Assembly: GCA_020631855.1 (NCBI GenBank) | Contig: JACKGU010000002.1 | Location: 159,447 to 223,446 of the forward strand | Length of the DNA stretch: 64,000 bases | DNA from: Candidatus Nomurabacteria bacterium | GTDB taxonomy: Bacteria; Patescibacteriota; WWE3; UBA101185; UBA10185 | Reading direction: 5' to 3' | In this document: piece by piece, positions 1-64,000 of the stretch | Layout: each line of letters begins with the position of its first letter | How positions within the stretch are numbered: the first letter of the stretch is position 1 | The notes under the pieces: model-generated | Databases searched by the model: none | The model's input: the letters and a program-made list of their open reading frames with translations, nothing else | Told to the model about the DNA's origin: nothing | Program-made: the position numbers and the translations under genes

Positions 1-364
1 TTACTAAGTTTGCTTCTCTGTCGCCTCCAATTTCGTGATTACATATAAGATAATACACTCTTTTAATAGACTCTATTGGAAACTCTAACGTCATCATCAT
101 AGCCGATACGATATCAGCACCTCTGTGTGAATGCCTAATTTTATAGTCAATGAATTCCTCATTTTCTACTTGAGTCATCTTTTCAAACCAACACCTATCC
201 ATATCGTGTGCAAAAATTGCTAATTTCATTTCTTGAGTTGCATTTGGTTCTAATTTTAAGAGCCAATCAAGTGAGTTTTGGGCGTGAGTAATATAATCTG
301 GTCTACGAGATTCAGAAATTATCTTTTCTAATAAACTTTTTAAGTTAACCCATTTGTTTTCCAT
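1..364 (-). CDS. Hypothetical protein, possibly HD-domain-like; N-terminal part only, gene runs off the window start
   Basis: Reverse-strand ATG at 362-364. Translation MENKWVNLKSLLEKI...FAHDMDR...HSHRGADIV has H/D-rich motifs. No in-frame stop before position 1. Confidence 0.35.
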   Translation of the reverse strand, partial: MENKWVNLKSLLEKIISESRRPDYITHAQNSLDWLLKLEPNATQEMKLAIFAHDMDRCWFEKMTQVENEEFIDYKIRHSHRGADIVSAMMMTLEFPIESIKRVYYLICNHEIGGDREANLV

Positions 365-391
365 AATGATATTTTATCTTATTTATGCAAA

Positions 392-496
392 AGTTCGACT
401 TTCCCACCCACTATCTAAAATTAATGTCTGTTTTTAGTTGTTGTTAAAGGAAATAAAATTTGGTGGACTATTGTGTGCGATGTTGCGAACTTTTTT
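392..496. repeat. Copy A of ~110-bp intergenic element with tRNA-Phe 3'-end-like inverted termini
   Basis: Left end AAGTTCGACTTTCCCACCCACTAT, right end TGGTGGACTATTGTGTGCGATGTTGCGAACTTTTTT. Same blocks recur at 1260, 1995, 2876 and 3701. Confidence 0.8.
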
Positions 497-522
497 ACAA
501 AAAATAAAGTTATAATTACTTC

Positions 523-1254
523 ATGAGTCCAGAAGAATTTGTGATAAAAGTTACAGATGCTTATAAGAGTTATAAGGGCATTTTCAAAAATCATAAAAAT
601 GCGGAAAATTTGGCTCCAGAAGGTTCAGAACAATTTAAGTCACTATTTTTGTTTTATGTTATCCAATTGGATTATGCAACTAAGTCTCAAAGGCTTTATG
701 AAGGTGCACGCACTTTAATTTCAAAAAATCCTAGCTTTTTTATACCTAATAATATAGTAAATACAGATGAGGAGACTCTAAGGACTACGCTCACTAATTA
801 TCTTCATCCTAGATACATTAATGAAGCAGTTTTGCGTTATAAAACAAATTCACAAGTGCTAGAAACTAGTTATGAAGGTAATCCAATAAACATTTTTAAG
901 AATGCAGATTCTATAAAAGTTATCGAGAAAAGAATTAAAGATTTTAGAGGTTTTGGTCCCAAAATTGGCAACTTTTTTATTAGAACTATGATAAATACCT
1001 TTAATTTTCAATTTAATGATATTGAACTTATGCTACCACCTGTTGATATCCACGATGTCCGTATAGCGTATCTAATGGGTTTTATAGAAACTATGGATAT
1101 GACTCAAAAGAACATTATGAAAACTAAATTGCTTTGGAGCGCTGCCTGTAAAAAATCAAAGGTTAGTTGGCTAGATTTTGATAAGGCACTATGGTTATTA
1201 GGGTCAGAAGGTACTCCTAAAACTAAAGATGATATTTTGAAGTTGATTAGTTAG
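523..1254 (+). CDS. HhH-GPD superfamily DNA glycosylase-like protein
   Basis: RGFGPKIGNFFIRTM followed by LPPVDIHDVRIAYLMGF resembles the endonuclease III helix-hairpin-helix (GVGxKTA ... VDTHVxRVxxRLG). It is a paralogue of ORF 2112-2846. Confidence 0.4.
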   Translation: MSPEEFVIKVTDAYKSYKGIFKNHKNAENLAPEGSEQFKSLFLFYVIQLDYATKSQRLYEGARTLISKNPSFFIPNNIVNTDEETLRTTLTNYLHPRYINEAVLRYKTNSQVLETSYEGNPINIFKNADSIKVIEKRIKDFRGFGPKIGNFFIRTMINTFNFQFNDIELMLPPVDIHDVRIAYLMGFIETMDMTQKNIMKTKLLWSAACKKSKVSWLDFDKALWLLGSEGTPKTKDDILKLIS

Positions 1255-1259
1255 ATTAC

Positions 1260-1365
1260 TGTTCGAAATTCCCACTCTCTATCCAAAATCGACCATTCTT
1301 TTTAGTTGTAATAATGGGGACAAATCACTGGTGGACTATTATGAACGATGTTGTGAACTTTTTTC
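1260..1365. repeat. Copy B of tRNA-Phe-derived inverted-repeat element
   Basis: GTTCGAAATTCCCACTCTCTATCCAAAATCGA ... TGGTGGACTATTATGAACGATGTTGTGAACTTTTTTC. Confidence 0.8.
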
Positions 1366-1980
1366 TAGCACCAAATCCTCAAACTGTTTATACAATGAAT
1401 TAATATAGTTTAGTACTTCTGGATTTTTGCTAATAATTTCGATATTTTCTTTAATCTCGTCAGCAACTTCCTGTCCCAACTTAATTCTTTTTACAAATGT
1501 GTCAATACTTTTATTATCGGGTTGTCTCGAAAAGTAATCCTGAAGTGTTCTATGCCAATAATCAACTGTTTGCCTATTTAAACCTACTTCTAGTTCACTT
1601 TGTAATACATTGTTAAATAACTCTATATAGTTTTCCCAGTTATCTATTTTTGCATATAGTGTGCTGTCCTCAAGAAATTTAATAGATTGAGTTATAAATT
1701 TTGATTCAGGACATTTTGAATATAAATCGTAAGAAAGTAAAAAGTTTTCTCTAACTCTATCTACAATCGAATGGAGTTTTAATCCTGCAGTAAAAGACTT
1801 TTCTTGCTTTGTTTCATTAAGAGCTGCATTTGGGAAGTGTGTTTTATTTCTATCAATAGTACCCAAGTATCTAATGTCAGGTAGACTTGTCCCAATAATA
1901 AAGTCATTGAATGATTTATCTGAAAAATGTTGATTGTATATTTTCTTGGTTAGTACTATATGAGTAATTGGTGCTGCCAT
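1339..1980 (-). CDS. Hypothetical protein; 3' end reads into repeat copy B
   Basis: 213-aa ORF. Its C-terminal residues ...SSQHRS are encoded by the repeat, as in ORF 2966-3673. Confidence 0.45.
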   Translation of the reverse strand: MAAPITHIVLTKKIYNQHFSDKSFNDFIIGTSLPDIRYLGTIDRNKTHFPNAALNETKQEKSFTAGLKLHSIVDRVRENFLLSYDLYSKCPESKFITQSIKFLEDSTLYAKIDNWENYIELFNNVLQSELEVGLNRQTVDYWHRTLQDYFSRQPDNKSIDTFVKRIKLGQEVADEIKENIEIISKNPEVLNYINSLYKQFEDLVLEKSSQHRS

Positions 1981-1994
1981 AAATAAATTATAGC

Positions 1995-2112
1995 AGTCGA
2001 ACTAATTCCCACCCACTATATACAAAATCGAAAAATATTTGGTTGCTACAAGAGGATAAAACTGCTGTAAATTTCTATGGTAGAGTATTATGAACAACGT
2101 TGAGAACTTTTT
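1995..2112. repeat. Copy C of tRNA-Phe-derived inverted-repeat element
   Basis: AGTCGAACTAATTCCCACCCACTATATACAAAATCGAAAAATATTT ... TGGTAGAGTATTATGAACAACGTTGAGAACTTTTTT. Confidence 0.8.
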
Positions 2113-2846
2113 TACACTTGGTATTCAAATTTAGACCTACCCCAAAACCATAAAGGAGAGTGCATATCTATTGGACTAACTCCACTACCTTTTAATACTT
2201 CTCTCCAAATTCCTGAAATCTTTTCTCTAGACATTTCTTTTTCTGTATTTTGTATTACTCCTAGCTTAATAGATGCCTGAATCACGTGTGTATCTGGCGC
2301 AATTTCAATAAAATCTCTGTTTCTTAAAGGAACTTCGCAATATCTTTCCATAATGTATAACCAATAATTAAAGATTTTAGGTCCAGATAGGTATGGAAAT
2401 GATTTTTTACGCTCTTTTTGGATTACCTCTCTGATTTTTAGTACGTCATCTTCATATGTCTTAAAAAAGTTAGGAATGTCTTTTGCCAAACTTGAAAAAC
2501 CTTCAGAAATTCTATACCAAGTATTTATGTGTTTGTTTGATTGTAGAGCCAGTCTGTATCTAAGTAAATCATCCCTTATTGAATCCTCATTTTTTTCTGA
2601 TACCTTTAATAAATCAAAAACATAATTAGTATCTTTATCTAAGAAGGTTTTTGTGGCGGCTTCCCAAAGTTTATAACTATTTCTTTGATAATTTAGACTC
2701 ATTGGGAGAGTAAAATAAGCAAATTTAGTTGATAAGGAGTATCCCTCAAACGAGGGGTGTGCATCCTCTGGCATTACAATATTACCTAAAGTACCATCGA
2801 GATATGCCTTATATAAATTAAGACACTTGCTTTGAATGGAGCCCAT
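2112..2846 (-). CDS. HhH-GPD superfamily DNA glycosylase-like protein, paralogue of 523-1254
   Basis: LSGPKIFNYWLYIM ... IAPDTHVIQASIKLGVI ... PLWFWG aligns with GFGPKIGNFFIRTM ... LPPVDIHDVRIAYLMGF ... ALWLLG of ORF 523-1254. Confidence 0.4.
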   Translation of the reverse strand: MGSIQSKCLNLYKAYLDGTLGNIVMPEDAHPSFEGYSLSTKFAYFTLPMSLNYQRNSYKLWEAATKTFLDKDTNYVFDLLKVSEKNEDSIRDDLLRYRLALQSNKHINTWYRISEGFSSLAKDIPNFFKTYEDDVLKIREVIQKERKKSFPYLSGPKIFNYWLYIMERYCEVPLRNRDFIEIAPDTHVIQASIKLGVIQNTEKEMSREKISGIWREVLKGSGVSPIDMHSPLWFWGRSKFEYQV

Positions 2847-2875
2847 ATAAAGATTTTATAATGGATTTAGAATTA

Positions 2876-2993
2876 GTTCGACTCTCCCACCCACTATATA
2901 AAAAATCGAAAAATATTTTGTTGTTACAAAGGGATAAAGTAAGTATATATTTCTATGGTGGAGTATCATGAACGATGTTGTGAACTTTTTTTA
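2876..2993. repeat. Copy D of tRNA-Phe-derived inverted-repeat element
   Basis: AGTTCGACTCTCCCACCCACTATATAAAAAATCGAAAAATATTTTGTTGTTACAAAGGG ... TGGTGGAGTATCATGAACGATGTTGTGAACTTTTTTT. Confidence 0.8.
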
Positions 2994-3673
2994 TAATAAT
3001 ACTCTTTTTTTAGATACAACAAATGCATGAGATTGTGAATAAAATTATGTTTCAAACTCACCTGACTTTTGTACATTCTTAATGTTTTTAGTTTATGAAT
3101 AAGCTCTCCAAGTGACAAGGTTAATACAACATTTGCCTCAATAGGCACTACTTCATCAGGGTTTTTTGCCATTCTTAAAGAGTCTTTTGAGGGTTTGTAT
3201 CTTGAGGATACCGTGGAGTATAAGATAATATAGTTAAATTCACTTTGTAATTCTGTAACTATTTTGGAAACTACAATATGGTCAGGATGACCATATACCC
3301 CACAAGGTTCATATGTAACAACATGTGAGGGCTTGTATTCATTAATTTGGCTAGCAAGTGTTTGAGCTAGAGCATCGTCATTTTCAAGCATCCCATCAGT
3401 AAAATTTAGTAAAGTATAATCTCTAACACCCAGAAAACTCATTACATCATAAAACTCCTTCTCTCTAACTTTTGATAGATTCTCATTTTCAACTCCAAAT
3501 TTAAGTGTTGAGTTGTCACCTTTTGTTAGACAAACAACTTTACAGGCTATTTCACTATCTACTAAATGTTTAATTAAATTTGCACTCGCATATGACTCAT
3601 CATCGGGATGTGGATATACAAAAAGCACTTTTGAGTTTGTAGAAATATCTAATAAATTTAACCAGCTCGTCAT
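2966..3673 (-). CDS. PIG-L/LmbE family N-acetylglucosaminyl deacetylase
   Basis: VLFVYPHPDDES and GVYGHPDH(I) are hallmark LmbE/PIG-L motifs. The C-terminal ...SSQHRS is again encoded by a repeat copy. Confidence 0.7.
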   Translation of the reverse strand: MTSWLNLLDISTNSKVLFVYPHPDDESYASANLIKHLVDSEIACKVVCLTKGDNSTLKFGVENENLSKVREKEFYDVMSFLGVRDYTLLNFTDGMLENDDALAQTLASQINEYKPSHVVTYEPCGVYGHPDHIVVSKIVTELQSEFNYIILYSTVSSRYKPSKDSLRMAKNPDEVVPIEANVVLTLSLGELIHKLKTLRMYKSQVSLKHNFIHNLMHLLYLKKEYYYKKSSQHRS

Positions 3674-3700
3674 GATTTAATTTTAACTTATTTATGAGAA

Positions 3701-3769
3701 AGTTCGACTTTACCCTCCACTATCCAAAAGGGGTGTCTATTTTATGCTGTTGTTATAGGAAATAAAATT
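3701..3769. repeat. Copy E of the element, 5' block only, fused directly to the genuine tRNA-Phe 3' end
   Basis: AGTTCGACTTTACCCTCCACTATCCAAAAGGGG ... GTTGTTATAGGAAATAAAATTTGG then runs into the tRNA. In copy A the same GGAAATAAAATTTGGTGG is followed by the tRNA-mimic block. Confidence 0.7.
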
Positions 3770-3845
3770 TGGTGGGGAGGGTGGGAATCGAACCCACATA
3801 GCCGGTTTTTCAGACCGGTGCCGTGACCAACTTGGCTACCGCCCC
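3770..3845 (-). tRNA. tRNA-Phe (GAA), CCA encoded
   Basis: Reverse complement GGGGCGGTAGCCAAGTTGGTCACGGCACCGGTCTGAAAAACCGGCTATGTGGGTTCGATTCCCACCCTCCCCACCA. Anticodon loop CTGAAAA. Confidence 0.85.
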
Positions 3846-3970
3846 TTAATTTTCTTATTCTTTGCAATCAAACAACGATATTCTAGCTAGAATATGAATC
3901 ATAATATCAAATATACCTTGCGCTTACAAACCCTATTTGATAAGATCATTAAAGCATTAAACCAAATATT

Positions 3971-5362
3971 ATGAAAAGAACATACGTAATAGACACCCTT
4001 AAAGAGATAGGAAATACTGTAAAATTACAAGGTTGGGTCGACAGTAAGAGGGACCATGGAAAAGTAACATTTATAGATCTTCGAGATACAACTGGTGTTG
4101 TTCAGTGTGTAGGCGTGAAGATTATGTCTGAGCTTGGAACTGAGTGGGTTGTTGAGCTTGTTGGGGTTGTCAAGGCTCGCCCTGACAACATGCTTAATGA
4201 TTTAATGCCGACGGGCACTATAGAGCTTGAAGTTTTAGAATATAGTGTTCTAAATAAATGCAAAGAACTCCCCATCCCAATTAATACAGACGGTAAAGAG
4301 ATTAATGAAGAGAGCAGGTTAAAATACAGATACCTCGATCTTAGAAGACAAAGGATGGCAAAAATCATTAAACTAAGATCTAAGCTAAACGGCGAGTTTA
4401 GAAAGGCACTAGAAGAACACAGGTTTATTGAGGTAGAGACCCCAATGCTTACTAAATCAACCAAGGAAGGTGCAAGGGACTTCATTGTTCCTTCAAGGCA
4501 TAATCCCGGCAAATTTTACGCACTTCCACAAAGCCCTCAGCAGTATAAACAGCTTTTAATGACGGCAGGCGTAGAAAGATACTTCCAGTTTGCTAGATGT
4601 ATAAGAGACGAGGACCTAAGAGCCGACAGAGGCTATGAGTTTACACAGCTTGACCTTGAAATGAGCTTTGTATCACAAGAAGAAATAATGTCAGCAGTAG
4701 AAGATATAGTAAAGAAAGCCGTGACTTCAGTGGGCGGAAAGCTAAAAGAATCCACCTTTCCTGTTATAAATTACTACGACGCCTTAAATAAGTATGGGGC
4801 AGATAAATTTGATTTAAGGACAGACACAGAAAAGAAGGAAGGCGTTTTGGCTTTCGCATGGGTCATAAACTTCCCCTTCTTTAAGAAAGTAGATACCTCT
4901 GACGCAGCAGAAGTTCAGGACGGAAAAAGTGGGTGGACTTTTACTCATAATCCATTCAGCTCTCCAATACCAGAACACGTAGAGTGGCACCTTCAGCAAA
5001 AAAATATAGATAAGATAGTAACTGCTCAATATGATCTTGTTTGTAATGGGTACGAGGTTGGTGGCGGAAGTGTTCGAGCACATAACCCAGAAATTCTTAA
5101 AGCAACCTTCAAAATTATGGGTTATTCTGACGCAGAGATCCATGAGGGGGTTGGGCACATGTTAGAGGCGTTCGAACTGGGCACTCCTCCCCACGGAGGG
5201 ATAGCTTTAGGTGTGGACAGGCTTGTAATAATTCTTGCCGGAGAAGACTCGCTAAAGGAGTCTATAGCTTTTCCAATGACATCCTCAGGACGTACTGCTG
5301 TAATGGACGCGCCCAGCGAAGTGAGTGAAAAACAGCTAAAAGAACTGCACATAAAGCTATAA
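3971..5362 (+). CDS. aspS: Aspartyl-tRNA synthetase, short form lacking the bacterial GAD insertion
   Basis: Class II motifs FYALPQSPQQYKQLLM, ERYFQFARCIRDEDLRADR and EFTQLDLEMSF. The 463-aa length matches archaeal/ND-type AspRS. Confidence 0.8.
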   Translation: MKRTYVIDTLKEIGNTVKLQGWVDSKRDHGKVTFIDLRDTTGVVQCVGVKIMSELGTEWVVELVGVVKARPDNMLNDLMPTGTIELEVLEYSVLNKCKELPIPINTDGKEINEESRLKYRYLDLRRQRMAKIIKLRSKLNGEFRKALEEHRFIEVETPMLTKSTKEGARDFIVPSRHNPGKFYALPQSPQQYKQLLMTAGVERYFQFARCIRDEDLRADRGYEFTQLDLEMSFVSQEEIMSAVEDIVKKAVTSVGGKLKESTFPVINYYDALNKYGADKFDLRTDTEKKEGVLAFAWVINFPFFKKVDTSDAAEVQDGKSGWTFTHNPFSSPIPEHVEWHLQQKNIDKIVTAQYDLVCNGYEVGGGSVRAHNPEILKATFKIMGYSDAEIHEGVGHMLEAFELGTPPHGGIALGVDRLVIILAGEDSLKESIAFPMTSSGRTAVMDAPSEVSEKQLKELHIKL

Positions 5363-5397
5363 GAATAGTTGCCACATTTAACTTATAGTGGTAAAAT

Positions 5398-5856
5398 TTG
5401 GCAATGAGTTCTTACACAGATGGAGCAAAAAGCGGAAAAGCAGAGCAGCTTGGCGTTGCAGACCTTTACAGTTTTTTTCAAAGGTACGCAGAGGGCGAAA
5501 CAGTTACCCAAGATATTCTTTTTCCTCCTCTGTATGTAGATCGAGAACTTCTTTTTTGTAGAATAATATCAGATGAAAGTGGCCCCCGCCTTCGTGTTTT
5601 AAAATTTACTGGAGAAACATATGACTATAGCATTTCAAGTCGAGGCGAGGGCGAACTTGTATTAATGAGCGCGCTCGGCCCAAATTCATCTGGAGTTATT
5701 GCATACGCAAGTCAATGTGCAATATATAGAAGAGGCGCAGAAGCGGGAGAAAATAGCGCTCATCTTACAAATTTTTTATATGCTCATAAGAATAATCCGC
5801 AAACCGTTGCGGATCAATTCTCCACAAAAGCGGCATCAGAAGAAATACAAAGATAA
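5398..5856 (+). CDS. Hypothetical protein
   Basis: 152-aa ORF downstream of aspS with no recognisable motif. Confidence 0.35.
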   Translation: MAMSSYTDGAKSGKAEQLGVADLYSFFQRYAEGETVTQDILFPPLYVDRELLFCRIISDESGPRLRVLKFTGETYDYSISSRGEGELVLMSALGPNSSGVIAYASQCAIYRRGAEAGENSAHLTNFLYAHKNNPQTVADQFSTKAASEEIQR

Positions 5857-5858
5857 AT

Positions 5859-6455
5859 TTAAAAACTATTTATCTCAGGTAAAACTCCTTTCGGGGCATA
5901 CCAATCTGTAATATCGATGTTTTTAGCGGCGTTGCCATCTTTTATTTCAAAAACAACCGGAGAATGGTCCGTACATTCAATAGTAAGACCACATAGTACA
6001 GCTTCTGTATACGCGCCTGAGGTTTCCGGTTGATCTTTTACATAAGCAACCGCAATGTATTTACCGTCTGCAAGTCCTTGTAAAAAATACTCACTTTGGT
6101 TGTAGCTGGTTATGATGGTTACATTTTTGTTTTTGCTGTCTTGATTAATAAAATAAACCTCAAGTTGGGGGATGTTTTCGCCGGGATAACCTAGCCGGCC
6201 CGATACTGAACCCTTTTGAGTGAATTCCTCTGAAAACCTTAGTTCAAAGGACATGCCATCATCTTCAGGAATGTCCGTTTTTTTGATGCTTGTTTCGGAA
6301 ATATTTGTGGGTATAGCTTGTTCTGTTGTTTGTGTTACCTTTTTGATCTTAGAATTTTCCCTATAGTTGTAAAAGAAAGATAAATTAAGAAATATTACTG
6401 AGCCTAGAAGAAAAAAAACAACGCTTATAAGTGCGATTTTCTTAAACATTTTCAT
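5859..6455 (-). CDS. Secreted or membrane-anchored hypothetical protein
   Basis: N-terminal signal/TM MKMFKKIALISVVFFLLGSVIFL. Its stop overlaps the start of the upstream gene. Confidence 0.5.
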   Translation of the reverse strand: MKMFKKIALISVVFFLLGSVIFLNLSFFYNYRENSKIKKVTQTTEQAIPTNISETSIKKTDIPEDDGMSFELRFSEEFTQKGSVSGRLGYPGENIPQLEVYFINQDSKNKNVTIITSYNQSEYFLQGLADGKYIAVAYVKDQPETSGAYTEAVLCGLTIECTDHSPVVFEIKDGNAAKNIDITDWYAPKGVLPEINSF

Positions 6456-7165
6456 TAAGATAGTATAGCAAAGTTTTTAAGTATTTTCTTAACCACGAGC
6501 TCTTTGTTGTATTTTATGTTTAGTGAGTTTCCGGCATATTCAGGGTAAAGAGAAAGCCTATAATTTACGTCTTCCACATCAAGCTCTGAGTGAAATTGCA
6601 GGCCGTAGGTAGCACGACCTAATCTGTATGCCTGTATTTCGCACTTTTCACTAGAGGCAAGTAACGCTGCTCCTATAGGAAGTTTAACAACCGATGATTT
6701 ATGCCCCTCAATGGCATAAAAGTCTTTATCAATGCCCGAAAATATCGGGTCATTCAGACCATTCGCGTTCAGCGTTATTTTATTGAGCCCGGTCTCCGCT
6801 TTTGATTTATCCTCCACAACTTCCCCGCCATATAAATGCGCTATTAGCTGGTGTCCAAAACAAACCCCCAATAAAGGAATTTCCCTTTCAATAATATGCG
6901 ATAGAAGTGGTTTTGATTTTTCTACCATACCCTTAAATAAAGCTTTCTTTTTAGGATTTTTTTCTTCAAATCCCGATTCGCCGAGTCCGCCAATAATTAC
7001 TTGGGTTGATTTTGAAAGCAAGGGGAGCATATCTTGGACCGTAATGTGGGGGTTTGCAACATTGACAATTTGCATTTCATTATACTTACACATGTTTGCG
7101 GAATACATACATTTGACTTCGTGCCATCCTGACTGATCGGTTCTGTATTGAAGCAGTGTTAGCAT
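6455..7165 (-). CDS. Class I glutamine amidotransferase-like protein
   Basis: LLGVCFGHQL nucleophile-elbow motif with the catalytic Cys, and a downstream His (FHSELD). Confidence 0.6.
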   Translation of the reverse strand: MLTLLQYRTDQSGWHEVKCMYSANMCKYNEMQIVNVANPHITVQDMLPLLSKSTQVIIGGLGESGFEEKNPKKKALFKGMVEKSKPLLSHIIEREIPLLGVCFGHQLIAHLYGGEVVEDKSKAETGLNKITLNANGLNDPIFSGIDKDFYAIEGHKSSVVKLPIGAALLASSEKCEIQAYRLGRATYGLQFHSELDVEDVNYRLSLYPEYAGNSLNIKYNKELVVKKILKNFAILS

Positions 7166-7266
7166 ATTAAGGATTATAGCAAAGTTTTGTTGTTACTTAA
7201 ATCTATAGCAAGAGAAAAACAGATCGAGTTCATTTCTTTTCTTAAGTGTTTATTTTGGGTGTAAGG

Positions 7267-7340
7267 TGGAGCGAGAGACGGGACTCGAACCCGCGGCCTC
7301 TTCCTTGGCAAGGAAGCGTTCTACCACTGAACTACTCTCG
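7267..7340 (-). tRNA. tRNA-Gly (GCC), CCA encoded
   Basis: Reverse complement GCGAGAGTAGTTCAGTGGTAGAACGCTTCCTTGCCAAGGAAGAGGCCGCGGGTTCGAGTCCCGTCTCTCGCTCCA. Confidence 0.85.
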
Positions 7341-7515
7341 CATAGACGAATATAGTAGATTTTAGCATATTTCTATATTATATGTCGTATTTATATGCAA
7401 TGCCGGTGATGGGCGCTTTGCGTTGTAATAGAAGGTAAAATCCTTATATACTTCAACAGGATCGTTAATGTTTGTGTTTTGCGAGTTTTATTTATTTTTA
7501 CAGGATTTTCTAAAA

Positions 7516-8226
7516 TTAGCTCAATTTTCGAAGGAGCTTATCTTTAATTGCTTCAGAATAACTGGAGTAGTTTATCTTCTTGCTTTTGCTGGCCTCTTCG
7601 TCAGCTCTTGAAACTTTAGCCCACAAAATGTTTCCTAGCTCATTTACAGAGTTTTCTAAGAGCTCTGAAATCGATACGGTAAAACCGGCAACCGACACAG
7701 TTGGAGGGAATATTGTATTAAAAATGTTTATATCTTCTCTTTTCGCATTATCGAAAACTTCCGGGCTAAAATTGTACGGGATTCCTGATGCGTACTCTCT
7801 TACTTTTTCGCCCATTATTGTAGCTGTTTCGTAATCTACCCAAGGAAGGTCGAGCTCCTTATAATAAGCCTCGTCCTCTATAGAAATTAGGGGATTTGTT
7901 GTGATCACTATGCCTTCATCTCCGCTCAACCTAGAAACTATAGCGTTTCTGGAACTTGCCTTTATTCTCTGTACTGCGCAAACTGTTGCTATAGTTCCGC
8001 ACCCCACAGGCTCTCTCCCTAAATAGTGATTAATGTCTTTTTGATGATTTATGTCAAAAAAATATATAGCAATCTGCGGATGGTTTTTTAAAAGTGAAGA
8101 AATAATGTGAATTGCCCCTACTCTGTTTGGCAGACCGGTCATCTCGTCTGTTAACAGCGCCGCTTTATACATTGGCATTTTAGGAAAATATTTTGTATAT
8201 TCAGGTTTTTTGTATTTATTGGGCAT
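7516..8226 (-). CDS. Stand-alone degenerate GGDEF-domain protein (SGDEG in place of GGDEF)
   Basis: DEMTGLPNR ... IAIYFFDINHQKDINHYLG ... VSRLSGDEGIV tracks the diguanylate cyclase consensus LTGLxNRR ... DiDhFKxiNDxyGH ... RyGGDEF. Confidence 0.45.
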   Translation of the reverse strand: MPNKYKKPEYTKYFPKMPMYKAALLTDEMTGLPNRVGAIHIISSLLKNHPQIAIYFFDINHQKDINHYLGREPVGCGTIATVCAVQRIKASSRNAIVSRLSGDEGIVITTNPLISIEDEAYYKELDLPWVDYETATIMGEKVREYASGIPYNFSPEVFDNAKREDINIFNTIFPPTVSVAGFTVSISELLENSVNELGNILWAKVSRADEEASKSKKINYSSYSEAIKDKLLRKLS

Positions 8227-8249
8227 ATAACAAACTATCTATGCTATTT

Positions 8250-8324
8250 TGGAGCGAGAGACGGGATTCGAACCCGCGGCCTCTTCCTTGGGAAGGAAGC
8301 ATTCTACCACTGAACTACTCTCGC
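8250..8324 (-). tRNA. tRNA-Gly (CCC), CCA encoded
   Basis: Same scaffold as tRNA-Gly(GCC), with anticodon loop TTCCCAA. Confidence 0.85.
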
Positions 8325-8432
8325 GCTCGCAACTTTTTTATTGTATACCATGGCTTGAGATAGTAAAAGAGTCTGACTGCACCAAAATTTAAATTTGGAT
8401 TATAAGAAATATGTTTAGATACCAAGTCTTTA

Positions 8433-8519
8433 TGGTGGGCAAGACAGGACTTGAACCTGCACAGGATTTCTCCCACAACGACCTCAACGTTGCGCGTATA
8501 CCATTCCGCCACTTGCCCG
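8433..8519 (-). tRNA. tRNA-Leu (GAG), long variable arm, CCA encoded
   Basis: Reverse complement CGGGCAAGTGGCGGAATGGTATACGCGCAACGTTGAGGTCGTTG...GGTTCAAGTCCTGTCTTGCCCACCA. Confidence 0.8.
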
Positions 8520-8625
8520 TGTACGAGCATTATACAATAAAAAGCCCCTTACTCAAATAATTGTATATCTTTAAAACTATGTGCCCACTTAGTTTGTTTG
8601 TAAATTTGGGTAGATGTGGGCGCGC

Positions 8626-8713
8626 TGGTGCCGGAGATGGGACTCGAACCCACACTCCAATAATTGGAACAGCCTTCTGAAGACTGCGAGTCTGCCAATT
8701 CCTCCACTCCGGC
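8626..8713 (-). tRNA. tRNA-Leu (CAG), long variable arm, CCA encoded
   Basis: Reverse complement GCCGGAGTGGAGGAATTGGCAGACTCGCAGTCTTCAGAAGGCTG...GGTTCGAGTCCCATCTCCGGCACCA. Anticodon loop TTCAGAA. Confidence 0.75.
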
Positions 8714-8781
8714 CCACATATCAGTTATTTCAAGCAATAACTTACATAGCAAAAGGTATCTTATACTAATATTTTGCTAAT

Positions 8782-9522
8782 TTAAAGCCCAGAGACAGGG
8801 TCTTCTATATCTATCGAAGACTCAGGCATGCCTTGAATCTGAAACTTCAAGATAATGCTGTCATCAACATTAAATACGTTTAATAAAGACGGGGCCTCAA
8901 CTCCAAAATCCGACATTAGGACTGTGGCCTCTCCACTAACATCGAACGTACTATCATTGGTAACAGCGTTAACATCAAAAATAACCTCTTTCTTAACAGA
9001 GTTGATTTCCAACATTACAGGAATTGAAAATGAAAATTGACCTGATTCATAGTCTTCGGGAAGCTGAAAGCCATTAACTGATATTAGTACTGAGCTATCT
9101 TTAAATATTTTAAGAATGTCAGAGTCCCTTTGCGCAGATGGTGATTTTAGCATATCTATTGACAGGCTTGCATTCGCATATAACATCCTATCATCCGAAG
9201 TCACCCAAATTAAGACATCGGTTAGTTCTGCAGAGCCTTCTATTTGTTCTCCGGGCTTATTTAAAAACATTTTGTTAGCCCTATATCCGGCAGTCGCATC
9301 ACTAATTAAATATAGAACCGCATCATCTGGCAGGGCGTTGTTTTTATTGTAGCCGAGCTCCGAGGTCGCAGGTATGTTTATCTGTTTCATTACATTTGGA
9401 TCGTATCTATCGTCTTTGGTTGCTTTGTGCTTTTCTTTATTGGTCAGAGAATACACAACAAAAACTAAAGAGAGGAGTATTACTAGAGATAAGACTATAA
9501 TTGTGGGCTTATTGTTTTTCAT
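8782..9522 (-). CDS. Membrane-anchored hypothetical protein, possibly YceI-like
   Basis: Likely start at MKNNKPTIIVLSLVILLSLVFVVYS (TM anchor). Function unknown. Confidence 0.4.
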   Translation of the reverse strand: MKNNKPTIIVLSLVILLSLVFVVYSLTNKEKHKATKDDRYDPNVMKQINIPATSELGYNKNNALPDDAVLYLISDATAGYRANKMFLNKPGEQIEGSAELTDVLIWVTSDDRMLYANASLSIDMLKSPSAQRDSDILKIFKDSSVLISVNGFQLPEDYESGQFSFSIPVMLEINSVKKEVIFDVNAVTNDSTFDVSGEATVLMSDFGVEAPSLLNVFNVDDSIILKFQIQGMPESSIDIEDPVSGL

Positions 9523-9558
9523 ACTACGTATTATATCAAAGCTTGTTACAATTGTTGT

Positions 9559-10773
9559 ATGCAAAAAAATATAGTTATTGTTGGGGCAGGCTTTGCGGGT
9601 TTATATACCGCAAAATACTTGGAAAAAAGACTAAAGCTGCTTAAAAGTAAAAAGATTGAAGCGAGCATTGCATTAATTGACCAGAACAACTACTTTACTT
9701 TTACCCCTCTTCTTCATGAAGTTGCATCGGGTGGCCTCGAAAGAGAACTAATACTTCACCCCATAAGAGAGGCCTTTGGGACTGGCGTATCTTTTATTAA
9801 TTCTAAAGTTGAAAGGGTTCATTTAGGTAAGAATTTCGTAATGACCTCTGATAAAATTCAGCTGCCTTATGATTATCTGGTTTTAGCAACAGGTTCAGTT
9901 TCAAGCTTAAAATATGATGTTCTTAATACAGAAATATTTAAACTAAAGACTGTAAACGACGCATATAATATTAAATCGGCCATACTTACAGTTTTTGAAC
10001 GAAAACAAAATAGCCTGCTCAACCCCCCGATAAAAGTCGTTATTGTTGGTGGGGGACCTACCGGTGTAGAACTCGTTGCAGAGCTGGCTGAATACATGCA
10101 TGGAACTTTAGCTAGGCTTTATAAACATGTAGGTCCGGGACAAAACCAAATTTTATTATTAAATTCTGCGGGGCATCTTCTAGGATCTTTTGACAAGAGA
10201 CTGGGTGAAAGAATTGAAAAGTATTTGGTTCAGAAACTTAATGTAAAAGTAATAAATAACTCAAAAATTATAAGTATTGAAGATTTTGTAATTAAATCGA
10301 GTAATGGTGAAATAAGAGGAGCTGACGTAATAATTGACGCCTCGGGGGTGAGAGCAATGTACCCAGACTTAATTCCGGCAATAGACACGGACGAAAAAAA
10401 CAACATAATAACAGATGATTTTCTACGAATTCCGGAATATCCAAATGTTTATGCTTTGGGGGATGTTGGACAGTTTTACAAACTCGCACAGACAGCTGTA
10501 AATCAAGCTGAATATGCGGCAAAAAGCATTGTCAACTTAATGTTGAATAAACAGCCTAAACAATATACCTTCAAACCCAAAGGATTCTTACTGTCATTAG
10601 GGAAAAACTATGCTATAGGTTCTCTTTTTAACGTGCTGATATTTGGAAAGCCGGTTTGGTTTTTATGGCGTACGATATACTTATTTAAAGTTTTAAACTC
10701 TAGACACAGAATTAAAATTGCACTAAACTGGACATTGAATTTATTTTCAGATAGAGACACAACTAACATATGA
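9559..10773 (+). CDS. ndh: Type II NADH dehydrogenase (NDH-2) / FAD-dependent pyridine nucleotide-disulfide oxidoreductase
   Basis: IVIVGAGFAGLY ... ALIDQNNYFTFTPLLHEVASG, a second dinucleotide-binding site VIVGGGPTGVE, and a C-terminal hydrophobic tail. Confidence 0.7.
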   Translation: MQKNIVIVGAGFAGLYTAKYLEKRLKLLKSKKIEASIALIDQNNYFTFTPLLHEVASGGLERELILHPIREAFGTGVSFINSKVERVHLGKNFVMTSDKIQLPYDYLVLATGSVSSLKYDVLNTEIFKLKTVNDAYNIKSAILTVFERKQNSLLNPPIKVVIVGGGPTGVELVAELAEYMHGTLARLYKHVGPGQNQILLLNSAGHLLGSFDKRLGERIEKYLVQKLNVKVINNSKIISIEDFVIKSSNGEIRGADVIIDASGVRAMYPDLIPAIDTDEKNNIITDDFLRIPEYPNVYALGDVGQFYKLAQTAVNQAEYAAKSIVNLMLNKQPKQYTFKPKGFLLSLGKNYAIGSLFNVLIFGKPVWFLWRTIYLFKVLNSRHRIKIALNWTLNLFSDRDTTNI

Positions 10774-11870
10774 ACAAGCAGTTTTTACAGAAACTAACCG
10801 CCTTTCAGAATTCTTTTAATGCGAATTTCTTTTTAGAAATAGAAGATCTGGAAAAGCACATGATGGAAAATATGTCACATAGCCTGCAAGAGGTTTATCG
10901 TCGTTATAATAAATTATCCACTAACGGAGGAAAAAGAATAAGGCCCTTTTTAGCAGATGTTTCATACAGTGCTTTTGGTGGGCAAGACACAAAGAACATC
11001 AGAAAGCTATGCATTGCCGTGGAACTAACAAATTCCTACATACTGGCTTTAGATGACGACCTTGACAGAACACAACTAAGAAGAAATTCTCCCACAGCAA
11101 ACAAATCTATCTATGAGTATCTACTAACACTTCGTCCTACAACAGAAATGTCGTACGCACATCATTTAACCTCATCTTTAATATCTATTACGTCTTTAAT
11201 GTATATGCATTACATAAACTCTTTTATCATAGAGCAAACTACATTTGAAGAAAGTGTAAAGCTGCGCCTTATAGATACACTAGCTAAAATGATTTTTAAA
11301 ACAGCCCAGGGAGAAAACAGCGAAACAGTATTGATGCTAGATAGAGACATTTCAATTAAAAGATCACTTGATATTTTACTTACTAAAACCGGCTATTATA
11401 CAATTGAGACGCCAGTTAGAATGGGCTATTTTGCTACAGGAGAAGAAAACCCCAGTGTAACAAGCTCCTTAGAAGAATATGCTCACAATGTCGGTCTGGC
11501 TTTTCAATTAAACGACGACATAATAGGAATCTTTGGAGACACGAACATTGCAGGAAAAAGTAATTCCGACGACATAAAAGAAGGAAAAATAACACCTTTG
11601 GTTGCTTACATTTATGAAAATGGCTCATCTAAGGACATCTCCGTAATAGAATCTATATTGGGTCGGGCAGATATCACAGATGAGGAGGCTGACAGGTTTA
11701 GAGACGTGGTCGTGTCTTCGGGAAGTAAAGATTTTGTTAGCAATTTGGCCAGAGAATACGCAGATAAAGGCAAAGCCAGTATTAAAAATGCCGAAAAATT
11801 TGCAGTGAGTAAGGATGCATTTAATACTTTCTTTGAGTTAGCAGATTTTGTTATCGACAGGTCTTTTTAA
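10770..11870 (+). CDS. Polyprenyl diphosphate synthase (GGPP/FPP synthase family)
   Basis: First Asp-rich motif LALDDDLDRTQLRRNSPTANK and second FQLNDDIIGIFGD. Start overlaps the ndh stop (ATGA). Confidence 0.65.
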   Translation: MNKQFLQKLTAFQNSFNANFFLEIEDLEKHMMENMSHSLQEVYRRYNKLSTNGGKRIRPFLADVSYSAFGGQDTKNIRKLCIAVELTNSYILALDDDLDRTQLRRNSPTANKSIYEYLLTLRPTTEMSYAHHLTSSLISITSLMYMHYINSFIIEQTTFEESVKLRLIDTLAKMIFKTAQGENSETVLMLDRDISIKRSLDILLTKTGYYTIETPVRMGYFATGEENPSVTSSLEEYAHNVGLAFQLNDDIIGIFGDTNIAGKSNSDDIKEGKITPLVAYIYENGSSKDISVIESILGRADITDEEADRFRDVVVSSGSKDFVSNLAREYADKGKASIKNAEKFAVSKDAFNTFFELADFVIDRSF

Positions 11871-11926
11871 GCATGTGGCCCCATTTGATATCTGGCTATG
11901 TTGGAATCAACGTAAAACTACAGCCA

Positions 11927-12748
11927 CTATAGTTTAAACGATTTTCTTCTGTAGATAAGTAGTAACAATGCAATCAATATTTTTTCTTGTGTCTTAGTAT
12001 AAACTCGCCCTAAAAATGGATTCATATCTCTTTTTTTTAATTTAACCAGGATTTGAAAATATAGGTGTGCACTCAACAATATTGAGTATCTAGTCTTTTT
12101 AGGTAGTAGGTCGGCTCCTTTTATCCCTTCTTTGTAAAAGCACACTGTTTTATTAGCATAATCAAGCATCAGGTCGTGCAATTCGTTCGAAAAAGACCCT
12201 GAAAATATTTGTTCTCTTGTAACACCAAATGAGCCCATGTCTGTAGTAGATAGGTATATGCGGCCTCGTCTAGCGTCTTCCTGTATGTCCCTGAGTATGT
12301 TTGTCAGCTGCAAAGCAATACCAAGTTTAGCTGCATAATCATAAGTTTTTTTATCGGTAACCCCAAAAATATTACATATCATAATGCCTACAGTTCCCGC
12401 AACTTTATAGCAGTATGTGCAGACGTCGTTAAACTCATTAAAAGGCTTAAAGTCTGTGTCACTAAGAATTCCTGAAACAAGCTCTTCAAAATAATGGCTA
12501 TCGATTTTGCTACGATCCAAAAAATCTTTGAGATCTTTTGATTTTGCTATTTTAATTATTGCCTCGGGATTGTTGCCCTTTGCCATGTCGGCAATGTCAT
12601 CAATTTGCCTAAGAAAATGGTACAGATTAGCTATTTCAACTCTATATTGTTTTGGCAGAAACAGGGCAGAAAAGTAAAATGTTTTTGAGCCTATGCTAAA
12701 AGCCTGCAAAAACTTTCTTTGAATTCTTTTAGAAACCGAACTTTTCAT
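11927..12748 (-). CDS. Phytoene / dehydrosqualene / squalene synthase family protein (CrtB/CrtM-like)
   Basis: YCYKVAGTVGIMI and LQLTNILRDIQEDARRGRIYLS match the SQS/PSY family signatures. Confidence 0.7.
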   Translation of the reverse strand: MKSSVSKRIQRKFLQAFSIGSKTFYFSALFLPKQYRVEIANLYHFLRQIDDIADMAKGNNPEAIIKIAKSKDLKDFLDRSKIDSHYFEELVSGILSDTDFKPFNEFNDVCTYCYKVAGTVGIMICNIFGVTDKKTYDYAAKLGIALQLTNILRDIQEDARRGRIYLSTTDMGSFGVTREQIFSGSFSNELHDLMLDYANKTVCFYKEGIKGADLLPKKTRYSILLSAHLYFQILVKLKKRDMNPFLGRVYTKTQEKILIALLLLIYRRKSFKL

Positions 12749-12757
12749 TGTATTGGA

Positions 12758-14248
12758 TTACTTTTTATCGCCATAGTCATTTAATATTATTTTATGGGTA
12801 GCTTTTGCCGATAAAATAACTCCGGGCACACCTCCGCCCGGATGAACGCTTGCGCCAACGAAATATAAATTTTTAATATTTTCTGCCTTGTTATGGGGCC
12901 TGAGAGAGGCTATTTGATCGTACCTGGGCTGTAAGCTCCAGCATGCCCCAAGATAGTTATTGCGCTCAGTCCTGAAATTTAGCGGAGTAAAAACTTTTTG
13001 AACCTCAATATTATTTCTCAAATTCTCCAATCCAAAAGAATTTTCGAGAAAGTCTATAATTTTATTTGAGAAAGGCTCAGCTTCGACATCCCAGTCAATA
13101 TTTGCAGCAAGATTCGGGACAGGAACAAGCAGATACAGGCTCTCGCAACCCTCAGGAGCCATAGACTTATCGGTTCTACTTGGCGCATGCAGATACATAG
13201 AAAAATCATCAGGTAAAACCTTGCTTTTAAAGATGTCTTGAATCAATCCTTTGTATCGTTTTGAAATAATAAGTGTGTGATGCAACAACTGGGGGTATTG
13301 CTTTTTAATTCCCAGGTATAAAACAACACAGCTCATGCTATAGTGCATTTTCTTTATTTTTGAAGATTTCCACTTTCCTCTGCTTCTTCCTTTAAGTAAA
13401 TCTAAATAGGTGTTTGCAAAGTGTGAGTTAGATACAACAATGTCAAAACTATAAAACTCTGGTCCAACCCTTACACCTTTTGCGGCATCGTCCTCTACAA
13501 CTATTTCTGTAACTTCTGTGTTTGTTTTAATAACACCCCCGTTTTTTTTAAAAAGTTCGCTCAGAGCCTCCACAACGCTATACATGCCTCCTTTTGTAAA
13601 CCACACTCCCCCATCCTTTTCCAAGTAAGGAAGCATTAAAAACACCGATGGTGTAATAAAGGGGTTTCCACCAATAAATAATGCGTGGAATGAGAACAAG
13701 AATCTTGCTCTAAAGTCCTTGAAGAACCTTGCCACAACCCAATAAGAAGGAAGAATTGCCCCGGTTATTAGTGCTTTTGGAAAATAACCTATAAAATCGA
13801 ACATGCTTAAAAAAGGCTTAGAGCCCAGTCCGTCTAGGATTACCGATTTATACAAATTTTTTGAATAACGCATAAAGCTATAGTATGCCTTTCCATCTTT
13901 CGTATTGAATCTTGTAAGTTGTTCAACCATTTGGTTCTCATCTCCGGAATAGTCAATGTAGGTCTTATCGTGAAAGTAAATTCGATAATATGGGTCTAAA
14001 GCTTGTAGATCTAAATAAGACTTACGGTCTTCGCCAAAGAGTTGAAACAGTTCATCAATAAGGAAAGGTAGCGTAATAATGGAAGGGCCCATATCGAACG
14101 TGTATCCTTTTTCTTTGTATTGACTGGCATGGCCCCCAACAGAAGAATTTTTTTCAAAAATCGTGACCTTATAACCTTCGGATAAGAGCCTGAGCGCTAT
14201 GGAAAGTCCTCCAAAACCAGAACCTATAACAGCAGCCGTTTTATTCAT
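12758..14248 (-). CDS. Phytoene desaturase family oxidoreductase (CrtI/CrtN-like)
   Basis: N-terminal AVIGSGFGGLSIALRL FAD fold, ~496 aa, adjacent to the synthase gene. Confidence 0.65.
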   Translation of the reverse strand: MNKTAAVIGSGFGGLSIALRLLSEGYKVTIFEKNSSVGGHASQYKEKGYTFDMGPSIITLPFLIDELFQLFGEDRKSYLDLQALDPYYRIYFHDKTYIDYSGDENQMVEQLTRFNTKDGKAYYSFMRYSKNLYKSVILDGLGSKPFLSMFDFIGYFPKALITGAILPSYWVVARFFKDFRARFLFSFHALFIGGNPFITPSVFLMLPYLEKDGGVWFTKGGMYSVVEALSELFKKNGGVIKTNTEVTEIVVEDDAAKGVRVGPEFYSFDIVVSNSHFANTYLDLLKGRSRGKWKSSKIKKMHYSMSCVVLYLGIKKQYPQLLHHTLIISKRYKGLIQDIFKSKVLPDDFSMYLHAPSRTDKSMAPEGCESLYLLVPVPNLAANIDWDVEAEPFSNKIIDFLENSFGLENLRNNIEVQKVFTPLNFRTERNNYLGACWSLQPRYDQIASLRPHNKAENIKNLYFVGASVHPGGGVPGVILSAKATHKIILNDYGDKK

Positions 14249-14280
14249 GGAAATATTATACCTAAAATATTCAGGGTGTG

Positions 14281-15145
14281 TTAGTTTAGAGAATTTTTGC
14301 TTGCTAGATAATCATTTTCGCTTAGTCTAAATGTAGCAAGTCTAGTCTGGGAGGAAAGGATGGAGATTTCATCCTTGAGGCGAGAAAGTTCGCCGTAAGC
14401 TTCTATAATAGTTAACGGATTGGGGTCTGATTTAACACGATCTAAAATACTAGATCGACTATCTTTATCACGCCTGGTCTTTAGAAGTGCTTCAGCAACG
14501 TCGTCTTTGGAAAGCTTCCCGATAACCCACCCCTGAGTTTTACAAACCTGGTCTATAGTATTTATGAGATCGGGGGATAATTCGCCCACCGGTTGGCCTA
14601 GAAATGCACCGCAGGCTTCTGAACAGCCTTGTGCAAATTGAGCTTGGTTCCCTTCTATTTGATCTCTAAAATTTGCAATAACTTCAGGACCGAGGGCACT
14701 TAAAAAAAGCCTTTTTAATTTCGGGAAGAAAGGGAAAATCCTTAAGACCATGAGGATCTTCTGGATCTGGGTCGAGTCTAAAAGCGAATGCAGCATGTTC
14801 AGGTTTTCCAAGCAAGGTGAGGGCTGCAGCCGAACCTAGAAGATGGAAAAATATTTTTTCACGAGGAAGATTTTCTTCTGCAGCTTTGTCGAGGTAAGCT
14901 ATTAGCGCGAGGCCTGGAGTTTCGTTAGTCTCTATTATATAGTTTATACCATCAACCACAGAATCAACATGCCCATCTCGATGTGTAAAAAGTGCTTCAG
15001 CTACTCGACGCATAACCATATTTTCAGGCTTTCGTAATGACCTACACATATCATTATCACCTATTATTGCGGTAACAAGCCTGCTATGAATATAATCAAC
15101 ATTCCATTCTGCTGTAGCTCTGTCTACTAAATTAATATTTCTCAT
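14281..15145 (-). pseudogene. Hypothetical gene split by a +1/-1 frameshift at an A7/T5 tract (about 14700-14716)
   Basis: ORFs 14684-15145 and 14281-14811 overlap by 127 bp in adjacent frames. Both translate the same segment (DFPFLPEIKKAFF vs RIFPFFPKLKRLF). Confidence 0.5.
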
Positions 15146-15785
15146 ATAAAATTGAGCCTGATCCGGGCCTCCTGATATTTGCTAGTCCAAAAAGACCAGA
15201 AAATTAGTAAAAGAATGAAATATGTAGTAGGCCCTTTTACAGCTATCATTATATGGCGTAAGGTTATAGGCCGTCAACCATTTCCTTACCGTTGAAATTG
15301 CTTGCTTAAACCCTATAAACCATAGTCTATATTGCGAATATTATAGCCTTATTGCAGATAGTATTTTATGATTTTTTTGTAGCATATCTGAGGCATTTTT
15401 AACTTTATCAAATAGTTCTTCAGGGGCATACCCAAGTACCCTTTGGTCTTTCCCAGCATGTTCCCCAAGGCTTGTCAAAACAGTAAGGGCACATCTAATC
15501 CGGCCTAAATAAACTGCCCCACAAATAAATCCAACAGCAGCGGCCACATTTTTTTCTTCAGTTTGATAATAATAGAGCAGGTATCATACTTCTCCGGCCA
15601 GAGCTTTAACGGCCCTTGAGTTCAATTCAGTAATAACAGCAACAACATATTTTGAATTATCGAATAACAAAGACGTTATCCTCTTCCCGAAGTGTACTAC
15701 TAGCGAACAAACTAATATATTTTTTGATTTTAAACTCTGTATCTCAAGATAGTCTTTAACACGTTTGCTATTTAAGTATCAAATA

Positions 15786-15862
15786 GTGGTGAGAGCGGTG
15801 GGATTCGAACCCACAACCTACCGGTTAAGAGCCGGTTGCTCTGCCATTGAGCTACGCTCCCG
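15786..15862 (-). tRNA. tRNA-Lys (CTT), CCA encoded
   Basis: Reverse complement CGGGAGCGTAGCTCAATGGCAGAGCAACCGGCTCTTAACCGGTAGGTTGTGGGTTCGAATCCCACCGCTCTCACCA. Confidence 0.8.
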
Positions 15863-15948
15863 AACAAAAAGATGCGCGAACTGCTTACAACACACATCAC
15901 GGTAAATAATAGCAGAAATAATGGTAAATTTAAATGTACGCAGGTAAA

Positions 15949-16251
15949 TTAGGACTTCTTTTTGTCGAGATTATCGAGCTTTAAGCCTCTTATTCCGTAG
16001 TATACAATAGCCCCAATTATTAAAAAGTCAATTATAGCGGAAATAAAGTTACCTATATGAATCTCCGCACCGCCAATCATTAATTGTGCGTTTTGTAGAC
16101 CGCCCGCGGCTCCCATAATGAGTCCAAGCACCGGGTTTATTACATCGTTAACTAATGAGGCAACAACTTTAGAGACTGCGCCTCCTAGTATAAATCCTAC
16201 TGATAGGCCAACGACACCTTGCTCTCTAATAAATTCAATAAAACCTTTCAT
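15949..16251 (-). CDS. mscL: Large-conductance mechanosensitive channel
   Basis: MKGFIEFIREQGVVGLSVGFILGGA ... VINPVLGLI ... IDFLIIGAIVY matches the MscL family pattern. 100 aa. Confidence 0.8.
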   Translation of the reverse strand: MKGFIEFIREQGVVGLSVGFILGGAVSKVVASLVNDVINPVLGLIMGAAGGLQNAQLMIGGAEIHIGNFISAIIDFLIIGAIVYYGIRGLKLDNLDKKKS

Positions 16252-16267
16252 ATTTCAACCTTCAATT

Positions 16268-16346
16268 ATGGCGCCCCTGGAGGGATTCGAACCCCCGACC
16301 CCTCGGTCCGAAGCCGAGTGCTCTGATCCGCTGAGCTACAGAGGCG
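16268..16346 (-). tRNA. tRNA-Arg (TCG), CCA encoded
   Basis: Reverse complement CGCCTCTGTAGCTCAGCGGATCAGAGCACTCGGCTTCGGACCGAGGGGTCGGGGGTTCGAATCCCTCCAGGGGCGCCA. Confidence 0.75.
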
Positions 16347-16390
16347 TATTTGCTATTTTTGATTATAACATCTAGTGCTAAAATATAGGA

Positions 16391-16927
16391 GTGAGACAAA
16401 ATATTTTAAAAATTACCCCACTCCTTGTGCTTTTATTAGTAATTTTTGCTGGTAGATCTTATGTTCTAAATGTCTTGAAAGATGACAGTGTAGAGATAGT
16501 TCAAAAAATGGATGAAAAAAAAGTTCCGAACGTTGCGCCTGCTAATATTATGATTACAGTAGAGGGCGAAAGAATATCTATAAAGAAAAGTCTAAGGTTA
16601 TCGAACACAGACACTTTTATTGAGGCTATGGAGTCTCTGAGAGAGGAAGGCTATATAAGTTTTGAACGTTTGGCCTATATTGACGGGATGAGAATAACAG
16701 CCATAAATAATATAGAGAGTAACGACATAAATGAATGGCGTGTATTTCTAAGCATGAAGGAGGGGCAGTCGACTTCTGCAGACCCATTATTATTTGATGA
16801 CTATGAGTTAAACATCTTAAAGCAGGCAGAGGGCGCAGAGGTAGATATTACACAGTATATAGATACAATGAATATCATAGATGAGGGTGACTATAGAATT
16901 GTCTATATAAAGATCTCGGACATGTAA
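16391..16927 (+). CDS. Membrane-anchored hypothetical protein
   Basis: N-terminal TM ITPLLVLLLVIFAG. No known motif. Confidence 0.4.
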   Translation: MRQNILKITPLLVLLLVIFAGRSYVLNVLKDDSVEIVQKMDEKKVPNVAPANIMITVEGERISIKKSLRLSNTDTFIEAMESLREEGYISFERLAYIDGMRITAINNIESNDINEWRVFLSMKEGQSTSADPLLFDDYELNILKQAEGAEVDITQYIDTMNIIDEGDYRIVYIKISDM

Positions 16928-16952
16928 AAGGGCGAACCTGCTCTAAAAATTC

Positions 16953-18143
16953 TTATTCGTACCTTAATGCTTCAATAGGATCCTTTTTGCTGGCCTGTAG
17001 CGCAGGATAAGTTCCAAAGACAACACCGACAACAAGAGAGAACGTGAATGCCAACACAACTGTTGAAAATGGTACCTCTGTACGTACTGCGCTTCTGGCG
17101 GCTAATGCTACAGCTGCCCCCATTGCTAAGCCCACCAAACCTCCGATTATACTTAACAAGATAGATTCAATAACAAACTGAAGACCAATATCAAAAGATG
17201 TAGCTCCAAGAGCCTTTCTAAGCCCTATTTCACGAATTCTCTCAGTTACGGACACAAGCATTATATTCATAATTCCAATTCCCCCCACAACCAAAGATAT
17301 TCCCGCAATAGCGCCTATTCCTAAAGTTAAAATATTTAATACATTTTGAATAGTGCTTAATATGTCTTGCTGAGACAAGACAGAGAAATCATCCTTTTTT
17401 AAATCTTTGAGGAGAGTGAGCTCTACCTCTCTCATGACAGCTTTAACTTGAGTAGAATCTTTAACTTTTATTCCAATGCTTGAAAAATTTCTAACATCAA
17501 AAACTTCCTTCGCGGTTGTATATGGAATATAGACATTATCGTCAAAATTTCTATTTTTTTCAGATAACACCGCCACGACCTTAAAAGTATCTTTTCCGAT
17601 TTTAATTTTTTTATCTATTGGATCTATTCCGGCAAAAAGTTCCTGGGCAACATTTTTTCCCAACACTGCAACCCGAGACTTAGAGCTTACAGCAGAAGAA
17701 TTAAATGCTCTGCCTTGATCAACGTTGAAATCAAAAGCCAATAAAAGCTGTTCGTTCGCACCAATAACGGTAGGGTAAAAAGACTTTGTTTTATACTGAA
17801 CCGTTTGACCTACTCGAATTGAAGGCGTTACTGCAACAACCTTATCTCCCAAAGCGTTTTCAATGAGCTTTACATGTTTTTCTGCCAGCTTGTTCTTACT
17901 AAAAAATTTTGCCGGGTCATCCGAGAGATCCACTTTCCCCGGTGATACAAATATTAAATTAGAACCGATAGCATTAAATTGGTCTTCTATGTAGTTTTGC
18001 GCACCTTTTCCTAAAGAAACCAGCGATACAACCGAAAAAACACCGATTATTACACCCAGGGTGGTTAAAAAAGTACGTATTTTATTAGCTTTTAGTGCTG
18101 TAATAGATGTTTTTAATGCTTCTACGAGCCTTTTGCTACTCAT
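16953..18143 (-). CDS. ABC transporter permease, FtsX/MacB-like
   Basis: ~400 aa with N-terminal TM, a large periplasmic domain and C-terminal FtsX-like TMs. Ends ...KKDPIEALRYE, identical to the ending of its paralogue. Confidence 0.65.
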   Translation of the reverse strand: MSSKRLVEALKTSITALKANKIRTFLTTLGVIIGVFSVVSLVSLGKGAQNYIEDQFNAIGSNLIFVSPGKVDLSDDPAKFFSKNKLAEKHVKLIENALGDKVVAVTPSIRVGQTVQYKTKSFYPTVIGANEQLLLAFDFNVDQGRAFNSSAVSSKSRVAVLGKNVAQELFAGIDPIDKKIKIGKDTFKVVAVLSEKNRNFDDNVYIPYTTAKEVFDVRNFSSIGIKVKDSTQVKAVMREVELTLLKDLKKDDFSVLSQQDILSTIQNVLNILTLGIGAIAGISLVVGGIGIMNIMLVSVTERIREIGLRKALGATSFDIGLQFVIESILLSIIGGLVGLAMGAAVALAARSAVRTEVPFSTVVLAFTFSLVVGVVFGTYPALQASKKDPIEALRYE

Positions 18144-19314
18144 ATCTTAATGCCTCAATTGGGTCCTTTTTACTTGCTTGAACCGCAGGATATGTACCAA
18201 ATATTACACCTACAACTACTGAAAACAAGAACGCTAGAATTATTGCTATAGGAGTAATTTCTGCTCTCACGAAGCTTTGAACTGCAAGAGAAGTCAAGTA
18301 ACCGAGAAACAACCCAATCAGTCCTCCAAAAACACTGAGAGTTACTGCTTCTAACATAAACTGAATCGCGACATTAACGGATGTTGCCCCAAGAGCTTTA
18401 CGTAAACCTATCTCACGGGTTCTTTCTGTGACTGAAACCAGCATAATATTCATAATTCCAATCCCGCCTACAAAAAGTGAAATACCGGCAATGGCTCCTA
18501 GTCCTGCGGTGAGTATTGCTAAAATGTTTTGAATAGAATTTAGAATATCCTGTGAATTAAGTATAGAAAACTCATCTTCATCAAGGTCTTTTAGCAGCTC
18601 GATTTGTACCTCTTTGGCCACGAGATCAACTTCGTCGGGAGAGGTTGTTTTGATAACAATATTTGAATAATTTTTAATATCAAATGTGTCTTTCGCCGAT
18701 GATGAAGGTATTATAACCTGATCGTCATAATTACTTCCTTTTTCTTCAAAAACCCCTATAACTGTATAAGATTCTTCACCGAGCTTTATTTTTTTATCTA
18801 TCGGGGAGTTACTTAGAAATAATTCTTTTTTTACAAGCGGACCAATTATAGCCACTTTGGCAGAATTATTTTGCTCCACTGAAGTGAAATTTCGTCCTTC
18901 CTGCAGAGCATAGTTGAATATATCCAGAGCATTATCAGACACTCCCACAACTGTTGAATAATATGACTTTGTTTTATATGTAACATTGTCTCCGGTTACT
19001 ATGTAAGGCGTAACACCTGATATTGAAGGAGAGTTTAGTCTTTTAATCATGTTTATATGTTTTTCAGCCAGCCTGTTTCTTGTTAAAGAAGAGGCGGGAT
19101 CGCCTGCAAAGTCAGATTTTCCGGGTGAAACAAACAAAAGGTTTGATCCTATTGCGTCGAACTGGTCTTGAATATAATTTTGCACACCTCTGCCTAATGC
19201 AACGAGAGTGACTACAGAGTAAACACCAATTATCACCCCCAACATTGTTAAAAATGCCCTTATTTTGTTACTTTTTAGTGATACTACCGCAGTCTGTATT
19301 ATTTGTATAAGCAT
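18136..19314 (-). CDS. ABC transporter permease, FtsX/MacB-like (tandem paralogue)
   Basis: Same architecture and C-terminal GTYPAVQASKKDPIEALRYE. Confidence 0.65.
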   Translation of the reverse strand: MLIQIIQTAVVSLKSNKIRAFLTMLGVIIGVYSVVTLVALGRGVQNYIQDQFDAIGSNLLFVSPGKSDFAGDPASSLTRNRLAEKHINMIKRLNSPSISGVTPYIVTGDNVTYKTKSYYSTVVGVSDNALDIFNYALQEGRNFTSVEQNNSAKVAIIGPLVKKELFLSNSPIDKKIKLGEESYTVIGVFEEKGSNYDDQVIIPSSSAKDTFDIKNYSNIVIKTTSPDEVDLVAKEVQIELLKDLDEDEFSILNSQDILNSIQNILAILTAGLGAIAGISLFVGGIGIMNIMLVSVTERTREIGLRKALGATSVNVAIQFMLEAVTLSVFGGLIGLFLGYLTSLAVQSFVRAEITPIAIILAFLFSVVVGVIFGTYPAVQASKKDPIEALRYE

Positions 19315-19328
19315 AGTTAAAATGCGCG

Positions 19329-20000
19329 CTAAATTATTTTGCCATCTCTAATAACAATCTGTCTTTGGGCTATTTTTGCTAAGTCATCGTCGTGAGTCAC
19401 TATTATAATGGTTTTTCCCTGTTTATTTAGTTTTTTGAAAAGCTCAACAATCTCAACCCCTGTTTTTGAATCTAGGTTCCCTGTCGGTTCGTCCGCTAAT
19501 ATTATAGAAGGATCAGTAACAAGCGCCCTTGCTATAGCAACCCTTTGCTTCTGTCCTCCGGAAAGTTCATTTGACTTATTATCCTTGCGGTCGCTAAGTT
19601 CAACCAGCCTCAACATGTCTTCTGCCTTCTGTCTCCAAGTTGATTTATCAATATTACTGTATTTTAGGGGCAACATAACATTGTCTATTGACGAAGTACG
19701 CGGAAGCAGATTAAAAGATTGAAAAACAAAACCTATTTCTCGATTTCTGATTTTCGCCAATTCGTTGTCTTTTAGGAAACTTACGTCAGATCCGTTTAAT
19801 ATAATCTGCCCTGAGGTAGGAGTATCTAGCAAACCTATCATGTGCATCAAAGTGGATTTTCCGGAGCCGGACTTTCCTACTATGGCTATAAACTCCCCTT
19901 CATCTATTTCTAGAGAGACCCCGTTTACAGCCCTTATTTCGCTAGTGCCAACTTTGTACAGCTTAACAAGGTCTTTTGCTACAAGTACTTTCTTTCTCAT
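19329..20000 (-). CDS. ABC transporter ATP-binding protein (MacB/LolD-type)
   Basis: Walker A GKSGSGKST, signature LSGGQKQRVAIARAL, Walker B ILADEPTGNLD. Confidence 0.8.
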   Translation of the reverse strand: MRKKVLVAKDLVKLYKVGTSEIRAVNGVSLEIDEGEFIAIVGKSGSGKSTLMHMIGLLDTPTSGQIILNGSDVSFLKDNELAKIRNREIGFVFQSFNLLPRTSSIDNVMLPLKYSNIDKSTWRQKAEDMLRLVELSDRKDNKSNELSGGQKQRVAIARALVTDPSIILADEPTGNLDSKTGVEIVELFKKLNKQGKTIIIVTHDDDLAKIAQRQIVIRDGKII

Positions 20001-21055
20001 CTCTCCGTAACCTTAACACTTATACCTTCTTTAAGCTCTATGTCATTATCACTTGGTACTACAAGCTTAGTATCGCTTAAGTCAGTTTTTATCTCTGTGT
20101 AAATATCGCCCTCTAATCCGATCTCAACGTATTTCTTACCTACCTTGTTAGTATCGTCCATTACCCATACATAATTTCCTCCAGAATCGCTAAATATGGA
20201 GTCAAAAAGCAATGCTTGGACATCTTTTTCCTCAGCTAACACTATATCTACGTCTCCGGACATGCCTAAGAGTACTTGCGTTTCTTTGCCGGCTAATACC
20301 TTTATTTTCAATGTGAACTCATTTGTAACAGAATCAGCATATAAAGGTATATCTTCTATTACGCCCTCCATTCCGGCGTCAGGGTATGCATCGAGTGTTA
20401 TTGAAACTCTGTGGCCTTCTTTAAGTAATCCGAAGTCTTCCTGATCAATACTCGCTTCAAAAACAAGATTCGACAAGTCAGCCACCTTAATAACTGTAGA
20501 TCCGGGAACAGCTATCTCACCTTCTTCCTTTAGCACATCAATGATTGTTGCCTCAAAAGGCGCGTAGATATAAGTATTCTGAATACCTGCGGCTTGTGCC
20601 TCATATGTTGCCTCAGCTCTGCTTAAAAGCTCTTGAAGCCTTCTAACACCTATAGTGTATTCGTCAGAGCCTCCCACCGCATCTCTGTTTGTATTGTATT
20701 GCTCAATATATAAATCAAGATCTCTTTGAGCAACATCCCTAGAATCTTTTGCGGCTTGGATTGTTTGATAATCTGGAGAATTAAAAACCTGAGCGAGGAG
20801 AGCCCCCTTAGAAACAGAGTCGCCCTTTTCTACGTATATTTTTGTTATTTTGCCACCTGAAGCAAAAGAGAGATCTGCAACATCAATAGAGGTTATTGTA
20901 CCGCTAGCGGAAATGCTCTTAATAACGTCTGTTTTCTCGGGCGTGACCTCAAGAACTGCCACAGGACGCTCTCTGCCCCTTAGAGCAACACCAAGCACTA
21001 AAAGCCCACACACCAAAATTACAGCTATTGTTTTTTTATTTAGAAATTTTTTCAT
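19997..21055 (-). CDS. Periplasmic adaptor (HlyD/membrane-fusion family) efflux subunit
   Basis: N-terminal TM, then coiled-coil and beta-barrel-like domains. Overlaps the ABC ATPase gene. Confidence 0.55.
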   Translation of the reverse strand: MKKFLNKKTIAVILVCGLLVLGVALRGRERPVAVLEVTPEKTDVIKSISASGTITSIDVADLSFASGGKITKIYVEKGDSVSKGALLAQVFNSPDYQTIQAAKDSRDVAQRDLDLYIEQYNTNRDAVGGSDEYTIGVRRLQELLSRAEATYEAQAAGIQNTYIYAPFEATIIDVLKEEGEIAVPGSTVIKVADLSNLVFEASIDQEDFGLLKEGHRVSITLDAYPDAGMEGVIEDIPLYADSVTNEFTLKIKVLAGKETQVLLGMSGDVDIVLAEEKDVQALLFDSIFSDSGGNYVWVMDDTNKVGKKYVEIGLEGDIYTEIKTDLSDTKLVVPSDNDIELKEGISVKVTER

Positions 21056-21082
21056 CTTAAAAAGTATATCACTTTACAAATT

Positions 21083-21496
21083 TTGTACCGAGTCTATCAT
21101 TATACTATGAAACAAACCTTAAAAGCACATAATCCGATAAAACACGCAAAAAGCTTTAAATATGCATTTAATGGAATATTCCACGCGCTTTTAAATGAAG
21201 CAAACTTTAGAGTACAGATTGTAATTACCGCAATAGCTGTGCTGCTAGGAATATATTACAGAATTTCCGTTGAAGAATGGTCTATTTTAACTTTAGCAAC
21301 CGGCTTGCTACTGTCCGCAGAAATGTTTAATACCGTTTTGGAAAACATAATAGACAGGCTAATAACAGACTATGACGAAAATGCAAAAATAATTAAGGAT
21401 CTAGCAGCAGGATTTGTTTTAATAATGGCTGTTACGTGCGCAATATTGCTTGGGTTAATTTTCGGATCAAGAATTCTAGTAACCGTATTCAATTAG
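21083..21496 (+). CDS. dgkA: Diacylglycerol / undecaprenol kinase family protein
   Basis: ~137 aa with three TMs. KHAKSFKYAFNGIFHAL ... ATGLLLSAEMFNTVLENIIDRL matches the DAGK_prokar pattern. Confidence 0.65.
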   Translation: MYRVYHYTMKQTLKAHNPIKHAKSFKYAFNGIFHALLNEANFRVQIVITAIAVLLGIYYRISVEEWSILTLATGLLLSAEMFNTVLENIIDRLITDYDENAKIIKDLAAGFVLIMAVTCAILLGLIFGSRILVTVFN

Positions 21497-23194
21497 TTCT
21501 TCTTTTGAGAATGGCGGCATATAATAAATCTCTGCCACGATTTTTCCGTTTACAACTATTTCCTTAACAGGAGGATAGTGGTTCATCCAGTAACCCGGCT
21601 TCTCTTTATCTTGTCTTTTAGTATCAAAAAATGTTTGTGGGTTTTTAATGTATATAAAATAGCCGGCAATATTATAGTCTTTTTGGTAAGAGATGCTGTA
21701 TCGCGATATGGAAGTACGCTCGTTTCCTGAATATACTTTTATCTTGGTATCGGGACAGAGCGGTTTTTTGTCAGGAGCATTTCTTGGAGTTGGGCAAGGT
21801 GGCACCGAAGGGTTGTAAACGAATTCTTTGATTCCTTTCCAGTCACGAGAATACGGAAAACCAAAAAGGCTAAGGTGAAATTGTGCACTAGGTTGATGGA
21901 GATTCCAAATGAAAAACTTTTTTTGTTGCCAAGGGTACTCCACGGAGTTATCAACATAAATTATGTATGACTGGGCATATAAAAAAGAGAATAAAACGGT
22001 TACTACTAGAATAGCCGCTACGTCAAAAATATTTCTCAATGTTGGAAGTTTGAAAATAACGCTGTATAGGTATTTAGAAGCATTAAGAACATTATGCATT
22101 CCGATCGCAGCTAAGATTGTTGCAGGTATTATATATGTGTATATGTGAGTGCCGGGAAGCTCTATAGCTCCTTCCATGAATAAGAAGGCTGCCCCAAACC
22201 AAGCTATTAAAGAAAGGGTTACTAGTAAATCACGATTAGAGACAATTTCGAGAAGCGCTTTCTTTATTGAAAGGCTTTGTTTGTTCTTGAAAAAGTTCCT
22301 CTTAAAATACCCGACCCCAGCTTTACCCCAATATAATAGAGTTGAGCTCAAACCGAGAATAAATAGCGAAGCATAAATGTGTATTGCGTATATGGGCTGA
22401 TAAACTCTAAAAAGTACGATAGAGCTAGAGATCTTTCCTCCGGTTCCCTGCACCCTGCCGTTCCAATAAGAGATGGTTGCAGCATCAATATTTTTTATAA
22501 AAGGTATGTAAAAAATTGATAAAACCCCAACTAGCAAAACCAAGCCGAGTATTATAGTTTTTGTTTTGTTTGCAGGACCAAATAGATAGCCTTCCCTACC
22601 CTTTGTCCACCACAAGTAAAGAAGGCAGGCGGCAAAAGGAAAAATAAAAACACCATCATAGTGGGATAGTATCGATATTGCCCAAAACACAAAGCCTAAA
22701 ATAATATATATGCGGCTTCGTGATTCTTTTGTAATAGCATGCGTAAAAGAATAAAGCGCCAATAGCATAAAAAGTATGACAGCAGACTGATATTGAATAA
22801 TTCTCGAAAGAGCAATTAAAAAACCGTTTGTTGAAAAAAATAAGGCGGCAAAGACAGCTATATTTGAATTAAAGAGTGATTTTACAAGTTTATAAAACAC
22901 CACAGCAGCCAGAAATCCAAATAGTGCGAAAATAAATCTGTCAAGAAAATAGTTTGAGTAAGACGGATCAAGTATCTTTACAAAATAAGTAATTATAAAC
23001 TGAACCGGCCCTTTGCGCTGGGACAGCAAAAAATCACTGAGGCTTTGTCCGGGCTCTATTAAGAATAAAGCCTTGATCTCGTCACCTTGAAAATCGGAAT
23101 AACCGAGATTGATAAATCTAAGGCTTCCGGCAATAATAATAACCGTAAGCCCATCAATATTTTTTAATATGTAGTTTTTTAGTCTTAAGAACAT
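21476..23194 (-). CDS. GT-C fold glycosyltransferase (PMT/ArnT-like, GT39/GT83-type)
   Basis: 572-aa polytopic membrane protein with an N-terminal loop motif FQGDEIKALFL and a large C-terminal soluble domain. Confidence 0.5.
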   Translation of the reverse strand: MFLRLKNYILKNIDGLTVIIIAGSLRFINLGYSDFQGDEIKALFLIEPGQSLSDFLLSQRKGPVQFIITYFVKILDPSYSNYFLDRFIFALFGFLAAVVFYKLVKSLFNSNIAVFAALFFSTNGFLIALSRIIQYQSAVILFMLLALYSFTHAITKESRSRIYIILGFVFWAISILSHYDGVFIFPFAACLLYLWWTKGREGYLFGPANKTKTIILGLVLLVGVLSIFYIPFIKNIDAATISYWNGRVQGTGGKISSSIVLFRVYQPIYAIHIYASLFILGLSSTLLYWGKAGVGYFKRNFFKNKQSLSIKKALLEIVSNRDLLVTLSLIAWFGAAFLFMEGAIELPGTHIYTYIIPATILAAIGMHNVLNASKYLYSVIFKLPTLRNIFDVAAILVVTVLFSFLYAQSYIIYVDNSVEYPWQQKKFFIWNLHQPSAQFHLSLFGFPYSRDWKGIKEFVYNPSVPPCPTPRNAPDKKPLCPDTKIKVYSGNERTSISRYSISYQKDYNIAGYFIYIKNPQTFFDTKRQDKEKPGYWMNHYPPVKEIVVNGKIVAEIYYMPPFSKEELIEYGY

Positions 23195-23206
23195 TCTTTT
23201 AGTTTT

Positions 23207-25309
23207 TTATTTTAAACCCATGATCACAGCCTCGTTCATGGCTCGAGTTACCGAAACGAAAGCTTTTTTTGCTTTTATAAAGTTGTTAATATTACCTATG
23301 TTCAAGCCTAGCACATAAACCTTTGAGAATTCCAGTCCCTTACAAACCTGAAAGCTTGATACGTAAACCCCTTTAGGTATATAGCTGATTCTGGACTTCT
23401 CGTCGAGGCGAACGATAACTTTCTTATCAACTTTATTTACAACACACTCATCCCCTACAATTTCCATGACTTTCGCCTGAAGTGAGTCATCAAAAAATAT
23501 TACCCCAACACTCTTGTCTAACATACCAAGGTCTGATGAAATTTTTTCTCTAAATGTTTCAAATAATTCGTCCTGGGTATCGAAAAGTAATTCCTCGACT
23601 TCAGGGCCCGGCCGATTTATTGGTATCGGTAGGTAATCGCTCGTATAAGGAGATAAAACCTTGTTGGCGTATTCTATAATTTGCTTAGTACTTCGATAAT
23701 TTGTGTCTAAAACAAAAGTTTGAGCACGACTTGCATCTTCAATAACTTGCTCAATCTGTGACCAAGATTCCAAACCCTCTTCTAAATAACTTTGATTTAA
23801 ATCTCCTAAAATACAAAATCTTCCATGAATAACTACTGATCCAAGAAGTAAATATTCTAGAACACTAAAATCTTGCCCCTCATCAACAACACAATACTGG
23901 AATTTCAAAACTTTATTAAATCCGTAAAGCTTTAAGTGTATGTATAAATAAACCAGCGTATCTGTGTATCCTAAGATTTCTTTCGGGTTTATATCAGAAT
24001 CGGAACATATAGCCGGGAAAGTTTTAGAATCTAGCTCCTGTTTAATGGATTTGGCCTTTTTTATTAGTTTTCTTAAATTACTAATGTTTTCCTTATAAAG
24101 CCATTCTTTTATTGAATTCGGGTGTTCTTTTAGATAAGTCTTTTGGAAATCCAGCTCCTCTTCCAGATCAGATACAAAATCAGCCACATTTTCCATGACA
24201 GACATTTTTGAGTTATAAACAAAGCTCGTGAGACGCTCGAAAGACTCATCTTTTAATAGTTCTGAGAAGACAGCTTTGTAATGATTGTGGATCTTTTGTA
24301 TTTTAGAGTTTAGCTCGTCTATCTTTTCTATACTAAAGTCTGCTAAACCCTCCTCATCATCTAAATCGTATTTGATTCCAATTGATTCTCTAAAAATAAT
24401 ATTAACAACCAACTCTCGAAGGGTCTTATAGTTCACATCAAAAATACCTAGCTTAGGAAACAGCGTTGCCAGGTAGCTTACAAGAACACTGCTTTTTGTT
24501 ACCAAAATAGATCTTTCGGGTAAAATTGTTCCATGATAATTAAAAAATATGTGAGCAAGCTTATGTATTGCTACGGTGCTTTTTCCACTTCCTACCGTAC
24601 CTTGAACCACGCAGATTTGTCTAGGATCTGACTCTATTATGTTAATCTGCGATTCTTGTATTGTTTCAATAATATCTTCAAGGACTCCCCCTGTTCTCTT
24701 GCTAATTTTGTCTGAAATTATTTCATTTTCATCTAATTGAAGGTCGTTGTTGTAGTATTTAACGAGTTCACCATCATTAATTTCAAAAGTTCTCTTCAGC
24801 AAAAGGTCTCGTGTTACCTCTCCATCAGGAGAAACATACGTAACGTTTTTTTGAGGGTATCTATACTTATAAAAAATCGAGGCTATTGGAGCTCTCCAGT
24901 CTGTAACTATCGGCGTATCCTCGTTGTAGCCAAATTTTCCTATGTAAATGCTTTCGTGAGAAGCGGCGTCTTCGGGAGAGCTTGCATTGGCTTGCCCCGA
25001 CACAACCTTCTTTAAATCCAATCTCGCAAAATACGGCTCGCTTGTTAAATATGTCAGCTCGTCTTGTCTTTTAATTTTATCCACAAGATTAAATGAAACA
25101 TTTTTCTCATGTAACTGCTGTATAAACATTGCGTAGTCGCTAGATTCAGCGCTGTCATGTAAGTCACTTAAGTGCTTTAGGTTATCTTTGCCTAGAGTGT
25201 TAAGGCTCTCAAGAAGCTCCTTTCTTGCATTTTTTAGTTTTGCAAGAACCTGCTTAAGTTTATTAAGTTCTTGCTCAAAGATCGGATCCCGTTTGTTATC
25301 TAAAGACAT
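23207..25309 (-). CDS. UvrD/Rep-family helicase, HelD (helicase IV)-like
   Basis: Coiled-coil N-terminus, Walker A VVQGTVGSGKSTVAIHK, motif II CVVDEGQDFS, ~700 aa. Confidence 0.6.
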   Translation of the reverse strand: MSLDNKRDPIFEQELNKLKQVLAKLKNARKELLESLNTLGKDNLKHLSDLHDSAESSDYAMFIQQLHEKNVSFNLVDKIKRQDELTYLTSEPYFARLDLKKVVSGQANASSPEDAASHESIYIGKFGYNEDTPIVTDWRAPIASIFYKYRYPQKNVTYVSPDGEVTRDLLLKRTFEINDGELVKYYNNDLQLDENEIISDKISKRTGGVLEDIIETIQESQINIIESDPRQICVVQGTVGSGKSTVAIHKLAHIFFNYHGTILPERSILVTKSSVLVSYLATLFPKLGIFDVNYKTLRELVVNIIFRESIGIKYDLDDEEGLADFSIEKIDELNSKIQKIHNHYKAVFSELLKDESFERLTSFVYNSKMSVMENVADFVSDLEEELDFQKTYLKEHPNSIKEWLYKENISNLRKLIKKAKSIKQELDSKTFPAICSDSDINPKEILGYTDTLVYLYIHLKLYGFNKVLKFQYCVVDEGQDFSVLEYLLLGSVVIHGRFCILGDLNQSYLEEGLESWSQIEQVIEDASRAQTFVLDTNYRSTKQIIEYANKVLSPYTSDYLPIPINRPGPEVEELLFDTQDELFETFREKISSDLGMLDKSVGVIFFDDSLQAKVMEIVGDECVVNKVDKKVIVRLDEKSRISYIPKGVYVSSFQVCKGLEFSKVYVLGLNIGNINNFIKAKKAFVSVTRAMNEAVIMGLK

Positions 25310-25989
25310 TAAAAGCCTTTCTTTGAAATTAATATTACGAATTCTCCTTTTAGGTTGCTGGTTGTTAGCTGGGGCAGGACATCTTTTACAGTTCCTCTAA
25401 AGTAAGCCTCGTGTATTTTTGACAGCTCTTTAGCTACACAAATTTTTCTATCTTGCAAAGCTTCATCTATGAGAGTTAGGGTTTTAAGTACCCTATAGGG
25501 TGATTCGAACACTATGAGGGTGCAATCGAGCTCGCCGTAAGTTTTTAGCATTTTTTTTGCAGCAGTTTCTTTTCGAGGTAAAAATCCTATAAACGAAAAC
25601 TTATCGGTTGGGAGTCCTGAAGCCGCTATGGCGGTAGTTACAGCGCTTGCGCCAGGCAGTGCCTCTATCTTAATATTCTCTTCTATTAGGCTGGAAACAA
25701 GCTTAAAGCCGGGATCAGAGATTGTAGGCATGCCACTATCAGATACAAGAGCTACTGCGCTCCCTTTAATTAATGCGTCAAGAATTTTTGGGTATGCTTT
25801 GTGGTGATTTTGATCTCTATAGGATATCTGAGGCTTATCAATACCGTAATGGTTGAGAAGTTTCTGCGTCTGTCGAGTGTCCTCAGAGACTATCAGGTCC
25901 ACTGCATTTAAAATATCGATAGCCCTTATGGTAATGTCCTCCATATTGCCTATAGGGGTGGGAACGATATACAAAACAGACGAAGTCAT
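25309..25989 (-). CDS. rsmI: 16S rRNA (cytidine1402-2'-O)-methyltransferase
   Basis: LYIVPTPIGNMEDIT N-terminal tetrapyrrole-methylase-like motif. Likely start at MTSSVLY. Confidence 0.75.
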   Translation of the reverse strand: MTSSVLYIVPTPIGNMEDITIRAIDILNAVDLIVSEDTRQTQKLLNHYGIDKPQISYRDQNHHKAYPKILDALIKGSAVALVSDSGMPTISDPGFKLVSSLIEENIKIEALPGASAVTTAIAASGLPTDKFSFIGFLPRKETAAKKMLKTYGELDCTLIVFESPYRVLKTLTLIDEALQDRKICVAKELSKIHEAYFRGTVKDVLPQLTTSNLKGEFVILISKKGF

Positions 25990-26080
25990 TTGAAAATTAT
26001 AGCAGAGTAGCGCGGTATGATCAAGAAAATACCATACCCTATTCAAACAACAGTAAAATCTTAAATTTCTATGCTATGAG

Positions 26081-26260
26081 TTATTTTAGCTTTTGAATCT
26101 CTTTGTGAAGAGTGTGTTTTCTCAGTTTAGGATTATACTTCATGAGCTGAAGCTTCTCGGTTGTGTTCATCTTGTTCTTCTGAGTAATGTAGGATCTAAT
26201 CCCTGTCACTGTACACTCGAGACCAATTAGCATTCTATTTTTCTTTTTCTTTTTTGCCAT
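26081..26260 (-). CDS. rpmG: 50S ribosomal protein L33
   Basis: [54 protein letters not shown] matches the L33 consensus. This variant has no zinc ribbon. Confidence 0.8.
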
Positions 26261-26317
26261 GGCTATGAATATAGCACTTATTGACAGTACAGGCAACATT
26301 TACTAGTATGAACAGCA

Positions 26318-28795
26318 ATGGACAAGTACAACCACAAAAAAGTAGAAGATAACTGGAAAAAACACTGGTTTGACAACAACATATATAAAGCTGTCGATTT
26401 TTCCCCAAAACCAAAAAAATACATTTTAGCCGAACTTCCCTATCCTTCTGGTAAATTTTTACATCTCGGCCATATGATGAGATACACTGTACCCGAAATA
26501 TACTCTAGATTTATGAGAATGCGCGGATATAATGTACTTTTTCCCATGGGATGGGACTGCTTTGGTCTTCCGGCTGAAACTTACGCTATTAAAAACGGGA
26601 TTACGCCACAGGAAGCTGTGGCGGAAGCTATGACCAACTTTAAAGCCTCAATGCAGGACATGGGATATGCAATTGATTGGGCCCGTGAAATAGACACAAG
26701 TGACCCCAAATACTTTAAATGGACACAGTGGATGTTCATTGAGCTTTGGAAAAAAGGTCTAGCAAAAGTAAAGGTAATGCCTGTATGGTGGTGCAAGGAG
26801 CTAGGCGTGCTTGCGGACGAAGAAGTACTACCTGATCCGGACGGACCAACCGGCAAAAAAGCAGAAAGGGACGGGCATCCAGTAGAAAAAAGGCTATTCA
26901 AGCAATGGGTTTTAGATATACCGGCCTATGCGGACAGGCTGCTGAAAGATTTGGACACTGTAGATTACAACGAAGCTGTCAAAGAAGGTCAAAGAAATTG
27001 GATAGGAAAAAGCGAAGGCGCAAAGATTATATTTAGAGTCAAAAATGTAGAAGAAAAAGAAATTCAACTCGAGGTATTTACAACCAGACCAGACACTATT
27101 TTTGGCGTAACATTTTTAGCAATCTCTCCTCAACACCCGGCTGTGGAATTGTTGATAAAAAACACAAAAAACGAAAAGCAACTAAAAGACTATATTGAAA
27201 AAGCTTCCGGCCTAAGTGATCTGGAAAAACAGAAAAAAGATAAAACTGGCGTTGAAATAATTGGCGTACTAGCGGAAAATCCGCTAAATTGGCGCAGGGT
27301 GCCAATATTTTTAGCAGACTATATACTGGCTGACTATGGAACCGGCGCAATAATGGGCGTTCCTGCACACGATGGGCGTGACTATGAGTTTGCAACTAAA
27401 TACAATCTTGAGGTTGTTGAAGTTATAAATAATCCTAAAAACAACCAAGAGAATAACGATAATGCAGATTCCGAAAAATTATTATACGAGGGGAAAGGGG
27501 TTTTAAAAAATTCAGACTCTTTTAACAACATGGGCTCTGATGAGGCCACAAAAGCAATATTACAAAAACTCAAAGAAATAGGGGCAGGGGAAGAGGCTGT
27601 AACCTATAAAATAAGAGAACAGATATTTTCAAGACAGAGATATTGGGGAGAACCTATTCCCTTGATATATAAGAAAGATGGAACTATCGAAAATATTCCT
27701 ATTGAACAACTGCCTCTAGAACTGCCGATAATAAAAGACTTTTACGCTACAAAAGAGGGGGAAAGTCCTTTAGAGGGAGTGGGCGAATGGGTTAATACAA
27801 CAGACTCACAAGGAAACGCTGCAAAGAGAGACACAGACACTATGCCAACCTGGGCAGGATCAAACTGGTATTACGCTAGATACATTGATCCGAAAAATGA
27901 CAAGGAGTTTGCAAACATGGACAAATTAAAGTACTGGATGCCTGTTGACAAGTATTTTGGCGACGCAGGACACACAACCGCACACCTAATCTATGCGAGA
28001 TTCTGGTACAAGTTTTTATTTGATCTAGGTCTTGTGCCGTCTTCCGAACCTTTTAACTGGAGAATGAGCGGAGGCATATTATTAGGTGCCGATAATAGAA
28101 AAATGTCGAAATCACGACCAGAATATTCAGTAGACCCTAAAGACACAATAGATAACTATGGAGCCGACGCAACCCGAACTTTTTTAGCCTTTTTAGGCCC
28201 GTACAGCGAAACTTTTCCTTGGAATGAAAATGGGATCAAGGCGTGCTATAGGCTCATGAGAGATATTTATAATCTTAGAGTCAAAGTTTCAAACGACATA
28301 GGCTCTAAGGGCCACGCTATAGAAAAAGACTACCACAAGACTCTCAAAAATATTACAGGCATGCTTGAAGATCTAAAAATGAATACCGGGGTGAGCGAAA
28401 TAATGAAGTTTGTAAATCTTCTGAAAAAGCAAAAAGATATTCCGCAAGACATTTGGAGGGGTTTTATAGCAATTCTCGCTCCTTTTGCCCCGTTTCTTTC
28501 AGAGCAGCTTTGGCAAGAGATAAATAACTATGCTGATTGGATAGATGAAAACAGCATTCATTTACAAGAGTGGCCACAGTACATTGAAGAGCTTACAGTC
28601 GATGCAATGGTAAATATTCCGATTCAGATAAACGGAAAGTTGAGGGCTGTTATTGCTGTTAAATCCGAAATAAGTGAGGCAGAGATTAGAGAAGCGGTCA
28701 TTTTGGAAGATAAGGTTAGAAAATATATCACAAGCCCTGAAGATATCAAGAACTTCCGATATGTTAAAGGGAAAGTTGTTAGCATAACAATATAA
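26318..28795 (+). CDS. leuS: Leucyl-tRNA synthetase
   Basis: PYPSGKFLHLGHMMRYT (HIGH region), KMSKS-like RKMSKSRPE, 825 aa. Confidence 0.9.
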   Translation: MDKYNHKKVEDNWKKHWFDNNIYKAVDFSPKPKKYILAELPYPSGKFLHLGHMMRYTVPEIYSRFMRMRGYNVLFPMGWDCFGLPAETYAIKNGITPQEAVAEAMTNFKASMQDMGYAIDWAREIDTSDPKYFKWTQWMFIELWKKGLAKVKVMPVWWCKELGVLADEEVLPDPDGPTGKKAERDGHPVEKRLFKQWVLDIPAYADRLLKDLDTVDYNEAVKEGQRNWIGKSEGAKIIFRVKNVEEKEIQLEVFTTRPDTIFGVTFLAISPQHPAVELLIKNTKNEKQLKDYIEKASGLSDLEKQKKDKTGVEIIGVLAENPLNWRRVPIFLADYILADYGTGAIMGVPAHDGRDYEFATKYNLEVVEVINNPKNNQENNDNADSEKLLYEGKGVLKNSDSFNNMGSDEATKAILQKLKEIGAGEEAVTYKIREQIFSRQRYWGEPIPLIYKKDGTIENIPIEQLPLELPIIKDFYATKEGESPLEGVGEWVNTTDSQGNAAKRDTDTMPTWAGSNWYYARYIDPKNDKEFANMDKLKYWMPVDKYFGDAGHTTAHLIYARFWYKFLFDLGLVPSSEPFNWRMSGGILLGADNRKMSKSRPEYSVDPKDTIDNYGADATRTFLAFLGPYSETFPWNENGIKACYRLMRDIYNLRVKVSNDIGSKGHAIEKDYHKTLKNITGMLEDLKMNTGVSEIMKFVNLLKKQKDIPQDIWRGFIAILAPFAPFLSEQLWQEINNYADWIDENSIHLQEWPQYIEELTVDAMVNIPIQINGKLRAVIAVKSEISEAEIREAVILEDKVRKYITSPEDIKNFRYVKGKVVSITI

Positions 28796-29053
28796 AAAGC
28801 CACGCCTCGAAAAGGGTCTGCTTGACTCGACTTTCGGTATTTATGTAAAAAATTTCAAATCTAACAAAGTATTCACTATATTTTAATTTAGTGCTAGAAT
28901 AGGCGAGTACTAATGAAAGAGCGTAATCACCAATTACCTTTACCGACCGCAAGTCAGGTTAAAGCAATAGAAACAACTTCCAAAAAAAATCAAGTGTTTC
29001 CGTCCGGCCTATCATTAGAATTAATTAATTTAATTTGATAGGTGGTGTTTTGA

Positions 29054-29332
29054 ATGAAAAAACTATACGTAGGAAATTTACCATATAAAATGGACGACGA
29101 CGCTTTAGCACAACTTTTTTCACAAGTTGGTAATGTTATTAGCGCTTTTGTTATCAAAGACAGAGCTACAGGTAGAAGCAAAGGCTTCGGTTTTGTTGAA
29201 ATGGATGATGCGGATGCAGATGCCGCAATACTACAACTTAACGACAAAGAAGTAGAAGGAAGAGCTCTTAAAGTTACAGAAGCTAAACCTCAAGAAGACA
29301 GACCCAGAAAAGACTTTAGAAAAAGATACTAA
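29054..29332 (+). CDS. RRM-type RNA-binding protein
   Basis: RNP2 LYVGNLPY and RNP1 KGFGFVEM. Confidence 0.8.
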   Translation: MKKLYVGNLPYKMDDDALAQLFSQVGNVISAFVIKDRATGRSKGFGFVEMDDADADAAILQLNDKEVEGRALKVTEAKPQEDRPRKDFRKRY

Positions 29333-29355
29333 GTCCGATTTGATTATGTAATATT

Positions 29356-29388
29356 GAAGCCCCGGCTTTGCCGGGGCTTCTTCTGTTT
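29356..29388. terminator. GC-rich hairpin between convergent genes (bidirectional terminator)
   Basis: GAAGCCCCGGC-TTT-GCCGGGGCTTC followed by TTCTGTTT. Nearly identical to the hairpin at 31452. Confidence 0.6.
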
Positions 29389-29442
29389 AAAACTAACACG
29401 ATAAGAAATTTACGGGTGGGCTAAAATAGATTCTACTCTGTT

Positions 29443-31206
29443 CTAAAATATAATTCTTACACCGCCCATGTCGTCGTAGTCAAAAGGATGGCAATCGTGA
29501 ATAGACCCCACCATTATTCGATTCTCTCTTATACTCAGTTCTTTTGAGACTCTTTGAATAGCTTTAGGCCCAAACCTCATGTTAACGGGATATAACGTAA
29601 TATTCAAATGAGAATATACTCCCGCCTTCTGAAGGTACGGGATTGTAGCTCTTATTTCCTCCAAATCAGCCACAGAAGCAGGGTCGTCTTTTTGATAACA
29701 ATGGGCTATATAAATTTCCCTTCCGGTTTCATTCTTGTTTATGTAAGTTAGCACGCTGTGAATTTGAGTTGAGTGCTTTATAAAAACAACGAACTTTCCG
29801 GCAACCATATCACTAAACTTTTTATTGAGGTAGTTATTTATCATAGGAACACCGGATGTTAAATGTAATAAAGCCCTGAAAAGGTAGTCTTGATAAATTA
29901 CTATCAAAATAATTACTAGGGTTGGAAGAAAGTAATATTCAAAAAATTGAAAGTTTTTTGCATCAATTAATATATTTCCTGCCATACCCACAGCAGTGAA
30001 TAAGAATGCCAATAAAACAAAAGGCAAGGGCGCGCTGTAGGTACGCTTCAGGTCAGTTCTAGTTTGACGAAGAATTAAATTACCAAAAGCAAACAAACTC
30101 ATAACTCCAAGAAAAGAAATGGTGTATACTCCCGCCAAGCTTAATAAATCACCGCCGGTTAAAACAAGTATAGAGCTACATAATAAGAAGAAAGCAATAA
30201 TTATTCTGTAGTATGTACCTTTTGCGTTTCTTTTAGTTAAAAAGTTTGGTAAACAACTGTCCGATGCCATACGATAAACCAGCCCGCTAACTCCAACGAA
30301 TGAGGTGAGAACAGCCCCTGATAGTACTAAAAAGGCGTCTATAACTACAGCCGCCTGCAACAGCCTGCCTCCTGTTATTAGTGCTAAATCAGATAGCAAA
30401 AAGTCTTTTGCTGACACAATTGCTTCATAAGGCATCGCCTGAATTACAACGAAAGCCATCAATGGATTAAATATAGCCACCCCAAGAAGCATGTTTCTAA
30501 GTGTTTTCCTGAATACTCCCCTTTTCTGCTCTTCCACGAAATTTGCCGAACTCTCGAAACCCGATATACCGAGCAAAGAAGCAGAGAAAGCCAAAAAAAG
30601 TAATGGGAGTATGCTTCCCTTCTGCGCGATCAGTTGTGTGGTTTGAAATATATTGTAATTCAACTGAGTATCGTGCGTTAGCATATAAAATATGCCCGAA
30701 AGGCTTAGCGAGGTTAAAACAACTATATGTGTGATAAATATGACCAAAGCTACCTTGGCTGAATCTTTTATTCCCGAAATAACCAAAGCCGCAAAAAGCC
30801 CCAACAATAAGACTGTCGCAGGTATTATTGGGATTGTGACCATAGAGTGTAAATACTCCACGCCAACCTTGGCTGAAATAACAGCTGTAGCAATGTACGA
30901 AAGTATAGTCATCGCACCCGCAACCGCCGCAACAGACTTCGAGGCGCCATTCAAGAGGCAATTATACGCTCCGCCATTAATAGGCAAAGCCTCAACTATT
31001 TCAATGTAAACTGATTTATAGAAAAAAAGTACGATACCAATGACCAACAAAACTAAGGGAGCAAAAATACCGGAAAACATGGTGGCAATGCCCGAAACAT
31101 AAAGCACCGAGCTCAGTATGTCATTCCCGCATATTGCGGTAGCGGACAGCTGATTTAGCTTATCTTCGTCCTTGCAATTCATAAAGGTTGAAAGGCAGTG
31201 TCTCAT
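29443..31206 (-). CDS. APC-family amino acid permease with ~140-aa C-terminal cytoplasmic domain
   Basis: About 12 predicted TMs over the first ~440 aa. Soluble tail ...VVFIKHSTQIHSVLTYI... is unassigned. Confidence 0.55.
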   Translation of the reverse strand: MRHCLSTFMNCKDEDKLNQLSATAICGNDILSSVLYVSGIATMFSGIFAPLVLLVIGIVLFFYKSVYIEIVEALPINGGAYNCLLNGASKSVAAVAGAMTILSYIATAVISAKVGVEYLHSMVTIPIIPATVLLLGLFAALVISGIKDSAKVALVIFITHIVVLTSLSLSGIFYMLTHDTQLNYNIFQTTQLIAQKGSILPLLFLAFSASLLGISGFESSANFVEEQKRGVFRKTLRNMLLGVAIFNPLMAFVVIQAMPYEAIVSAKDFLLSDLALITGGRLLQAAVVIDAFLVLSGAVLTSFVGVSGLVYRMASDSCLPNFLTKRNAKGTYYRIIIAFFLLCSSILVLTGGDLLSLAGVYTISFLGVMSLFAFGNLILRQTRTDLKRTYSAPLPFVLLAFLFTAVGMAGNILIDAKNFQFFEYYFLPTLVIILIVIYQDYLFRALLHLTSGVPMINNYLNKKFSDMVAGKFVVFIKHSTQIHSVLTYINKNETGREIYIAHCYQKDDPASVADLEEIRATIPYLQKAGVYSHLNITLYPVNMRFGPKAIQRVSKELSIRENRIMVGSIHDCHPFDYDDMGGVRIIF

Positions 31207-31451
31207 AGTATCACATATATTTCGCGATGCAAGTTCTATTTTTTAAAATAAACCATCACCAGCTTACGCAGGTGTTTGCTGTAATTTCTTTGTGCTGCAA
31301 ATCCAAACATATTGAGCAAACCACATCTACTAGCTTGGGCAAATAGTTTTAAGTAAAGAAATTGTAAAAATATTTAAATGTTTTTGTCTGCTATATGGCC
31401 TTTATTTTTTTGGGGCAGAGGGAAATACAAAGACAGAAGGTGAACAAAAGA

Positions 31452-31480
31452 AGAAGCCCCGGCTTCGCCGGGGCTTCTTC
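31452..31480. terminator. GC-rich hairpin terminator downstream of 31507-32025
   Basis: GAAGAAGCCCCGGC-TTC-GCCGGGGCTTCTTC. On the minus strand it is followed by CTTTTGTTCA. Confidence 0.55.
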
Positions 31481-31506
31481 TATACCTGCAATATAACAAC
31501 GCGCAC

Positions 31507-32025
31507 TTATTCTTGTGAATGCGCGCCGCCGCCTTGACCCTGCCTCTGTCCCTGACCCTTATTTCCCATTTCCTCTCCTCGCTCTTCTCCTCTACCCATT
31601 CCATTACGTCCTAGGTCCAATTCCGACAGATCAACGCCATTTGTTTCTGCCCACTCCTGCATCTCTTCTCTATGTGCCGCGGTTTTTGCGTGTCTTTCCT
31701 CTATCGATAAGTCTTGCATCTCGGCTCTAAACTGTTCCTGCTTTTGAACAAGCGCATTTTTCTGCTCTTGGCTCAACATTCCTGAGGCAACTGCATCCTC
31801 TAGCTTTGCTTCAACCTCTTCCTTAACTTGTTCACGGTGATTTGCTCTTAGCTCATCTAAGTATGATCTTAGATCATCCGTACTTATACCAAACCTGTCC
31901 GCTACTTGCTGCATCATTGGAGGAAGATCCTGTGTGTCTGCATTTACCTTCAAAATCGAAGGTGCTGCCAACATAGAAAACCCTGCTAAACTTAATACTC
32001 CAACTGCTAAAAATGATTTATTCAT
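31507..32025 (-). CDS. Secreted Spy/CpxP-like (LTxxQ-type) periplasmic stress protein
   Basis: Signal peptide, helical Q/E-rich repeats (LSQEQKNALVQKQEQFRAEMQ) and a Gly-rich tail. Sits next to a histidine kinase / response regulator pair. Confidence 0.45.
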   Translation of the reverse strand: MNKSFLAVGVLSLAGFSMLAAPSILKVNADTQDLPPMMQQVADRFGISTDDLRSYLDELRANHREQVKEEVEAKLEDAVASGMLSQEQKNALVQKQEQFRAEMQDLSIEERHAKTAAHREEMQEWAETNGVDLSELDLGRNGMGRGEERGEEMGNKGQGQRQGQGGGAHSQE

Positions 32026-32134
32026 TTTTTTATTCTCCTAAAATTTATAAACTGGGATAGTTAATCCTAGTAACAATATAACCTTGAAAACTTAAAATTA
32101 GCTTAAAAAATACAACCTTGAAAAACGATTATTC

Positions 32135-33178
32135 CTACAAAGGAATTTTAAAAGTGAATGTGGTGCCTTCTTCTCTGCTACTACTTACAAATATCTCACC
32201 TTTATGATTCTTAACTATGGCTGCGGCAATAGACAACCCGACGCCGTAACCTTCGTTAATGTTTTTGTTCCTTGATTTTTCAGATTGGTAAAATCTCTCA
32301 AAAATCTTGTCAATCTCAGATGTTTCTATATGATCGCCAAAATTATGTATTTTAAAAACTGCATTCTTTTGCACCTTACTCAAGGTAATGGTTATCTTTG
32401 TATCCTCAAACGCATACTTGATAGCGTTATCAAGTAGGACAGATACAAGCTCATAAATTGATGCGCGGTCACATTTCACATCTATATCTTGTAAATCCAT
32501 CTCAACAGAAATTCTTTTTGAATTCGCTAGAATAAAGTTTTTGGCAACCACATTCTCCACAATAGAGTTCAAACTCGTCAATTTATACGTTGCGGCATTT
32601 AACTTTTCATACTTGCTTTGATTTAAAAATGCGCCAATAAGTGCTGCTAAACGGTTAATCTCCTCAATAGTACTAGAGAAAACCTCTGAAATCTCGGCTC
32701 TAGTAAGTCTTTTATCTCTCATCGCTACCTCAAGCTCAGCTTTCATTGCAGTTAAAGGTGTTTTAAGTTCGTGGGCGGCGTTTGAGACAAAATCTTTCTG
32801 CTTCTCTATCATGACTTCTACCGGCGAAAGGGATTTTCCGGCTATATAGTAGCCAAAAAAGGCTGTAATTAAGATAATGACAATATCTAGGGCAACAATT
32901 TCAATAAATAAGCTTTTCTGTAGCTGTTTCAGCCCCTCTTGCTTGGCCTGGTCTAATGCTAACTGCGCGTTACTCCTTTGAGCTCCGGGACCTTTCCCCG
33001 GACCGGGATCAGAGTTTAATTCAAAAGCCATGTCTATTCTTCGCTGGTGCCTGTCTATCGCTCTCTCAGAGATTGATAGGGTCAAAAAATAAAAAATTCC
33101 GCTAAAAATTAAAAGGGTGAGTGCGACTGTAATTACATACCAAAAAGTAACTTTAAATTTTGTTTTTCTTAATATCAT
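32135..33178 (-). CDS. Sensor histidine kinase
   Basis: Two TMs, H-box AAHELKTPLTAMKAE, and an HATPase region (N/G boxes). Confidence 0.8.
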   Translation of the reverse strand: MILRKTKFKVTFWYVITVALTLLIFSGIFYFLTLSISERAIDRHQRRIDMAFELNSDPGPGKGPGAQRSNAQLALDQAKQEGLKQLQKSLFIEIVALDIVIILITAFFGYYIAGKSLSPVEVMIEKQKDFVSNAAHELKTPLTAMKAELEVAMRDKRLTRAEISEVFSSTIEEINRLAALIGAFLNQSKYEKLNAATYKLTSLNSIVENVVAKNFILANSKRISVEMDLQDIDVKCDRASIYELVSVLLDNAIKYAFEDTKITITLSKVQKNAVFKIHNFGDHIETSEIDKIFERFYQSEKSRNKNINEGYGVGLSIAAAIVKNHKGEIFVSSSREEGTTFTFKIPL

Positions 33179-33843
33179 TGTGGCTCCAGCTTATATCCAA
33201 AACCCCTGACAGTTTTAATATAGTTACAACCGGCCTTTCCTAGCTTTGATCTCAAAGAGGCTATAAAAACCTCAACCGTATTTGGCATTACATCAGATTC
33301 AAAATCCCACACATTTTGAATTAATTTGTCCTTAGATAAAACTTTACCTTTGTTCTTTATTAACATCTCAAGCAACATAAATTCTTTCTTTGACAACTCC
33401 AGAAGCTTTCTATTAAAAGAAATCGTCTTTTGTTGGACATCCAGCTTCAGACTCCCAACTTCAAAAATCTGAGGCGCAATGTTTTTTGGCCTTCGAAGCA
33501 GGGCCTTAATTCTTGCAACAAGCTCATCGAACGCAAAAGGCTTAGTTAAATAGTCATCTGCACCCATTTCAAAGCCTGAAACCTTGTCATCTATTTCTGA
33601 CATAGCTGTGAGCATCAGTATCGGGACTGATATGTTATTTTTTCTGATCTTTGTGCAAATGTCCAGCCCGCTAACTTTTGGGAGCATAAGATCCAAAACG
33701 ATAATATTATAATCCTCAGTAAGAGCCATATCTAGGCCACACTCGCCGTCATAACAAACATCCACAGCAAACATCTCCATTTCTAGGCCTTTTTTGAGAG
33801 AATTTGCGATCTTAATGTCATCTTCAATCACCAGTATCTTCAT
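33175..33843 (-). CDS. OmpR-family response regulator
   Basis: Receiver domain MKILVIEDD...VLDLMLP plus a winged-helix output domain ...VRGFGYKL. Confidence 0.85.
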   Translation of the reverse strand: MKILVIEDDIKIANSLKKGLEMEMFAVDVCYDGECGLDMALTEDYNIIVLDLMLPKVSGLDICTKIRKNNISVPILMLTAMSEIDDKVSGFEMGADDYLTKPFAFDELVARIKALLRRPKNIAPQIFEVGSLKLDVQQKTISFNRKLLELSKKEFMLLEMLIKNKGKVLSKDKLIQNVWDFESDVMPNTVEVFIASLRSKLGKAGCNYIKTVRGFGYKLEPQ

Positions 33844-33872
33844 GTGTATAGTTTAACAAAATAATAAAATAT

Positions 33873-35048
33873 ATGTTACGCTTGTTTAAAATAGATAAGG
33901 ATAAAAATACTATGAGTAAAAATAAAGTTGGATATACTGATTATCGTCCCGCCCGAGACAATTGTTTCAACCCTGCAAATAGACGCGATGGCGATAGAGG
34001 GAGGATCCACAGGTCACTTACATCGCTGCGCTTAGGTAGATTATTAGAAACACCCCGCGGACCTTGTGAGGCAGAAGCGCCAGAGGAAACAAAACTAACC
34101 TTCTACTTGTTTAAACATTTATTTCAACAGATGCCTAATATGTTAAACGCTATTGAGGAAAAACCAGATTTACTGCCCGAGACCGAAGATCGTTGGGGAT
34201 TATGGGATGAAATAAAGAGAAGAGAGTTAGATCATTTCGTCAGATTCTTAAAAAGTATGGGAGATAGAATAACGGCTCTTTCAGAGTTACTGTCGACAGA
34301 GCGCCTCCCGAGACCATACACCAGAGAGAATAAAGGAGTTCTTGAAGCTTTAATACCGATCGATTTATGCAAAAGGAGGCCGAATGAGAATTGTGTTTTC
34401 CCTACTGCAAGAGTCTTGTATGACCCTCTACAACTAGGCGGAGCACTTCCTGACGAGTATAAAGGGCTTCCGGAGAGTGAGGTTATGGCTAAGTTTCTAG
34501 AAACACCCGGGTCACTTCACCCAGAACAGGCAGCAAAAGTCTTATCAATAGATAAAAATATGGTTATAGAGGCAGTTGAGGAATGGGGGCGTGCTCCTTC
34601 GGCTATGCTGACTGTGATGTTTGCTCAACAAAATATAAACAAAAACAACCCTTTTGGTAACGGAACACGCCTTCCTTATGAGTACACCAACTTCAGACTG
34701 TATATAAGTTATGATCGACAACACGGCCTCATGGTAACTCCTGCCCTAGTGTATAATCAAGACTCGGATCAAGTTGGGGGGCGCTCAGAAACTATACTTC
34801 TCGGAGAAAAGACACCTTTAATAAGTGCAGGAACCGCCCATATAACCCAAGAGGATCTTAACACTGCAATAATAAGTAGATTTGGGCTCGGTGGCAACGG
34901 CGGTGGCAACGGCAGCAACAACGGCCCCGAAGGGGGGAAAGAATACCACCATACAGCAACAGGTAGCAGAGGAATGGAAGATCCGGGCGACAGCACCAAA
35001 GCCCAGGGAAGTAATCGTCGTAAAAGAAAATATAAATTTCAATCTTAG
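33873..35048 (+). CDS. Orphan hypothetical protein with atypically high GC and a Gly/Asn-rich basic C-terminus
   Basis: 391-aa ORF, noticeably more GC-rich than its neighbours. Ends GGNGGGNGSNNGPEGG...RRKRKYKF. No signal peptide or motif recognised. Confidence 0.4.
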   Translation: MLRLFKIDKDKNTMSKNKVGYTDYRPARDNCFNPANRRDGDRGRIHRSLTSLRLGRLLETPRGPCEAEAPEETKLTFYLFKHLFQQMPNMLNAIEEKPDLLPETEDRWGLWDEIKRRELDHFVRFLKSMGDRITALSELLSTERLPRPYTRENKGVLEALIPIDLCKRRPNENCVFPTARVLYDPLQLGGALPDEYKGLPESEVMAKFLETPGSLHPEQAAKVLSIDKNMVIEAVEEWGRAPSAMLTVMFAQQNINKNNPFGNGTRLPYEYTNFRLYISYDRQHGLMVTPALVYNQDSDQVGGRSETILLGEKTPLISAGTAHITQEDLNTAIISRFGLGGNGGGNGSNNGPEGGKEYHHTATGSRGMEDPGDSTKAQGSNRRKRKYKFQS

Positions 35049-35118
35049 GCCAGCCAGGATAAAGGTTCTCTCTCAATACTTAAATGTCGACAGGGCTCGC
35101 ACCACCTCATACAGCAGC

Positions 35119-36711
35119 TTAATTGCATCTTAAAACAAATACCAGAGGCTCTAGCCTACTCCCAAACGAACTAACATGCCGGGGACATAAGGCAGAAATT
35201 TCTTCTAAGTGCTCTATAGAAGTCACGGCATATTGTGAATCTTTACTATAAAAAGAACTCACAACTCTCTTATAATAAGGCCTAAAAGAGTCTATGTTAT
35301 AAGGTAACCAAAGGTCTCCTTCTACGGGTATCTTGTTTAAATACAGTGCTGCGTCTGAATAATACTCCCCGCTATTATCATAAACATTTAACGACAAGGC
35401 TTTAGCAGAAGGGTTTGGTCCAAGAATAGGAGAGTAAAAAGCAGAATAGGACGGGTGGTAGATGTAAAAAATTATAAATGTAAATAGCAATGTTGTGCAA
35501 GCAATTAAACCTGCTTTAACTTTTGAATTTGCAAAATAAATAGACGTAATAAGCAGTATCGGCAATATTAGAGCAATAGAATATCTATCAATTTTTTTAA
35601 CCGATATAGATAGAGCAAAAAAATATGTCGCTACATACAACAGCAGCCATGCATATTTTTTTATGTTATTTTTAGAAAATATCGCAACTGCAAATACCCA
35701 AATAGACAAAAAAGCGGAAAGCGGAGATAGCTTGAGAAATAGTATAAAAGGATAATAAAACATAGAAAATGCCCCCGAAAAAGGTGTTTCTCTAACATCC
35801 GTATATATACCCCCGGTAATGCCCCCCAAGACTTTTGTTATAACAAATAGCGGATGTGCGGGAAGAGCAGGAAAAAATACAACAACAGTTAGCATAAATG
35901 ATATAAGAAAATATGCCACAGACTTTATAATCGAACGAGCATCAAGATCTACACCAAGATTTAAGAAGCGCTTGAACCTGAAACCAGACTTAAAAGAAAA
36001 AAACCTAGATATAATAACAAAAATACAAGGAATCAGGGCTACAAGGTTGGTAACTTTTGTGAGTACTGCGAGTCCTATCAAAAGACCAGAAAGTACTACG
36101 TAGAAAGTACCTCCGAATTTTTTCCAATACCATATAGTTAGAAAACCCGAAAAAGCAAGGTAGGTCTCCAAAGATGACAAATGAAACCAACGATCCAGAC
36201 CTACTAGATAAGGTTCGCAGGCTATCAGCAAACCATATAAAAGAGAGGTTCTTTGATCGTAAAGCTTAGATACAATTATCAACTGATAAGAAAATAGTAT
36301 AAACAAAAAGATAACGATAGAGCCCTTTGAAATTTGCTGAATAAAAGGATAATAAGAAGAATTTTCAAAAGTAAGCTCGGAAAAATCTTCCGCAAACCTA
36401 TAATTATAAGACTTCGATAACTGTAAAACTAAGGAATTAATCCACATTAGGGTTACTCCAGGGTGATAGCTTTGATACGTTTCCTTAAAGTTATGAGATT
36501 TGATTGCTGTTAAAAAATTTTCCGATCTCCGATGCCACCTATAAGCATCCGAATTTGAGATATCTGTTTGCAAACTTGTAAGTCTCAATGCAAGAAACAA
36601 AGTAGCAACGAACACAAAAAGTATATATTTTTTATCTATTGTAGATAAAACGCGCAATAGTTTTGCAAAAATACTTGCCGGTAAATTTAAAAAATAATGA
36701 TATACGCCCAT
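35119..36711 (-). CDS. GT-C fold glycosyltransferase (PMT/ArnT-like), second copy
   Basis: 530-aa polytopic membrane protein with many TMs and a periplasmic C-terminal domain. Confidence 0.45.
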   Translation of the reverse strand: MGVYHYFLNLPASIFAKLLRVLSTIDKKYILFVFVATLFLALRLTSLQTDISNSDAYRWHRRSENFLTAIKSHNFKETYQSYHPGVTLMWINSLVLQLSKSYNYRFAEDFSELTFENSSYYPFIQQISKGSIVIFLFILFSYQLIIVSKLYDQRTSLLYGLLIACEPYLVGLDRWFHLSSLETYLAFSGFLTIWYWKKFGGTFYVVLSGLLIGLAVLTKVTNLVALIPCIFVIISRFFSFKSGFRFKRFLNLGVDLDARSIIKSVAYFLISFMLTVVVFFPALPAHPLFVITKVLGGITGGIYTDVRETPFSGAFSMFYYPFILFLKLSPLSAFLSIWVFAVAIFSKNNIKKYAWLLLYVATYFFALSISVKKIDRYSIALILPILLITSIYFANSKVKAGLIACTTLLFTFIIFYIYHPSYSAFYSPILGPNPSAKALSLNVYDNSGEYYSDAALYLNKIPVEGDLWLPYNIDSFRPYYKRVVSSFYSKDSQYAVTSIEHLEEISALCPRHVSSFGSRLEPLVFVLRCN

Positions 36712-36951
36712 GTAAATATTATATACGACAAAGCATTACAGTTGATAGATACATATAAAGGCTTGGACGAGGCATACTTTAGAAATTATGACAACTATGA
36801 AGCATCGGTACCTGATACATCGATTTCATTCTGCGAGCTGAAAGCTGAAAAAATTCGTTACGCTCGAATCCGGATGATTGACTAGCATAATGGTTTACCC
36901 ATAAATGTTTCTCCAAGCAATAGGGCGAACTGTCTCCAAACACGCATATTT

Positions 36952-37509
36952 TCATACGAGCAACTCCAATAACTCAGGAAACTTTCTATACTTTTCACCC
37001 GCGGTACCAATAGAAAAATGTTTTTGTCCTTCGATAATAGTTGGATGTACGCCTATCTTTTCTGAAAGATAATCAGTTTGTTCCTTTGAAATGTAGGGAT
37101 CGTCTGATGACCAAAAAAGAACAATTTTACTGGCCTGTTTCTTTATTTTTTCCCAGTCATAATCTTCTGAAAACAATCCCTCACAATCCCAACCCTCGTC
37201 TTTATAAAATCCTGCTACTGAAATCGCTTTACTAATTTTGGTTTCTTTTGGAAGTTTTTGTAATATGCCAAAAACCATTGCACCACCTGAGCTATGTCCG
37301 ATAATTACAGTTTCTTCATTGAACTCAAAATCTTTTAGAAAATCCCAGTATCTTTCTAAATCTGGGTGCCAAGCTCCGGGCAGTTCCGGTAGAAAGACCT
37401 CATAACCTTTTCTTTCTAACTCCGTTTTCAGCCATGGAAACCAGTTATTGAATCTTTGTTTCTGTTCTTTGCCAAAGTCTGTACCATGCAAGATAAGCGC
37501 ATTTTTCAT
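36952..37509 (-). CDS. Alpha/beta hydrolase, YdeN/RBBP9-like serine esterase
   Basis: ILHGTDFG, nucleophile elbow IIGHSSGG, ~185 aa. Confidence 0.65.
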   Translation of the reverse strand: MKNALILHGTDFGKEQKQRFNNWFPWLKTELERKGYEVFLPELPGAWHPDLERYWDFLKDFEFNEETVIIGHSSGGAMVFGILQKLPKETKISKAISVAGFYKDEGWDCEGLFSEDYDWEKIKKQASKIVLFWSSDDPYISKEQTDYLSEKIGVHPTIIEGQKHFSIGTAGEKYRKFPELLELLV

Positions 37510-38111
37510 AGATCAACACCTAATTCTTTTAACTTACCTAAAAAGTGCTCAAACCCTTCATAGAAAAACGCTTGAATCCCAACCTCTTTTGCACCTGCCA
37601 AGTTAGCATCATTATGATCTGCGAAGACTATATCTTCGGCTTCTACACCTGATCTATCTACCAAAGTTTGGAATATCTTTGTAGAGGGTTTCGTTGCACC
37701 AATCTCGTATGAAAATACATATGCATCAAAGTTATTTAATAATCCAAATCTTTTATCTAAACCTTTTATTCTTGCGGGAAAGTTATTTGTACAGATCAAG
37801 GTATTATAACCCTTTTCCCTAACTTCTTTTACTACCTTAACAACATCTTCGTTTACTTCGTATCCTTCAATTAACAAGTCAGTTACTTCCTGTACTGTTA
37901 GATCAATTTCCCATTGTTCTATAGCCCATGACCAGTATTCATCATCAGTCATTTTACCTTCTTTATACATTTTGTTCATTTCATCGCTTTTGAGGAATAC
38001 TCTTTTAGCTTCATCTTCTGAGACACCGTATTTACCTAGGTTTTTTATAAAATTAGATTTACCGTTAACAAAGTATACGCCATCTAGATCGAAACATATT
38101 GCTTTAACCAT
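37506..38111 (-). CDS. HAD-superfamily hydrolase
   Basis: Motif I ICFDLDGV, plus motifs II-IV. 201 aa. Confidence 0.7.
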   Translation of the reverse strand: MVKAICFDLDGVYFVNGKSNFIKNLGKYGVSEDEAKRVFLKSDEMNKMYKEGKMTDDEYWSWAIEQWEIDLTVQEVTDLLIEGYEVNEDVVKVVKEVREKGYNTLICTNNFPARIKGLDKRFGLLNNFDAYVFSYEIGATKPSTKIFQTLVDRSGVEAEDIVFADHNDANLAGAKEVGIQAFFYEGFEHFLGKLKELGVDL

Positions 38112-38595
38112 GCTGTCCCCTTTCTATTCTAATGCACTCGAGAATTGATTTATCGTGAAACTTTAGTTTTAAATCAGTATCTAAAATTGCAGTGATGTGC
38201 GAATATATTGGTCTATTCATACTTCCTGTTTCCCATTTAACATTTGGGTATTTAGCTAGAATCTCGTTGTAATATTCGTCTGTAACAAACTCTGCATGCT
38301 CCCACCCAGATGAATGAGTTTCACCTTCTTTAGGTTCAATAAGTTCTGCAGCTTCAATCTTGTAATCCTTGTAAACAAAGGGTTCGTCTAGTGTAATTAC
38401 TCCAACCCGTCTATTACTGATTATTGCTTCGTGGTCGAAATTCCCAAGAGCCTCAAATTCAGGTTTTAACTCTTCGTATTCTTCTCTTGATGCGGTGTAA
38501 TAAGCGATGTGATCCAACTGTAGACCATTAATATCAATTCCTGCCTCTTCGACTCTTTGAAAAAACTTATCTAAAAATTTTTTGTAGTCTTTCAT
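38104..38595 (-). CDS. Hypothetical protein (VOC/YecM-like?)
   Basis: 163 aa with a weak resemblance only. Confidence 0.3.
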   Translation of the reverse strand: MKDYKKFLDKFFQRVEEAGIDINGLQLDHIAYYTASREEYEELKPEFEALGNFDHEAIISNRRVGVITLDEPFVYKDYKIEAAELIEPKEGETHSSGWEHAEFVTDEYYNEILAKYPNVKWETGSMNRPIYSHITAILDTDLKLKFHDKSILECIRIERGQHG

Positions 38596-39086
38596 AAAAT
38601 TACCCTCTCTGCAACTCTAGACTTCGTATCAAAAACAACAATCGCAGGTGAATCACCTGGTCTCAAATGTAACCCACCAGGATTAATCAAAGTTGTTTTT
38701 CCTACCTTTTCGATTCTTGCTTCATCATGAAAATGACCATGTACACACAAATCGAAATCCCCAGATTTAGCTACAAGCTCTGTAATCCTTGGAGAGTGGT
38801 TCATAAATACGTTAAGACCTTCTAGTTCACCCTCATACGTATCTCCGAATAATTCAATCTTTTCGGAGGCATCTGTTTTTCTTGTTAGCCCCATTTTTTC
38901 ACCTTCGTTATTTCCCCAAACCAGCTTTACCTCTCCGTTAAATTTTTCCAGAATTGCTATTCCAGGAGGTGAGATCAAATCACCCGCAAACAAAAGAATA
39001 GAGCATTCCATATTATTTGCCTTTTCCACTGCTTTTTCTAGTACGGGCCAGTTGTCGTGGCTATCTGACATTATTGCTATTTTCAT
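38592..39086 (-). CDS. YfcE/MJ0936-family metallophosphoesterase
   Basis: MKIAIMSDSHDN ... GDLISP ... CVHGHFH. Confidence 0.7.
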   Translation of the reverse strand: MKIAIMSDSHDNWPVLEKAVEKANNMECSILLFAGDLISPPGIAILEKFNGEVKLVWGNNEGEKMGLTRKTDASEKIELFGDTYEGELEGLNVFMNHSPRITELVAKSGDFDLCVHGHFHDEARIEKVGKTTLINPGGLHLRPGDSPAIVVFDTKSRVAERVIL

Positions 39087-39256
39087 AAATACATTTTAAC
39101 AGAGAATGATTTGTTCGTGTAAGGACATCCGCCAGGGGTATATAGGGTATTACACAAATCTGGGGTCGGTAATTACCGCTAACTTGAACCAGATAATACA
39201 AACCATTTTACTTATTAAAACTTTCTTTGTCCGGTGTTAAGTGCTAATATCTATAA

Positions 39257-40114
39257 ATGGCAATTATATTTGCACTTATCGCATTTGTGGGTTGGGGTGT
39301 TGGAGACATATTTGGCGGTACTGTTTCAAGAAAAATAGGAGGGCACTCATCTGCTTTTTGGTCATATGTGTTTTGTCTTATTTTTGCAAGTTTCTATATC
39401 CCATTTGCCGGCAACCCACTTAAACATTTAACCTTACAAAGTGGTTTGATACTTCTTATCCTTATCCCAATTGGAATGGTTCCTTTAATTACCTTATACG
39501 AAGGAATAAAAGTCGGAAATGCTTCTTTGGTTGGAACTATTGGCGCCTCTTTTGCTGCATTAGCCGTAGTTTTCTCCATTATCTTTTTGGGCGACAAAAT
39601 AAACTTAAATCAGGCAATCTCCATAGTTATCATATTTACAGGACTGATTTTATCATCACTGGATCTTAAAGCATTCAATCTGAAACAATTGACGACCGAT
39701 AAAGGAGTTCCTTTCGCTTTAATATCAATGTTTTTTTGGGCAATCTATTTTACTTTCGTTAGAATACCAATAAGACAAATGGGTTGGTTCTGGCCTGCGT
39801 ACTTATCCTTGTGTGGATTTCCATTAGTACTTATTTTTATGAGATTAAAAAAGATTGAGTTGAAGTTTCCAAGAGAAAGAAAAATATTCATATGCTCAAT
39901 CTTAAATTCTTTATTACTTTGTGCAGCGCTGTTCGCCTTTAATATAGCTGTGGAGAAAGGTCAAACTGCAATTGTTGCGCCTATTTCTGGCGCTTATCCT
40001 GTACTCTTTGCATCTATTGCTTATTTTGTATTTAAAGACCGTCTGAATAAACAGCAAATTTCTGGGATCGTAATAACCCTAATAGGAATAGTATTACTTT
40101 CATCTTTAAGTTAG
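39257..40114 (+). CDS. EamA/DMT-family transporter
   Basis: Ten TMs arranged as two EamA-like halves. Confidence 0.6.
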   Translation: MAIIFALIAFVGWGVGDIFGGTVSRKIGGHSSAFWSYVFCLIFASFYIPFAGNPLKHLTLQSGLILLILIPIGMVPLITLYEGIKVGNASLVGTIGASFAALAVVFSIIFLGDKINLNQAISIVIIFTGLILSSLDLKAFNLKQLTTDKGVPFALISMFFWAIYFTFVRIPIRQMGWFWPAYLSLCGFPLVLIFMRLKKIELKFPRERKIFICSILNSLLLCAALFAFNIAVEKGQTAIVAPISGAYPVLFASIAYFVFKDRLNKQQISGIVITLIGIVLLSSLS

Positions 40115-40215
40115 TGCGAATATATTCGCTATTTTGTAAATCTGTATATTTTTTTATGGGTTCAATTAACCATTTGGGGTTAAGAAAAATATGCTGTTAT
40201 ACCAGAGTTAATTTT

Positions 40216-40291
40216 TGGGGTGGCTGATCGGGATCGAACCGACGACATCCGCCTCCACAGGGCGGCGTTCTACCGCTGAACTACAGCCACC
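40216..40291 (-). tRNA. tRNA-His (GTG) with genomically encoded G-1 and CCA
   Basis: Reverse complement G-GTGGCTGTAGTTCAGCGGTAGAACGCCGCCCTGTGGAGGCGGATGTCGTCGGTTCGATCCCGATCAGCCACCCCA. Confidence 0.8.
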
Positions 40292-40452
40292 ATATAAGGT
40301 TGTAATTACAACCATTGAATTATAACACAGCGCACGCGAGGCGATCTAAACAAACAGGGTTAAGCTTTCGCAATAGAAGCCCCGCATTCCCTTCTTTTAC
40401 CCTTCCCAAAAACTTTAAAATCCTATAAAACAGTCTGCATCCAGTTAAAGTG

Positions 40453-41862
40453 TCATTTCTTCCAGCCCATGAAGTCTAGGAACCTGTCTGCCGCAGTAAA
40501 AGTGTACTTTTCGCCTACTCCTGTTATGTGTTTTGAGACGTAAAAGTTTGCATATGGGTGATACAAAAATATGGCCGGAACATACTCGTCTATTACTTTT
40601 TGGAATTCATTATAATGAATTAACCTTTGGTCGGTGTCGATAGCATTTCTACCTTCTTCTAAGGCTCTATCAGCTCTGACCTGATCAAAGTTCGACAGGT
40701 TTAGTCCAGGAAATTCTTTTTGGGTTGAGTGCCAATTAATGTATCTATCCGGATCCCTCCCCACTGCCTGTCCATAGAGTAATATTTGATAATCGCGTTT
40801 ATTAATAACGTCCTCAATGAATGTGGTAGGATCTCTTTTTTGAATTTTTACATTAACCTTTAGCTTGTCTTCCCAAATCCCTTTAATTCTCTCGGCCATT
40901 TGTTTGTGATTTTTAAGATCCGGAATTGTTATTACAAGCTCTTTTCCATCGAGATCATCTCTTAACCCCTTATTATACTTATCGTAATCTATATCAGGAT
41001 CGGTATAAATACTTCTGCTTATTGGCCCCTCAACATTAATCCCCCGGTCATATATGAGCTCGTTTATGTTTAGAGTTGCCCTAAGATCTTCTCGAAACTC
41101 CAGTTCTGACAAACCCTCGTTGTCTAAATTGAGGAAGAGGGCGAAATAGATGCCCTGCAATGGGAATTTTTTATTATCAAAATTTTCCAACTGGTGCTCC
41201 TGAGATGACATAAAAGCATCTATTTCGCCCAACCTGGCAGAAAGCTCCAGCTCGTCCTCACTGCTGTAATATCTAAAGGAAATCTTTTTAATCTCAGGGT
41301 TTGCCGTTTCTGAATAAAGCATAACCTCTTTAACAACCTTACCGCTCTTTGAAACCCTAACCACCCTAAAAGGACCGCTTGATACCGGAGACAGGGGGTT
41401 ATATTCTTCCTCAGAACCGTCCTTCATAACTCCCTTAGTAAGCAAACTAATAAACGGTGAGAATTTGTTTGGAAGAATATATCTAACAGTGAGATCATCA
41501 ACTTTGTCTGTTCCGACATCCTGAAGATACCTGCTTTTAAACGCGGTGTATATTAGATCGTCCGCAACAATGGGGCTACCATCCGACCATCTCTGGTTTT
41601 CCTTTAATGTGATTGTATAAACAAGTCCATCGCTAGAAATCGACCAGCTATCGGCCAAATCCGGCACCAAGGTGCCATAAATATCATACTTAAATAAACC
41701 TCTGTAAATAAGCTGGGATATTGTAGTGTCGTTTTGGGATACTGCCTGACTGGGAAAAAATGACTCCGGCTGGCCAACAATTCCTTCGGTATAAGACTTC
41801 ACCGGGGCTATGGCAAAAATAAAAGACACCAATAAATATACTGTTTTGTGCAATAAATGCAT
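40453..41862 (-). CDS. Extracellular solute-binding protein (family 5, Opp/Dpp-like)
   Basis: Signal peptide. ~469 aa. Confidence 0.5.
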   Translation of the reverse strand: MHLLHKTVYLLVSFIFAIAPVKSYTEGIVGQPESFFPSQAVSQNDTTISQLIYRGLFKYDIYGTLVPDLADSWSISSDGLVYTITLKENQRWSDGSPIVADDLIYTAFKSRYLQDVGTDKVDDLTVRYILPNKFSPFISLLTKGVMKDGSEEEYNPLSPVSSGPFRVVRVSKSGKVVKEVMLYSETANPEIKKISFRYYSSEDELELSARLGEIDAFMSSQEHQLENFDNKKFPLQGIYFALFLNLDNEGLSELEFREDLRATLNINELIYDRGINVEGPISRSIYTDPDIDYDKYNKGLRDDLDGKELVITIPDLKNHKQMAERIKGIWEDKLKVNVKIQKRDPTTFIEDVINKRDYQILLYGQAVGRDPDRYINWHSTQKEFPGLNLSNFDQVRADRALEEGRNAIDTDQRLIHYNEFQKVIDEYVPAIFLYHPYANFYVSKHITGVGEKYTFTAADRFLDFMGWKK

Positions 41863-42178
41863 GAATATATTCTACCAAAAGGTTACAAATAACGATATCA
41901 ACAGACCTTTGGCGAAGACCTGCCTAAATATACAAAAAAGAGCCCTCGAAATTCAAGAGCTCTTTATTAGTGCAGACGACGGTAAACAAAAGTTTGGTGC
42001 TCAAGAGAGCATGTCGTCTGCAGTAAATATATTATCAAAATATTTTTATGTGTCAACATATTTTATTTTCTGCTCAATAGAACTTCTATAACTTATTAGG
42101 AACCAACAAAACCTTACAGATGGGTAATTAGTTGCCTAAACAGGGTGTTTATTGATAAAATACCCTAGTCATACACCA

Positions 42179-42254
42179 GGCCCCATCGTCTAGTGGACTA
42201 GGACATCAGGTTTTCATCCTGGAAACGGGGGTTCAATTCCCCCTGGGGTCACCA
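42179..42254 (+). tRNA. tRNA-Glu (TTC), CCA encoded
   Basis: GGCCCCATCGTCTAGTGGACTAGGACATCAGGTTTTCATCCTGGAAACGGGGGTTCAATTCCCCCTGGGGTCACCA. Confidence 0.8.
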
Positions 42255-42384
42255 ATTAACTTTTTGATAGCTCTTGATTCCTTGATAGCTCGAAGATACA
42301 GTTTAATTCGGGTGTTCCATTAATTAAATCAAAGTAGGCTGGTCGTTCCTCAAAATGTTCTCTCTTTTTAAAGAATTGGGATAG

Positions 42385-43371
42385 CTATACCAGGCTTGAA
42401 ACATTTGGCGATCTCTTAAATATATCCTCTATTATCTCTTCCAACGGCACTGAAATAATATCAATATCCAACACAGAGTTCTTATTTACAACCTCACTTA
42501 TAAGCCTTGAGACCAAAGATTTTTCAACAGCAAATGTAACAACATCCAATTCTGTTTTTTCAATTTCTGCATACGAATACGCATTCAGATTGTCTGGCAA
42601 AGATTCAAAATATACTTTTATAAACTTCTTCTTGTTATACTGATCTACTAACTTTTGAATATCATCATCGTAGGCCTTCGCTCCTTTATTTATAACAAGA
42701 ACCCTATCGCACACTTTTTCAACATCATCCATATCATGACTTGTTAAAATCAATGTAATATTAGAATTCCTTTGTATTTCCCTTAGAAAGGTTCTAATAT
42801 TTTTCTTAGAAGTTATATCTAGTCCAATGGTAGGTTCATCAAGGAAAAGCACTTTGGGACTATGCAATATCGCTCCAATTAGTTCCATTTTCATTCTTTC
42901 ACCTAAAGACAGCTTTCTTATCTGTTTATTTAGATGTTTATTTACATCTAATAGTTCACACAAATTTGACAATGTAGCTTTATACTTACTGTCTTCAATG
43001 TGATATATCTTTTTTATAAAATCAAAGCTCTGCGCGCCTGTTAAGTCCCACGATAGGCCCGTTTTATTACCCATTACTAAACCTATTTGCATTAAAAAAT
43101 CCTTCTTTCTATCAAAGGGTGTGTATTCAAAAACTTTAATGTTACCAGCTGTGGGATAAATCAATCCTGTAAGCATCTTCGTTGTTGTAGTTTTTCCTGC
43201 TCCATTCGGTCCCAGAAACGCTAAAGATTCTCCCTCCCTAACCTCAAAGGACACATCTTTAACTGCTTCTACCAATTGATACTTTGGATCAAACATTCCT
43301 GTAATAAGATTCTTGTTCGTTCTAATCTTAAATTGCTTACTTAAATTGTTTACTTCTATTATGTTACTCAT
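42385..43371 (-). CDS. ABC transporter ATP-binding protein (ABC-2 type)
   Basis: Walker A GPNGAGKTT, signature LSLGERMKMEL, Walker B LFLDEPTIGLD. Confidence 0.8.
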   Translation of the reverse strand: MSNIIEVNNLSKQFKIRTNKNLITGMFDPKYQLVEAVKDVSFEVREGESLAFLGPNGAGKTTTTKMLTGLIYPTAGNIKVFEYTPFDRKKDFLMQIGLVMGNKTGLSWDLTGAQSFDFIKKIYHIEDSKYKATLSNLCELLDVNKHLNKQIRKLSLGERMKMELIGAILHSPKVLFLDEPTIGLDITSKKNIRTFLREIQRNSNITLILTSHDMDDVEKVCDRVLVINKGAKAYDDDIQKLVDQYNKKKFIKVYFESLPDNLNAYSYAEIEKTELDVVTFAVEKSLVSRLISEVVNKNSVLDIDIISVPLEEIIEDIFKRSPNVSSLV

Positions 43372-43372
43372 A

Positions 43373-44179
43373 TTAAGAAGAAGCAGACGAATAGTGCCTC
43401 AATGAAATTATCCAGCCAATTTGTTTAAGTATCAAGAAAGATACTGCAACTGTCAAAGCAATTAGTAACATAGGCAATGGATTTGATTTACCTAAAATTA
43501 CTGAAACGCTCATTTGAGCAGTAATAAGTGAAGGAATAATAGATATAAAAACTGTTCTAAGAGCCCCTGTGAAACCTTCAAGAGGTATATCGTTAGTTTC
43601 TGCCAATGTTCCTGATAATTGAAAAAGTTGTCCACTTTGACCTATAAAGAAAACAGGTAAGGCGAATAGAAACCTAAAACAATGCCAGGACACTTGACCA
43701 CATATAAAAATGAATATTCCAATTAACACTTTATCCCAACTTGTATAGATATTTTTCCAATCAATAAGAAATGAGATCAACAATATATTCGGTATACCGT
43801 CTTTTAATCTGTTTATCAAACTAATATCCCTAAAAGTAACAAAAAATAGAGATGGAATAGGTTTAGAAAGTATTAAATCAAGCTCCCCCGAACGAACGCT
43901 CTCTATAAAAGATAAAATGTTATTTGAATTCCAGATCCAATCAGTATAAAAATTTAATTGCCCAAAAAGAATAAGAAATATCATCTCATTTTCCTTATAA
44001 CCAGCAAAAGTATTTACATTAGCGTAAACAATTTTGATAAATAGAAGCATGGTTAAAACATAAAAAGTTGTGGAGGCAAGACTTGCCCAATTTTCAAAGA
44101 AATATGCCGTCTGGACTCTATACGAATTTATAGCGTTTGTTTTTAACAAACTTAATCTATCTTTTAATATAGTTATCAT
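43373..44179 (-). CDS. ABC-2 family permease
   Basis: Six-TM integral membrane protein adjacent to the ATPase. Confidence 0.55.
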   Translation of the reverse strand: MITILKDRLSLLKTNAINSYRVQTAYFFENWASLASTTFYVLTMLLFIKIVYANVNTFAGYKENEMIFLILFGQLNFYTDWIWNSNNILSFIESVRSGELDLILSKPIPSLFFVTFRDISLINRLKDGIPNILLISFLIDWKNIYTSWDKVLIGIFIFICGQVSWHCFRFLFALPVFFIGQSGQLFQLSGTLAETNDIPLEGFTGALRTVFISIIPSLITAQMSVSVILGKSNPLPMLLIALTVAVSFLILKQIGWIISLRHYSSASS

Positions 44180-44180
44180 A

Positions 44181-44963
44181 TTAAATACCTATCCCGTCAT
44201 AATTTCTTATAGCTTTCTTCCAACATATATTTGAAGTTATCAATAGGAAAATAGCCCAGAAAGCGGACATTCCTAATTTAATGTAGGTATCATAATTTAA
44301 GCCACCCTCTTGAAGAATAGAAACCGGAAAGTAAGCTAAAACAGGAAAGGGAGTAAAAGATGCAACATTTCTTATTAACACAGGAAAATAAGTTAACGGA
44401 ATAAGTGCTCCGGACATTATTTTACTAATATGCACATAAACATTTTTAATACTTCCTGCCTCTGGTGAGTAAAAACCAATAATTCCTATGAAAATGTTTA
44501 TACCTGCTCCTGTCAATGTAGTTAGAACCAAGGAAATAGGAAACAGCAACAAGCTAATAGGATCCATTGGTGGAAAAATGTATATGCCAATAACCAGCGT
44601 TACTAAGGCATACATAGCAACTGACGTTCTTCCCCCCACAAATGAAGCATACAAAAAGCGCAAAGTATCAATTGGTTTTACTAAATAGTTGGATAAAAGA
44701 CCACCTTTGATTTTTTTCTGGATATCTCTACCAAATCTTCCACCTGTAGTAAAAGTTAAATCCTGAACCGCCTCTGAAATAAGGAAATATGAAACTATTT
44801 GTTTGAATGTAAATATGTCGGAATTAGTTGAGGATATTACAAACCAAAAAAGTAGTAAAAAACCGAGATTTATCAATTTTCTAATTATAAAAGCGAGTAT
44901 TTCTAATGGGTAAGCAAATTCCTCCAATAAATTGAACTTTATGATGTCCAAGTAAAACCTCAT
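44181..44963 (-). CDS. ABC-2 family permease
   Basis: Polytopic membrane protein in the same operon. Confidence 0.55.
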   Translation of the reverse strand: MRFYLDIIKFNLLEEFAYPLEILAFIIRKLINLGFLLLFWFVISSTNSDIFTFKQIVSYFLISEAVQDLTFTTGGRFGRDIQKKIKGGLLSNYLVKPIDTLRFLYASFVGGRTSVAMYALVTLVIGIYIFPPMDPISLLLFPISLVLTTLTGAGINIFIGIIGFYSPEAGSIKNVYVHISKIMSGALIPLTYFPVLIRNVASFTPFPVLAYFPVSILQEGGLNYDTYIKLGMSAFWAIFLLITSNICWKKAIRNYDGIGI

Positions 44964-45279
44964 TAATAAATGATATAACAGATTACTCTACTTTTTAAGA
45001 CTTGGTCGTAGTTATACTCAAAGTTAGATAGATTAAACTCCTACGAAAACAGGCTATGGTAAATCAAAAAAACTAAAAGATATGAACCTCTCAACTTTAG
45101 CTGTTATTGAGATTAGCGATTCTATCAAGGCGCTACATTCTGCAAGTGCTAGGTTCACCAAAAACGCAAGAACTCAAAAACAACATACCAATAATACACA
45201 AATTCTCTTTCAGTACCCACAGAAATTATTATTTCTATAGCCAAAGGGCTAAATTTACATTTTAATCTTTTTAGAAATG

Positions 45280-46299
45280 CTAAAAAACCTCAGTCTCCGA
45301 ATGTATTCCCGACCAAGCATACCAGTATCCATAAAGATATTCTAATTCCTCTCCCGAGGATTTTTCACTAAATACAATCTGGCCGTCTGCATTTTTTAAC
45401 AATAAAACTTCCTTAGCGCCTACTTCATCTACATACTCTTTTCCATAGTCTAAACTTTCTATATATGTACTGGGATAAGCTTTATACACGCCCCTTAGCT
45501 CGATGCCATACACAATATCAAAGGGGTCTAAACGAATGTCAGTAACCTCATCGGGAGAATAGGATCCAAGGCCTGAAACAAAGTTATCTTCGAGAACTAC
45601 TGAGTAGTCGTTATCAAATCCCGTTTCTTTTGATAACACTATAGTCTGAGGGTGTTTACTTTTCCACTGTCCCCAAGTAGTTGTGATGATAGGTAATAAA
45701 CTAAGGTTTTCTTGTCTATCAACCGCAGGGCCAAAAACAGGCTCACCTGAAGCTTGCTGCCAATAACTACTTTCAACAGAATCATACATTACCAAGTCTG
45801 AATTGAGAATTAACCCGGTAACTCCAAAAGTAGCATTTTTATCGCTCACCTTTCCTATAAAAGCATTGGCTACACCACAGACCGGGCAGTAAGTTACACT
45901 AAACAACGAGCCCTCGAAGTTGTCATTTACGATTTGGTGCCATGCAAGTATTTTCTTGGGGTAAGCCTTTTCAATAAAAAACTCAGGCTTTCCCATTAAA
46001 CGCTGCTCAGACTTTTGCTCAAAGCTTCCAGCCTCCTCATATAGCGCAGACGAGGGTATCGACAAACCAAAAACAACATCTGAATCTTTTAACCATGAAT
46101 TTGCGTTTTCAAGGGACTCAAAACTGGGATTATTTATAGCCAAAATGCAATCTTTATGGCCGCACCCTTGGGTCAAATTACGCAATGCTGCCCTAGACAG
46201 GCCATCATTAAGACGGGAGGATCTTTTACCTTCAAAAAGTAGTGCGGCCACAACACACACTAAGATCAACAAAAGCACCAAAATAAAATACCTTTTCAT
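45280..46299 (-). CDS. Secreted/anchored protein with CPxCG motif (DUF3179-like?)
   Basis: Likely start at MKRYFILVLLLILV. VTYCPVCGVANAFIG...GLILNSDLVMYD. Confidence 0.35.
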   Translation of the reverse strand: MKRYFILVLLLILVCVVAALLFEGKRSSRLNDGLSRAALRNLTQGCGHKDCILAINNPSFESLENANSWLKDSDVVFGLSIPSSALYEEAGSFEQKSEQRLMGKPEFFIEKAYPKKILAWHQIVNDNFEGSLFSVTYCPVCGVANAFIGKVSDKNATFGVTGLILNSDLVMYDSVESSYWQQASGEPVFGPAVDRQENLSLLPIITTTWGQWKSKHPQTIVLSKETGFDNDYSVVLEDNFVSGLGSYSPDEVTDIRLDPFDIVYGIELRGVYKAYPSTYIESLDYGKEYVDEVGAKEVLLLKNADGQIVFSEKSSGEELEYLYGYWYAWSGIHSETEVF

Positions 46300-46312
46300 A
46301 TTAAATCTTACT

Positions 46313-46804
46313 TTATTCCAGGTTTTGATTGATTGCAGAAACGCCACCACCTATCCAACTGTTCTCCTCTCCCCCAATACCACTTATTTGAACAAACGTG
46401 TGCTGAACAGTAACTCCATACTTTTTCCTCAAAGCAATAGAAGAATCATAATCTACTTTCAAAACAACGAGATCTTTTGGTAACTCAAAAGCACCTTTTT
46501 CCATAATTTCTTTTTCCGCAGCTCTGCAAGTTGGACACCACGGAGCAAAAAAGAAAAGAAGAACCTTTTTGTTATTTAGCCTATCTAAAATTTCCGGAGA
46601 ATAATCCAGATAACTAAACTGGCCATCTTTCAAGCCTTCGGAAATAGCATCCTGCGCCGAACGTTCTACATCGTCCTCAATAAAAGAATTTTTGGCGGGG
46701 CTTGTAGAAAATCTCTGCTCGTTGCTTTTTGCAAAAAGTGCAATCAATCCAATAAAAGCTAGACCGGCTAATAGAGATAATGCAAAAAGTTTTTTATTAC
46801 GCAT
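46313..46804 (-). CDS. Thioredoxin-like thiol:disulfide oxidoreductase (TlpA/ResA-like)
   Basis: N-terminal TM. FFAPWCPTCRA active site. Confidence 0.7.
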   Translation of the reverse strand: MRNKKLFALSLLAGLAFIGLIALFAKSNEQRFSTSPAKNSFIEDDVERSAQDAISEGLKDGQFSYLDYSPEILDRLNNKKVLLFFFAPWCPTCRAAEKEIMEKGAFELPKDLVVLKVDYDSSIALRKKYGVTVQHTFVQISGIGGEENSWIGGGVSAINQNLE

Positions 46805-46914
46805 ATGTATAGTATAGGTTATTTTAATATCAATTAAAAATCACTTAATAGAATACAAATATTGCAATATCAAACGACAATGCAAAACATATAAAAATGT
46901 AGTATATTTTAGAA

Positions 46915-47943
46915 ATGGAAATAATCAATAAACTACAAAGAGGTTCTTTTACCGCAATAAACAGTTGTCTTCGAGTAAAACAAGAGGATAGGGTTCTGAT
47001 AGTTACCGACTTAGAAACAAAAGAGGTCGGAGAATCTTTATACTCTGAGGCGAAGAAAGTTTGCAAAAACGTAAAAATAGTTGTTATTGAAGACTACACC
47101 AACAGGCCGGCGAAAAGTTTCCCTGACAAATTAAAGCATGAGATAGACGAGTTCAAACCAAATATTTCAATCTACGCGGCCCAAGGCTATGAGGGGGAAC
47201 TCGGAGCATTTCGCAGACCACTCATCGATTATTTTAAACAGAAATACAATTGCAAACACGCGCACATGATATCTATAACCAAGCAGCTGATGGAAGATGG
47301 TATGAACCAGGACTTAGAAAAAGTTTACGATCTAACCAACAAGCTATTGAGAATCGTAGAACAGGCCGAAAGAATTCATGTTTCTGATCCTCACGGAACA
47401 AACATTACATTTTACTTTGATTCAAAATTAAAGTGGATACCGGACGACGGACGTATTGAACCCGGACACATGCAGAATCTGCCTTGTGGAGAAGTTTATA
47501 CATCGCCTAAAACAGGGAACGGTCGGTTTGTTGCCTGGGTACTCGGAGATAATTTCGCATCACAGGGCGTTTTAAAATCCCCCCTTACGGTAGAGATTGA
47601 AAACGGGATAATAGCTTCAACTTCTTGTGACGATACAGAGCTGCTGGAAAACTTTAATAATTATGTTAACGAGCACGAATTCGGAAACAGAGTCGGAGAG
47701 TTTGCTATTGGCACACTTCTAGGACTTACCGGCTTCGTGGGCAATTTGCTCCAAGATGAAAAATTCCCCGGGGTTCATATTGCTTTTGGTTACCCCTATC
47801 CGCATGAAACAGGTGCCGACTGGACCTGCCCTTCTCATTTGGATATTATTGCAAAAGATACAACCGTAACTCTTTGGTTAAAAAGCGGTGAAGAAGAAAA
47901 GACAATAATGGTAGACGGTAAATTTATACCTGAGTTATTGTGA
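46915..47943 (+). CDS. Aminopeptidase, M29 (AmpS/PepS)-like
   Basis: Length and overall pattern only. Confidence 0.35.
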   Translation: MEIINKLQRGSFTAINSCLRVKQEDRVLIVTDLETKEVGESLYSEAKKVCKNVKIVVIEDYTNRPAKSFPDKLKHEIDEFKPNISIYAAQGYEGELGAFRRPLIDYFKQKYNCKHAHMISITKQLMEDGMNQDLEKVYDLTNKLLRIVEQAERIHVSDPHGTNITFYFDSKLKWIPDDGRIEPGHMQNLPCGEVYTSPKTGNGRFVAWVLGDNFASQGVLKSPLTVEIENGIIASTSCDDTELLENFNNYVNEHEFGNRVGEFAIGTLLGLTGFVGNLLQDEKFPGVHIAFGYPYPHETGADWTCPSHLDIIAKDTTVTLWLKSGEEEKTIMVDGKFIPELL

Positions 47944-47968
47944 ATTAAATCAAAGCAAAATCTAAGAG

Positions 47969-48697
47969 TTATTGACGATCTCCGAGAGGCTTCGAAAATT
48001 CATAAAGCGCAAGTGCAACTGAAACAGACAAATTTAAAGAATCTATAAGCGAAGAGTGATCTATTCTTATGCTCGTGGGGTAAGAATCGAACTTGCTATC
48101 CAAACCTGAGCCTTCATTTCCAAATAATAACGAGTAGGGCCTAGTCAAGCTAACTGTACTTAGTGAATTCTTAGCTCTCAGGGTAAATGGGTATAGTGTG
48201 TGTGAGCCGTACTCACTCATGTAATCATCCACGGAGCTGTAATAAGCGTAACTTACACCAAAAGACGCCCCCATAGAAGATCTTATAACCATGGGATCAA
48301 AAAAATCTATACAGGGTTTAATAAGAACTATATTTTTATAACCAAAACCAAGCATCGTTCTGATAACGGTTCCGACATTACCTGTATTACTCGGCCTATC
48401 AAGCACAACATGATTTGAAGAAACATCCAAAGAAGTAAGATACTTCTTAAAAACGCCAACCACATATGTATTATCTTTTAATGCTACTTTTGAAATTGCC
48501 TTGTCTCCTACATCTACTCTAATATTATGTTTCTCGCAAAGCTGCAGCACAGCAGACACTCCCTCCGCCATGCGACCCTGAGAACTTAGCAAAACCGACA
48601 ACACTTGGTTAGGGTATTTATTTAACAGTTCAATTGTGGGAAAAGCGCCAAAAGTGTAAGAATAATTAAATTTCTTTTTGTATTTTTGTAATGCCAT
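47969..48697 (-). CDS. SpoU/TrmH-family RNA 2'-O-methyltransferase
   Basis: VVLDRPSNTGNVGTVIRTMLGFGY and LLFGNEGSGL are SPOUT motifs. Confidence 0.7.
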   Translation of the reverse strand: MALQKYKKKFNYSYTFGAFPTIELLNKYPNQVLSVLLSSQGRMAEGVSAVLQLCEKHNIRVDVGDKAISKVALKDNTYVVGVFKKYLTSLDVSSNHVVLDRPSNTGNVGTVIRTMLGFGYKNIVLIKPCIDFFDPMVIRSSMGASFGVSYAYYSSVDDYMSEYGSHTLYPFTLRAKNSLSTVSLTRPYSLLFGNEGSGLDSKFDSYPTSIRIDHSSLIDSLNLSVSVALALYEFSKPLGDRQ

Positions 48698-48832
48698 GTA
48701 GTTTAAGATATCACAAAAACCAAAGCTAGTTTATCTGCATTTCTAAGTCATGTATCAACCACTGCCAGCTTACGCAAGTGGTTTACTCTAATTTGGTTTG
48801 ACGATAAAAACAAAAGCGTCTAATATTTAATA

Positions 48833-49912
48833 GTGCCCAAAACAAAACTGCTTGAACAGAACATGTCAATGGCCTTATCTTTTGACGACGTATTACTTGT
48901 CCCGCAGAGATCTAAAGTATTATCGCGTTCCGATGTAGACCTTTCAACAAAAATCACACAAGAACTAGAGCTAAAAATACCTTTAATTTCCACAAATATG
49001 GATAATATAACAGGCGTAGCCATGGCTATAAAAATGCACGAACTTGGCGGAATAGGCGTACTTCCAAGATTCGAGTCCGTAGAATCACAGGTTCAAAAAG
49101 TAAAAAAAGTAGCTTCTGTCGGGGCAAAAGTCATTGCATCTGTGGGAATTAAAGAGGGAGAGCTTGAGAGGGCCGAGATGCTGGTTCTATCCGGAGTATC
49201 GGGGCTGGACGTAGATGTTGCGCACGGCCACATGTCTAAAGCTATAGATTTTACAGCAATGTTAAAAAATAAATTTGGGAACAAAGTAGCCATTATCGGG
49301 GGCATCGCGTCCACAGGAGAATGTGCCGAAGATTTCTACAAAGCCGGAGCAGATGTTGTGTCCGTTGGCATTGGCGGAGGATCCATATGCTCAACCAGAA
49401 TTCAAACAGGGTGCGGGGTTCCAACACTAGCATCGCTCCTGGACATTGCACCTATTGCCAAAAAATACAAAAAGACATTTTTTCCTTTAGCGGGAATAAA
49501 GAATTCGGGAGACATTGTTAAATCTCTCGCTGCGGGATCTTGCGCAATAAGAGGAGGCAACATTTTCTCCGGAACAGATGAAGCTCCTGGAGACATAATT
49601 GAAATCGACGGAAGATACTACAAAAGATATAACGGATCAACTTCTGAGGAAGAAAAAATCAAACAGCGTAATCTCGGCTCAAACGGCAAAAATAAACACT
49701 ACACGATTCACATAGAAGGGTATGAGGCTCTGGTTCCCTATAAAGGTCCGGTTGAGGACGTGGTTCAAAGATTGCTGGCAGGCGTAAGGTCTGGATTTAG
49801 CTATTGTGGGGCTTCTAACATAGACGAGCTTCAACGCAACGCGACGTTCATTAAGATAACGAACGCCGGAATTTCAGAAAACGGCGCGCACGACGTCAGA
49901 GTAGTTAAATAA
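48833..49912 (+). CDS. IMP dehydrogenase/GMP reductase family protein lacking a CBS pair
   Basis: FDDVLLVP, GIGGGSICSTR catalytic-Cys loop, 359 aa. Confidence 0.7.
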   Translation: MPKTKLLEQNMSMALSFDDVLLVPQRSKVLSRSDVDLSTKITQELELKIPLISTNMDNITGVAMAIKMHELGGIGVLPRFESVESQVQKVKKVASVGAKVIASVGIKEGELERAEMLVLSGVSGLDVDVAHGHMSKAIDFTAMLKNKFGNKVAIIGGIASTGECAEDFYKAGADVVSVGIGGGSICSTRIQTGCGVPTLASLLDIAPIAKKYKKTFFPLAGIKNSGDIVKSLAAGSCAIRGGNIFSGTDEAPGDIIEIDGRYYKRYNGSTSEEEKIKQRNLGSNGKNKHYTIHIEGYEALVPYKGPVEDVVQRLLAGVRSGFSYCGASNIDELQRNATFIKITNAGISENGAHDVRVVK

Positions 49913-49964
49913 AAACCATTAATATAAAACACAGAAAGATAACTATAGTGCTATAATTTGTACC

Positions 49965-50621
49965 ATGACTACAACACCTGTAACAAACAGTATAAACACT
50001 GTGTTTTCCGCAAACTCAGATATAGAGAATGAGACACTTATAGATGCAAAAAGGTTCATGAATGAGCACTACGGCAATAAATATTCTCACATACCGCCCC
50101 ACATCTCATACACAATAATGCCTCTTCCCGAGTACAACTTTGAAAGAGCCAAAGATGATTTAATAGCTTATGTCATAAAACAAAAACCTTACTTGCTAAA
50201 GCTCTCGGATCTTAAATTCGACAATAGGGATAATTTATTTTATATAGAAGTATCTGGTAAAGATATGCAAAGGCTGCACGAAGATATTACCATCTTGCTC
50301 AACAAACACAGGGAAGGTTTTATTAGAGAAAAAGATTTAGAAAGAATATCTAAAGGATATTTTAACGATAATGAGCTGGAATACCTAAGACAGTATGGTT
50401 ATTCGAGGGTATTTGAATGTTTTCGCCCGCACATTTCAATAGGCAACTTTACAGTGGAAAACGTAGATGTGCCGGAACTTACAAAAATACTTAAAGAAAA
50501 ATTAACCGGCGTGTTAAACAAAAGCTTAGTACTTAATAACATTCGAGCACTTTTTCATACTGACGCGGGCAGTCAACAAGAAGCGGAGGTTTTTTGGGAA
50601 AGCAACTATCTGCTGTCTTAG
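49965..50621 (+). CDS. 2H phosphoesterase (LigT-like) family protein
   Basis: Two H-x-S/T-x motifs: PPHISYTIM and RPHISIGNF. Confidence 0.5.
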   Translation: MTTTPVTNSINTVFSANSDIENETLIDAKRFMNEHYGNKYSHIPPHISYTIMPLPEYNFERAKDDLIAYVIKQKPYLLKLSDLKFDNRDNLFYIEVSGKDMQRLHEDITILLNKHREGFIREKDLERISKGYFNDNELEYLRQYGYSRVFECFRPHISIGNFTVENVDVPELTKILKEKLTGVLNKSLVLNNIRALFHTDAGSQQEAEVFWESNYLLS

Positions 50622-50825
50622 TGTAGGGAGTTGGTCAAACAAATTTCCCGACTACGAAATTGATATGTCACCCTTTCTTCTTTATGTTGATTCGGATTAT
50701 AGCATTGTAGGTGTTAGGGCTTAATGTCTGACGTGTCCAATAGCCTTACCTCGATAGTACTCCAGGCCGTAACCAGGGCTATATAATGTATAGTCTACTT
50801 GAGGCTCGCCATAGCTTACAGAGTT

Positions 50826-50960
50826 TCGATGGTGAGGGCGGTGGGGATCGAACCCACGACACCCTGGTTAACGCCTAATTCGCAGGCTCATAAGGCGTTC
50901 ACTGAATCAGAACGATTCAGTGTAAAAGCCCTCTGCTCTACCACTGAGCTGTCTTATATA
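50826..50960 (-). pseudogene. Disrupted tRNA-Lys(TTT)-like copy: intact 3' half, ~52-bp insertion in the anticodon loop, degenerate 5' half
   Basis: The first 42 bp TGGTGAGGGCGGTGGGGATCGAACCCACGACACCCTGGTTAA match tRNA-Lys at 62782 with 2 compensatory T-stem changes. After a 52-bp insert, AAAAGCC and TGCTCTACCACTGAGCT (D-arm) follow, but the acceptor 5' strand cannot pair. Confidence 0.6.
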
Positions 50961-51014
50961 GAGAGTCTTAATGTTTTGGCTGATGTAGCTGTTTGTATGA
51001 TTGAACGTTAATCC

Positions 51015-51136
51015 GATACTACTATGTATAGTAGTATATATACTAGTATCGATAGTAGTATGCATAGTAGTATAAAAAATTCCGCGCAGTACTGTACCCA
51101 GTAGTACCTACAGTACTGTGTACACTAGTGTCATAG
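51015..51136. repeat. Iteron-like short repeats (ATAGTAGTAT x4 including one inverted; AGTACTGT-type x3)
   Basis: gATACTACTATgtATAGTAGTATatatactagtatcgATAGTAGTATgcATAGTAGTATaaaa ... CAGTACTGTACCCAGTAGTACCTACAGTACTGTGTAC. Confidence 0.65.
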
Positions 51137-51186
51137 ATATCGGCTATTGCTAATCTCTAGATGCCTGGCTTTAAGATATTAGAATC

Positions 51187-51477
51187 TTAATAAAATTTAT
51201 ACTTTTTTGGTTTTTTCTTGCCAAATATTTTCTTAAGCTCAGACTCTGTTTCATATCCGTTGTAGGTCTCGCTCAAAGCATACTCTACAAGCGTCTTAAA
51301 CGACTGTCCTGAGTTAGTTCTTAGATTAGATAGTATTTTCCACCACCCGATATCTAAACGTATTTGAAATGTCTTTTTTTGTAACTTTGTCGACATATAT
51401 AACCCCTCACGGGGTAGTTCCCCCAGCCGTTTCCTTTCTGGTGATTCACGTTCTTGCCTGTGCTTTTGTGTCCTCAC
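51187..51477 (-). CDS. Small basic protein, possibly a ribbon-helix-helix DNA-binding protein
   Basis: Internal start MSTKLQKKTFQIRLDIGWWKILSNL... has a beta-strand then helix pattern. Sits next to the iteron-like repeats. Confidence 0.3.
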   Translation of the reverse strand: MRTQKHRQERESPERKRLGELPREGLYMSTKLQKKTFQIRLDIGWWKILSNLRTNSGQSFKTLVEYALSETYNGYETESELKKIFGKKKPKKYKFY

Positions 51478-52096
51478 CCAGAAAAGGTCTGGGTCCTGTG
51501 TGTTCTACGTAATTACATAACTTTTTCTCTTCATCATCTGTTTATCACCGTCAGAGGTTTCCGTATGGGACGCAGTTAGTGATACTTCTTTCGACCAGGC
51601 CCTTATCGGTGCACGGGCTTTAGACTGCGCAGCCCCTACTGTAAGTCTTAATGACTTTTGAGTGTGAGAAACATCACTCAGAAATCATCAATTCTGTGGC
51701 GCGCGTTTTTATTTGTGAGTGAAAGTTTAGATAATGGAGAAAATAGCATGATGCCCATTAAAAAAACTCCTCACACAAACATTTACTGATGTTTTCAATT
51801 TCTATTTGCTAACTCAGTAAAGGCTGTATTTGGAGTCACGGACTCAGCTTTTGGGTGTTTTACCCAAGCCTTACAATTTCATTTTCGTATAAAAGTCGAT
51901 TTGTGTCAATAGGTAAATGTTGTTGTGACAGTAAATAATGGCAATTATAGGTAAGTATGCATCAATATCGCAATGCGATAGTTTACCCAAAACTTAGATC
52001 CTTATATGAAGATTAACTCTGAGGTATAATCAGAGTATGTTGTAGCTACAACATATGCCATTAAGGCTTAGTTACCTTTAGCAGAAAGATATTTGT

Positions 52097-53674
52097 ATGT
52101 CAGATGAACAAAAAAGACTTTTAGAAAAACAGCTATGGGCTGTTGCCAATACCCTTAGGGGAAAAATGAATGCCGACGAGTATAAAAACTACATACTCGG
52201 CTTCATCTTTTATAAGTACTTATCCGAAAAACTAGAAAAGTATATTAACGAAACCCTCTTATCACGTGAAAGTTTTAAATTTGCTGAAATAAAAGAAGAA
52301 ACAGACGAGGGTAAAAAGATACTAGAAGAGATAAAAAAGGCTTGTGTAAACCATTTGGGCTTTTTCTTACAACCAAACGAACTGTTTTCACACATAGTTA
52401 AAAAAGGTAAGGGAGAACTAAAAGATCAATCTACTTTCATACTGGAAGATCTAAAAGTAATACTAGACACTATCGAAAAGACCTCAATGGGAACAGATAG
52501 CGAAGACGACTTTAAAGGCTTGTTTGATGATGTAGATCTTACCTCTTCTAAGCTTGGTTCAAGCGAAAATAAGAAAAACGAAGCTATTGTAGAGGTACTA
52601 AAACTCCTAAATGGCATAGATTTCAGACTAGAAGACTCAAAAAGTGATCTGTTGGGCGATGCATATGAGTATCTTATTGGTGAATTTGCCGCGGGAGCAG
52701 GTAAAAAGGGTGGTGAGTTCTATACACCTGCGCAGGTTTCAAGATTGTTGGCGCAATTTGTAACTGTTGGGAAGAAAAAAATACGCTCAGTTCTAGACCC
52801 AACCTGTGGTTCTGGATCTTTATTACTCAGACTTAGAGATTATGTTGAGGTAGCTGATTATTACGGGCAAGAGCTTAATCCAACCACATACAACCTAGCA
52901 CGAATGAATATGATTCTTCACGGAGTGCACTTTGATCATTTCACAATAAGACAAGGCGACACTCTAACAGAAGATAGATTTCCTGACTTACAAGCAGAAG
53001 CTATTGTAGCCAATCCACCATTTTCAGCTAAATGGAAGAGTGAAGATGATCCCGCGCTTGTTCATGATGAGAGATTTTCACAATATGGACGTTTAGCACC
53101 AAAAAGTGCAGCGGATTATGCCTTTGTAACTCACATGCTTCACCACCTTAGCGAGAACGGTACTATGGCCATTGTCCTACCACATGGAGTGCTTTTTAGG
53201 GGTGGATCTGAGGGGCAGATAAGAAAACATATCATAGCTAAGCAAAACACCCTGGACGCTGTTGTGGGGCTCCCAGCGAACCTTTTTTATGGCACTTCTA
53301 TCCCTGCATGTGTCCTTGTATTCAAGAAATGCAGACAAGACGATGATGATATTTTATTTATAGATGCCAGTAAGGATTTTGAGAAAAACAAGAATCAGAA
53401 CTATCTAACAGATGAGAATATCAAAAAGATCTTTGAAACTTATAAAGACAGAAAAGAAATTGAAAAGTACTCCCATAAAGCCACACTGGAAGAGATAAAA
53501 GAAAACGATTTTAACCTCAATATCCCAAGGTATGTCGACACATTCGAAGAACCTGAAGAAATTGATATCAAACAAGTTGCACACGAACTACAAAAGTCAG
53601 TAAAAAGAGAGCCTGACATTAAAGCGAAGCTTAATGAAATCCTAGTAGAACTTAATTTGGAAAGTCCTTTTTAG
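52097..53674 (+). CDS. hsdM: Type I restriction-modification N6-adenine DNA methyltransferase subunit
   Basis: HsdM N-terminal domain, AdoMet motif DPTCGSGS, catalytic VANPPFS. Confidence 0.9.
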   Translation: MSDEQKRLLEKQLWAVANTLRGKMNADEYKNYILGFIFYKYLSEKLEKYINETLLSRESFKFAEIKEETDEGKKILEEIKKACVNHLGFFLQPNELFSHIVKKGKGELKDQSTFILEDLKVILDTIEKTSMGTDSEDDFKGLFDDVDLTSSKLGSSENKKNEAIVEVLKLLNGIDFRLEDSKSDLLGDAYEYLIGEFAAGAGKKGGEFYTPAQVSRLLAQFVTVGKKKIRSVLDPTCGSGSLLLRLRDYVEVADYYGQELNPTTYNLARMNMILHGVHFDHFTIRQGDTLTEDRFPDLQAEAIVANPPFSAKWKSEDDPALVHDERFSQYGRLAPKSAADYAFVTHMLHHLSENGTMAIVLPHGVLFRGGSEGQIRKHIIAKQNTLDAVVGLPANLFYGTSIPACVLVFKKCRQDDDDILFIDASKDFEKNKNQNYLTDENIKKIFETYKDRKEIEKYSHKATLEEIKENDFNLNIPRYVDTFEEPEEIDIKQVAHELQKSVKREPDIKAKLNEILVELNLESPF

Positions 53675-54825
53675 TGGTGGTACTAGAAAAAGCATTATTA
53701 GTACCGCCTTTGAGATTTAAAGGGTTTACTGGTAATTGGAACGAGGTGTCGCTGAAACAGCTTCTTACTCCTATTGAGAGAAAAACAAAAAAACCAGCTG
53801 AGAGTTACACATCGATTGGAATACGAAGCCACTTTAAAGGTACTATGCAAAGATACGACACTGATCCTAAAAGTAATTCTATGGAATATCTCTACTTAGT
53901 ACATAAGGACGATTTTATTCTAAACATAACATTTGCTTGGGAAGGCGCTCTAGCTATTGCGAGGGAAGAAGATGATTTAGGTTATGTATCTCACAGATTT
54001 CCAACATATCGAGTTAATGAGGATATCGTTACAAAGGAGTTTTTTCAATATCTGTACCCAACGGAAAGAATGAAATATAACTTAAGAAATATATCTCCAG
54101 GCGGTGCAGGTCGAAATAGAGTGTTAAATAAAAGGGATTTTCTTAAATTGAAAGTAAAGATTCCTGAAACAGATGAGCAAAATAAGATATCTGAGTTTAT
54201 GCGCTCTCTGGAAGATTGGATACAAAACTTAAAATCACAAAAGGAAGAACTTGAGAAATATAAAAAAGGCATGATGCAGAAGATTTTCTCTCAAGAGATT
54301 AGGTTTAAAGATGGTAATGGTAAAGATTATCCCGATTGGAAAGATGTTAAATTCAAAGACATCTTTGTTGTAGGTAGTGGTAAAGATTATAAGCATCTAC
54401 AAAGCGGTGATATTCCAGTTTATGGTACAGGTGGTTACATGACCTCAGTTAATGATTATCTCTATGAGGGCGAAAGTGTAGGTATTGGAAGAAAAGGTAC
54501 AATCGATAAGCCTATATTTCTTAAAAACAAGTTTTGGACTGTGGACACACTATTTTATACACATTCTTTTAAGGGCGTTTTACCTTATTTTGTTTTCTTA
54601 TTGTTTCAAAACGTGAATTGGAAGAAATACAACGAGGCTTCAGGTGTACCAAGTCTATCTAAAAACACTCTTTATACAATCAAAACTAGGGTACCTAGTA
54701 TCGACGAACAAAACAAAATTATAGCGTTGTTCACGTCTTTAGAAGATCTAACAAGTTCAAAGCAAAATCAAATAGAAAAAGCAGAAATGTGGAAAAAAGG
54801 TTTATTGCAGGAGATGTTTGTATAA
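53674..54825 (+). CDS. hsdS: Type I restriction-modification specificity subunit
   Basis: Two target-recognition domains separated by conserved helical spacers. Start overlaps the hsdM stop. Confidence 0.8.
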   Translation: MVVLEKALLVPPLRFKGFTGNWNEVSLKQLLTPIERKTKKPAESYTSIGIRSHFKGTMQRYDTDPKSNSMEYLYLVHKDDFILNITFAWEGALAIAREEDDLGYVSHRFPTYRVNEDIVTKEFFQYLYPTERMKYNLRNISPGGAGRNRVLNKRDFLKLKVKIPETDEQNKISEFMRSLEDWIQNLKSQKEELEKYKKGMMQKIFSQEIRFKDGNGKDYPDWKDVKFKDIFVVGSGKDYKHLQSGDIPVYGTGGYMTSVNDYLYEGESVGIGRKGTIDKPIFLKNKFWTVDTLFYTHSFKGVLPYFVFLLFQNVNWKKYNEASGVPSLSKNTLYTIKTRVPSIDEQNKIIALFTSLEDLTSSKQNQIEKAEMWKKGLLQEMFV

Positions 54826-56451
54826 ATGAACAAAGAGCTTATACGAAGTATTGCTGCTTCGAAAAACAGCCTAATAGTAGGACTCGCCGGACCTGGTACG
54901 GGAAAAAGCTATACATTTAAGGAAATTGTTCTATCTGAAGATTATAAAGGCAAAAAAATATTAATCCTGTCTTTTATAAATAAACTTGTAGATGATCTAA
55001 AAGATGATTTTGAAAAATTCGAAAACGTAGAAGTCTCCACATTGCACGCCTTTGCCTATATAAATATGGGCGAGGTACTACTAAACGAAAATTTGGATAA
55101 ATATATTAGTGAAGACTATAAATACATTTTTGGTTCAGACATAAACTATGCCGAGAAGTTTTATCAAAACGCACTAACCGAGGAAGAAGAAACATTCTAT
55201 TTCAACAGAAGTGCATACTATAGATATGACAGGGACTTATATTCCTTTAATTCAATAATATACAAATTCAATCAACTCATGAATGCTTCTGATAGTAATA
55301 TCCCGCGATATGATTTGATTCTAATTGATGAATTTCAAGATTTTAATAGTCTTGAGGTAGAGCTAATTCAACTGTTGAACAAGGTTAATAAAGTTGTTGT
55401 AGTGGGAGATGATGACCAATCACTATACGCTTTTAAAAAAGCTAAACCTGATAAAATACGCGATCTCTATAGAAGTGAGAACACATATAGCTTTTCTCTA
55501 GATAACTGCTACAGATGTCCAAAAGTTATTGTGGATGCAACTAATAATCTAGTAAAAAATGCTGTCGAAAATAACTACTTACAGGAAAGGGAGAATGCAA
55601 AAAAGTTTCTATATCCTGAAGAAGATCCGAATCATACGAAAAAGCATGAAGTTAGTGAAAAGTATCCAAAAATATATTTTGCACAACAAAAGCAAGGGGA
55701 TCTATTAACCTATTCCTTAGTAAAGTTTATCAAAGATGACGTAACTGAGAATGATGGTGGACGTGTTCTTGTTATCTGCCCAAGATATCTGATGAATAGT
55801 ATTTACGACGGATTAACAAGTAAAGGTCTTAATGTTATTGACTTTGAGCTTTTCTCTAGCGAAGAAAAAAATAAAATTAAACACTCTGAATTAATAAAAG
55901 CCCTTGAAATATTATCCACTAGGAAAACGGATAATTTGGCTTTGAGACAACTTCTAAATAAATATGTATCTGATGATTTCCTAAAGGAAAGCATCAAATC
56001 TTCCCATACTGAAAACAAGAAACTGTGGTCATACTTAGTTGAGGATACTCGGACAAATATTGAAGAGGATGTTACTTTATTTAAAAAAGTGAGAAAAGGA
56101 AAGGACGATCTTACCGAGACCGACTTATTAAAGTTAAACCAGCTTTTTAATCTGAAAAACATACTATCCAAAATGATAAACGGATTTAACGCTGTCAAAA
56201 AAGGAGCTATTGAGGTTGAATTAACTACAACGGTAAGTTCCAAGGGGTTATCTGCAGAATTTGTGTATTACTTGGCTATTGATGATAGCGACATGCTAGA
56301 TAGAGATACAGGAACAATTACAGACAACAAACTTTGCGAATTCTTAGTGGGTATGACAAGGGCAAAAAGTAAATTGGTACTTATTTCGCGAAAAGACGCA
56401 CATCCTAAAATATTGGAGTTTTTGGATGATTCTTATATTGAAACTATATGA
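54826..56451 (+). CDS. UvrD/PcrA-like SF1 helicase embedded between hsdS and hsdR
   Basis: Motif I GLAGPGTGKS, II LILIDEFQDF, III VVVGDDDQSLYAFKKA, IV CYRCPKVIV, VI VGMTRAKSKLVL. Confidence 0.7.
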   Translation: MNKELIRSIAASKNSLIVGLAGPGTGKSYTFKEIVLSEDYKGKKILILSFINKLVDDLKDDFEKFENVEVSTLHAFAYINMGEVLLNENLDKYISEDYKYIFGSDINYAEKFYQNALTEEEETFYFNRSAYYRYDRDLYSFNSIIYKFNQLMNASDSNIPRYDLILIDEFQDFNSLEVELIQLLNKVNKVVVVGDDDQSLYAFKKAKPDKIRDLYRSENTYSFSLDNCYRCPKVIVDATNNLVKNAVENNYLQERENAKKFLYPEEDPNHTKKHEVSEKYPKIYFAQQKQGDLLTYSLVKFIKDDVTENDGGRVLVICPRYLMNSIYDGLTSKGLNVIDFELFSSEEKNKIKHSELIKALEILSTRKTDNLALRQLLNKYVSDDFLKESIKSSHTENKKLWSYLVEDTRTNIEEDVTLFKKVRKGKDDLTETDLLKLNQLFNLKNILSKMINGFNAVKKGAIEVELTTTVSSKGLSAEFVYYLAIDDSDMLDRDTGTITDNKLCEFLVGMTRAKSKLVLISRKDAHPKILEFLDDSYIETI

Positions 56452-59246
56452 CACATCAATCAGAACAACAACTAGAAAATACACTAATAAACCAACTACA
56501 AAGACTTGGATTTACGTTGGTTAATATCCAAGATACTAATGATTTGTACGTCAACCTACTCAAACAACTTGAGAAGTTTAACAATACAGAATTTTCTGAA
56601 TACGAGTTTGATCAGATCGTTAACTATTTACACAAAGGTGATAGATTTCAAAAAGCCAAAACACTAAGAGATCGCTTTGTTTTGCATAGAGATGATGGCA
56701 CTACTTTTTGGGTTAGGTTCTTCAACACAGACAAGTGGTGTAAGAACGAATACCAAGTTACGCACCAAGTAACTCAAAAAGGCAAATATGAAAACAGATA
56801 CGATGTAACACTTCTTATAAACGGGCTGCCTCTTGTTCAAGTAGAACTAAAACGCAGAGGTATGGAAATGAAAGAAGCTTTCAACCAAATACAGCGTTAC
56901 CATAAGCACACGTTTACAGGAACTTTATTTGAATACGTACAGATATTTGTTATCTCAAACGGAGTAAATACAAAATACTTTTCCAATAATCCTAAACAAT
57001 CGTTTGAACAAACATTTTACTGGACTGATGTAGACAACAGAAAAGTAACTAAACTAGATGAGTTTACAGAGGTATTTTTAGAAAAATGCTTTGTTTCCAA
57101 GATGATAGCAGAATACACAGTACTAGCAGAAGCACTTCAAATACCTATGGTATTGCGCCCGTATCAATACTACGCAGTAAAGGCAATTGAAAAAAGAGTA
57201 TTAGAAACAAATAAGAACGGTTATATCTGGCACACAACAGGATCAGGTAAAACACTAACATCTTATAAAGCAAGCCAGATACTTTCACAAATGCCAGATG
57301 TTAAAAAAGTTATGTTTGTTGTGGACAGAAAGGACTTGGACATCCAAACTACTAAAGAGTTCAATTCGTTCTCTGAGGGCTCTGTAGACGGTACAAATAA
57401 CACTCATAACCTAGTACAACAACTAAAAGACAATAACAGAAAGCTTATTGTTACAACTATTCAGAAGCTTGATATTGCAATAAGCAAGGAACACTATCTT
57501 AAGCAATTTGAAGATTTAGCAAATGAAAAAGTAGTCATAATCTTTGATGAATGCCATAGATCTCAGTTTGGTCAAACACACGCCAGAATAAAAAGCTTCT
57601 TTAACAATGCACAACTGTTTGGATTTACTGGCACACCTATCTTTGCAGATAACAATGTTGGCGGAGTTACAACAAAAGACGTATTTGATGAGTGTCTTCA
57701 CAAATACATCATCACAAACGCTATTTCAGACGGTAATGTCTTAGGATTTGCGGTTGAATATGTCGGAAGATACAAACAAAAAGCACCTGATACTTTGGAT
57801 GCAGATATTTTTGCAGATGCATTAGTTGAGGGAATAGATAAACGTGAAGTTCTTGAAAGCGATGATCGACTTAATAAGATTGCAAACTATGTACTAGCTG
57901 ACTGGAAGCGTAAAACCAAATCAGGCAAGTTTAATGCCATTTTTGCAGTAACAAGCATTGAAGTACTCAAAAAATACTACACATTGTTTAAAGCTAAAAA
58001 GTCCGAAGACTTCAAAATAGCAACAATCTTTACGTATCAAGCAAATGAAAACGAGAGTGAAGACATGTTAGATGTAGATGTATTTGCCTTTGAAGACGCG
58101 CCTGTAAACCAACATTCTAGGGATTATTTGGAAGATTGTATAAAAGACTACAACAGTCTCTTTTCTACAAACTACTCTACAGATCGATTCTATGACTACT
58201 ACAGAGACCTACAGGGAAGAATTAAGAACAAAGAAGTAGATTTGGTCATTGTAGTGAATATGTTTTTAACTGGTTTTGACAGCAAAAGACTAAATACTCT
58301 TTATGTTGATAAAAACTTGAGATATCACGGGCTTATACAAGCATATTCACGGACAAACAGAACACTGACCTCTGATAAACCACATGGAAATATAATCTCA
58401 TTTAGAAACCTAAAAGAAGCAACAGATAAAGCACTAGCCTTGTTTGGTGATGAAAATGCCAAAGAAGTTGTTTTTAAAAAACCATATGAAGAGCAAAAGA
58501 AAGAGTTTGAAGCAAAGTTATCTGACCTTAAAGAAAAGGCGCCTACACTTGAGTCTATTGATGAATTAAAAGGCGAAGAAGAAAAAGCTGAATTTGTAAA
58601 AACATTCAGAGATCTCTTGCGCATAAAGTCTTCTTTAGAAACGTTTGCAGAATTTAGCTTTGATGACTTAGGTGTATCTGAACAAGAGTTCTATGACTAT
58701 CAAAGCAAATACCTAGATATTTATGAAGAGCGCAGGAACAACAGCCCAGAGGCAGAATCAATACTAGATCAAATAGATTTTGAGCTAGAGCTTACTATCC
58801 GAGATATTATCAACTTCGATTACATCATCATGTTGATAGCAGGACTTAAAAACATTAGTTCTGACGCGATAAGGGAGAAGAAAACAGAGGATATTCTTAA
58901 GATCTTTGACCGTGATGTACAGCTAAGAAAGAAGAAAGAACTGATTAGGAAGTTTATCGAAGAGAATCTACCAAAGGTTACAAAAGCAGATGATGTTGAA
59001 AAGGCATTTAGTGATTTCTGGCAAAGTGAAAGAGCTACAGTGCTCAAAAAACTAGCCGAAGACGAAAATATTCCGTCCGAAAACATTGAAAAGCTGATTG
59101 GTGAGTATCTATACACTCAAAAGCTTCCACAAGAACAGGACATAGCAGATATGCTACCAGAACAACCAAGAATCCTTGAAAGAAGTAGTATTATTGAACG
59201 TATAAAAACAGCTATAGAAAATATAGTTGATATATTTGAATGGTAA
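56448..59246 (+). CDS. hsdR: Type I restriction enzyme R subunit
   Basis: N-terminal nuclease motif DVTLLINGLPLVQVELKRRG, SF2 ATPase motifs HTTGSGKTLTS and FDECHRSQ, ~932 aa. Overlaps the helicase stop by 4 bp. Confidence 0.9.
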   Translation: MTHQSEQQLENTLINQLQRLGFTLVNIQDTNDLYVNLLKQLEKFNNTEFSEYEFDQIVNYLHKGDRFQKAKTLRDRFVLHRDDGTTFWVRFFNTDKWCKNEYQVTHQVTQKGKYENRYDVTLLINGLPLVQVELKRRGMEMKEAFNQIQRYHKHTFTGTLFEYVQIFVISNGVNTKYFSNNPKQSFEQTFYWTDVDNRKVTKLDEFTEVFLEKCFVSKMIAEYTVLAEALQIPMVLRPYQYYAVKAIEKRVLETNKNGYIWHTTGSGKTLTSYKASQILSQMPDVKKVMFVVDRKDLDIQTTKEFNSFSEGSVDGTNNTHNLVQQLKDNNRKLIVTTIQKLDIAISKEHYLKQFEDLANEKVVIIFDECHRSQFGQTHARIKSFFNNAQLFGFTGTPIFADNNVGGVTTKDVFDECLHKYIITNAISDGNVLGFAVEYVGRYKQKAPDTLDADIFADALVEGIDKREVLESDDRLNKIANYVLADWKRKTKSGKFNAIFAVTSIEVLKKYYTLFKAKKSEDFKIATIFTYQANENESEDMLDVDVFAFEDAPVNQHSRDYLEDCIKDYNSLFSTNYSTDRFYDYYRDLQGRIKNKEVDLVIVVNMFLTGFDSKRLNTLYVDKNLRYHGLIQAYSRTNRTLTSDKPHGNIISFRNLKEATDKALALFGDENAKEVVFKKPYEEQKKEFEAKLSDLKEKAPTLESIDELKGEEEKAEFVKTFRDLLRIKSSLETFAEFSFDDLGVSEQEFYDYQSKYLDIYEERRNNSPEAESILDQIDFELELTIRDIINFDYIIMLIAGLKNISSDAIREKKTEDILKIFDRDVQLRKKKELIRKFIEENLPKVTKADDVEKAFSDFWQSERATVLKKLAEDENIPSENIEKLIGEYLYTQKLPQEQDIADMLPEQPRILERSSIIERIKTAIENIVDIFEW

Positions 59247-59249
59247 AAA

Positions 59250-60011
59250 ATGAGCGAATACTATAACCCACAGAGATCAAAAAAATATTGTTACGACAAA
59301 AACAGCACTGAACCATTCAAGCTAAGCAGATCTAAGATAGATAACTTTATTAGTTGCCCACGATGTTTTTATATTGATCGAGTTTTAGGAACTTCCCAAC
59401 CCCCAGGATTTCCTTTTGCGCTGAACAGTGCAGTTGACGCGTTACTTAAAAAAGAATTTGATTATCATCGTACATCTGATAAAGAACACCCACTTATTAC
59501 AAAATATGGTGTAGATGCGAAACCAGTAGCACATGAAAGTCTTGATGACTGGCGAAATAACTTTGTTGGGGTTCAGTATCTTCATGAACCAACAAATCTA
59601 CTTGTTTTTGGCGCGATTGATGATTTATGGATCAGCTCAAAAGGAGAATACATTGTTGTAGATTACAAATCCACCAGTAAGAGCGAAGAAATAACTGAAC
59701 TTAACAAAGACTGGCAAGATGGCTACAAGCGCCAAATGGAAGTATACCAGTGGCTTTTAAGAAACAACGGGTACAAGGTATCTGATACAGGTTACTTTGT
59801 TTACTGCAATGGAAACACCGATCTAGAAGCTTTTGACGCCAAACTAGAGTTTGATGTAACTCTTATTTCTTATACTGGTGACGACTCTTGGGTGGAACAG
59901 ACAATCTTTGATATTAAGAAGTGTTTGGATTCAGATAAGATACCTGAAAGCGCACCTGATTGTGATTACTGTGCGTATTACAACACTAGAGATAAACACG
60001 AGAAGATATAA
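59250..60011 (+). CDS. Cas4/RecB-family PD-(D/E)XK nuclease with four Cys (putative Fe-S cluster)
   Basis: GAIDDLW ... GEYIVVDYKS (D...E.K), QMEVYQWL (QxxxY), N-terminal CPRC and C-terminal CDYC. Begins 4 bp after the hsdR stop. Confidence 0.6.
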   Translation: MSEYYNPQRSKKYCYDKNSTEPFKLSRSKIDNFISCPRCFYIDRVLGTSQPPGFPFALNSAVDALLKKEFDYHRTSDKEHPLITKYGVDAKPVAHESLDDWRNNFVGVQYLHEPTNLLVFGAIDDLWISSKGEYIVVDYKSTSKSEEITELNKDWQDGYKRQMEVYQWLLRNNGYKVSDTGYFVYCNGNTDLEAFDAKLEFDVTLISYTGDDSWVEQTIFDIKKCLDSDKIPESAPDCDYCAYYNTRDKHEKI

Positions 60012-60136
60012 AACACAGTTTTCAAAAAACCTGACCTGTTAAAACTGTCTACGGTACATCAAATCCAAAGCAAAAAATAGATTTTTAGACCTGCGGTGGT
60101 TTTCAAGATTGTTGTGCTTTAAAGCATAGACCTACC

Positions 60137-60330
60137 ATGTTATGCAACATTTCTCATTTTTATATATTTGTTACAACACACTTTTATACTTATAAATGTT
60201 ACACAACATTTTTGTTGTAACTGTTGTAACAACGAATACTAAAGTTACAGCAGATTGAAAATGTGTAGACAAATATGTGTAAGTTTATAAGCATTTGTGT
60301 TGTAACATTGTGATACAAGCCAAACTGTTA
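60137..60330. promoter_or_regulatory. Array of GTTGTAAC/GTTACAAC palindromic half-sites and -10-like TGAGGTATAATC upstream of mrr
   Basis: ATGTTATGCAACAT, TGTTACAACAC, ATGTTACACAACATT, TTGTTGTAACTGTTGTAACAACG, TGTGTTGTAACATTGTG. TGAGGTATAATC also occurs upstream of hsdM at 52021. Confidence 0.45.
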
Positions 60331-60399
60331 ACACATTTATTATTACAATAACTAAGCTATAGATGTTGAGGTATAATCTATTCATAAGGATTAAAAAAT

Positions 60400-61299
60400 A
60401 TGTCTATACCAACATTTGATGAAACATTCTTACCAATATTGAACATTCTCTCAAAAGGAGAAACTTTAAAGACATCTGATCTTCCCAGTCTTTTATTGGA
60501 AGATGGGCATTTCTCGTTATCCGAAGAAGAACAGAAGAAAAAGATATCTAGTGGTTCAAATATGTTTTCCAATAGAGTCTACTGGGGAGTTACATATCTC
60601 AGACAAGCCAAACTTGTAGAGCGCCCCTCTAGGGGATTTGTAAAAATAACTCAAAAAGGTTCTGACTATCTAGCAACCAATCCAAGTGAGTTAACACTTA
60701 GCTGGATTAAACAAGATTCGGATTATCAGGCATATGAACCAGTGCGATCAAAGCAAAAAGATGAAGAAGAAAGTTTTGATATTGGAGGCATGTCTCCTCA
60801 AGACCTGATAGATCAAGGTGTGAGGAAACTCAACGAGCAATTAAAGAATGACTTAATAGAAAAACTTCACGAAAGCAATCCTTACTACTTTGAAAAGATT
60901 GTTCTTATACTCTTTAAAAAGATGGGTTATGGTGATTTCCAAGAAACTCCAAAGTCTGGTGATGGCGGAATAGATGGAATAATAAATAACGATCTACTAG
61001 GTCTTGAAAAAATCTATATACAAGCAAAAAGATATGCGGAAACAAATAAGGTTAGAGAACCAGAAATACGAAATTTCATTGGCGCAATGAGTGGCGATGT
61101 GAGCAGGGGTATATTTGTTACAACATCTGAATTTGATGACTCCGCAAAACAAAAGGCAAGAGACGCTCACAACCACAAAATAATACTTATAGATGGTGAT
61201 AGATTAACTGATTTGATGATCGAATATAATGTAGGCGTTCAAGTACAAGCCTCTTTTGACGTTAAAGATGTTGATGAAGACTTCTTTGAATTAGGTTAA
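60400..61299 (+). CDS. mrr: Mrr-family type IV (modification-dependent) restriction endonuclease
   Basis: Mrr_N winged helix, then catalytic domain FEKIVLILFKKMGYG ... GDGGIDGI ... IYIQAKRY. Confidence 0.7.
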   Translation: MSIPTFDETFLPILNILSKGETLKTSDLPSLLLEDGHFSLSEEEQKKKISSGSNMFSNRVYWGVTYLRQAKLVERPSRGFVKITQKGSDYLATNPSELTLSWIKQDSDYQAYEPVRSKQKDEEESFDIGGMSPQDLIDQGVRKLNEQLKNDLIEKLHESNPYYFEKIVLILFKKMGYGDFQETPKSGDGGIDGIINNDLLGLEKIYIQAKRYAETNKVREPEIRNFIGAMSGDVSRGIFVTTSEFDDSAKQKARDAHNHKIILIDGDRLTDLMIEYNVGVQVQASFDVKDVDEDFFELG

Positions 61300-61376
61300 T
61301 ACAACTCTCGCATTGCGAGAGTCCTGTATGGTTGCACACTTCCTAAAATCCTTTACCATGGAGCTGTAGCTATCCT

Positions 61377-62909
61377 ATGAAAAACACAGCTATCGCTTAC
61401 ATTCGCGTAAGCTCAGAAGAACAAGTAAAAAACTACTCACTAGCTAATCAAAAAGAATATTGTGAAAAATATGCGCGGGAAAATGATTTAGATTTAGTAA
61501 AGATATTCAAAGAAGAGGGTAAATCCGCAATGAATATTGATCGTCCCGCTCTAATTTCCCTACTAGAGTACTGTAGAAAAAACACTGGCAAAGTAGATTA
61601 CTTAGTTCTTTATAAAATAGACAGACTATCACGCTCAACAATCGATTATCTAGAAATAAAAAGACGTTTAGCTAAATACGGTGTACAAGTTAAATCTGTT
61701 ACAGAGTTCACAGACGATACTCCTATGGGTGAGTTCATGGAAACTCTTATTGCCGCACAAGCCAAACTAGACAATGCTATAAGAGCCGAGCGGGTAAGTG
61801 ATGGTATTAGAAAAAGAGTTGAATCAGGACTACCTGTTAGCGTTCCACCAATAGGTTATAAGCTATCTAAAGGTAATAACGGCAAAAGCATTACAATACC
61901 AGACGAACCCACTTTCTCCCTTTTACAAAGAGCTGGTTATCAGTACCTTACTGGAAACTATACTTTCACCGAATTGGCGGAGTTACTCAATAAGTGGGGG
62001 TTTACTACAAAGAAAGGTAATCCCGCGACATCTAACTTTGTAGGTAAGTTTCTAAGAATGTCTTTTTACAAGGGAATTATCTACTCAAAGAAATGGAAGA
62101 AAGAATACAGAGGTATGCATATACCAATGTTTACTGATAACGAATGGGACGATATCCAAGATATTGTAGACGGAAACCCTTTAACAATTAAGAAAAAGCA
62201 AAGAGCAGAAGAGTTTCCCCTAAGAGGATTCGTTACGTGTAGCGTAACAGGAGATCCACTAACAGGTTCTTGGTGTAAAGGTAATACAAAACACTACGCA
62301 TACTACTATTCACCATCAAAGTATAAATCTATTCCAAAAGATACTCTAGAAAGTGAATTTACGGCTTTGTTGGACCTTATAGAGCCAGCGCCAGGTGTTA
62401 TAGAGTCTTTCTCACGTGTTTTATTTGATAAATATAATGAAAAGTACTCAAAGCTACTACAAAACGAACAACTATTATCAGATCAGATAAAAGATATAAA
62501 CGGTGTGGGAAATGAGGTGGAAGATGACTTGGCGGTGAAAAACCTAATAAAAAATGAAAACAAAATAAATATGATAACTATAGAGACCGCTAGGAACTTT
62601 TCAGAACATTTCTTAGAACACATATCCCAGTATTGGAGAACTGCCCACCTAAGAGACAAAGTTAAAATACAAGAAGTATTATTCCCTCAGGGACTTACTT
62701 ACACGTATCCTGAATTTTTAGAACCTAGGATAAGCTGTCTTTATAAGATAAATACGGAAAAGTCGACTCTCAATCATTTATTGGTGAGGGCGGTGAGGAT
62801 CGAACTCACGACACCCTGGTTAAAAGCCAGGTGCTCTACCACTGAGCTACGCCCCCTCGATAAGCTTATAAATTGTTACAAAAATATGGAAGAAGTGCAA
62901 TATTTTTAA
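61377..62909 (+). CDS. Large serine recombinase (integrase); true 3' end probably before or at the tRNA-Lys gene
   Basis: Resolvase catalytic domain AIAYIRVSSEEQ ... YKIDRLSRS, a recombinase domain, and a Cys-containing segment CSVTGDPLTGSWCKG. The ORF stays open across antisense tRNA-Lys (62782-62856). Confidence 0.7.
   Translation: MKNTAIAYIRVSSEEQVKNYSLANQKEYCEKYARENDLDLVKIFKEEGKSAMNIDRPALISLLEYCRKNTGKVDYLVLYKIDRLSRSTIDYLEIKRRLAKYGVQVKSVTEFTDDTPMGEFMETLIAAQAKLDNAIRAERVSDGIRKRVESGLPVSVPPIGYKLSKGNNGKSITIPDEPTFSLLQRAGYQYLTGNYTFTELAELLNKWGFTTKKGNPATSNFVGKFLRMSFYKGIIYSKKWKKEYRGMHIPMFTDNEWDDIQDIVDGNPLTIKKKQRAEEFPLRGFVTCSVTGDPLTGSWCKGNTKHYAYYYSPSKYKSIPKDTLESEFTALLDLIEPAPGVIESFSRVLFDKYNEKYSKLLQNEQLLSDQIKDINGVGNEVEDDLAVKNLIKNENKINMITIETARNFSEHFLEHISQYWRTAHLRDKVKIQEVLFPQGLTYTYPEFLEPRISCLYKINTEKSTLNHLLVRAVRIELTTPWLKARCSTTELRPLDKLINCYKNMEEVQYF
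62782..62856 (-). tRNA. tRNA-Lys (TTT), CCA encoded
   Basis: Reverse complement GGGGGCGTAGCTCAGTGGTAGAGCACCTGGCTTTTAACCAGGGTGTCGTGAGTTCGATCCTCACCGCCCTCACCA. Confidence 0.8.
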
Positions 62910-62923
62910 AAAATAGCTCGTAT

Positions 62924-63304
62924 TTATTCAGTGTCTATCTTTTTGGGTTGTCGTTCCTTAACCCTTACAGCCGCTTTACCTTTTTTATCTCGTAAATAAT
63001 AAAGCTTGGCACGTCGTACTTTGCCCATTCTTGTAACTTCGAGTTTTTCAATGTTTGGAGAATATAAAGGGAAAATTCTTTCTACACCAATGTTATCAGC
63101 ACCGATTTTTCTTACCATAAAGGTCTTTGACATGCCCTCGCCTTTTTTGGCAATCACAATGCCTTCATATGGCTGGGTTCTGGTTTTATTACCCTCTGTA
63201 ATTTTATAATGTACCTTTACAGTATCCCCTACTCTAAAGTTTGGGATGTCGGCAGGAGTTGCTATAACAGCGCTATTAGACTGAGTTATTTGTTCTTGTG
63301 ACAT
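62924..63304 (-). CDS. rplS: 50S ribosomal protein L19
   Basis: [35 protein letters not shown]...TFMVRKI...[11 protein letters not shown] matches the L19 consensus. Confidence 0.8.
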
Positions 63305-63419
63305 ATACCGAGTGAGTTTAACAAATTATTAACCTAAATTCAATACTTACTTTAACAATTTATACAATAGAACAAGCTTAGGGGACTTTATTCAATGCGA
63401 GAAGCGAGCCCGAGTTACC

Positions 63420-64000
63420 TTAAACCAGAGCGGGAGACTTAACTGATACTCTTATTCCTTCGGAAACAGCGTCGAGAGATACCGTGTCCCCTTCATTTAT
63501 CTCGCCTAAAATTATTTTATCTGCTACCTTATTCTCTATTTCTTTCTGTATCAACCTTCTCAGCGGCCTTGCACCATATTCATCGCTATATCCATTTTCT
63601 ACCAAATAATCAACGAGTTTCTTAGACCACTTAAGGGTGATGTTTTGATCTTTTAGAGCCATTACGGTTTTCTCAAGAAGTCTTATACATATTTCCTTGA
63701 TGTCGTCTTTATTTAAGGATGTAAATATTATTATTTCGTCTATTCTGTTCAAAAACTCAGGCTTAAAGCTGTCTTTCAGGACCTTGTCTACGTTTTGTTC
63801 AAATTCGGATTTTCCTGTTATATTTTGTTTTGCTTCCTTAGATCCGAATCCTATCGAGCCCCGACGCAAATACTCAGAACCTACATTGGAGGTCATTATC
63901 ACGATTGTATTTTTGAAGTCTACTGTTCTTCCTTTACTATCAGTCAGCCTTCCGTCCTCCATTATCTGAAGCAGGGTGTTAAAAATGTCGGGATGGGCCT
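63420..64000 (-). CDS. Clp/Hsp100-family AAA+ ATPase, C-terminal D2 part (gene continues past the window end)
   Basis: Sensor-2 and ClpB_D2-small region: NTIVIMTSNVGS ... EFLNRIDEIIIFTSL ... GARPLRRLIQKEIE. Confidence 0.65.
   Translation of the reverse strand, partial: AHPDIFNTLLQIMEDGRLTDSKGRTVDFKNTIVIMTSNVGSEYLRRGSIGFGSKEAKQNITGKSEFEQNVDKVLKDSFKPEFLNRIDEIIIFTSLNKDDIKEICIRLLEKTVMALKDQNITLKWSKKLVDYLVENGYSDEYGARPLRRLIQKEIENKVADKIILGEINEGDTVSLDAVSEGIRVSVKSPALV

Follow-up and report, generated by a model that had tools for sequence, protein, structure and literature searches.

Downstream of a tRNA-Phe gene in a Candidatus Nomurabacteria genome, short genes alternate with copies of a ~110-bp repeat, which raises the question of whether the repeats were inserted between the genes or whether the genes are themselves the moving parts. 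We examined this locus in a stretch of 64,000 nucleotides (the window). In the source contig (locus L001), the array contains 10 cassettes of the single-gene type and 10 repeats separating them. The window start truncates it, with ~4.6 kb more beyond position 1, up to 10 cassettes. A preliminary description, made from the sequence alone, had listed five intergenic copies in the window, and all five are present, four as full repeats and one as a partial repeat fused to tRNA-Phe (Table 1). The GC content of the array is 31 to 32%, compared with 35 to 42% in most other 2-kb windows. The same array was found on six of six contigs of the source strain; no circular cassette or empty-site variant of this strain was seen.

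Table 1. Features of the tRNA-Phe-anchored array, in window coordinates
Feature	Position	Strand	Evidence
tRNA-Phe(GAA), array anchor	3770..3845	-	ARAGORN; Rfam tRNA, 66.4 bits
Shared core CCACCA, final six bases of tRNA-Phe	3770-3775	-	
Repeat E, partial: P' half only (spacer and Q block)	3700..3776	-	Model R1 positions 30-106, 36.4 bits; alignment
Cassette 1 gene, PIG-L family deacetylase, 235 aa	2966..3673	-	ORF; Pfam PF02585
Cassette 1 unit, CCA to CCA	2956-3769		
Repeat D, long subtype	2872..2991	-	R1 positions 1-108, 86.3 bits
Repeat D, P block	2956-2991		
Repeat D, core (TGGTGG on + strand)	2956-2961		
Repeat D, Q block	2876-2897		
Cassette 2 gene, AGOG-like HhH DNA glycosylase, 244 aa	2112..2846	-	ORF; weak Pfam AGOG match, E=3e-5
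Cassette 2 unit	2078-2955		
Repeat C, long subtype	1992..2113	-	R1, 82.4 bits
Repeat C, P block	2078-2113		
Cassette 3 gene, 213-aa protein	1339..1980	-	ORF
Cassette 3 unit	1329-2077		
Repeat B, short subtype	1258..1364	-	R1, 85.1 bits
Repeat B, P block	1329-1364		
Cassette 4 gene, second AGOG-like glycosylase, 243 aa	523..1254	+	ORF; Pfam AGOG, E=0.0018
Cassette 4 unit	461-1328		
Repeat A, short subtype	390..496	-	R1, 89.5 bits
Repeat A, P block	461-496		
Cassette 5 gene, DUF4202, 186 aa, truncated by window start	1..364	-	L001 gene table, repeats
Five further cassettes outside the window: S51 peptidase, GDSL lipase, APH kinase, HD (reversed), HD_3			L001

Read in the orientation of the tRNA, the repeat consists of a block that we call P, a variable spacer, and a block that we call Q. 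P is a near-invariant 36-nt block with CCACCA at its end, and Q is an inverted copy of the T-arm/acceptor of tRNA-Phe. The two conserved blocks noted in the preliminary description occur far above chance (CGATGTTGNGAACTTTTTT, 5 matches versus 0.14 expected; left block, 3 matches versus 0.00 expected). Both had been likened to the tRNA end. The left block matches tRNA-Phe positions ~53 to 67 significantly in inverted orientation, with 15 of 15 matches and one 2-nt gap, a result equaled in 0 of 5000 shuffles. The right block (P) has only CCACCA and GTTCG in common with the tRNA, a similarity that is not significant (3322 of 5000 shuffles), and this common sequence coincides exactly with the position of the junction described below. 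The terminal inverted repeat AAAGTTCG...CGAACTTT did not hold up as a general feature: in the long subtype, to which copy C and further copies belong, the Q end is AGTTCGAC, a direct rather than an inverted sequence that leaves copy C with no terminal inverted repeat. In copy E, the right block is indeed replaced by the real tRNA-Phe end, and the copy is 81% identical to copy A across 105 nt. It abuts the CCA end of tRNA-Phe directly, overlapping the tRNA 3′ end, and the joint is an attL-like junction.

Across genomes, the mean top-base frequency is 0.90 in P and 0.67 in the remaining repeat, even though a flanking core protein is only 56% identical between the genomes compared. Conservation is confined to the 5′ side of the CCACCA core, with the DNA to its right not conserved, and the best dyad symmetry score around CCACCA was no better than elsewhere. 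Such a one-sided, non-dyad core is atypical of the core sites of tyrosine or large serine recombinases. Single-strand DNA folds of the repeat, for both strands, were no better than those of shuffles (z from −1.8 to +1.9), and its consensus structure had 6 pairs, −2.9 kcal/mol, and zero compensatory change. A terminator or REP-like element scattered without any association with tRNA-Phe had been named at the outset as a case that would speak against the preliminary interpretation. We rejected a REP/BIME or an intrinsic terminator on the grounds that there is no significant fold, that a terminator scan found no terminator in the repeats, and that the copies are not scattered over ~73 kb of the genome.

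The ~110-bp repeat is the junction between adjacent cassettes and not an inserted element. The preliminary description, by treating it as the unit, was out of register. What moves is the stretch between one CCACCA and the next, made up of the right part of one repeat, a gene, and the left part of the repeat that follows. The halves of the repeat also occur separately, parted exactly at CCACCA. An array starts with a tRNA followed by P' (model positions 30 to 108) and ends with a lone P (positions 1 to 39) followed by unrelated DNA, for example, in L007, L015, L011, and L017. L007 has one cassette, in the layout tRNA-Leu, P'-gene-P, and native flank, which reads as an attL/attR signature. As first described, two minus-strand genes of the window stop inside repeats, and both of their products end in SSQHRS: the stop codon of the cassette 1 gene is provided by the P block, and that of the cassette 3 gene falls inside P.

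To see where such sites occur, we scanned a genome collection for the P pattern and extended the scan to metagenomes. The genome collection yielded 15 loci, of which 13 were in Patescibacteria and 2 were chance matches; the metagenomes added further arrays, and in both scans the repeat was confined to Patescibacteria. The array begins at the CCA end of a tRNA in 13 loci, namely, 11 with tRNA-Phe (L001, L012, L013, L014, L015, L020, L021, L027, L030, L036, and L049) and 2 with tRNA-Leu(UAA) (L007 and L016). A tRNA-Phe-anchored unit is present in L016 besides its tRNA-Leu(UAA) array. The anchor tRNAs of all 13 loci score as intact, and all repeats of a locus are oriented like their tRNA. A tRNA-Leu(GAG) in the window likewise ends in CCCACCA, yet it carries no array.

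The same cassettes occur in different genomes and at different positions. The APH cassette is the 8th in L001 and the 1st, adjoining tRNA-Phe, in L020 (88% amino acid identity). Its nucleotide homology starts exactly at CCACCA and stops no more than ~7 bases past the next CCACCA, in an A-rich run, with unrelated flanks beyond. To the left of the starting point, one genome has P and the other has the body of the tRNA. The homology of the AGOG cassette likewise ends at CCACCA. Cassettes common to different arrays are APH, AGOG-like, HD_3, 122-aa, and 107-aa cassettes; the cassette 2 glycosylase of the window has an 82% identical homologue within the L045 array. In addition, content varies between conserved flanks. 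L028 and L036 have flanks that are 99.6% identical over 3 kb and zero cassettes in common, and L001 and L015 share a distal beta-lactamase-like and M23 flank with 10 and 3 cassettes, respectively, all different. The divergence of L028 and L036 extends as far as the flanking gene's −10 box instead of stopping at a CCACCA, and P' spacer types are reshuffled independently of Q and the gene; homologous recombination therefore contributes too.

We delimited 47 cassette units with a median length of 802 bp. A single ORF is present in 39 of the 47, and ~75% of the ORFs are in the direction of the tRNA. In most forward cassettes, Q is followed by TGnTATAAT 6 to 8 nt upstream of the ATG, a spacing that implies a leaderless mRNA. 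Reversed cassettes have their own −10 box beside P; the reversed gene of cassette 4 has homologues in L013 and L028 (62 to 67% identity) that are also reversed. Judged from these motifs, the TGnTATAAT box of a cassette probably drives the expression of that cassette, which would then be independent of the position in the array. The 213-aa protein of cassette 3 had no Pfam family match. A minority of noncoding units finish with a 15- to 19-nt copy of the tRNA-Phe 3′ end. P opens with bases (GTTCG-CAA) similar to those with which these scar-like copies begin.

Taken together, we consider it probable that site-specific recombination, acting repeatedly at the tRNA-Phe 3′ end, has assembled a chromosomal array of mobile cassettes here, most of them with a single gene. 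Serial site-specific insertion at this tRNA was one of two readings offered in the preliminary description, and it is supported by the 13 anchored loci, the splits at CCACCA, the shifts in cassette position, and the varying content between conserved flanks. We propose that a cassette, in the order CCACCA, P' (variable spacer, Q block, and a putative extended −10 promoter of its own), gene, P, and CCACCA, would circularize to carry one complete P-CCACCA-P' site. A recombinase encoded elsewhere would exchange strands in or beside the 6-bp core that is common to P and the last bases of tRNA-Phe or, in some genomes, tRNA-Leu(UAA). The tRNA would stay intact because the core is its very end. The next cassette could be accepted by the tRNA-P' junction or by any internal P-CCACCA, and cassettes would therefore accumulate downstream of the tRNA.

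The flanks were searched for the enzyme, as the preliminary description had advised for an integrase or transposase, and no integrase was found. The L001 array has no recombinase, Phage_integrase or other, in the 10 kb upstream of it or the 2.4 kb downstream, and the arrays of L012, L013, L015, L016, L018, L021, L036, and L056 neither contain nor adjoin one. None of the delimited cassette units encodes a recombinase, and the arrays examined yielded no integrase fragment. The window does encode a 510-aa large serine recombinase (61377-62909), which is tied to its own classical island integrated in tRNA-Lys; in L056, a large serine recombinase 61% identical to it lies ~7.5 kb from tRNA-Phe. We tentatively raise the possibility of a CPR-specific gene-capture platform that evolved independently of integrons, with the tRNA 3′ end (…CCACCA) as the entry site, a 36-bp nonpalindromic block read on one side of the crossover as the cassette site, an enzyme class not yet linked to cassette arrays, and Q as an accessory or regulatory site. 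Candidates for such an enzyme would include a single-strand nickase/transferase, whether HUH-type or not, and a diverged recombinase recognizing the tRNA acceptor end, and the tRNA-derived Q block would also supply a leaderless promoter to every cassette.

Could the arrays have formed with no dedicated recombinase at all? CPR bacteria are thought to rely on natural transformation, and RecA-dependent swapping after DNA uptake could use the repeats as homology, with Q plus the −10 box as a promoter module and P as a gene-end module. The mosaic of P' spacer types, the exchange of whole arrays between near-identical flanks with one endpoint at a −10 box, and the lack of a recombinase adjoining any array examined are all consistent with this, and the usual succession of Q, TGnTATAAT, and ATG makes it plausible that part of the repeat is regulatory. 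We nevertheless regard this explanation as unlikely, as the identity at the tRNA/P' and P/native-flank junctions amounts to only 6 nt, well short of what homologous exchange needs, and yet the junction falls on the same base throughout the 13 loci and at both kinds of tRNA. Furthermore, homology arms alone need no such conservation as that of P, near-invariant across species with ~56% identical proteins. Noncoding units with tRNA-Phe 3′ copies that look like attR scars, the scar-like start of P, and the tRNA-Lys island within the same window would suit a decayed residue of successive tRNA-targeting islands (tycheposon- or prophage-like), each once with its own integrase, in which the repeats are old att scars. 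This seems quite improbable to us given the uniform units of one ORF each, the lack of integrase fragments, the identical cassette boundaries in different genomes, and a P block that is no tRNA fragment (only CCACCA matches) and is conserved instead of decaying.

The other reading in the preliminary description, a tRNA-mimicking MITE family, can be taken with the broader idea that the ~110-bp repeat is itself a nonautonomous mobile element (MITE or tRNA-derived SINE-like) inserted between preexisting genes. The short subtype does have short inverted termini, and Q is tRNA derived. Yet the long subtype lacks such termini, no target site duplications accompany the copies, and the copies face one way and are restricted to arrays at tRNA ends, with none outside the array in ~73 kb of the same genome (the window plus ~9 kb). 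The repeat halves are found apart at array ends, and repeats stay while the intervening genes differ between strains. These observations contradict an inserted element and make it highly improbable. We also see very little prospect for CCA-dependent reverse transcription, in which cassette RNAs ending in P-CCACCA would be copied by a retroplasmid-like reverse transcriptase jumping to the CCA of tRNA-Phe or of another cassette RNA. It would give head-to-tail joints exactly after CCA, and every joint does follow CCA, at a one-sided site conserved only 5′ of the joint, with tRNA-like ends inside arrays. However, neither ~90 kb of the source genome nor any array showed a reverse transcriptase, P does not fold like a tRNA, and a transcript-derived copy does not explain cassettes with their own promoters and reversed genes.

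We searched the literature and found no description of such a tRNA-anchored cassette array, although several known systems share parts of it. Tycheposons of Prochlorococcus encode a tyrosine or large serine recombinase themselves, in many cases along with replication genes; their multigene cargo can reach 10 kb or more, and they are flanked by ~40-nt partial tRNAs (bioRxiv 10.1101/2020.12.28.424599). Like the arrays described here, they integrate at a tRNA gene that is kept intact and form flexible-gene islands at few tRNAs, with partial tRNA copies inside the island; newer arrivals displace older ones outward, as we would expect in the CPR arrays. The CPR units, on the other hand, are single genes of ~0.8 kb without an integrase, and their repeated site is a 36-nt non-tRNA block with 6 nt in common with the tRNA.

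SCC composite islands of staphylococci are located at rlmH and use Ccr large serine recombinases; their units span many kilobases, and their sites are ~20-bp direct repeats within rlmH. The pdif modules of Acinetobacter plasmids depend on XerC/D, and inverted XerC/XerD sites of 11-6-11 symmetry mark their borders. Both resemble the CPR arrays in being arrays of modules bounded by short recombination sites, and recombinase-less modules are moved in trans, as we propose for the CPR cassettes; SCC also inserts at the 3′ end of a conserved gene. The CPR array shows neither dyad symmetry nor alternating orientation. Xer-dependent modules (pdif/IMEX) were rejected as a candidate, with no dif-like dyad found and all sites direct.

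A further comparison is with integrons. Since the same cassettes and sites occur at the tRNA ends of related genomes, the tRNA-anchored row looks like an integron-like gene-capture system without the integron parts. No IntI gene lies beside the CPR array, its repeat has no attC hairpin, R''/L''-L'/R' boxes, or GTTRRRY crossover, and its boundary is instead the CCACCA core conserved on the 5′ side only. The role of attI falls to the 3′ end of a tRNA gene, the hosts are Patescibacteria, and the cassettes bear what the sequence consensus suggests is their own promoter, with no reliance on Pc. The array would nevertheless work like an integron. As in chromosomal integron arrays and in CALINs (clusters of attC sites with no integrase, a lack that the CPR array shares), long one-directional arrays hold mostly single-ORF cassettes of ~0.5 to 1.1 kb with a recombination-site repeat of ~110 bp between them. 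The same cassette recurs in different arrays and positions, inverted, toxin-antitoxin, and noncoding cassettes appear occasionally, and the cargo consists of small accessory enzymes (APH, hydrolases, NUDIX, and a DHFR-like protein).

All five repeat copies in the window lie within its first 3.85 kb, and both conserved blocks of the repeat have far more matches than chance predicts. The copies separate four complete genes and one more, truncated at the window start. The GC content of this stretch is 31 to 32%, versus 35 to 42% in most other 2-kb windows. The array exceeds the window, as seen on the 629-kb contig JACKGV010000006.1 of GCA_020631795.1, to which an exact protein match assigns the window (locus L001; L numbers denote loci fetched from this and other genomes or from metagenomes). 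Read in tRNA orientation, tRNA-Phe is followed there by ten CCACCA-to-CCACCA units that carry, in order, a PIG-L deacetylase, an AGOG-like glycosylase, a 213-aa protein of unknown family, a second AGOG-like glycosylase (reversed), DUF4202, an S51 peptidase, a GDSL lipase, an APH kinase, HD (reversed), and HD_3. Beyond the tenth unit come a degenerate repeat and then core genes that encode a 206-aa protein, a beta-lactamase-like protein, and M23. In the ~73 kb of the source genome that were covered, no copy lies outside the array, and exact protein matches recovered the same locus from other samples.

The acceptor stem of the tRNA-Phe contains a C5:U68 mismatch, which recurs in related genomes (tRNA-Phe of L015, L036, and L049). 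Near the tRNA cluster, window positions 9559-14248 hold carotenoid- or squalene-type genes (NAD(P)/FAD oxidoreductase, polyprenyl synthase, SQS_PSY, and amino oxidase). In a sister strain with an identical cassette array (L002, 1-6120), these genes are replaced by those for a 1534-aa LPD38 protein and a MazE antitoxin and by small ORFs.

Coordinates of the array, the noncoding X units, and the separate tRNA-Lys island (window position x corresponds to L001 position 13674 - x)
Feature	Location	Strand	Remark
tRNA-Phe(GAA)	window 3770-3845	minus	array anchor
Full repeat copies	window 390-496, 1258-1364, 1992-2113, 2872-2991
Partial repeat copy	window 3700-3776		missing part replaced by the 3′ end of tRNA-Phe itself
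X unit	L001 16565-16722		~2.9 kb past window start; between P-CCACCA and P′
X unit	L013 5085-5220		between P-CCACCA and P′
X unit	L017 146-303		between P-CCACCA and P′
X unit	L036 6771-6933	minus	between P-CCACCA and P′
tRNA-Lys(UUU) island	window 50828-62909		separate from array
HsdM	window 52097-53674		type I R-M
HsdS	window 53674-54825		type I R-M
UvrD-like helicase	window 54826-56451
HsdR	window 56448-59246		type I R-M
PDDEXK nuclease	window 59250-60011
Mrr	window 60400-61299
Large serine recombinase	window 61377-62909		510 aa; missing from public gene calls

In tRNA orientation, the repeat begins with P, a 36-nt block (AAAAAAGTTCGCAACATCGTTCATAATA(C/G)TCCACCA), and continues with P′, which comprises a spacer of 40 to 60 nt, of several types, and the Q block (ATAGTGGGTGGGAAAGTCGAAC). 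Conservation is concentrated in P: over 51 copies at 14 loci, its mean top-base frequency is 0.90, versus 0.67 in the remainder of the repeat. Its resemblance to the tRNA is limited to GTTCG and the CCACCA at its end. Q, the left block of the preliminary description, matches tRNA-Phe positions ~53 to 67 in inverted orientation, and this match is significant. The stop codons of two window genes lie in P. When the next gene is in the forward orientation, Q usually runs straight into TGnTATAAT, with the ATG 6 to 8 nt further on, and this consensus spacing suggests that the transcripts of forward cassettes are leaderless. Reversed genes have their own −10 box adjoining the following P. Q may act as an accessory site in recombination, as a regulatory site common to the cassettes, or in both ways. 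A hybrid site at L012 (4122-4165) consists of 18 nt from the start of P and the final 17 nt of tRNA-Phe, GTTCACAACATCC-TCCCACCCTCCCCACCA.

The terminal inverted repeat of the preliminary description holds for the short repeat subtype but not for the long one, the end of which reads AGTTCGAC. When the copies were folded, neither strand performed better than shuffled sequences, and the six pairs of the consensus structure (CCACC with GGTGG) are all invariant and show no covariation; an attC-like or other hairpin was rejected on these folds. Rfam has no family for the repeat and yields only tRNAs in window positions 1-9000, and sigma-70 promoters or terminators are not enriched in positions 1-4000. 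P also contains a short ORF on the antisense strand (MNDVVNFF...), which was dropped, as it had no protein-level conservation when judged by eye.

To establish how widely the repeat occurs, we ran a degenerate P pattern against 185,579 species genomes. This yielded 15 loci, 13 of them in Patescibacteria labeled WWE3, "Saccharibacteria," or unclassified; matches in Segetibacter and a Verrucomicrobia MAG were set aside as chance matches that do not fit the full repeat model. A metagenome scan added ~15 array fragments; weak, single matches in unrelated 22%-GC DNA were discarded (L024, L025, L029, L031, L035, L038, L041, L044, L046, and L048). A viral contig collection, searched for a phage or plasmid origin, gave no matches to the P pattern or to two X-element patterns.

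Within a locus, every repeat copy has the orientation of the tRNA, and every visible proximal array end is the CCA end of a tRNA. The anchor is tRNA-Phe in L001, L012, L013, L014, L015, L020, L021, L027, L030, L036 (identical to L050), and L049 and tRNA-Leu(UAA) in L007 and L016, the latter with an additional unit at its tRNA-Phe. At the tRNA-proximal end P′ stands alone, overlapping the CCACCA of the tRNA (positions 30-108 of the repeat model, R1), and the distal end is often a lone P (positions 1-39) followed by unrelated DNA (e.g., L015 4271, L007 5556, L011, and L017). The simplest array, L007, reads tRNA-Leu, P′, kinase gene, P, native flank. The tRNA-Leu(GAG) at window 8433-8518 ends in CCCACCA, yet no repeat or cassette lies downstream; therefore, either the core alone does not define the target or this site is merely unoccupied.

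We delimited 47 CCA-to-CCA units, with a median length of 802 bp; 39 contain a single ORF, and about three-quarters of the ORFs lie on the tRNA strand. An all-against-all ORF comparison revealed cassettes common to different arrays. The APH cassette is unit 8 in L001 and unit 1 in L020 (88% amino acid identity), and its nucleotide alignment starts exactly at CCACCA, to the left of which lies P in one genome and the tRNA-Phe body in the other. The alignment stops no more than ~7 bases past the next CCACCA, in an A-rich run, and the flanks beyond are unrelated. CCACCA is likewise the end point of the AGOG cassette, which is 82% identical to that of L045. Cassette content changes while flanks persist: L028 and L036 have a 3-kb distal flank that is 99.6% identical and zero cassettes in common, and L001 and L015 have common distal flank genes and 10 versus 3 cassettes, all different.

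Cargo families include PIG-L, HhH glycosylases, S51, GDSL, APH, HD, NUDIX, RibD_C/DHFR-like, Ppx-GppA, isochorismatase, PNPOx-like, radical-SAM/SPL, a kinase, MFS, and a PIN toxin module. DNA glycosylase genes of the HhH (AGOG/OGG-like) type turn up in many arrays (L013, L028, L045, and L036), with two in the window array (523-1254 and 2112-2846). The 243-aa glycosylase of unit 4 lies in reverse wherever an array carries it. Its homologues were traced in four further genomes: in L052, L054, and L057/L058 the gene is an ordinary chromosomal one and lacks repeats, and in L055 it is likewise reversed and adjoins the CCA of tRNA-Phe, where P is not clearly recognizable.

Some arrays also contain noncoding X units, composed of an intrinsic-terminator hairpin, 60 to 120 nt with GAGCGAAGCGArrGG, and a 15- to 19-nt copy of the tRNA-Phe 3′ end. 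Those of L001 and L013 share 61 nt at 92% identity, and the element has no Rfam match and no significant fold. X units may be attR scars of another tRNA-Phe-targeting element with a crossover in the T loop.

An integrase was sought in the flanks, as the preliminary description had proposed, and none was found from ~7 kb past the window start through the 64-kb window to ~9 kb past its end. The sole recombinase in this range is the 510-aa large serine recombinase, which lies at the end of a defense island integrated in tRNA-Lys. The last ~45 codons of its gene overlap the intact tRNA-Lys in antisense (62782-62856). At its other end the island has a partial tRNA-Lys copy (~50828-50960), in which 53 nt are inserted at the anticodon loop and the T stem differs from that of the intact tRNA by compensatory changes. 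Another large serine recombinase, with 61% identity to that of the island (N-terminal 259 aa), is encoded in the array-bearing WWE3 MAG_289 (L056 19948-20735), ~7.5 kb from tRNA-Phe on the side opposite the cassette array, adjoining NmeDI_C and YaaC genes. This is a suggestive hint to the array enzyme but no proof.

These observations fit the construction of arrays by serial, conservative site-specific recombination. A circular cassette bearing P-CCACCA-P′ would recombine with a chromosomal CCACCA, either at the tRNA end or in an existing P. Such recombination would explain the intact tRNA, the hybrid tRNA-P′ and P-flank ends, the periodic repeats, their single orientation, and the portability of the units. 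No circular cassette contigs were present among the fetched loci, and no integrase or recombinase was found in or beside the arrays (~40 cassette and flank proteins scanned). The site is one-sided, with no conservation to the right of CCACCA and neither dyad symmetry nor a dif-like site around this core, which is unusual for the cores of tyrosine or serine recombinases. That the recombination chemistry or enzyme class is new is a real possibility, though less likely than not.

Homologous recombination clearly contributes as well, since the P′ spacers are mosaic relative to Q and the gene and since the difference between L028 and L036 stops at the −10 box of the flanking gene. This mosaicism speaks for cassette swapping by homology without a dedicated enzyme, and the mere 6 nt of identity at the tRNA-P′ and P-flank junctions speak against it; we consider it unlikely. 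Even less likely are decayed classical islands, with the X units in favor of this reading and the uniform, mostly single-ORF units against it. The repeat as a MITE, the other option of the preliminary description, has the inverted ends of the short subtype in its favor and the confinement of the repeat to arrays against it, and we regard it as very improbable. Equally improbable is CCA-primed reverse transcription, which would place every joint right after CCA; no reverse transcriptase was seen in ~90 kb of this genome or in any array.

Serial site-specific recombination at tRNA ends would matter for Patescibacteria (CPR), which have tiny genomes and are mostly uncultured. To our knowledge, few mobile elements are recognized in them, and the finding bears on how they gain accessory genes. 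An integron-like store at tRNA-Phe, with fast turnover between strains and common to several CPR lineages, would give them a concrete route of gene flux, and its cargo (APH kinase, deacetylase, hydrolases, NUDIX, DNA glycosylases, and toxin-antitoxin) gives a first view of the genes that these organisms trade. With sites of short length, sharp definition, and high conservation, the system lends itself to direct testing, and it could become a new tool for site-specific recombination at a tRNA end that leaves the tRNA undamaged.

A literature search of incomplete coverage turned up no account of arrays like these, whether from Patescibacteria or from other organisms, which is absence of evidence only. 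The arrays differ from tycheposon-type islands, which have their own integrase and multigene cargo and are flanked by ~40-nt partial tRNAs (bioRxiv 10.1101/2020.12.28.424599). The array works like an integron but lacks an adjacent integrase, its repeat has neither the attC fold nor the GTTRRRY crossover, each cassette has its own promoter as judged by consensus, and the entry site is a tRNA end. The system would be a convergent counterpart to integrons, made from different parts. We rate the arrays described here as a variant of site-specific cassette arrays and tRNA-anchored islands.

Follow-up and report, generated by a model that had tools for sequence, protein, structure and literature searches.

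The locus centers on an open reading frame (ORF) whose neighbors are ordinary chromosomal genes, including those for LeuRS, a permease, a two-component system, an ArnT/PMT_2-like glycosyltransferase, and hydrolases. The glycosyltransferase is an adjacent 530-aa membrane protein, which is PMT_2/ArnT-like according to the annotations of its homologs; its own Pfam match reaches only E = 0.021. All positions refer to the window, that is, the whole 64-kb stretch of DNA that was analyzed. The main features are as follows.

33873..35048, plus strand: the ORF, the longest frame from the first ATG (M1) to a TAG stop, stop included; 391 amino acids
33912..35048, plus strand: the coding sequence annotated by NCBI in GCA_020631795.1, hypothetical protein H6802_03780, 378 amino acids, starting at M14
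33175..33843, minus strand: OmpR-type response regulator, the divergent neighbor; Pfam Response_reg (7e-28) and Trans_reg_C (1e-24)
32135..33178, minus strand: histidine kinase, sharing an operon with the regulator; Pfam HisKA and HATPase_c
33844..33911, strandless: putative divergent control region shared with the regulator, composed of a 29-bp gap and 39 bp that belong to the coding sequence only with a start at M1; consensus matches

The window containing the ORF is 100% identical to contig JACKGV010000006.1 (629,590 bp) of assembly GCA_020631795.1. The NCBI label of this matching assembly is Candidatus Nomurabacteria, and identical proteins are labeled as candidate division WWE3. Eight further contigs from other samples (one from ENA and seven from Logan/ENA) are 99.93–100% identical over 1.8–7.2 kb. 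Samples carrying the organism include SRR14234040, SRR14234113, SRR23493589, and ERZ27248703. Within the ORF, all recovered copies agree base for base, except for homopolymer indels in one low-quality contig. From these near-identical contigs of other samples, the ORF is judged to be stable in the population. Three members of its protein cluster (P0004, P0005, and P0006) appear frameshifted. In P0004 and P0006, which derive from one contig (L017), the frameshifts arise where a CCCC run and a GGGGGG run have each lost one base. A third single-base deletion, in an AAAAA run, falls within the kinase gene of the same contig, and the frameshifts of L017 were therefore treated as sequencing errors. 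Pseudogenization of P0004 and P0006 was rejected on these grounds.

Two start codons are in competition. The ATG of M14 (33912), which NCBI picks, has AAGGA 10 nt upstream. The ATG of M1 (33873), which other gene callers pick, stands in an AATAAT-N7-ATG arrangement. This resembles a leaderless-type layout that is common in the window, where many genes have a TATAAT-like box 6–7 nt before the ATG. The best promoter-like match of the divergent regulator is TTTAAA-18-TATTAT, running from 33890 to 33861, and its −35 box would lie inside codons 1–13 of the longer frame. The original prediction noted that only 29 bp separate the ORF from the start of the divergent regulator (33843) and proposed an internal start. 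The gap is indeed 29 bp (33844–33872). The internal start is plausible in view of the NCBI choice of M14, the AAGGA, and the divergent −35 box, whereas the other callers and the AATAAT-N7 arrangement favor M1. On consensus matching only, we lean towards M14 (33912) over M1 (33873) as the probable translation start. The control region (33844..33911) carries −10-like hexamers in both directions, which are consensus matches only, and a candidate repeated motif within it is no more frequent than expected by chance.

Protein architecture and the question of secretion

The protein divides into three parts by charge and hydropathy, and a short repeat lies within the last of them.

33912..34097, plus strand: N-terminal Arg-rich arm, residues 14–75; disordered side of the charge–hydropathy boundary (+0.196), AlphaFold2 (AF2) pLDDT below 45
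34098..34883, plus strand: core, residues 76–337, slightly acidic; folded side of the boundary (−0.091)
34884..35045, plus strand: C-terminal arm, residues 338–391, a Gly/Asn-rich linker followed by a basic tail; disordered side of the boundary (+0.356)
34889..34912, plus strand: perfect 12-bp tandem duplication, CGGTGGCAACGG x2, encoding a repeated GGNG

Residues 338–355, GLGGNGGGNGSNNGPEGG, comprise 10 Gly and 4 Asn among 18 residues. The perfect 12-bp tandem duplication points to a slippage-type origin of this low-complexity segment. The protein ends with ...GSNRRKRKYKFQS, its basic tail being RRKRKYKFQS. Lys or Arg occupies six of the seven positions 382–388, and the last 31 residues have a net charge of +5. 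The local GC content of the C-terminal arm is 0.50–0.52. Thus, the Gly/Asn-rich, basic C-terminus named in the original prediction is present, although the end quoted there (...KYKF) missed the last two residues and the basic N-terminus went unmentioned. Basic character is even stronger at the N-terminus than at the C-terminus, the first 60 residues having a net charge of +8 (+4 in each of the blocks 1–30 and 31–60).

Structure prediction, which had been proposed as a check along with the original prediction, was run with AlphaFold2 on the single sequence and gave no confident fold. The pLDDT was 35.6 for the full-length protein and 39.0 when the core was modeled alone, and neither model is trustworthy. 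In these low-confidence AF2 models, the core contains predicted helices followed by a few beta strands. By composition only, the core would be the folded part of the protein.

The highest 19-residue Kyte–Doolittle mean anywhere in the protein is 0.79, and the strongly basic first 60 residues contain no hydrophobic run that could form an N-terminal hydrophobic segment. Because of this lack of a hydrophobic segment, a Sec/Tat signal peptide, a membrane anchor, or a signal of the LPXTG/PEP type is not predicted. Judged by hydropathy, the product appears to have neither a signal peptide nor a transmembrane segment. A C-terminal sorting signal (sortase LPXTG or PEP-CTERM) is likewise absent, the basic tail being preceded by a hydrophilic Gly/Asn-rich stretch with no hydrophobic segment. 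None of the 32 ORFs checked by Pfam or in the precomputed table was recognized as a secretion-system gene; these ORFs lie in the 64-kb window, which is part of a contig of at least 630 kb.

These data do not bear out the suggestion in the original prediction that the protein is secreted. A related possibility is that it is a secreted or host-directed effector of an episymbiotic cell of the candidate phyla radiation (CPR) and that its basic C-terminal tail serves as the signal for export. Positively charged C-terminal signals are found in type IV secretion substrates, and the C-terminus here is both basic and disordered. The protein is also lineage-specific and probably fast-evolving, as are many effectors. 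Nevertheless, we consider this reading doubtful, since it is at odds with the hydropathy profile, with the lack of an LPXTG or PEP-type motif and membrane anchor ahead of the tail, and with the lack of secretion-system genes among the ORFs checked. Furthermore, the N-terminus is equally basic, which suits binding to a polyanion better than a C-terminal signal.

Base composition and origin of the gene

The ORF had attracted attention as visibly GC-richer than its neighbors and as a candidate for horizontal acquisition. The GC rise itself is clear. The GC content is 0.438, compared with a mean of 0.372 (s.d. 0.033) over 55 long ORFs. Taken as a 1176-bp segment, the ORF ranks at the 99.7th percentile across the 64 kb. 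The DNA quoted as an example, GGTGGCAACGGCGGTGGCAACGGCAGCAACAACGGCCCCGAAGGGGGG, is located at 34890–34937. Elevated GC is not unique to the ORF, since those at 31507–32025 (0.455) and 48863–49912 (0.439) are comparably GC-rich.

The excess sits at codon positions 1 and 2 and not at position 3. GC1 is 0.518 (z = +1.2), GC2 is 0.418 (z = +2.3), and GC3 is 0.378 versus 0.326 ± 0.049 (z of about +1). Compared with the local average, the product contains 2.1 times as much Arg, 1.9 times as much Pro, and 1.5 times as much Gly. It is poor in Ile, Val, Phe, and Lys, with Ile and Val halved. When the protein was recoded with background codon usage, the expected GC was 0.425, leaving a residual of +0.013 (z = +0.8) to the observed value; approximately three quarters of the excess is predicted by amino-acid composition alone. 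Therefore, the high GC of the ORF results mostly from the Arg/Pro/Gly-rich make-up of its protein. The eye-catching rise is a composition effect of disordered Arg/Pro/Gly-rich segments and no mark of foreign DNA.

Synonymous codon choice is within the range of the other genes (z = −1.1, 10th lowest of 55). The dinucleotide delta* of 0.054 corresponds to the 19th percentile among all 1176-bp windows. The tetranucleotide L1 distance is on the high side (91st percentile), in part owing to GC. In composition, the ORF is native and follows the codon and dinucleotide style of its own genome. The GC and codon check proposed with the original prediction thus found normal composition at synonymous sites, an outcome that the prediction had itself named as counting against a foreign origin.

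The surroundings were inspected for signs of mobility. No integrase or other mobility gene was seen near the ORF, and no tRNA gene borders it, the nearest being at 40216. The flanking repeats found are only short and of low identity; they include a 25-nt inverted repeat that is 72% complementary and has both arms inside the neighboring genes. A pattern scan of IMG/VR and tblastn against phages and plasmids gave no match to the ORF.

A recent horizontal acquisition, either as a foreign island or as a single-gene insertion from a GC-richer donor, would agree with the extreme GC percentile, with the tetranucleotide distance, and with the loci of relatives, which carry no homolog of the ORF (see below). 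Like horizontally acquired genomic islands, the ORF has locally raised GC. Unlike them, it has normal codons and dinucleotides and is not accompanied by mobility genes, a border tRNA, or flanking repeats of significance. The coding score is also genome-typical, the GC excess is mostly accounted for by the protein, and no donor homolog was found among 15 billion proteins. Because GC3, codons, and dinucleotides are normal and neither mobility genes nor significant repeats are present, recent transfer is not supported, and we regard it as improbable. This part of the original prediction is unsupported. An old transfer that has since been ameliorated may have occurred.

Relatives, age and coding status

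A word-indexed search of 5.8 billion protein clusters with the ORF product returned only its own 100%-identical cluster. Exhaustive phmmer (HMMER) over 1.84 billion representatives gave the same cluster only. No match was obtained at E ≤ 10 in Pfam, PHROGs, NCBIfam, or PADLOC, nor at E ≤ 10 among PDB sequences. A metagenome scan with the ORF found only a 100%-identical fragment, and no paralog is present within the window. The protein appears to have no detectable sequence relative anywhere searched. It had been described as an orphan with no recognizable domain; this description agrees with the searches by phmmer and profile libraries, in which only the protein itself was recovered.

The conserved neighbors of the ORF put this result into context. 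Identity to the closest non-self relative is 44% for the adjacent glycosyltransferase and 36% for the neighboring histidine kinase. We collected 14 related loci, five via the neighboring glycosyltransferase and nine via the closest relatives of the glycosyltransferase and the kinase. Gene order around the glycosyltransferase and kinase relatives in these loci differs from that of the ORF locus, and tblastn of the ORF against all 14 found no homolog (best E = 0.16). Since even conserved neighbors reach only 36–44% identity to anything sampled, the orphan status appears to stem largely from sparse sampling. In a lineage sampled this sparsely, a moderately fast-evolving and partly disordered protein is expected to drift beyond detection. 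Of the 22 genes called in the 21-kb neighborhood, five have no Pfam match on record, and the orphan status of the ORF product is ordinary here. The literature found on WWE3/Katanobacteria consisted of general CPR papers only.

Alternatively, the ORF might be a young gene of this lineage, arisen de novo or heavily remodeled from sequence that was non-coding or read in another frame, in which replication slippage extended the low-complexity parts. The complete lack of homologs, the predicted disorder over approximately 30% of its length, and the perfect 12-bp tandem duplication within the Gly/Asn linker are all in keeping with this scenario. We nevertheless think it unlikely. As a de novo gene, the ORF would be very long at 391 amino acids. 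Its codon and frame statistics are also wholly typical of the genome, and the sampled relatives are so distant that ordinary divergence suffices.

The coding status of the ORF was assessed in several ways. When the bases of the ORF were shuffled 2000 times, the longest run without a stop was 94 codons on average and 250 at most, compared with the observed 391. A frame-specific codon model, trained on the other 54 ORFs of the window, gave a coding score (in-frame minus best out-of-frame) of 0.175 per codon, which is the median of the 55 ORFs (rank 27). The coding-frame score was positive in 11 of 12 sliding 60-codon windows, and GC content by codon position falls in the order GC1 > GC2 > GC3. 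The other five frames are interrupted repeatedly, with no piece longer than 94 amino acids, and all their Pfam matches are below threshold. An Rfam search over 33500–35500 gave only a chance match at E = 8.3, located outside the ORF. Folding of the GC-rich 3′ part and of the convergent intergenic spacer was no better than that of shuffled sequences (z = +1.03 and +0.56, respectively). A structured RNA at the ORF was accordingly rejected, Rfam being empty there and the folding energy not falling below that of shuffles. From the shuffles, the frame score, the broken alternative frames, and the negative Rfam and folding results, the ORF is a real coding sequence and neither an RNA nor a chance ORF. 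High local GC in an AT-rich genome often marks structured RNA, and the protein has neither a homolog nor a confident structure, but the reading that this is no gene at all, being either a chance ORF or one that overlaps a structured non-coding RNA responsible for the high GC, is hardly credible for a frame that outruns every shuffle and scores like a median gene.

Interpretation and comparison with known systems

We propose that the ORF is a genuine, native, and taxonomically restricted ORFan of a sparsely sampled, ultra-small WWE3/Katanobacteria-like member of the CPR, a reading to which we assign a probability of roughly 60%. Its orphan status would be due mainly to rapid divergence: even in conserved proteins, the nearest sampled relatives of the lineage are only 36–44% identical. 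The encoded protein is probably soluble and cytoplasmic, with a mass of about 42–44 kDa. It would consist of a folded alpha-then-beta core (approximately residues 76–337) flanked by two disordered, positively charged arms. The basic arms may hold the protein on a polyanion, with nucleic acid as the first candidate; the charge of the arms suggests such binding. The gene and the OmpR-type two-component operon appear to be transcribed divergently, and that system possibly controls the gene. From the gene arrangement, it is plausible that the ORF is a target of the adjacent regulator.

It is conceivable, albeit as a long shot, that the protein represents the first known case of a new fold or family. 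It would then be a two-component-controlled factor, either polyanion-binding (DNA or RNA) or host-directed, confined to one deep WWE3-like lineage and possibly recent. As the lineage-specific ORFan that we prefer, it enlarges the already extensive dark fraction of CPR proteomes by one function-unknown gene and carries little weight alone. The missing homologs are to be expected when conserved neighbors reach at most 44% identity to anything sampled. If the ORF is indeed a two-component target, it would give a first view of the targets of this system, in an organism that has very few regulators.

Basic disordered arms that bind nucleic acid are known from the Lys/Arg-rich tails of nucleoid-associated proteins and the Arg-rich arms of capsid proteins. 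The ORF product shares with them an Arg-rich stretch of 60 residues at its start (net +8) and the RRKRKYK tail, and both of its ends likewise lie on the disordered side of the charge–hydropathy plot. However, the searches revealed neither an HU, histone-like, or capsid domain nor a phage context, and the likeness is compositional only.

The arrangement of the locus recalls that of cpxP next to cpxRA in Escherichia coli, where cpxP is divergently transcribed from, and controlled by, the two-component operon. The ORF likewise stands back-to-back with an OmpR-type regulator/kinase operon, and the putative shared control region measures 29–68 bp. CpxP itself is small, resides in the periplasm, and carries a signal peptide and LTXXQ motifs. 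Unlike CpxP, the ORF product has 391 amino acids, no predicted signal peptide, and no Pfam match, and the shared region contains no binding-site repeat above chance.

The closest comparison is with the ORFan hypothetical proteins of the CPR (Patescibacteria). The ORF belongs to this well-known class and has already been deposited as a hypothetical protein. Like other members, it has neither a detectable homolog nor a detectable domain and lies among ordinary chromosomal genes; it is set apart only by its length (378–391 aa) and its GC content at the top end of the window (99.7th percentile).

Start-site layout in the window

Many genes across the window have a TATAAT-like -10 box merely 6-7 nt 5' of the ATG, and the same genes are devoid of a Shine-Dalgarno sequence. 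Examples of genes with this layout are as follows:

6455-7165 (-)
12758-14248 (-)
25309-25989 (-)
35119-36711 (-)
49965-50621 (+)

This layout suggests that leaderless mRNAs are widespread in this genome.

Genes around the orphan ORF and the two-component operon

Two further proteins are encoded near the orphan ORF and the histidine kinase:

31507-32025 (-), a 172-aa protein directly downstream of the histidine kinase
35119-36711 (-), a 530-aa multi-pass membrane protein with a sub-threshold Pfam match to PMT_2 (E=0.021)

The 172-aa protein begins with a hydrophobic, signal-like segment, continues with a charged helical part, and has a tail rich in Gly, Gln, and Arg. The GC content of its ORF (0.455) is the highest of any in the window. 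A Pfam search with this protein returned no family above threshold. An 'LSQEQ' stretch is reminiscent of LTXXQ/CpxP-like proteins, but Pfam returned no match of that kind. A relative with 31% identity is present in L003, a related locus from another genome, and in a second related locus (L014), the corresponding post-kinase position is taken by a 161-aa gene that has no Pfam match.

Homologs of the 530-aa membrane protein carry PF13231/PF02366 and are named ArnT or GT39 glycosyltransferase; apart from itself, its nearest relative shares no more than 44% identity. Three independent contigs (L018, L022, and L023) carry one T>A polymorphism at position 36713, just upstream of the first ATG of the 530-aa ORF, and in these contigs the gene is called as 498 aa rather than 530 aa.

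The near-identical contig L017 (Logan SRR17907852) has three one-base homopolymer deletions, at the window equivalents of the following positions:

32354, run AAAAA
34053, run CCCC
34776, run GGGGGG

These deletions, which were seen in L017 alone, cut the kinase short and split the orphan ORF. They are most likely sequencing errors.

Defense-type cluster and tRNA genes

A defense-type cluster occupies 52097-61299 (+) and contains, in order:

type I restriction-modification HsdM, HsdS, and HsdR, with a UvrD-like helicase inserted
a PD-(D/E)XK/Cas4-like nuclease and an Mrr restriction endonuclease

Within this cluster, the 56.4-59.4 kb part departs further in dinucleotide signature than any other part of the window. 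The 64-kb window has ten tRNA genes (located at 3770-16345, 40216-42254, and 62782-62856), including a Gly, Gly, Leu, Leu cluster at 7267-8713.

Gene order in a WWE3 relative

L003 (9911-15340) is the locus of WWE3 bacterium RIFCSPHIGHO2_02_FULL_38_14. Here, approximately 2.2 kb separates the glycosyltransferase ortholog from a related kinase/regulator pair. In this interval, another large membrane protein and a gene of 181 aa are encoded in place of the orphan ORF. The two-component operon of L003 is inverted relative to that of the window.

What the first reader, a model, noticed from the sequence alone, without database searches (positions are those of the whole stretch)
50826..62856. ~12-kb integrated defense island bounded by a disrupted tRNA-Lys-like copy and intact tRNA-Lys(TTT), with a large serine recombinase
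A 42-bp block identical to the 3' half of tRNA-Lys(TTT) (2 compensatory mismatches) occurs at 50826-50867, in the same orientation as the intact gene at 62782-62856. Between them lie iteron-like repeats, an RHH-like gene, a five-gene type I RM operon, Mrr and a serine recombinase abutting the tRNA. Host housekeeping genes (rplS, clp) resume immediately after the tRNA. This is the signature of a tRNA-targeted integrative element carrying anti-phage cargo.
Basis: partly seen in the sequence, partly recalled or inferred. Interest (0 to 1): 0.8.

Follow-up and report, generated by a model that had tools for sequence, protein, structure and literature searches.

The report
Serine-integrase defence island at tRNA-Lys
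An 11.95-kb island carrying restriction-type anti-phage genes sits at the 3' end of a lysine tRNA gene in a Patescibacteria genome, and its integrase belongs to a broad, little-described group of large serine recombinases that consistently sit against tRNA genes, a habit usually ascribed to tyrosine integrases.

Summary
The 42-nt repeat is at 50830-50871, not 50826-50867. It matches 62782-62823 at 40/42, and the two mismatches form a compensatory T-stem pair.

The region between the repeats holds:
- 12-nt tandem repeats
- a small RHH-like ORF
- an hsdM-hsdS-helicase-hsdR-nuclease operon
- Mrr
- an intact large serine recombinase (LSR)

The LSR ORF runs antisense through the whole tRNA-Lys(UUU) gene. 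Host rplS and clpB follow.

Two new points emerged. First, the left copy is not just a 3' half. After a 51-nt insert in the anticodon loop it continues with a 25/28 match to the D-arm region. Second, the LSR belongs to a clade in which 39 of 61 loci end on a convergent tRNA gene, covering 15 anticodons. The spacing is fixed at 34-37 nt, and target identity tracks LSR relatedness. Sister elements at tRNA-Lys have 17-47-nt repeats.

No empty site or excised form was found, because no close relative is available. All near-identical strains carry the island. Distant relatives show unoccupied ligase/tRNA-Lys and rplS/tRNA-Lys junctions.

Verdict: a real LSR-type integrative defence island. The crossover position is unresolved. 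Serine integrases at tRNA genes are rare but already reported.

The parts
49965..50621 (+). Host left flank, not part of the island: 2'-5' RNA ligase-like / DUF1045 gene.
   Evidence: Pfam PF06299 and PF13563. In relative L200 the homologue (62% identity) is followed 12 nt later by an unoccupied tRNA-Lys(UUU) in the same convergent orientation.
50830..50871 (-). Left direct repeat: a copy of tRNA-Lys(UUU) from the CCA end to the anticodon loop. The left island boundary (attL crossover) lies somewhere inside this block.
   Evidence: 40/42 identity to 62782-62823. The mismatches are a compensatory T-stem pair. The first 33 nt match the distal copy of sister element L201 at 32/33.
50872..50922 (-). 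Unique 51-nt insert at tRNA position 37/38 of the left copy, forming two hairpins. The flanking TAA is duplicated.
   Evidence: Sequence. Fold -49.3 kcal/mol, z = -4.0 for the whole pseudo-tRNA. No other copy in the window or in any fetched locus.
50923..50950 (-). Continuation of the left tRNA-Lys copy: anticodon loop, 5' anticodon-stem strand and D arm. Homology stops at about tRNA position 9.
   Evidence: 25/28 identity to 62821-62848. No significant homology beyond it. Three clustered changes create GAGGGC, which is complementary to the acceptor 3' strand.
51016..51134 (.). Iteron-like repeat field: a 12-nt period of AGTAGTAT-type units, partly palindromic, followed by AGTACTGT-type units.
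   Evidence: the repeat finder families D1, D2 and I1. TRF period 12, 4.3 copies, at 51023-51074. The AGTACTGT-type units up to 51134 were read by eye; no repeat tool reported them. Function not tested.
51187..51396 (-). Small ORF of 69 aa (96 aa if read from the GTG at 51477) with an RHH-like sequence pattern. Candidate regulator or directionality factor of the integration module.
   Evidence: No hit in Pfam, NCBIfam, PADLOC or PHROGs. Its only homologue, P0140 (69% identity), lies directly upstream of another LSR gene in L202.
52097..53674 (+). hsdM, type I methyltransferase.
   Evidence: PF02384 E 8.5e-112. PADLOC MTase_I E 3.6e-169.
53674..54825 (+). hsdS, type I specificity subunit.
   Evidence: PF01420. 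PADLOC Specificity_I E 5.3e-116.
54826..56451 (+). SF1 UvrD-type helicase embedded in the R-M operon (GajB-like).
   Evidence: PF00580 and PF13245. PADLOC GajB E 8.5e-30. NCBIfam hits are far below the equivalog cut-offs.
56448..59246 (+). hsdR, type I restriction subunit.
   Evidence: PF18766, PF22679, PF12008 and PF04313. PADLOC REase_I E 7.6e-296.
59250..60011 (+). PD-(D/E)XK, Cas4-like nuclease; last gene of the operon.
   Evidence: PF12705 E 6.9e-13. PADLOC Cas4 E 1.9e-12.
60400..61299 (+). Mrr-type type IV (modification-dependent) restriction enzyme.
   Evidence: PF04471 and PF14338. PADLOC mREase_IV E 9.3e-68.
61377..62909 (+). Large serine recombinase. The conserved, structured protein ends near residue 464 (~62770). 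The remaining ~45 codons are antisense tRNA plus spacer.
   Evidence: PF00239 E 7e-37 and PF07508. phrog_95 integrase E 1.6e-74. AF2 model pLDDT 80 overall, below 50 for residues 465-510. Foldseek top hits are full-length Bxb1, A118-type and PhiC31 integrases.
62782..62856 (-). Intact tRNA-Lys(UUU), the attR side. 62782-62823 is the right copy of the repeat.
   Evidence: ARAGORN. Rfam tRNA 72.6 bits.
62924..63304 (-). Host right flank, not part of the island: rplS, followed by clpB.
   Evidence: PF01245 and the ClpB domains in the gene tables. The same rplS-then-tRNA-Lys(UUU) order, unoccupied, is seen in relative L022.

Best explanation
Window 50830-62781 is an 11.95-kb integrative genomic island. 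A large serine recombinase (LSR) inserted it at the 3' end of the host tRNA-Lys(UUU) gene.

What is shown:
- The LSR gene is the last gene of the island and converges on the tRNA.
- The island's LSR-proximal end supplies the DNA that now follows, and partly forms, the tRNA 3' end, so the tRNA stays intact.
- A second copy of the tRNA 3' segment marks the far end.
- The cargo is a type I R-M operon with an embedded SF1 helicase and a Cas4-like nuclease, plus an Mrr type IV enzyme.
- The island has no transfer or virion genes.

What is inferred: attP x attB recombination by the LSR dimer-of-dimers mechanism, with a 2-bp staggered cut.

Where the cut falls is unresolved. I favour (about 55:35) a crossover in the CCA/acceptor 3' strand, within the first ~10 nt. 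On that reading the tRNA-like sequence at 50840-50950 is the island's own P' arm, perhaps a decaying island-borne tRNA-Lys. The alternative is a crossover in the anticodon loop.

The small RHH-like protein is probably part of the integration module. The island looks fixed in the sampled population.
For: Anatomy.

Cargo.

The LSR is intact. The catalytic residues (Y8 R10 S12 Q16 R83 R86) are invariant across 26 homologues. The fold matches full-length serine integrases.

Clade behaviour:
- Many homologues end in peptides that are antisense translations of tRNAs.
- 39/61 loci have a convergent tRNA at the ORF end, and 37 overlap it, across 15 anticodons. The figure is 3/44 for distant LSRs.
- The spacer from codon 457 to the tRNA 3' end is 34-37 nt in 28/28 loci.
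- Target identity clusters with LSR relatedness, and the window's LSR falls in an all-Lys subclade.

Sister elements have far-end repeats of the tRNA 3' end: L037 21 nt, L038 23 nt, L040 17 nt, L201 47 nt, L086 from -5 to +12.

Unoccupied counterparts:
- L200 has ligase then tRNA-Lys(UUU).
- L022 has rplS then tRNA-Lys(UUU).
- The window's own tRNA-Lys(CUU) is unoccupied, while the collinear L038 genome carries a sister element there.

For a crossover near the 3' end:
- Rebuilding the 'native' tRNA from the distal copy gives mismatched T stems in L038 and L040.
- The distal copies converge on one consensus although the cognate tRNAs differ.
- Homology between L100 and L118 stops 7 nt into the tRNA.
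- LSR loci without a tRNA carry only 6-15 nt of a tRNA 3' end.

RHH link to LSRs.
Against: - No empty site and no excised or attP form was found. All contigs with identical rplS or ligase are occupied. Exact-junction patterns gave no hit in the metagenome or viral collections. Mobility is therefore inferred, not shown.
- G+C content of the island (0.32-0.40) barely differs from the flanks.
- A 42-nt (or longer) repeat is long for an LSR site. It implies that one half-site of attP is almost identical to one half-site of attB, which is unusual for characterised LSRs (established knowledge of Bxb1, PhiC31 and A118 att sites).
- The zinc-ribbon domain is degenerate, with only 2 Cys and a Pfam score below cut-off.
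- The near-complete pseudo-tRNA with its insert is not predicted by any simple integration model.
- The evidence on crossover position is indirect and partly conflicting. Relative L021 shares the A-T state of the polymorphic T-stem pair with the intact copy, and L200 matches the intact copy over its first 33 nt, whereas L022 shares the G-C state with the left copy.
Confidence: 0.8

Rival explanations
1. Same island, classical geometry. The crossover lies in the anticodon loop at the inner edge of the 42-nt repeat. The left 42 nt are the host's displaced original 3' half, and the 3' half of the intact tRNA came from the island. The insert and the D-arm-like block are island DNA of unrelated or accidental origin.
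For: - The repeat runs exactly from the CCA end to the anticodon loop. This is the classical sublocation for tRNA islands (Williams 2002, cited in PMC7192596).
- Both copies have perfectly paired T stems.
- L201 has a repeat of similar length (47 nt) ending in the anticodon loop.
- In both loci the anticodon-stem sequence of the distal copy matches the host type: CCTGG in the window, GCGGC in L201.
- The ligase/tRNA-Lys adjacency in L200 puts the left copy at the ancestral tRNA position.
Against: - It leaves the collinear 25/28 D-arm block unexplained.
- Sister elements L037, L038 and L040 have repeats of only 17-23 nt, and in L038 and L040 this reconstruction gives mismatched T stems.
- Distal copies of three elements share one T-arm variant although host tRNAs vary.
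- The intact copy's first 33 nt are identical to the unoccupied tRNA of L200.
Confidence: 0.35
2. The left copy is an old host tandem duplicate of tRNA-Lys, now a pseudogene. The island inserted between the two copies at the 3' end of the functional one. The true left boundary would then be near 50952-50985, and the 42-nt repeat would not be an att product.
For: - The left copy covers almost the whole tRNA, not only the 3' part.
- An 8-nt inverted repeat, TCAATCAT/ATGATTGA, flanks a junction reconstructed at TGG (read).
- A similar ATGATT motif lies in the far arm of L037.
Against: - No copy of even 7-21 nt of the tRNA 3' end exists at that proposed boundary, unlike every sister element with both ends in view.
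- The distances of the motif from the junction differ between the window and L037.
- The 8-mer is weak evidence.
- L200 shows a single tRNA-Lys next to the ligase.
Confidence: 0.08
3. The region is not a mobile island of the LSR. The repeat stems from a lost tyrosine-integrase element or from local rearrangement. The LSR would then be an unrelated or domesticated recombinase that happens to lie next to the tRNA.
For: - No excision product or empty site was found.
- The island is present in all sampled strains.
- Composition is similar to the host.
Against: - The clade-wide, fixed-geometry association of this LSR family with tRNA 3' ends.
- Repeats in sister elements.
- No tyrosine recombinase domain in any island ORF scanned.
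Confidence: 0.05

Closest known systems
Tyrosine-integrase genomic islands and prophages in tRNA genes (P4, pSAM2 and L5 types; Islander/TIGER islands)
   Same: An intact tRNA at the integrase end, a direct repeat of the tRNA 3' segment at the far end, an integrase gene adjacent to the tRNA, accessory or defence cargo, and target gene function preserved.
   Different: The integrase is a large serine recombinase, not a tyrosine recombinase; no PF00589 was found. Serine integrases use short sites and a 2-bp staggered double-strand cut with subunit rotation, and need no long core identity.
Serine recombinases reported or predicted at tRNA genes: Mycobacterium AICEs at one tRNA-Leu (Ghinet et al. 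2011, PMC3218068), 14/297 S-Int islands in TIGER (Mageeney et al. 2020, PMC7192596), and phage phiRSM small serine recombinase at tRNA-Ser
   Same: A serine-family integrase with a tRNA gene as the integration site.
   Different: Those are single-target cases or unverified predictions described as rare. Here the LSR is part of a broad clade using at least 15 tRNA species with constant geometry, the ORF runs into the tRNA, and the hosts are largely Patescibacteria and other uncultured lineages. I did not test whether the mycobacterial AICE recombinases belong to this clade.
SCCmec-type cassettes (CcrA/B/C) and other LSR elements (Bxb1, PhiC31, A118, TP901-1, XisF)
   Same: Same enzyme family. 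The best NCBIfam hits are CcrB and XisF, far below their cut-offs, and the fold matches Bxb1, A118-type and PhiC31. Like SCC, this is a small cargo island without its own transfer genes, inserted at the 3' end of a conserved housekeeping gene.
   Different: The target is a tRNA gene rather than a protein gene. There is a single recombinase. The zinc ribbon is degenerate. The repeats are much longer than typical LSR cores.
Elements whose attP lies inside a gene, so that integration rewrites the product (SSV1-type integrases; integration-dependent immunity of mycobacteriophages BPs/Brujita); from my own knowledge, not checked here
   Same: The integrase ORF crosses the recombination site, so its C-terminal tail must differ between the excised and integrated states.
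   Different: In those systems the effect is demonstrated and involves tyrosine integrases. Here the tail is unconserved and predicted disordered, so it may be a by-product.

Membership tests
Large serine recombinase (serine integrase) | N-terminal resolvase-type catalytic domain with the Ser nucleophile and conserved Arg residues | tested here: met
   PF00239 E 7e-37. Y8 R10 S12 Q16 R83 R86 are invariant in 26 homologues. PDB sequence hits to TP901-1, TnpX and gamma-delta resolvase catalytic domains.
Large serine recombinase (serine integrase) | Recombinase domain (PF07508) following the catalytic domain | tested here: met
   30 bits against a cut-off of 21.1. Foldseek aligns ~520 columns to full-length Bxb1 and A118-type integrases at probability 1.0.
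Large serine recombinase (serine integrase) | Zinc-ribbon domain with four Cys ligands | tested here: inconclusive
   PF13408 scores 16.7 bits, below the 25.3 cut-off. Only two Cys remain in the window protein and its Lys subclade, while most clade members keep CxxC...C. The model still shows the beta-ribbon at 286-320.
Large serine recombinase (serine integrase) | Coiled-coil motif inserted in the zinc-ribbon domain | tested here: met
   Long helices at 341-375 and 382-394 in the AF2 model, pLDDT 81-92. This is model-based only.
Large serine recombinase (serine integrase) | Catalyses attP x attB integration | not testable with these tools
   Needs a recombination assay or junction reads.
tRNA-gene integrative genomic island | Intact tRNA at one end and a direct repeat of its 3' segment at the other | tested here: met
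   62782-62856, and 50830-50871 at 40/42 identity.
tRNA-gene integrative genomic island | Integrase gene at the tRNA-proximal end | tested here: met
   The LSR at 61377-62909 overlaps the tRNA.
tRNA-gene integrative genomic island | Unoccupied site in related genomes | tested here: inconclusive
   All places shown for the ~23 contigs each that carry an identical rplS or ligase protein are occupied. The exact empty-junction pattern gave 0 hits in metagenome contigs. Only distant relatives are available: L200 (ligase then tRNA-Lys) and L022 (rplS then tRNA-Lys).
tRNA-gene integrative genomic island | Excised circular form (attP junction) | tested here: inconclusive
   The attP junction pattern gave 0 hits in viral contigs. 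No variant of the LSR with the alternative C-terminus appears among homologues.
Tyrosine-integrase tRNA island | Tyrosine recombinase (PF00589) gene | tested here: not met
   No such domain in any of the island ORFs scanned.
Type I restriction-modification system | HsdM, HsdS and HsdR in one operon | tested here: met
   Start and stop codons abut or overlap.
Type IV (Mrr) restriction enzyme | Mrr_N plus the Mrr catalytic domain | tested here: met
   PF14338 and PF04471. PADLOC mREase_IV E 9.3e-68.
Gabija | GajA (OLD-family ATPase-nuclease) together with the GajB helicase | tested here: not met
   Only a GajB-like helicase is present. No GajA hit in any island protein.
Prophage or integrative conjugative element | Virion or packaging genes, or a conjugation apparatus | tested here: not met
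   None among the island ORFs. The remaining non-coding stretch is only ~620 nt.

The most novel reading that the evidence does not exclude
This LSR clade works by swapping the DNA downstream of tRNA genes. The cut lies in the encoded CCA/acceptor end, which is common to all its targets. The element originally brings its own tRNA copy on the P' side, so both recombination products keep a tRNA. The redundant copy then decays, which would explain the 17-68-nt tRNA-like far-end repeats. Because the integrase ORF spans attP, its C-terminal tail is rewritten on integration and could report the integrated or excised state. If one half-site of attP and attB is equivalent, the reaction might be intrinsically reversible, unlike that of characterised serine integrases.
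Probability: 0.2. Interest if true: 0.75.

Novelty: new variant of a known kind. Interest (0 to 1): 0.55.

Why it matters
tRNA genes are the classic landing sites of tyrosine integrases. The main genome-wide surveys held that serine integrases are 'not known for targeting tRNA genes' (PMC7192596), and the largest LSR catalogue does not mention tRNA at all (PMC10083194).

A diversified LSR clade that retargets among many tRNA species while keeping one rigid geometry would be useful in three ways:
- It is a natural experiment in how serine integrases evolve new site specificity.
- It is a source of integrases for conserved, ubiquitous target sites.
- It is a route by which genome-reduced Patescibacteria acquire defence systems.

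There is also a practical annotation point. Because the ORF overlaps the tRNA, the NCBI and JGI gene calls omit this recombinase. That omission may have hidden the pattern.

Tried and rejected
**Searches that found nothing or gave no comparator**
- An exact-pattern scan for the empty site (left flank plus full tRNA) in metagenome contigs gave 0 hits. The matching scan for the attP junction in viral contigs also gave 0 hits.
- Look-ups of contigs encoding identical rplS and ligase returned only occupied copies.
- The genome-contig scan with rplS found nearest relatives at only 75-79% identity, with no left-flank synteny.
- Ligase homologues reach at most 64% identity. L200 has no synteny beyond the tRNA.

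**Sequence tests on the left copy and its surroundings**
- I tested whether the left copy extends into the tRNA 5' flank. It does not: 1731/2000 shuffles score as well for the window, and 522/2000 for L201.
- I looked for relics of older integrations in the 209 nt between the ligase and the left copy. Nothing was significant.
- I looked for other copies of the 51-nt insert and found none.
- Rfam at E <= 1 over 50000-64000 hits only the real tRNA.
- RNA folding of 51400-51700 on both strands gave z = -0.9 and -1.7, so there is no case for a structured RNA.

**Attempts to locate the crossover or find free forms**
- None of the 18 contigs tested, LSR loci with and without an adjacent tRNA, has terminal overlaps indicating a circular form.
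- Inspection of dyad symmetry to locate the crossover gave only short, inconsistent inverted repeats, so I dropped it.

**Other**
- A second island at the window's tRNA-Lys(CUU) was ruled out. That stretch holds carotenoid-type genes and no recombinase.
- Viral-contig relatives of the LSR are distant (24-34% identity) and mostly lack the tRNA association. I used them only as a control.

Full report
**1. Origin and observation**

The window is part of GCA_020631795.1, contig JACKGV010000006.1. This is a Patescibacteria MAG that NCBI labels 'Candidatus Nomurabacteria bacterium'.

ARAGORN and Rfam find tRNA-Lys(UUU) at 62782-62856 on the minus strand. It matches 62782-62823 at 40/42. The two mismatches are tRNA positions 52 and 62, which pair with each other: GTGAG/CTCAC in the gene and GTGGG/CCCAC in the copy. 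Both versions therefore come from functional tRNAs.

**2.

The similarity does not stop after the 42 nt. A unique 51-nt insert follows, at 50872-50922. It sits at tRNA position 37/38, forms two hairpins and has a duplicated TAA. After it the similarity resumes, with 50923-50950 matching 62821-62848 at 25/28.

The left copy is thus a near-complete tRNA-Lys pseudogene covering positions ~9-76.
- It lacks the 5' acceptor strand.
- ARAGORN and Rfam do not call it.
- Homology ends sharply, and the flanks beyond are unrelated.
- The insert occurs nowhere else in the data held.
- Three clustered substitutions turn the 5' anticodon-stem strand into GAGGGC, which can pair with the acceptor 3' strand in the predicted fold. 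I regard this as unexplained.

**3. Contents of the island**

From left to right:

| Coordinates | Feature |
|---|---|
| 51016-51134 | repeat field with a 12-nt period |
| 51187-51396 (-) | 69-aa ORF with an RHH-like pattern, no family match |
| ~620 nt | no convincing ORF or RNA structure |
| 52097-60011 | operon hsdM-hsdS-SF1 helicase-hsdR-PD-(D/E)XK nuclease |
| 60400-61299 | Mrr |
| 61377-62909 | LSR |

The helicase scores as GajB-like, but there is no GajA, so this is not Gabija.

The LSR is intact, with conserved catalytic residues. A confident AF2 model (mean pLDDT 80) finds full-length Bxb1, A118-type and PhiC31 integrases as best structural matches. Its zinc ribbon has lost two Cys ligands.

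The ORF has no stop before the tRNA. It reads antisense through the whole tRNA and ends 53 nt beyond it. The corresponding residues 465-510 are unconserved and predicted disordered.

The NCBI and JGI gene calls omit this CDS, whereas ENA and Logan call it.

**4. Evidence from relatives of the recombinase**

About 130 homologues were found at 24-55% identity. Many have C-terminal peptides such as GIEPATS, GFEPTTS or RIELTxSP, which are antisense translations of tRNA T arms.

I fetched 80 metagenomic loci and five genome loci. The results were:
- 39 of 61 evaluable loci have a tRNA gene on the opposite strand at the ORF end, 37 of them overlapped by the ORF. They cover 15 anticodons: Lys, His, Pro, Gly, Val, Glu, Ser, Met, Leu and Ala.
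- Only 3 of 44 more distant LSRs from viral contigs do so.
- The distance from LSR codon 457 to the tRNA 3' end is 34-37 nt in 28 of 28 loci.
- LSRs that are more alike use the same tRNA. The window's enzyme groups with four others that all sit at tRNA-Lys.

This is the behaviour of a site-specific integrase clade that retargets among tRNA genes.

**5. Sister elements with both ends in view**

| Locus | LSR identity to window (%) | Target | Far-end repeat of the tRNA 3' end | Element size |
|---|---|---|---|---|
| L037 | 53 | tRNA-Lys(UUU) | exact 21 nt | 4.7 kb |
| L201 | 47 | tRNA-Lys(UUU) | 47 nt, reaching the anticodon loop as in the window | 8.3 kb |
| L038 | – | tRNA-Lys(CUU) | 23 nt | – |
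| L040 | – | tRNA-Lys(UUU) | 17 nt | – |
| L086 | – | tRNA-Ala | -5 to +12 | – |

Their cargo is diverse. It includes a restriction endonuclease-like gene, HTH regulators and a prim-pol/D5 replication module.

The only homologue of the RHH-like ORF lies directly upstream of another LSR gene in L202. A weak relative has the same position before a second LSR in L037. The small protein therefore probably belongs to the integration module.

**6. Empty-site test**

This could not be done properly.
- Every contig encoding identical rplS or ligase carries the island.
- Exact patterns for the empty site and for the attP junction found nothing.
- The nearest relatives are distant.

Three partial comparators exist.
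- In L200 the ligase homologue is followed 12 nt later by an unoccupied tRNA-Lys(UUU) in the same convergent orientation.
- In L022, rplS is followed by an unoccupied tRNA-Lys(UUU) on the same strand.
- The L038 genome is collinear with the first 20 kb of the window. It carries its sister element at tRNA-Lys(CUU), a site that is unoccupied in the window.

Together these make 'ligase, tRNA-Lys, rplS' a plausible ancestral arrangement. They do not prove it.

**7. Where the crossover is**

*Classical reading.* The crossover lies at the inner edge of the 42-nt repeat, and the left 42 nt are the displaced host 3' half. This fits the window and L201.

*Evidence against the classical reading.*
- In L038 and L040 the same reconstruction yields T stems with one and two mismatches, while the intact tRNAs are perfect.
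- The far-end copies of five elements converge on TGGTGAGGGCGG(T/A)GGGG although the cognate tRNAs differ.
- Homology between two closely related LSR modules stops 7 nt into the tRNA.
- Loci without a tRNA keep only 6-15 nt of a tRNA 3' end.

*Preferred reading.* I therefore favour a cut in the CCA/acceptor 3' strand. The tRNA-like sequence beyond it at the left end would then be island DNA, possibly the remnant of an island-borne tRNA-Lys that decays once redundant.

*Limits.* This is inference. Relatives of the host give conflicting hints about which T-arm variant is native. A long identical half-site is also unusual for known serine integrases. A host tandem duplication of the tRNA is less likely, because the boundary it implies lacks any copy of the tRNA 3' end.

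**8. Comparison with the literature**

- Mageeney et al. 2020 state that serine integrases had not been known to target tRNA genes. They found 14 of 297 predicted cases and called for experimental proof.
- Ghinet et al. 2011 had noted eight mycobacterial AICEs with serine recombinases at one tRNA-Leu. They called this rare and cited phiRSM, a small serine recombinase at tRNA-Ser.
- The main LSR catalogue does not mention tRNA.

The island itself is therefore an ordinary kind of object, a tRNA-associated defence island, with an uncommon integrase type. The clade-level pattern, with its fixed geometry and an ORF that enters the tRNA, appears not to have been described in the papers I could search.

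**9. Verdict**

The open points are the crossover position, the nature of the pseudo-tRNA, and whether the island is still mobile.

Noticed in passing
window 50872-50950: The left tRNA-Lys copy has a 51-nt two-hairpin insert exactly at the canonical intron position 37/38. Three clustered substitutions make GAGGGC, which pairs with the acceptor 3' strand in the predicted fold (-49.3 kcal/mol, z = -4.0). This would give an acceptor-stem plus T-arm plus CCA minihelix-like RNA.
   Followed up: partly
L038:11298-11445 and L040:11477-11623: In two sister elements the LSR end is followed by a 21-nt tRNA-Lys 3' fragment, then a conserved GC-rich spacer of ~125 nt, and only then the intact tRNA-Lys (CUU in one, UUU in the other). 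In L038 the 17-nt flank of the tRNA is also duplicated at the far end. No simple integration model explains this.
   Followed up: partly
window 61377-62909; L001, L003, L004, L007: The NCBI and JGI gene calls list no CDS between rplS and Mrr, although the 510-aa LSR ORF is intact. ENA and Logan calls include it. The probable cause is the overlap with the tRNA. This may systematically hide the LSR clade from protein databases.
   Followed up: no
window 54826-56451 and 59250-60011: A GajB-like SF1 helicase and a Cas4-like PD-(D/E)XK nuclease are embedded in the type I R-M operon, with abutting or overlapping start and stop codons. hsdM also scores on the MADS mad2 model and the helicase weakly on mad8. 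I did not examine whether this five-gene arrangement recurs elsewhere.
   Followed up: no
L014 and L016 (contig ends), equivalent to window ~50859: Two Logan contigs from different runs end exactly 30 nt into the left tRNA copy. This is what a k=31 graph does when another sequence in the sample shares that 30-mer with a different 5' neighbour. That sequence could be another organism's tRNA-Lys or an attP form of the island.
   Followed up: partly
many loci, e.g. L046, L059, L062, L064, L105 (last ~30 nt of the LSR ORF): A short palindrome or hairpin sits just before the tRNA 3' end in many clade members (AGTCGACT in the window at ~62762). In addition, the far arms of L086, L105 and L064 share TGGAAC at positions 24-29 from the tRNA 3' end.
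   Followed up: partly
window 51478-52096: About 620 nt between the RHH-like ORF and hsdM hold no ORF of more than 47 aa. The first 300 nt are relatively G+C-rich. There is no Rfam hit and no significant fold signal.
   Followed up: partly
window 9559-14248: A cluster of carotenoid-type genes (NDH-2-like oxidoreductase, polyprenyl synthase, phytoene synthase, phytoene desaturase-like amine oxidase) lies between the tRNA-Leu pair and tRNA-Lys(CUU). This is unusual cargo for a genome-reduced Patescibacteria lineage. The collinear L038 genome has different genes at this place.
   Followed up: no
L037:20331-21341: The contig with the closest LSR homologue carries a second LSR 9 kb away. It is preceded by two small ORFs, the first weakly similar to the window's RHH-like protein. 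This is the same three-gene order as in L202.
   Followed up: partly

What the first reader, a model, noticed from the sequence alone, without database searches (positions are those of the whole stretch)
50826..50960. tRNA-Lys-like pseudogene with a ~52-bp insertion at the anticodon loop
After CCCTGGTTAA (anticodon stem and loop) the sequence diverges for ~52 bp. It then resumes with AAAAGCC and TGCTCTACCACTGAGCT (D-arm). The anticodon-stem 5' strand (CCAGG changed to CCCTC) and the acceptor 5' strand no longer pair. It is either the element-borne decoy or att tRNA copy, or a disrupted former tRNA. The insertion point in the anticodon loop may mark the recombinase crossover site.
Basis: seen in the sequence. 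Interest (0 to 1): 0.5.

Follow-up and report, generated by a model that had tools for sequence, protein, structure and literature searches.

The report
Island-end tRNA-Lys relic, split recombinase gene
The "tRNA-Lys pseudogene with an insertion" is not an intron-containing tRNA but the far-end junction scar of a 12-kb defence island that a large serine recombinase inserted into tRNA-Lys, and it lies inside the detached last part of that recombinase's own gene.

Summary
On the minus strand, 50830-50871 copies tRNA-Lys(UUU) positions 35-76 (40/42). 50923-50950 copies positions 9-37 (25/28). 51 unique bases lie between them, a net insertion of 54 bp flanked by TAA. The 5' acceptor strand is absent and the anticodon stem cannot pair. 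ARAGORN (intron mode included) and Rfam find no tRNA or group I intron.

The intact tRNA-Lys lies 12 kb away (62782-62856). A 510-aa large serine recombinase ORF runs antisense through it. Between the two copies lie a type I restriction-modification system, a helicase, a PD-(D/E)XK nuclease and Mrr. A relative has tRNA-Lys directly beside the same LigT-like gene, so the relic marks the ancestral tRNA site.

This recombinase family ends at the CCA end of an antisense tRNA in 58 of 80 genomes. Joining the two junctions, as in an excised circle, extends the ORF through the relic in frame. It ends in a peptide (S-x-[DN]-x-L-[AV]-[DN]-[VI]-A-V) shared by three independent tRNA-Lys elements (p<=0.0024).

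So the relic is an attachment-junction scar made of tRNA-derived, element-borne coding sequence. Integration splits the recombinase gene. The crossover position (anticodon loop or acceptor end) and any function of the 54-bp insert remain unresolved.

The parts
50830..50871 (-). Copy of tRNA-Lys(UUU) positions 35-76 (anticodon loop 3' side, anticodon stem 3' strand, variable loop, T arm, acceptor 3' strand, CCA). This is the direct repeat of the island.
   Evidence: 40/42 identical to 62782-62823. Its T stem is self-consistent (GTGGG/CCCAC). The same allele occurs as a genuine tRNA-Lys in another organism (L125).
50872..50922 (.). 51 unique nt (net 54-bp, 18-codon insertion flanked by TAA at 50869-50871 and 50923-50925). 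It holds two inverted repeats, 50870-50899 and 50900-50922.
   Evidence: No relative found in 2.2 Mb of fetched loci or in viral contigs. There is no in-frame stop on the + strand.
50923..50950 (-). Copy of tRNA-Lys positions 9-37 (D arm, anticodon-stem 5' strand changed to GAGGG, anticodon loop 5' side). Positions 1-8 are missing.
   Evidence: 25/28 to 62821-62848. 26/28 to the tRNA-Lys of relatives L019 and L130.
50829..51011 (+). Detached 3' end of the recombinase gene. The frame continues the recombinase ORF when the two junctions are joined. The conserved tail SYIESLNVLADVAVCMIER is encoded at 50952-51008 and the stop codon is 51009-51011.
   Evidence: Open frame (ORF 50799-51011). Reconstruction. 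The tail is conserved in L019 and L224 in the corresponding frame and place.
51014..51396 (-). Left-end regulatory module of the island: a cluster of AGTAGTAT/AGTACTGT repeats and palindromes (51014-51135), and a 69-aa ORF (51187-51396) that looks like a ribbon-helix-helix protein.
   Evidence: The gene is called in public assemblies. No Pfam hit. The fold assignment is by eye only.
52097..61299 (+). Cargo: HsdM, HsdS, UvrD-like helicase, HsdR, PD-(D/E)XK nuclease, Mrr restriction endonuclease.
   Evidence: Pfam.
61377..62909 (+). Large serine recombinase, integrated form (510 aa). The conserved body ends at 62780. The last 42 codons are antisense tRNA-Lys plus its upstream flank.
   Evidence: Resolvase and Recombinase domains. 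Translation. Family alignment.
62782..62856 (-). Intact tRNA-Lys(UUU), the target gene as restored after integration.
   Evidence: ARAGORN. Rfam 72.6 bits.

Best explanation
The feature is the recombinase-distal attachment junction of a ~12-kb integrated island (about 50830-62856). A large serine recombinase (LSR) inserted the island into the 3' part of tRNA-Lys(UUU).

Shown:
1. Two same-strand copies of the tRNA bound the island. The intact copy is overlapped antisense by the recombinase ORF. The degenerate copy sits where a relative has its tRNA-Lys, beside the LigT-like gene.
2. The degenerate copy cannot fold as a tRNA, and tRNA and intron models do not recognise it.
3. In this recombinase family the conserved protein ends exactly at the CCA end of an antisense tRNA.
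4. Joining the two junctions prolongs the recombinase ORF through the degenerate copy, including the 54-bp (18-codon) insert. It ends in a 19-aa tail that is conserved in two other tRNA-Lys elements reconstructed the same way.

Inferred:
1. In the free circular element, attP lies inside the 3' end of the recombinase gene. It consists of a decayed tRNA-Lys-like sequence. Its 3' portion replaces what the host gene loses, so tRNA-Lys stays functional.
2. Integration splits the gene. The prophage-like form carries a surrogate tail read from the antisense tRNA, and the true tail is stranded 12 kb away behind the relic.
3. The part of the relic beyond the crossover is therefore element-borne linker sequence descended from a tRNA, not a decaying host gene. 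It makes no tRNA.
4. The crossover is either in the anticodon loop (the TAA at the insert) or in the last 14 nt of the tRNA. It is not between the two T-stem strands.
For: - Repeats and geometry.
- Island content and recombinase domains.
- No tRNA or intron call.
- Ancestral site: L130 has LigT, then tRNA-Lys(UUU) 13 nt later on the opposite strand. L224 has recombinase, tRNA-Lys and CofD, matching L130's tRNA-Lys and CofD.
- Family rule: an antisense tRNA abuts the recombinase end in L019 and L021-L025 and in 58 of 80 GTDB loci. Homologue tails are antisense-tRNA translations.
- Split gene: reconstructed circle ORFs are 528 aa (window) and 471 aa (L019). Tails are SYIESLNVLADVAV, SVVESIDVLANIAV and SVDQLVDVAV (L224). 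Pairwise Smith-Waterman scores against shuffles give p<2e-4, p<2e-4 and p=0.0024. Synonymous codon differences fit protein-level selection. The best tblastn hit of the window tail among all loci is exactly the predicted place in L019.
- The L224 distal copy is also a 47-nt tRNA copy followed by a decayed 5' half.
- Both window copies have self-consistent T stems, which excludes a crossover between them.
Against: - No excised circle or empty site was found. All 23+ contigs of this organism carry the identical island, so mobility is not shown.
- An in-frame, stop-free 54-bp insert has a chance probability of about 0.1 (1/3 x 0.35).
- If the crossover is near the acceptor end, one attP arm is nearly identical to one attB arm for 28 bp. 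That is unlike characterised LSR sites (own knowledge).
- The closest element (L019) has only a 21-nt repeat, so the three elements may not share one crossover.
- No dyad symmetry above background was found at any candidate centre.
- Tail conservation rests on three elements only.
Confidence: 0.68

Rival explanations
1. Host-derived relic. The element carries a nearly full tRNA-Lys body (positions 9-76) and crossed over near tRNA position 8/9. The whole relic is then the host's displaced tRNA body, which later gained the 54-bp insertion and the GAGGG change.
For: Homology spans exactly positions 9-76 and stops where the conserved tail coding begins. The relic is at the ancestral tRNA position beside LigT. 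The recombinase ORF overlaps the whole intact tRNA.
Against: Related elements have distal repeats confined to the 3' end of the tRNA: L019 21 nt, L091 17 nt, L069 and L021 around the CCA end. Decay would scatter substitutions, yet 17+8+40 positions are unchanged and the changes are one block plus one in-frame insert. The L224 distal copy has a similar CCCTC replacement. The distal copies of the window and L224 are 32/33 identical over the acceptor and T arm, although their hosts' functional tRNAs differ.
Confidence: 0.15
2. Functional structured element. The relic folds (as RNA, or as DNA inverted repeats) into a tRNA-like minihelix in which GAGGGC acts as a new acceptor 5' strand pairing with GCCCTC. 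The helix encloses two hairpins and the T arm and ends in ACCA. It could be a processing or stability signal for minus-strand transcripts, or the outer inverted motifs of the recombinase's site.
For: MFE -49.3 kcal/mol, z -4.0, closing on that helix. L224 has GAGGGTG complementary to its CGCCCTC at the equivalent place and folds the same way. Without the insert the motifs are 46-49 bp apart, about the size of an attP (own knowledge). The L091 distal junction also closes on the acceptor 3' strand (z -2.7).
Against: All copies of this island are identical, so there is no covariation. No promoter-like site lies upstream on the minus strand. The L224 fold is not better than shuffles overall (z about -0.3 to -0.5). 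L019 lacks it. Much of the stability comes from the inherited T arm and the two hairpins.
Confidence: 0.12
3. A functional tRNA-Lys gene interrupted by a short intron at 37/38 (bulge-helix-bulge or group I) that is spliced to give a working tRNA.
For: The insertion can be placed at 37/38, the canonical intron position. Patescibacteria do carry tRNA introns (PMC13011429).
Against: There is no 5' acceptor strand and the anticodon stem is unpaired. ARAGORN with introns allowed finds nothing at default stringency, and only an implausible call with a different, 33-nt intron at 80% stringency. The Rfam scan at E<=10 returned no tRNA or group I intron match. Known Patescibacteria tRNA introns are self-splicing group I introns at 35/36, and 51-54 nt is too short for such a ribozyme (own knowledge). 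An intact tRNA-Lys(UUU) exists 12 kb away.
Confidence: 0.01

Closest known systems
Displaced tRNA fragments at the ends of tRNA-integrated genomic islands (as mapped by Islander/TIGER; PMC4383910, PMC7192596)
   Same: An island lies between an intact tRNA and a same-strand partial copy of its 3' part. The recombinase gene sits next to the intact tRNA. The element restores the target gene.
   Different: The enzyme is a large serine recombinase, not a tyrosine integrase. PMC7192596 found tRNA use by serine integrases in only 14/297 cases and called it previously unreported. The partial copy also carries a 5'-half piece and a 54-bp insert, and it lies inside a reading frame.
SSV1-type (fusellovirus) integrases, whose attP lies inside the int gene so that integration partitions it (own knowledge)
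   Same: attP lies within the recombinase gene. The target is a tRNA gene. Integration splits the gene.
   Different: Those are archaeal tyrosine recombinases split near the 5' part. Here a bacterial serine recombinase loses only its last ~19-60 residues and gains a surrogate tail read from the antisense tRNA.
Integration-dependent immunity of mycobacteriophages such as BPs and Brujita (attP inside the repressor gene; own knowledge)
   Same: Integration changes the C-terminus of a phage protein because attP lies in its 3' coding end. The target is a tRNA gene.
   Different: There the altered gene is the repressor, and the effect (loss of a degradation tag) is shown experimentally. Here it is the recombinase itself, and no functional consequence is shown.
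Characterised large serine integrases (phiC31, Bxb1, A118, TP901-1)
   Same: Resolvase catalytic domain with the invariant serine, plus a Recombinase domain. The best matches in isolate phages and plasmids are such integrases at <=32% identity.
   Different: Those enzymes have attP outside the gene and protein-coding or intergenic attB sites, with little attP/attB similarity. This clade abuts tRNA genes and shares 17-47 nt with them.

Membership tests
Functional bacterial tRNA | 7-bp acceptor stem formed by the 5' and 3' ends | tested here: not met
   The 5' strand is absent: tataagac precedes A9, where the real gene has GGGGGCGT.
Functional bacterial tRNA | Paired anticodon stem | tested here: not met
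   GAGGG faces CCAGG and the two are separated by the insert.
Functional bacterial tRNA | Recognised by tRNA covariance or heuristic models | tested here: not met
   No ARAGORN call. No Rfam RF00005 hit at the gathering score or at E<=10.
Intron-containing tRNA (bulge-helix-bulge or group I) | Exons that reconstitute a complete cloverleaf after the intron is removed | tested here: not met
   Removing the 54 nt still leaves no acceptor 5' strand and an unpaired anticodon stem. ARAGORN intron mode finds nothing at default stringency.
Intron-containing tRNA (bulge-helix-bulge or group I) | Group I ribozyme core, or a bulge-helix-bulge motif at both junctions | tested here: not met
   No group I intron match appeared in the Rfam scan at E<=10. 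In the MFE fold the 5' junction is unpaired and the 3' junction sits beside or within a long helix, not in 3-nt bulges. Bulge-helix-bulge was not searched with a dedicated tool.
att junction (displaced target fragment) of a tRNA-integrated island | Direct repeat of the tRNA 3' part, on the same strand as the intact gene | tested here: met
   42 nt at 95%.
att junction (displaced target fragment) of a tRNA-integrated island | Site-specific recombinase gene adjacent to the intact tRNA, with accessory genes in between | tested here: met
   Recombinase at 61377-62909. Restriction-modification and nuclease cargo in between.
att junction (displaced target fragment) of a tRNA-integrated island | Uninterrupted site in relatives, or excised forms | tested here: inconclusive
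   L130 (LigT 62% identical) has LigT directly followed by tRNA-Lys. No conspecific empty site or circle was found.
Large serine recombinase | Resolvase domain with the catalytic serine, plus a Recombinase domain | tested here: met
   PF00239 at 7e-37 and PF07508 at 6.5e-7. R10, V11 and S12 are invariant in 22 homologues.
Large serine recombinase | Zinc-ribbon and coiled-coil domain | tested here: inconclusive
   PF13408 is recorded for many homologues but not detected in the window protein at E<=1e-3.
Large serine recombinase | attP x attB exchange at a central dinucleotide | not testable with these tools
   The crossover is bounded only to the anticodon loop or the last 14 nt. No dyad signal was found.
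Recombinase gene partitioned by its own attP (SSV1-like logic) | The ORF continues across the joined junctions into conserved coding sequence | tested here: met
   for three elements.

The most novel reading that the evidence does not exclude
A widespread, uncharacterised clade of large serine recombinases (common in Patescibacteria) uses tRNA genes as attB. It keeps attP, a decayed tRNA mimic, inside the 3' end of its own gene. Only the free circle would then encode the full-length enzyme with its conserved C-terminal peptide. The integrated copy would make an isoform with an antisense-tRNA-encoded tail. This integration-dependent tail swap could set the direction of recombination (integration against excision) without, or together with, a separate directionality factor. 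The GAGGG(C/TG)...CGCCCTC inverted motifs of the relic would be part of the enzyme's recognition site.
Probability: 0.3. Interest if true: 0.75.

Novelty: new variant of a known kind. Interest (0 to 1): 0.55.

Why it matters
1. It settles the finding. The relic is not a hidden intron-bearing tRNA, so annotation should mark it as an island boundary.
2. It delimits a defence island (type I restriction-modification, helicase, nucleases) in a reduced Patescibacteria genome.
3. It exposes a serine-recombinase clade that systematically targets tRNA genes, which the island-mapping literature (PMC7192596) described as nearly unknown for serine integrases.
4. The clade's gene is split by its own attachment site. 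If the two isoforms differ in activity, this would be a compact way to couple recombination direction to integration state. It would also offer a set of serine integrases with highly conserved natural targets for genome engineering.

Tried and rejected
- Intron-containing tRNA: rejected.
- tmRNA or other Rfam family: only a 21.9-bit match to the tRNA-like 3' end, below the gathering score of 47.
- Excised circle inferred from contig breaks: Logan contigs L004 and L006 break inside the T arm. I rejected this as evidence because genuine tRNA-Lys genes with the same 3' half occur in other organisms of such samples.
- Empty site or circle: exact-protein look-ups for LigT, the recombinase and the small left-end ORF gave only the same arrangement.
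- Metagenome pattern scan: it found other organisms' tRNA-Lys genes and only this island's intact-tRNA junction (L117) from this organism.
- First genome-collection scan with the single protein: nothing found.
- Dyad symmetry of reconstructed attP and attB: not above shuffled background.
- Older tRNA remnant between LigT and the relic: not significant.
- Insert as a repeated mini-element: no other copy found.
- Promoter for the relic: none predicted.
- Close relatives among isolate phages or plasmids: none above 32% identity.
- Viral contigs: only distant relatives. Two of the seven I checked for tRNAs again abut a tRNA.
- Pairs of near-identical recombinases in different hosts, to locate the crossover: none were informative.

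Full report
**What is in the sequence.** Read on the minus strand, 50960-50826 is:

AGCTCAGTGGTAGAGCA-GAGGG-CTTTTA / 51 nt / TTAACCAGG-GTGTC-GTGGG-TTCGATC-CCCAC-CGCCCTC-ACCA.

- The intact tRNA-Lys(UUU) lies at 62782-62856 on the same strand. ARAGORN calls it and Rfam scores it 72.6 bits.
- The 3' block (50830-50871) is 40/42 identical to the intact gene. The two differences are a compensatory pair in the T stem.
- The 5' block (50923-50950) is 25/28 identical. Its three differences are clustered in the anticodon-stem 5' strand.
- In the real gene the two blocks overlap by TAA. The insertion is therefore 51 unique nt, 54 nt net, flanked by TAA on both sides.
- Positions 1-8 of the tRNA are missing.

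**It is not a tRNA.**
- No acceptor stem can form, and GAGGG cannot pair with CCAGG.
- ARAGORN finds nothing, even with introns of 0-200 nt allowed. Only at 80% stringency does it force an implausible model with a different, 33-nt intron.
- The Rfam scan at E<=10 returned no tRNA or group I intron match. It finds only a sub-threshold match of the T arm and acceptor end to tmRNA.
- Group I introns do occur in Patescibacteria tRNAs, at position 35/36 (PMC13011429). The 51-54-nt insert is too short to be such a self-splicing ribozyme (own knowledge).

**Context: a 12-kb island.** Between the two copies lie:
- a 69-aa ORF next to a cluster of short repeats;
- HsdM, HsdS, a UvrD-like helicase and HsdR;
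- a PD-(D/E)XK nuclease and Mrr;
- a 510-aa protein with Resolvase and Recombinase domains.

The recombinase ORF (61377-62909) runs antisense through the whole intact tRNA. It stops 53 nt beyond the tRNA's 5' end.

The window is identical to a stretch of GCA_020631795.1. All contigs holding its LigT-like gene, recombinase or small ORF show the same arrangement.

Relatives fix the ancestral site.
- In L130 the LigT-like gene (62% identical) is followed 13 nt later by tRNA-Lys(UUU) on the opposite strand. That is the place and orientation of the relic here.
- In L224 a homologous recombinase element sits next to tRNA-Lys and CofD, the neighbours seen in L130.

**The recombinase family.**
- Homologues at 44-53% identity come from Patescibacteria; one is named as Collierbacteria and the nearest genome loci as candidate division WWE3.
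- In every context fetched first, the ORF end abuts or overlaps an antisense tRNA.
- Among 80 GTDB loci, 58 have an antisense tRNA at the end of the ORF. The tRNAs cover many different amino acids.
- The conserved protein ends just before the CCA. The variable tails of database homologues read like antisense tRNA: GIEP, GFEP, RTRDL, RIELSTSPLPRECSTTEL.
- Island-mapping work found serine integrases at tRNA genes in only 14 of 297 cases and called this previously unreported (PMC7192596).
- I found no paper describing this clade.
- Isolate phages and plasmids hold only relatives at <=32% identity.

**The relic lies in the recombinase's own reading frame.**
- Joining the proximal and distal junctions, as excision would, makes the window ORF continue. 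It reads through the T-arm copy, the 54-nt insert (18 codons, no stop) and the D-arm copy.
- The tail becomes LVRAVGIEPTTPWL-TPNSQAHKAFTESERFSV-KALCSTTEL-SYIESLNVLADVAVCMIER*, giving 528 aa.
- The same operation on L019 (53% identical recombinase, 21-nt repeat) gives ...SVVESIDVLANIAVKYLKQ*.
- On L224 (47-nt repeat) it gives ...SSLNYLQSVDQLVDVAVFHLMENRK*.
- The three tails share S-x-[DN]-x-L-[AV]-[DN]-[VI]-A-V just before the stop. Shuffle tests give p<2e-4, p<2e-4 and p=0.0024.
- The best tblastn hit of the window tail in about 2 Mb of loci is exactly the predicted place in L019.
- Codons differ synonymously (TCT/AGT, GTT/GTA, GCT/GCG), which fits selection on the protein.
- I conclude that in the circular element the recombinase gene spans attP, and that integration cuts off its true C-terminus.

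**Origin of the relic.**
- The L224 distal copy is also a tRNA copy (47 nt) followed by a decayed 5' half. The L019 arm keeps only faint tRNA similarity.
- The arm of attP in this lineage is therefore a decayed tRNA-Lys sequence that serves as coding linker.
- This explains why a 5'-half piece sits inside the island, why the frame stays open, and why positions 1-8 are absent. The conserved tail coding starts two codons after the D-arm piece.

**Where is the crossover?**
- Both window copies have internally matched T stems, so the exchange did not occur between positions ~52 and ~62.
The 17-18 nt next to that boundary are perfect. Both attB arms would then lie in conserved tRNA sequence.
- In favour of the last 14 nt: the repeats of L019 (21 nt), L091 (17 nt), L069 and L021 cluster at the CCA end. 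The distal copies of the window and L224 are 32/33 identical over the acceptor and T arm, although their hosts' functional tRNAs differ.
- I could not decide between the two. Dyad-symmetry scans were uninformative.

**Unexplained.**
- The replaced anticodon-stem strand GAGGGC is complementary to the acceptor 3' strand, and the MFE fold closes on it (z -4.0).
- L224 has GAGGGTG opposite its CGCCCTC.
- This may be an RNA minihelix, or the outer inverted motifs of a ~46-49-bp site that the 54-bp insert now interrupts in the window. It may also be shared ancestry or chance.
- The insert itself has no relative anywhere I could search.
- No circle or empty site was seen, so the island may be fixed.

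**Verdict.** 'Pseudogene, att copy of the tRNA' is right, and 'intron' is wrong. The relic is an ordinary kind of object, an island-end target fragment, in an unusual system: a serine recombinase that targets tRNA genes and whose gene is split by its own tRNA-derived attachment site.

Noticed in passing
L026-L105 (GTDB loci), P0001-P0120; window 61377-62909: A large clade of large serine recombinases ends exactly at the CCA end of an antisense tRNA gene. This holds in 58 of 80 loci, with tRNAs for 16 or more amino acids, mostly in Patescibacteria but also in MAGs labelled as other phyla. Most database homologues have antisense-tRNA-encoded C-terminal tails.
   Followed up: partly
L091 11555-11620 (and the intact tRNA-Glu at 11446-11521): A degenerate tRNA-Glu lies 34 nt upstream of the intact tRNA-Glu that the recombinase ORF overlaps. 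It has a ~28-nt insertion in the D loop, a mutated T loop and its own TATAAT box. It is a second 'pseudo-tRNA with an insertion', but on the 5' side.
   Followed up: no
L102 2256-2600: Two tandem 169-bp units lie directly upstream of the intact tRNA-Lys. Each unit holds the upstream flank, tRNA-Lys positions 1-18 and a hairpin-rich 126 nt. Shorter 5'-end fragments (13-17 nt) occur upstream of the target tRNA in L039, L053 and L054.
   Followed up: no
L021 11298-11445: A 22-nt copy of the tRNA-Lys(CUU) 3' end lies inside the recombinase ORF. It is followed by 128 nt of G+C-rich sequence and only then the real tRNA. The distal repeat carries the same 17-nt downstream flank as the real tRNA. This looks like a relic att copy inside the element.
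   Followed up: partly
window 51014-51135 and 51187-51396 (-): A dense cluster of AGTAGTAT/AGTACTGT direct and palindromic repeats lies next to a 69-aa ORF that looks like a ribbon-helix-helix protein (by eye; no Pfam hit). It may be an operator and regulator, or a directionality module, of the island.
   Followed up: no
window 51480-52090: About 600 nt at the island's left end have no ORF of 60 aa or more. Promoter-like sites on the minus strand lie at 51973-51944 and 51909-51881.
   Followed up: no
window 40216-42254; L023 11472-13282: The window's locus of tRNA-His, an SBP_bac_5 gene and tRNA-Glu is the same locus that in L023 carries two recombinase elements of this family, one on each tRNA. 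I saw no ORF of recombinase size next to these tRNAs in the window's ORF list (ORFs of 150 aa or more; no domain search).
   Followed up: partly
L019 11278-11352, L021 11446-11520, L224 3190-3239: The tRNA-Lys genes that ARAGORN calls in the WWE3-like genomes L019 and L021 have the T loop TCCGATC, with C at position 55 instead of the near-universal U. The L224 distal relic has the same loop.
   Followed up: no
window 54826-56451: A UvrD-like superfamily-1 helicase gene is inserted between hsdS and hsdR of the type I restriction-modification operon. A PD-(D/E)XK nuclease and Mrr follow. This is an unusual composite defence cassette.
   Followed up: no
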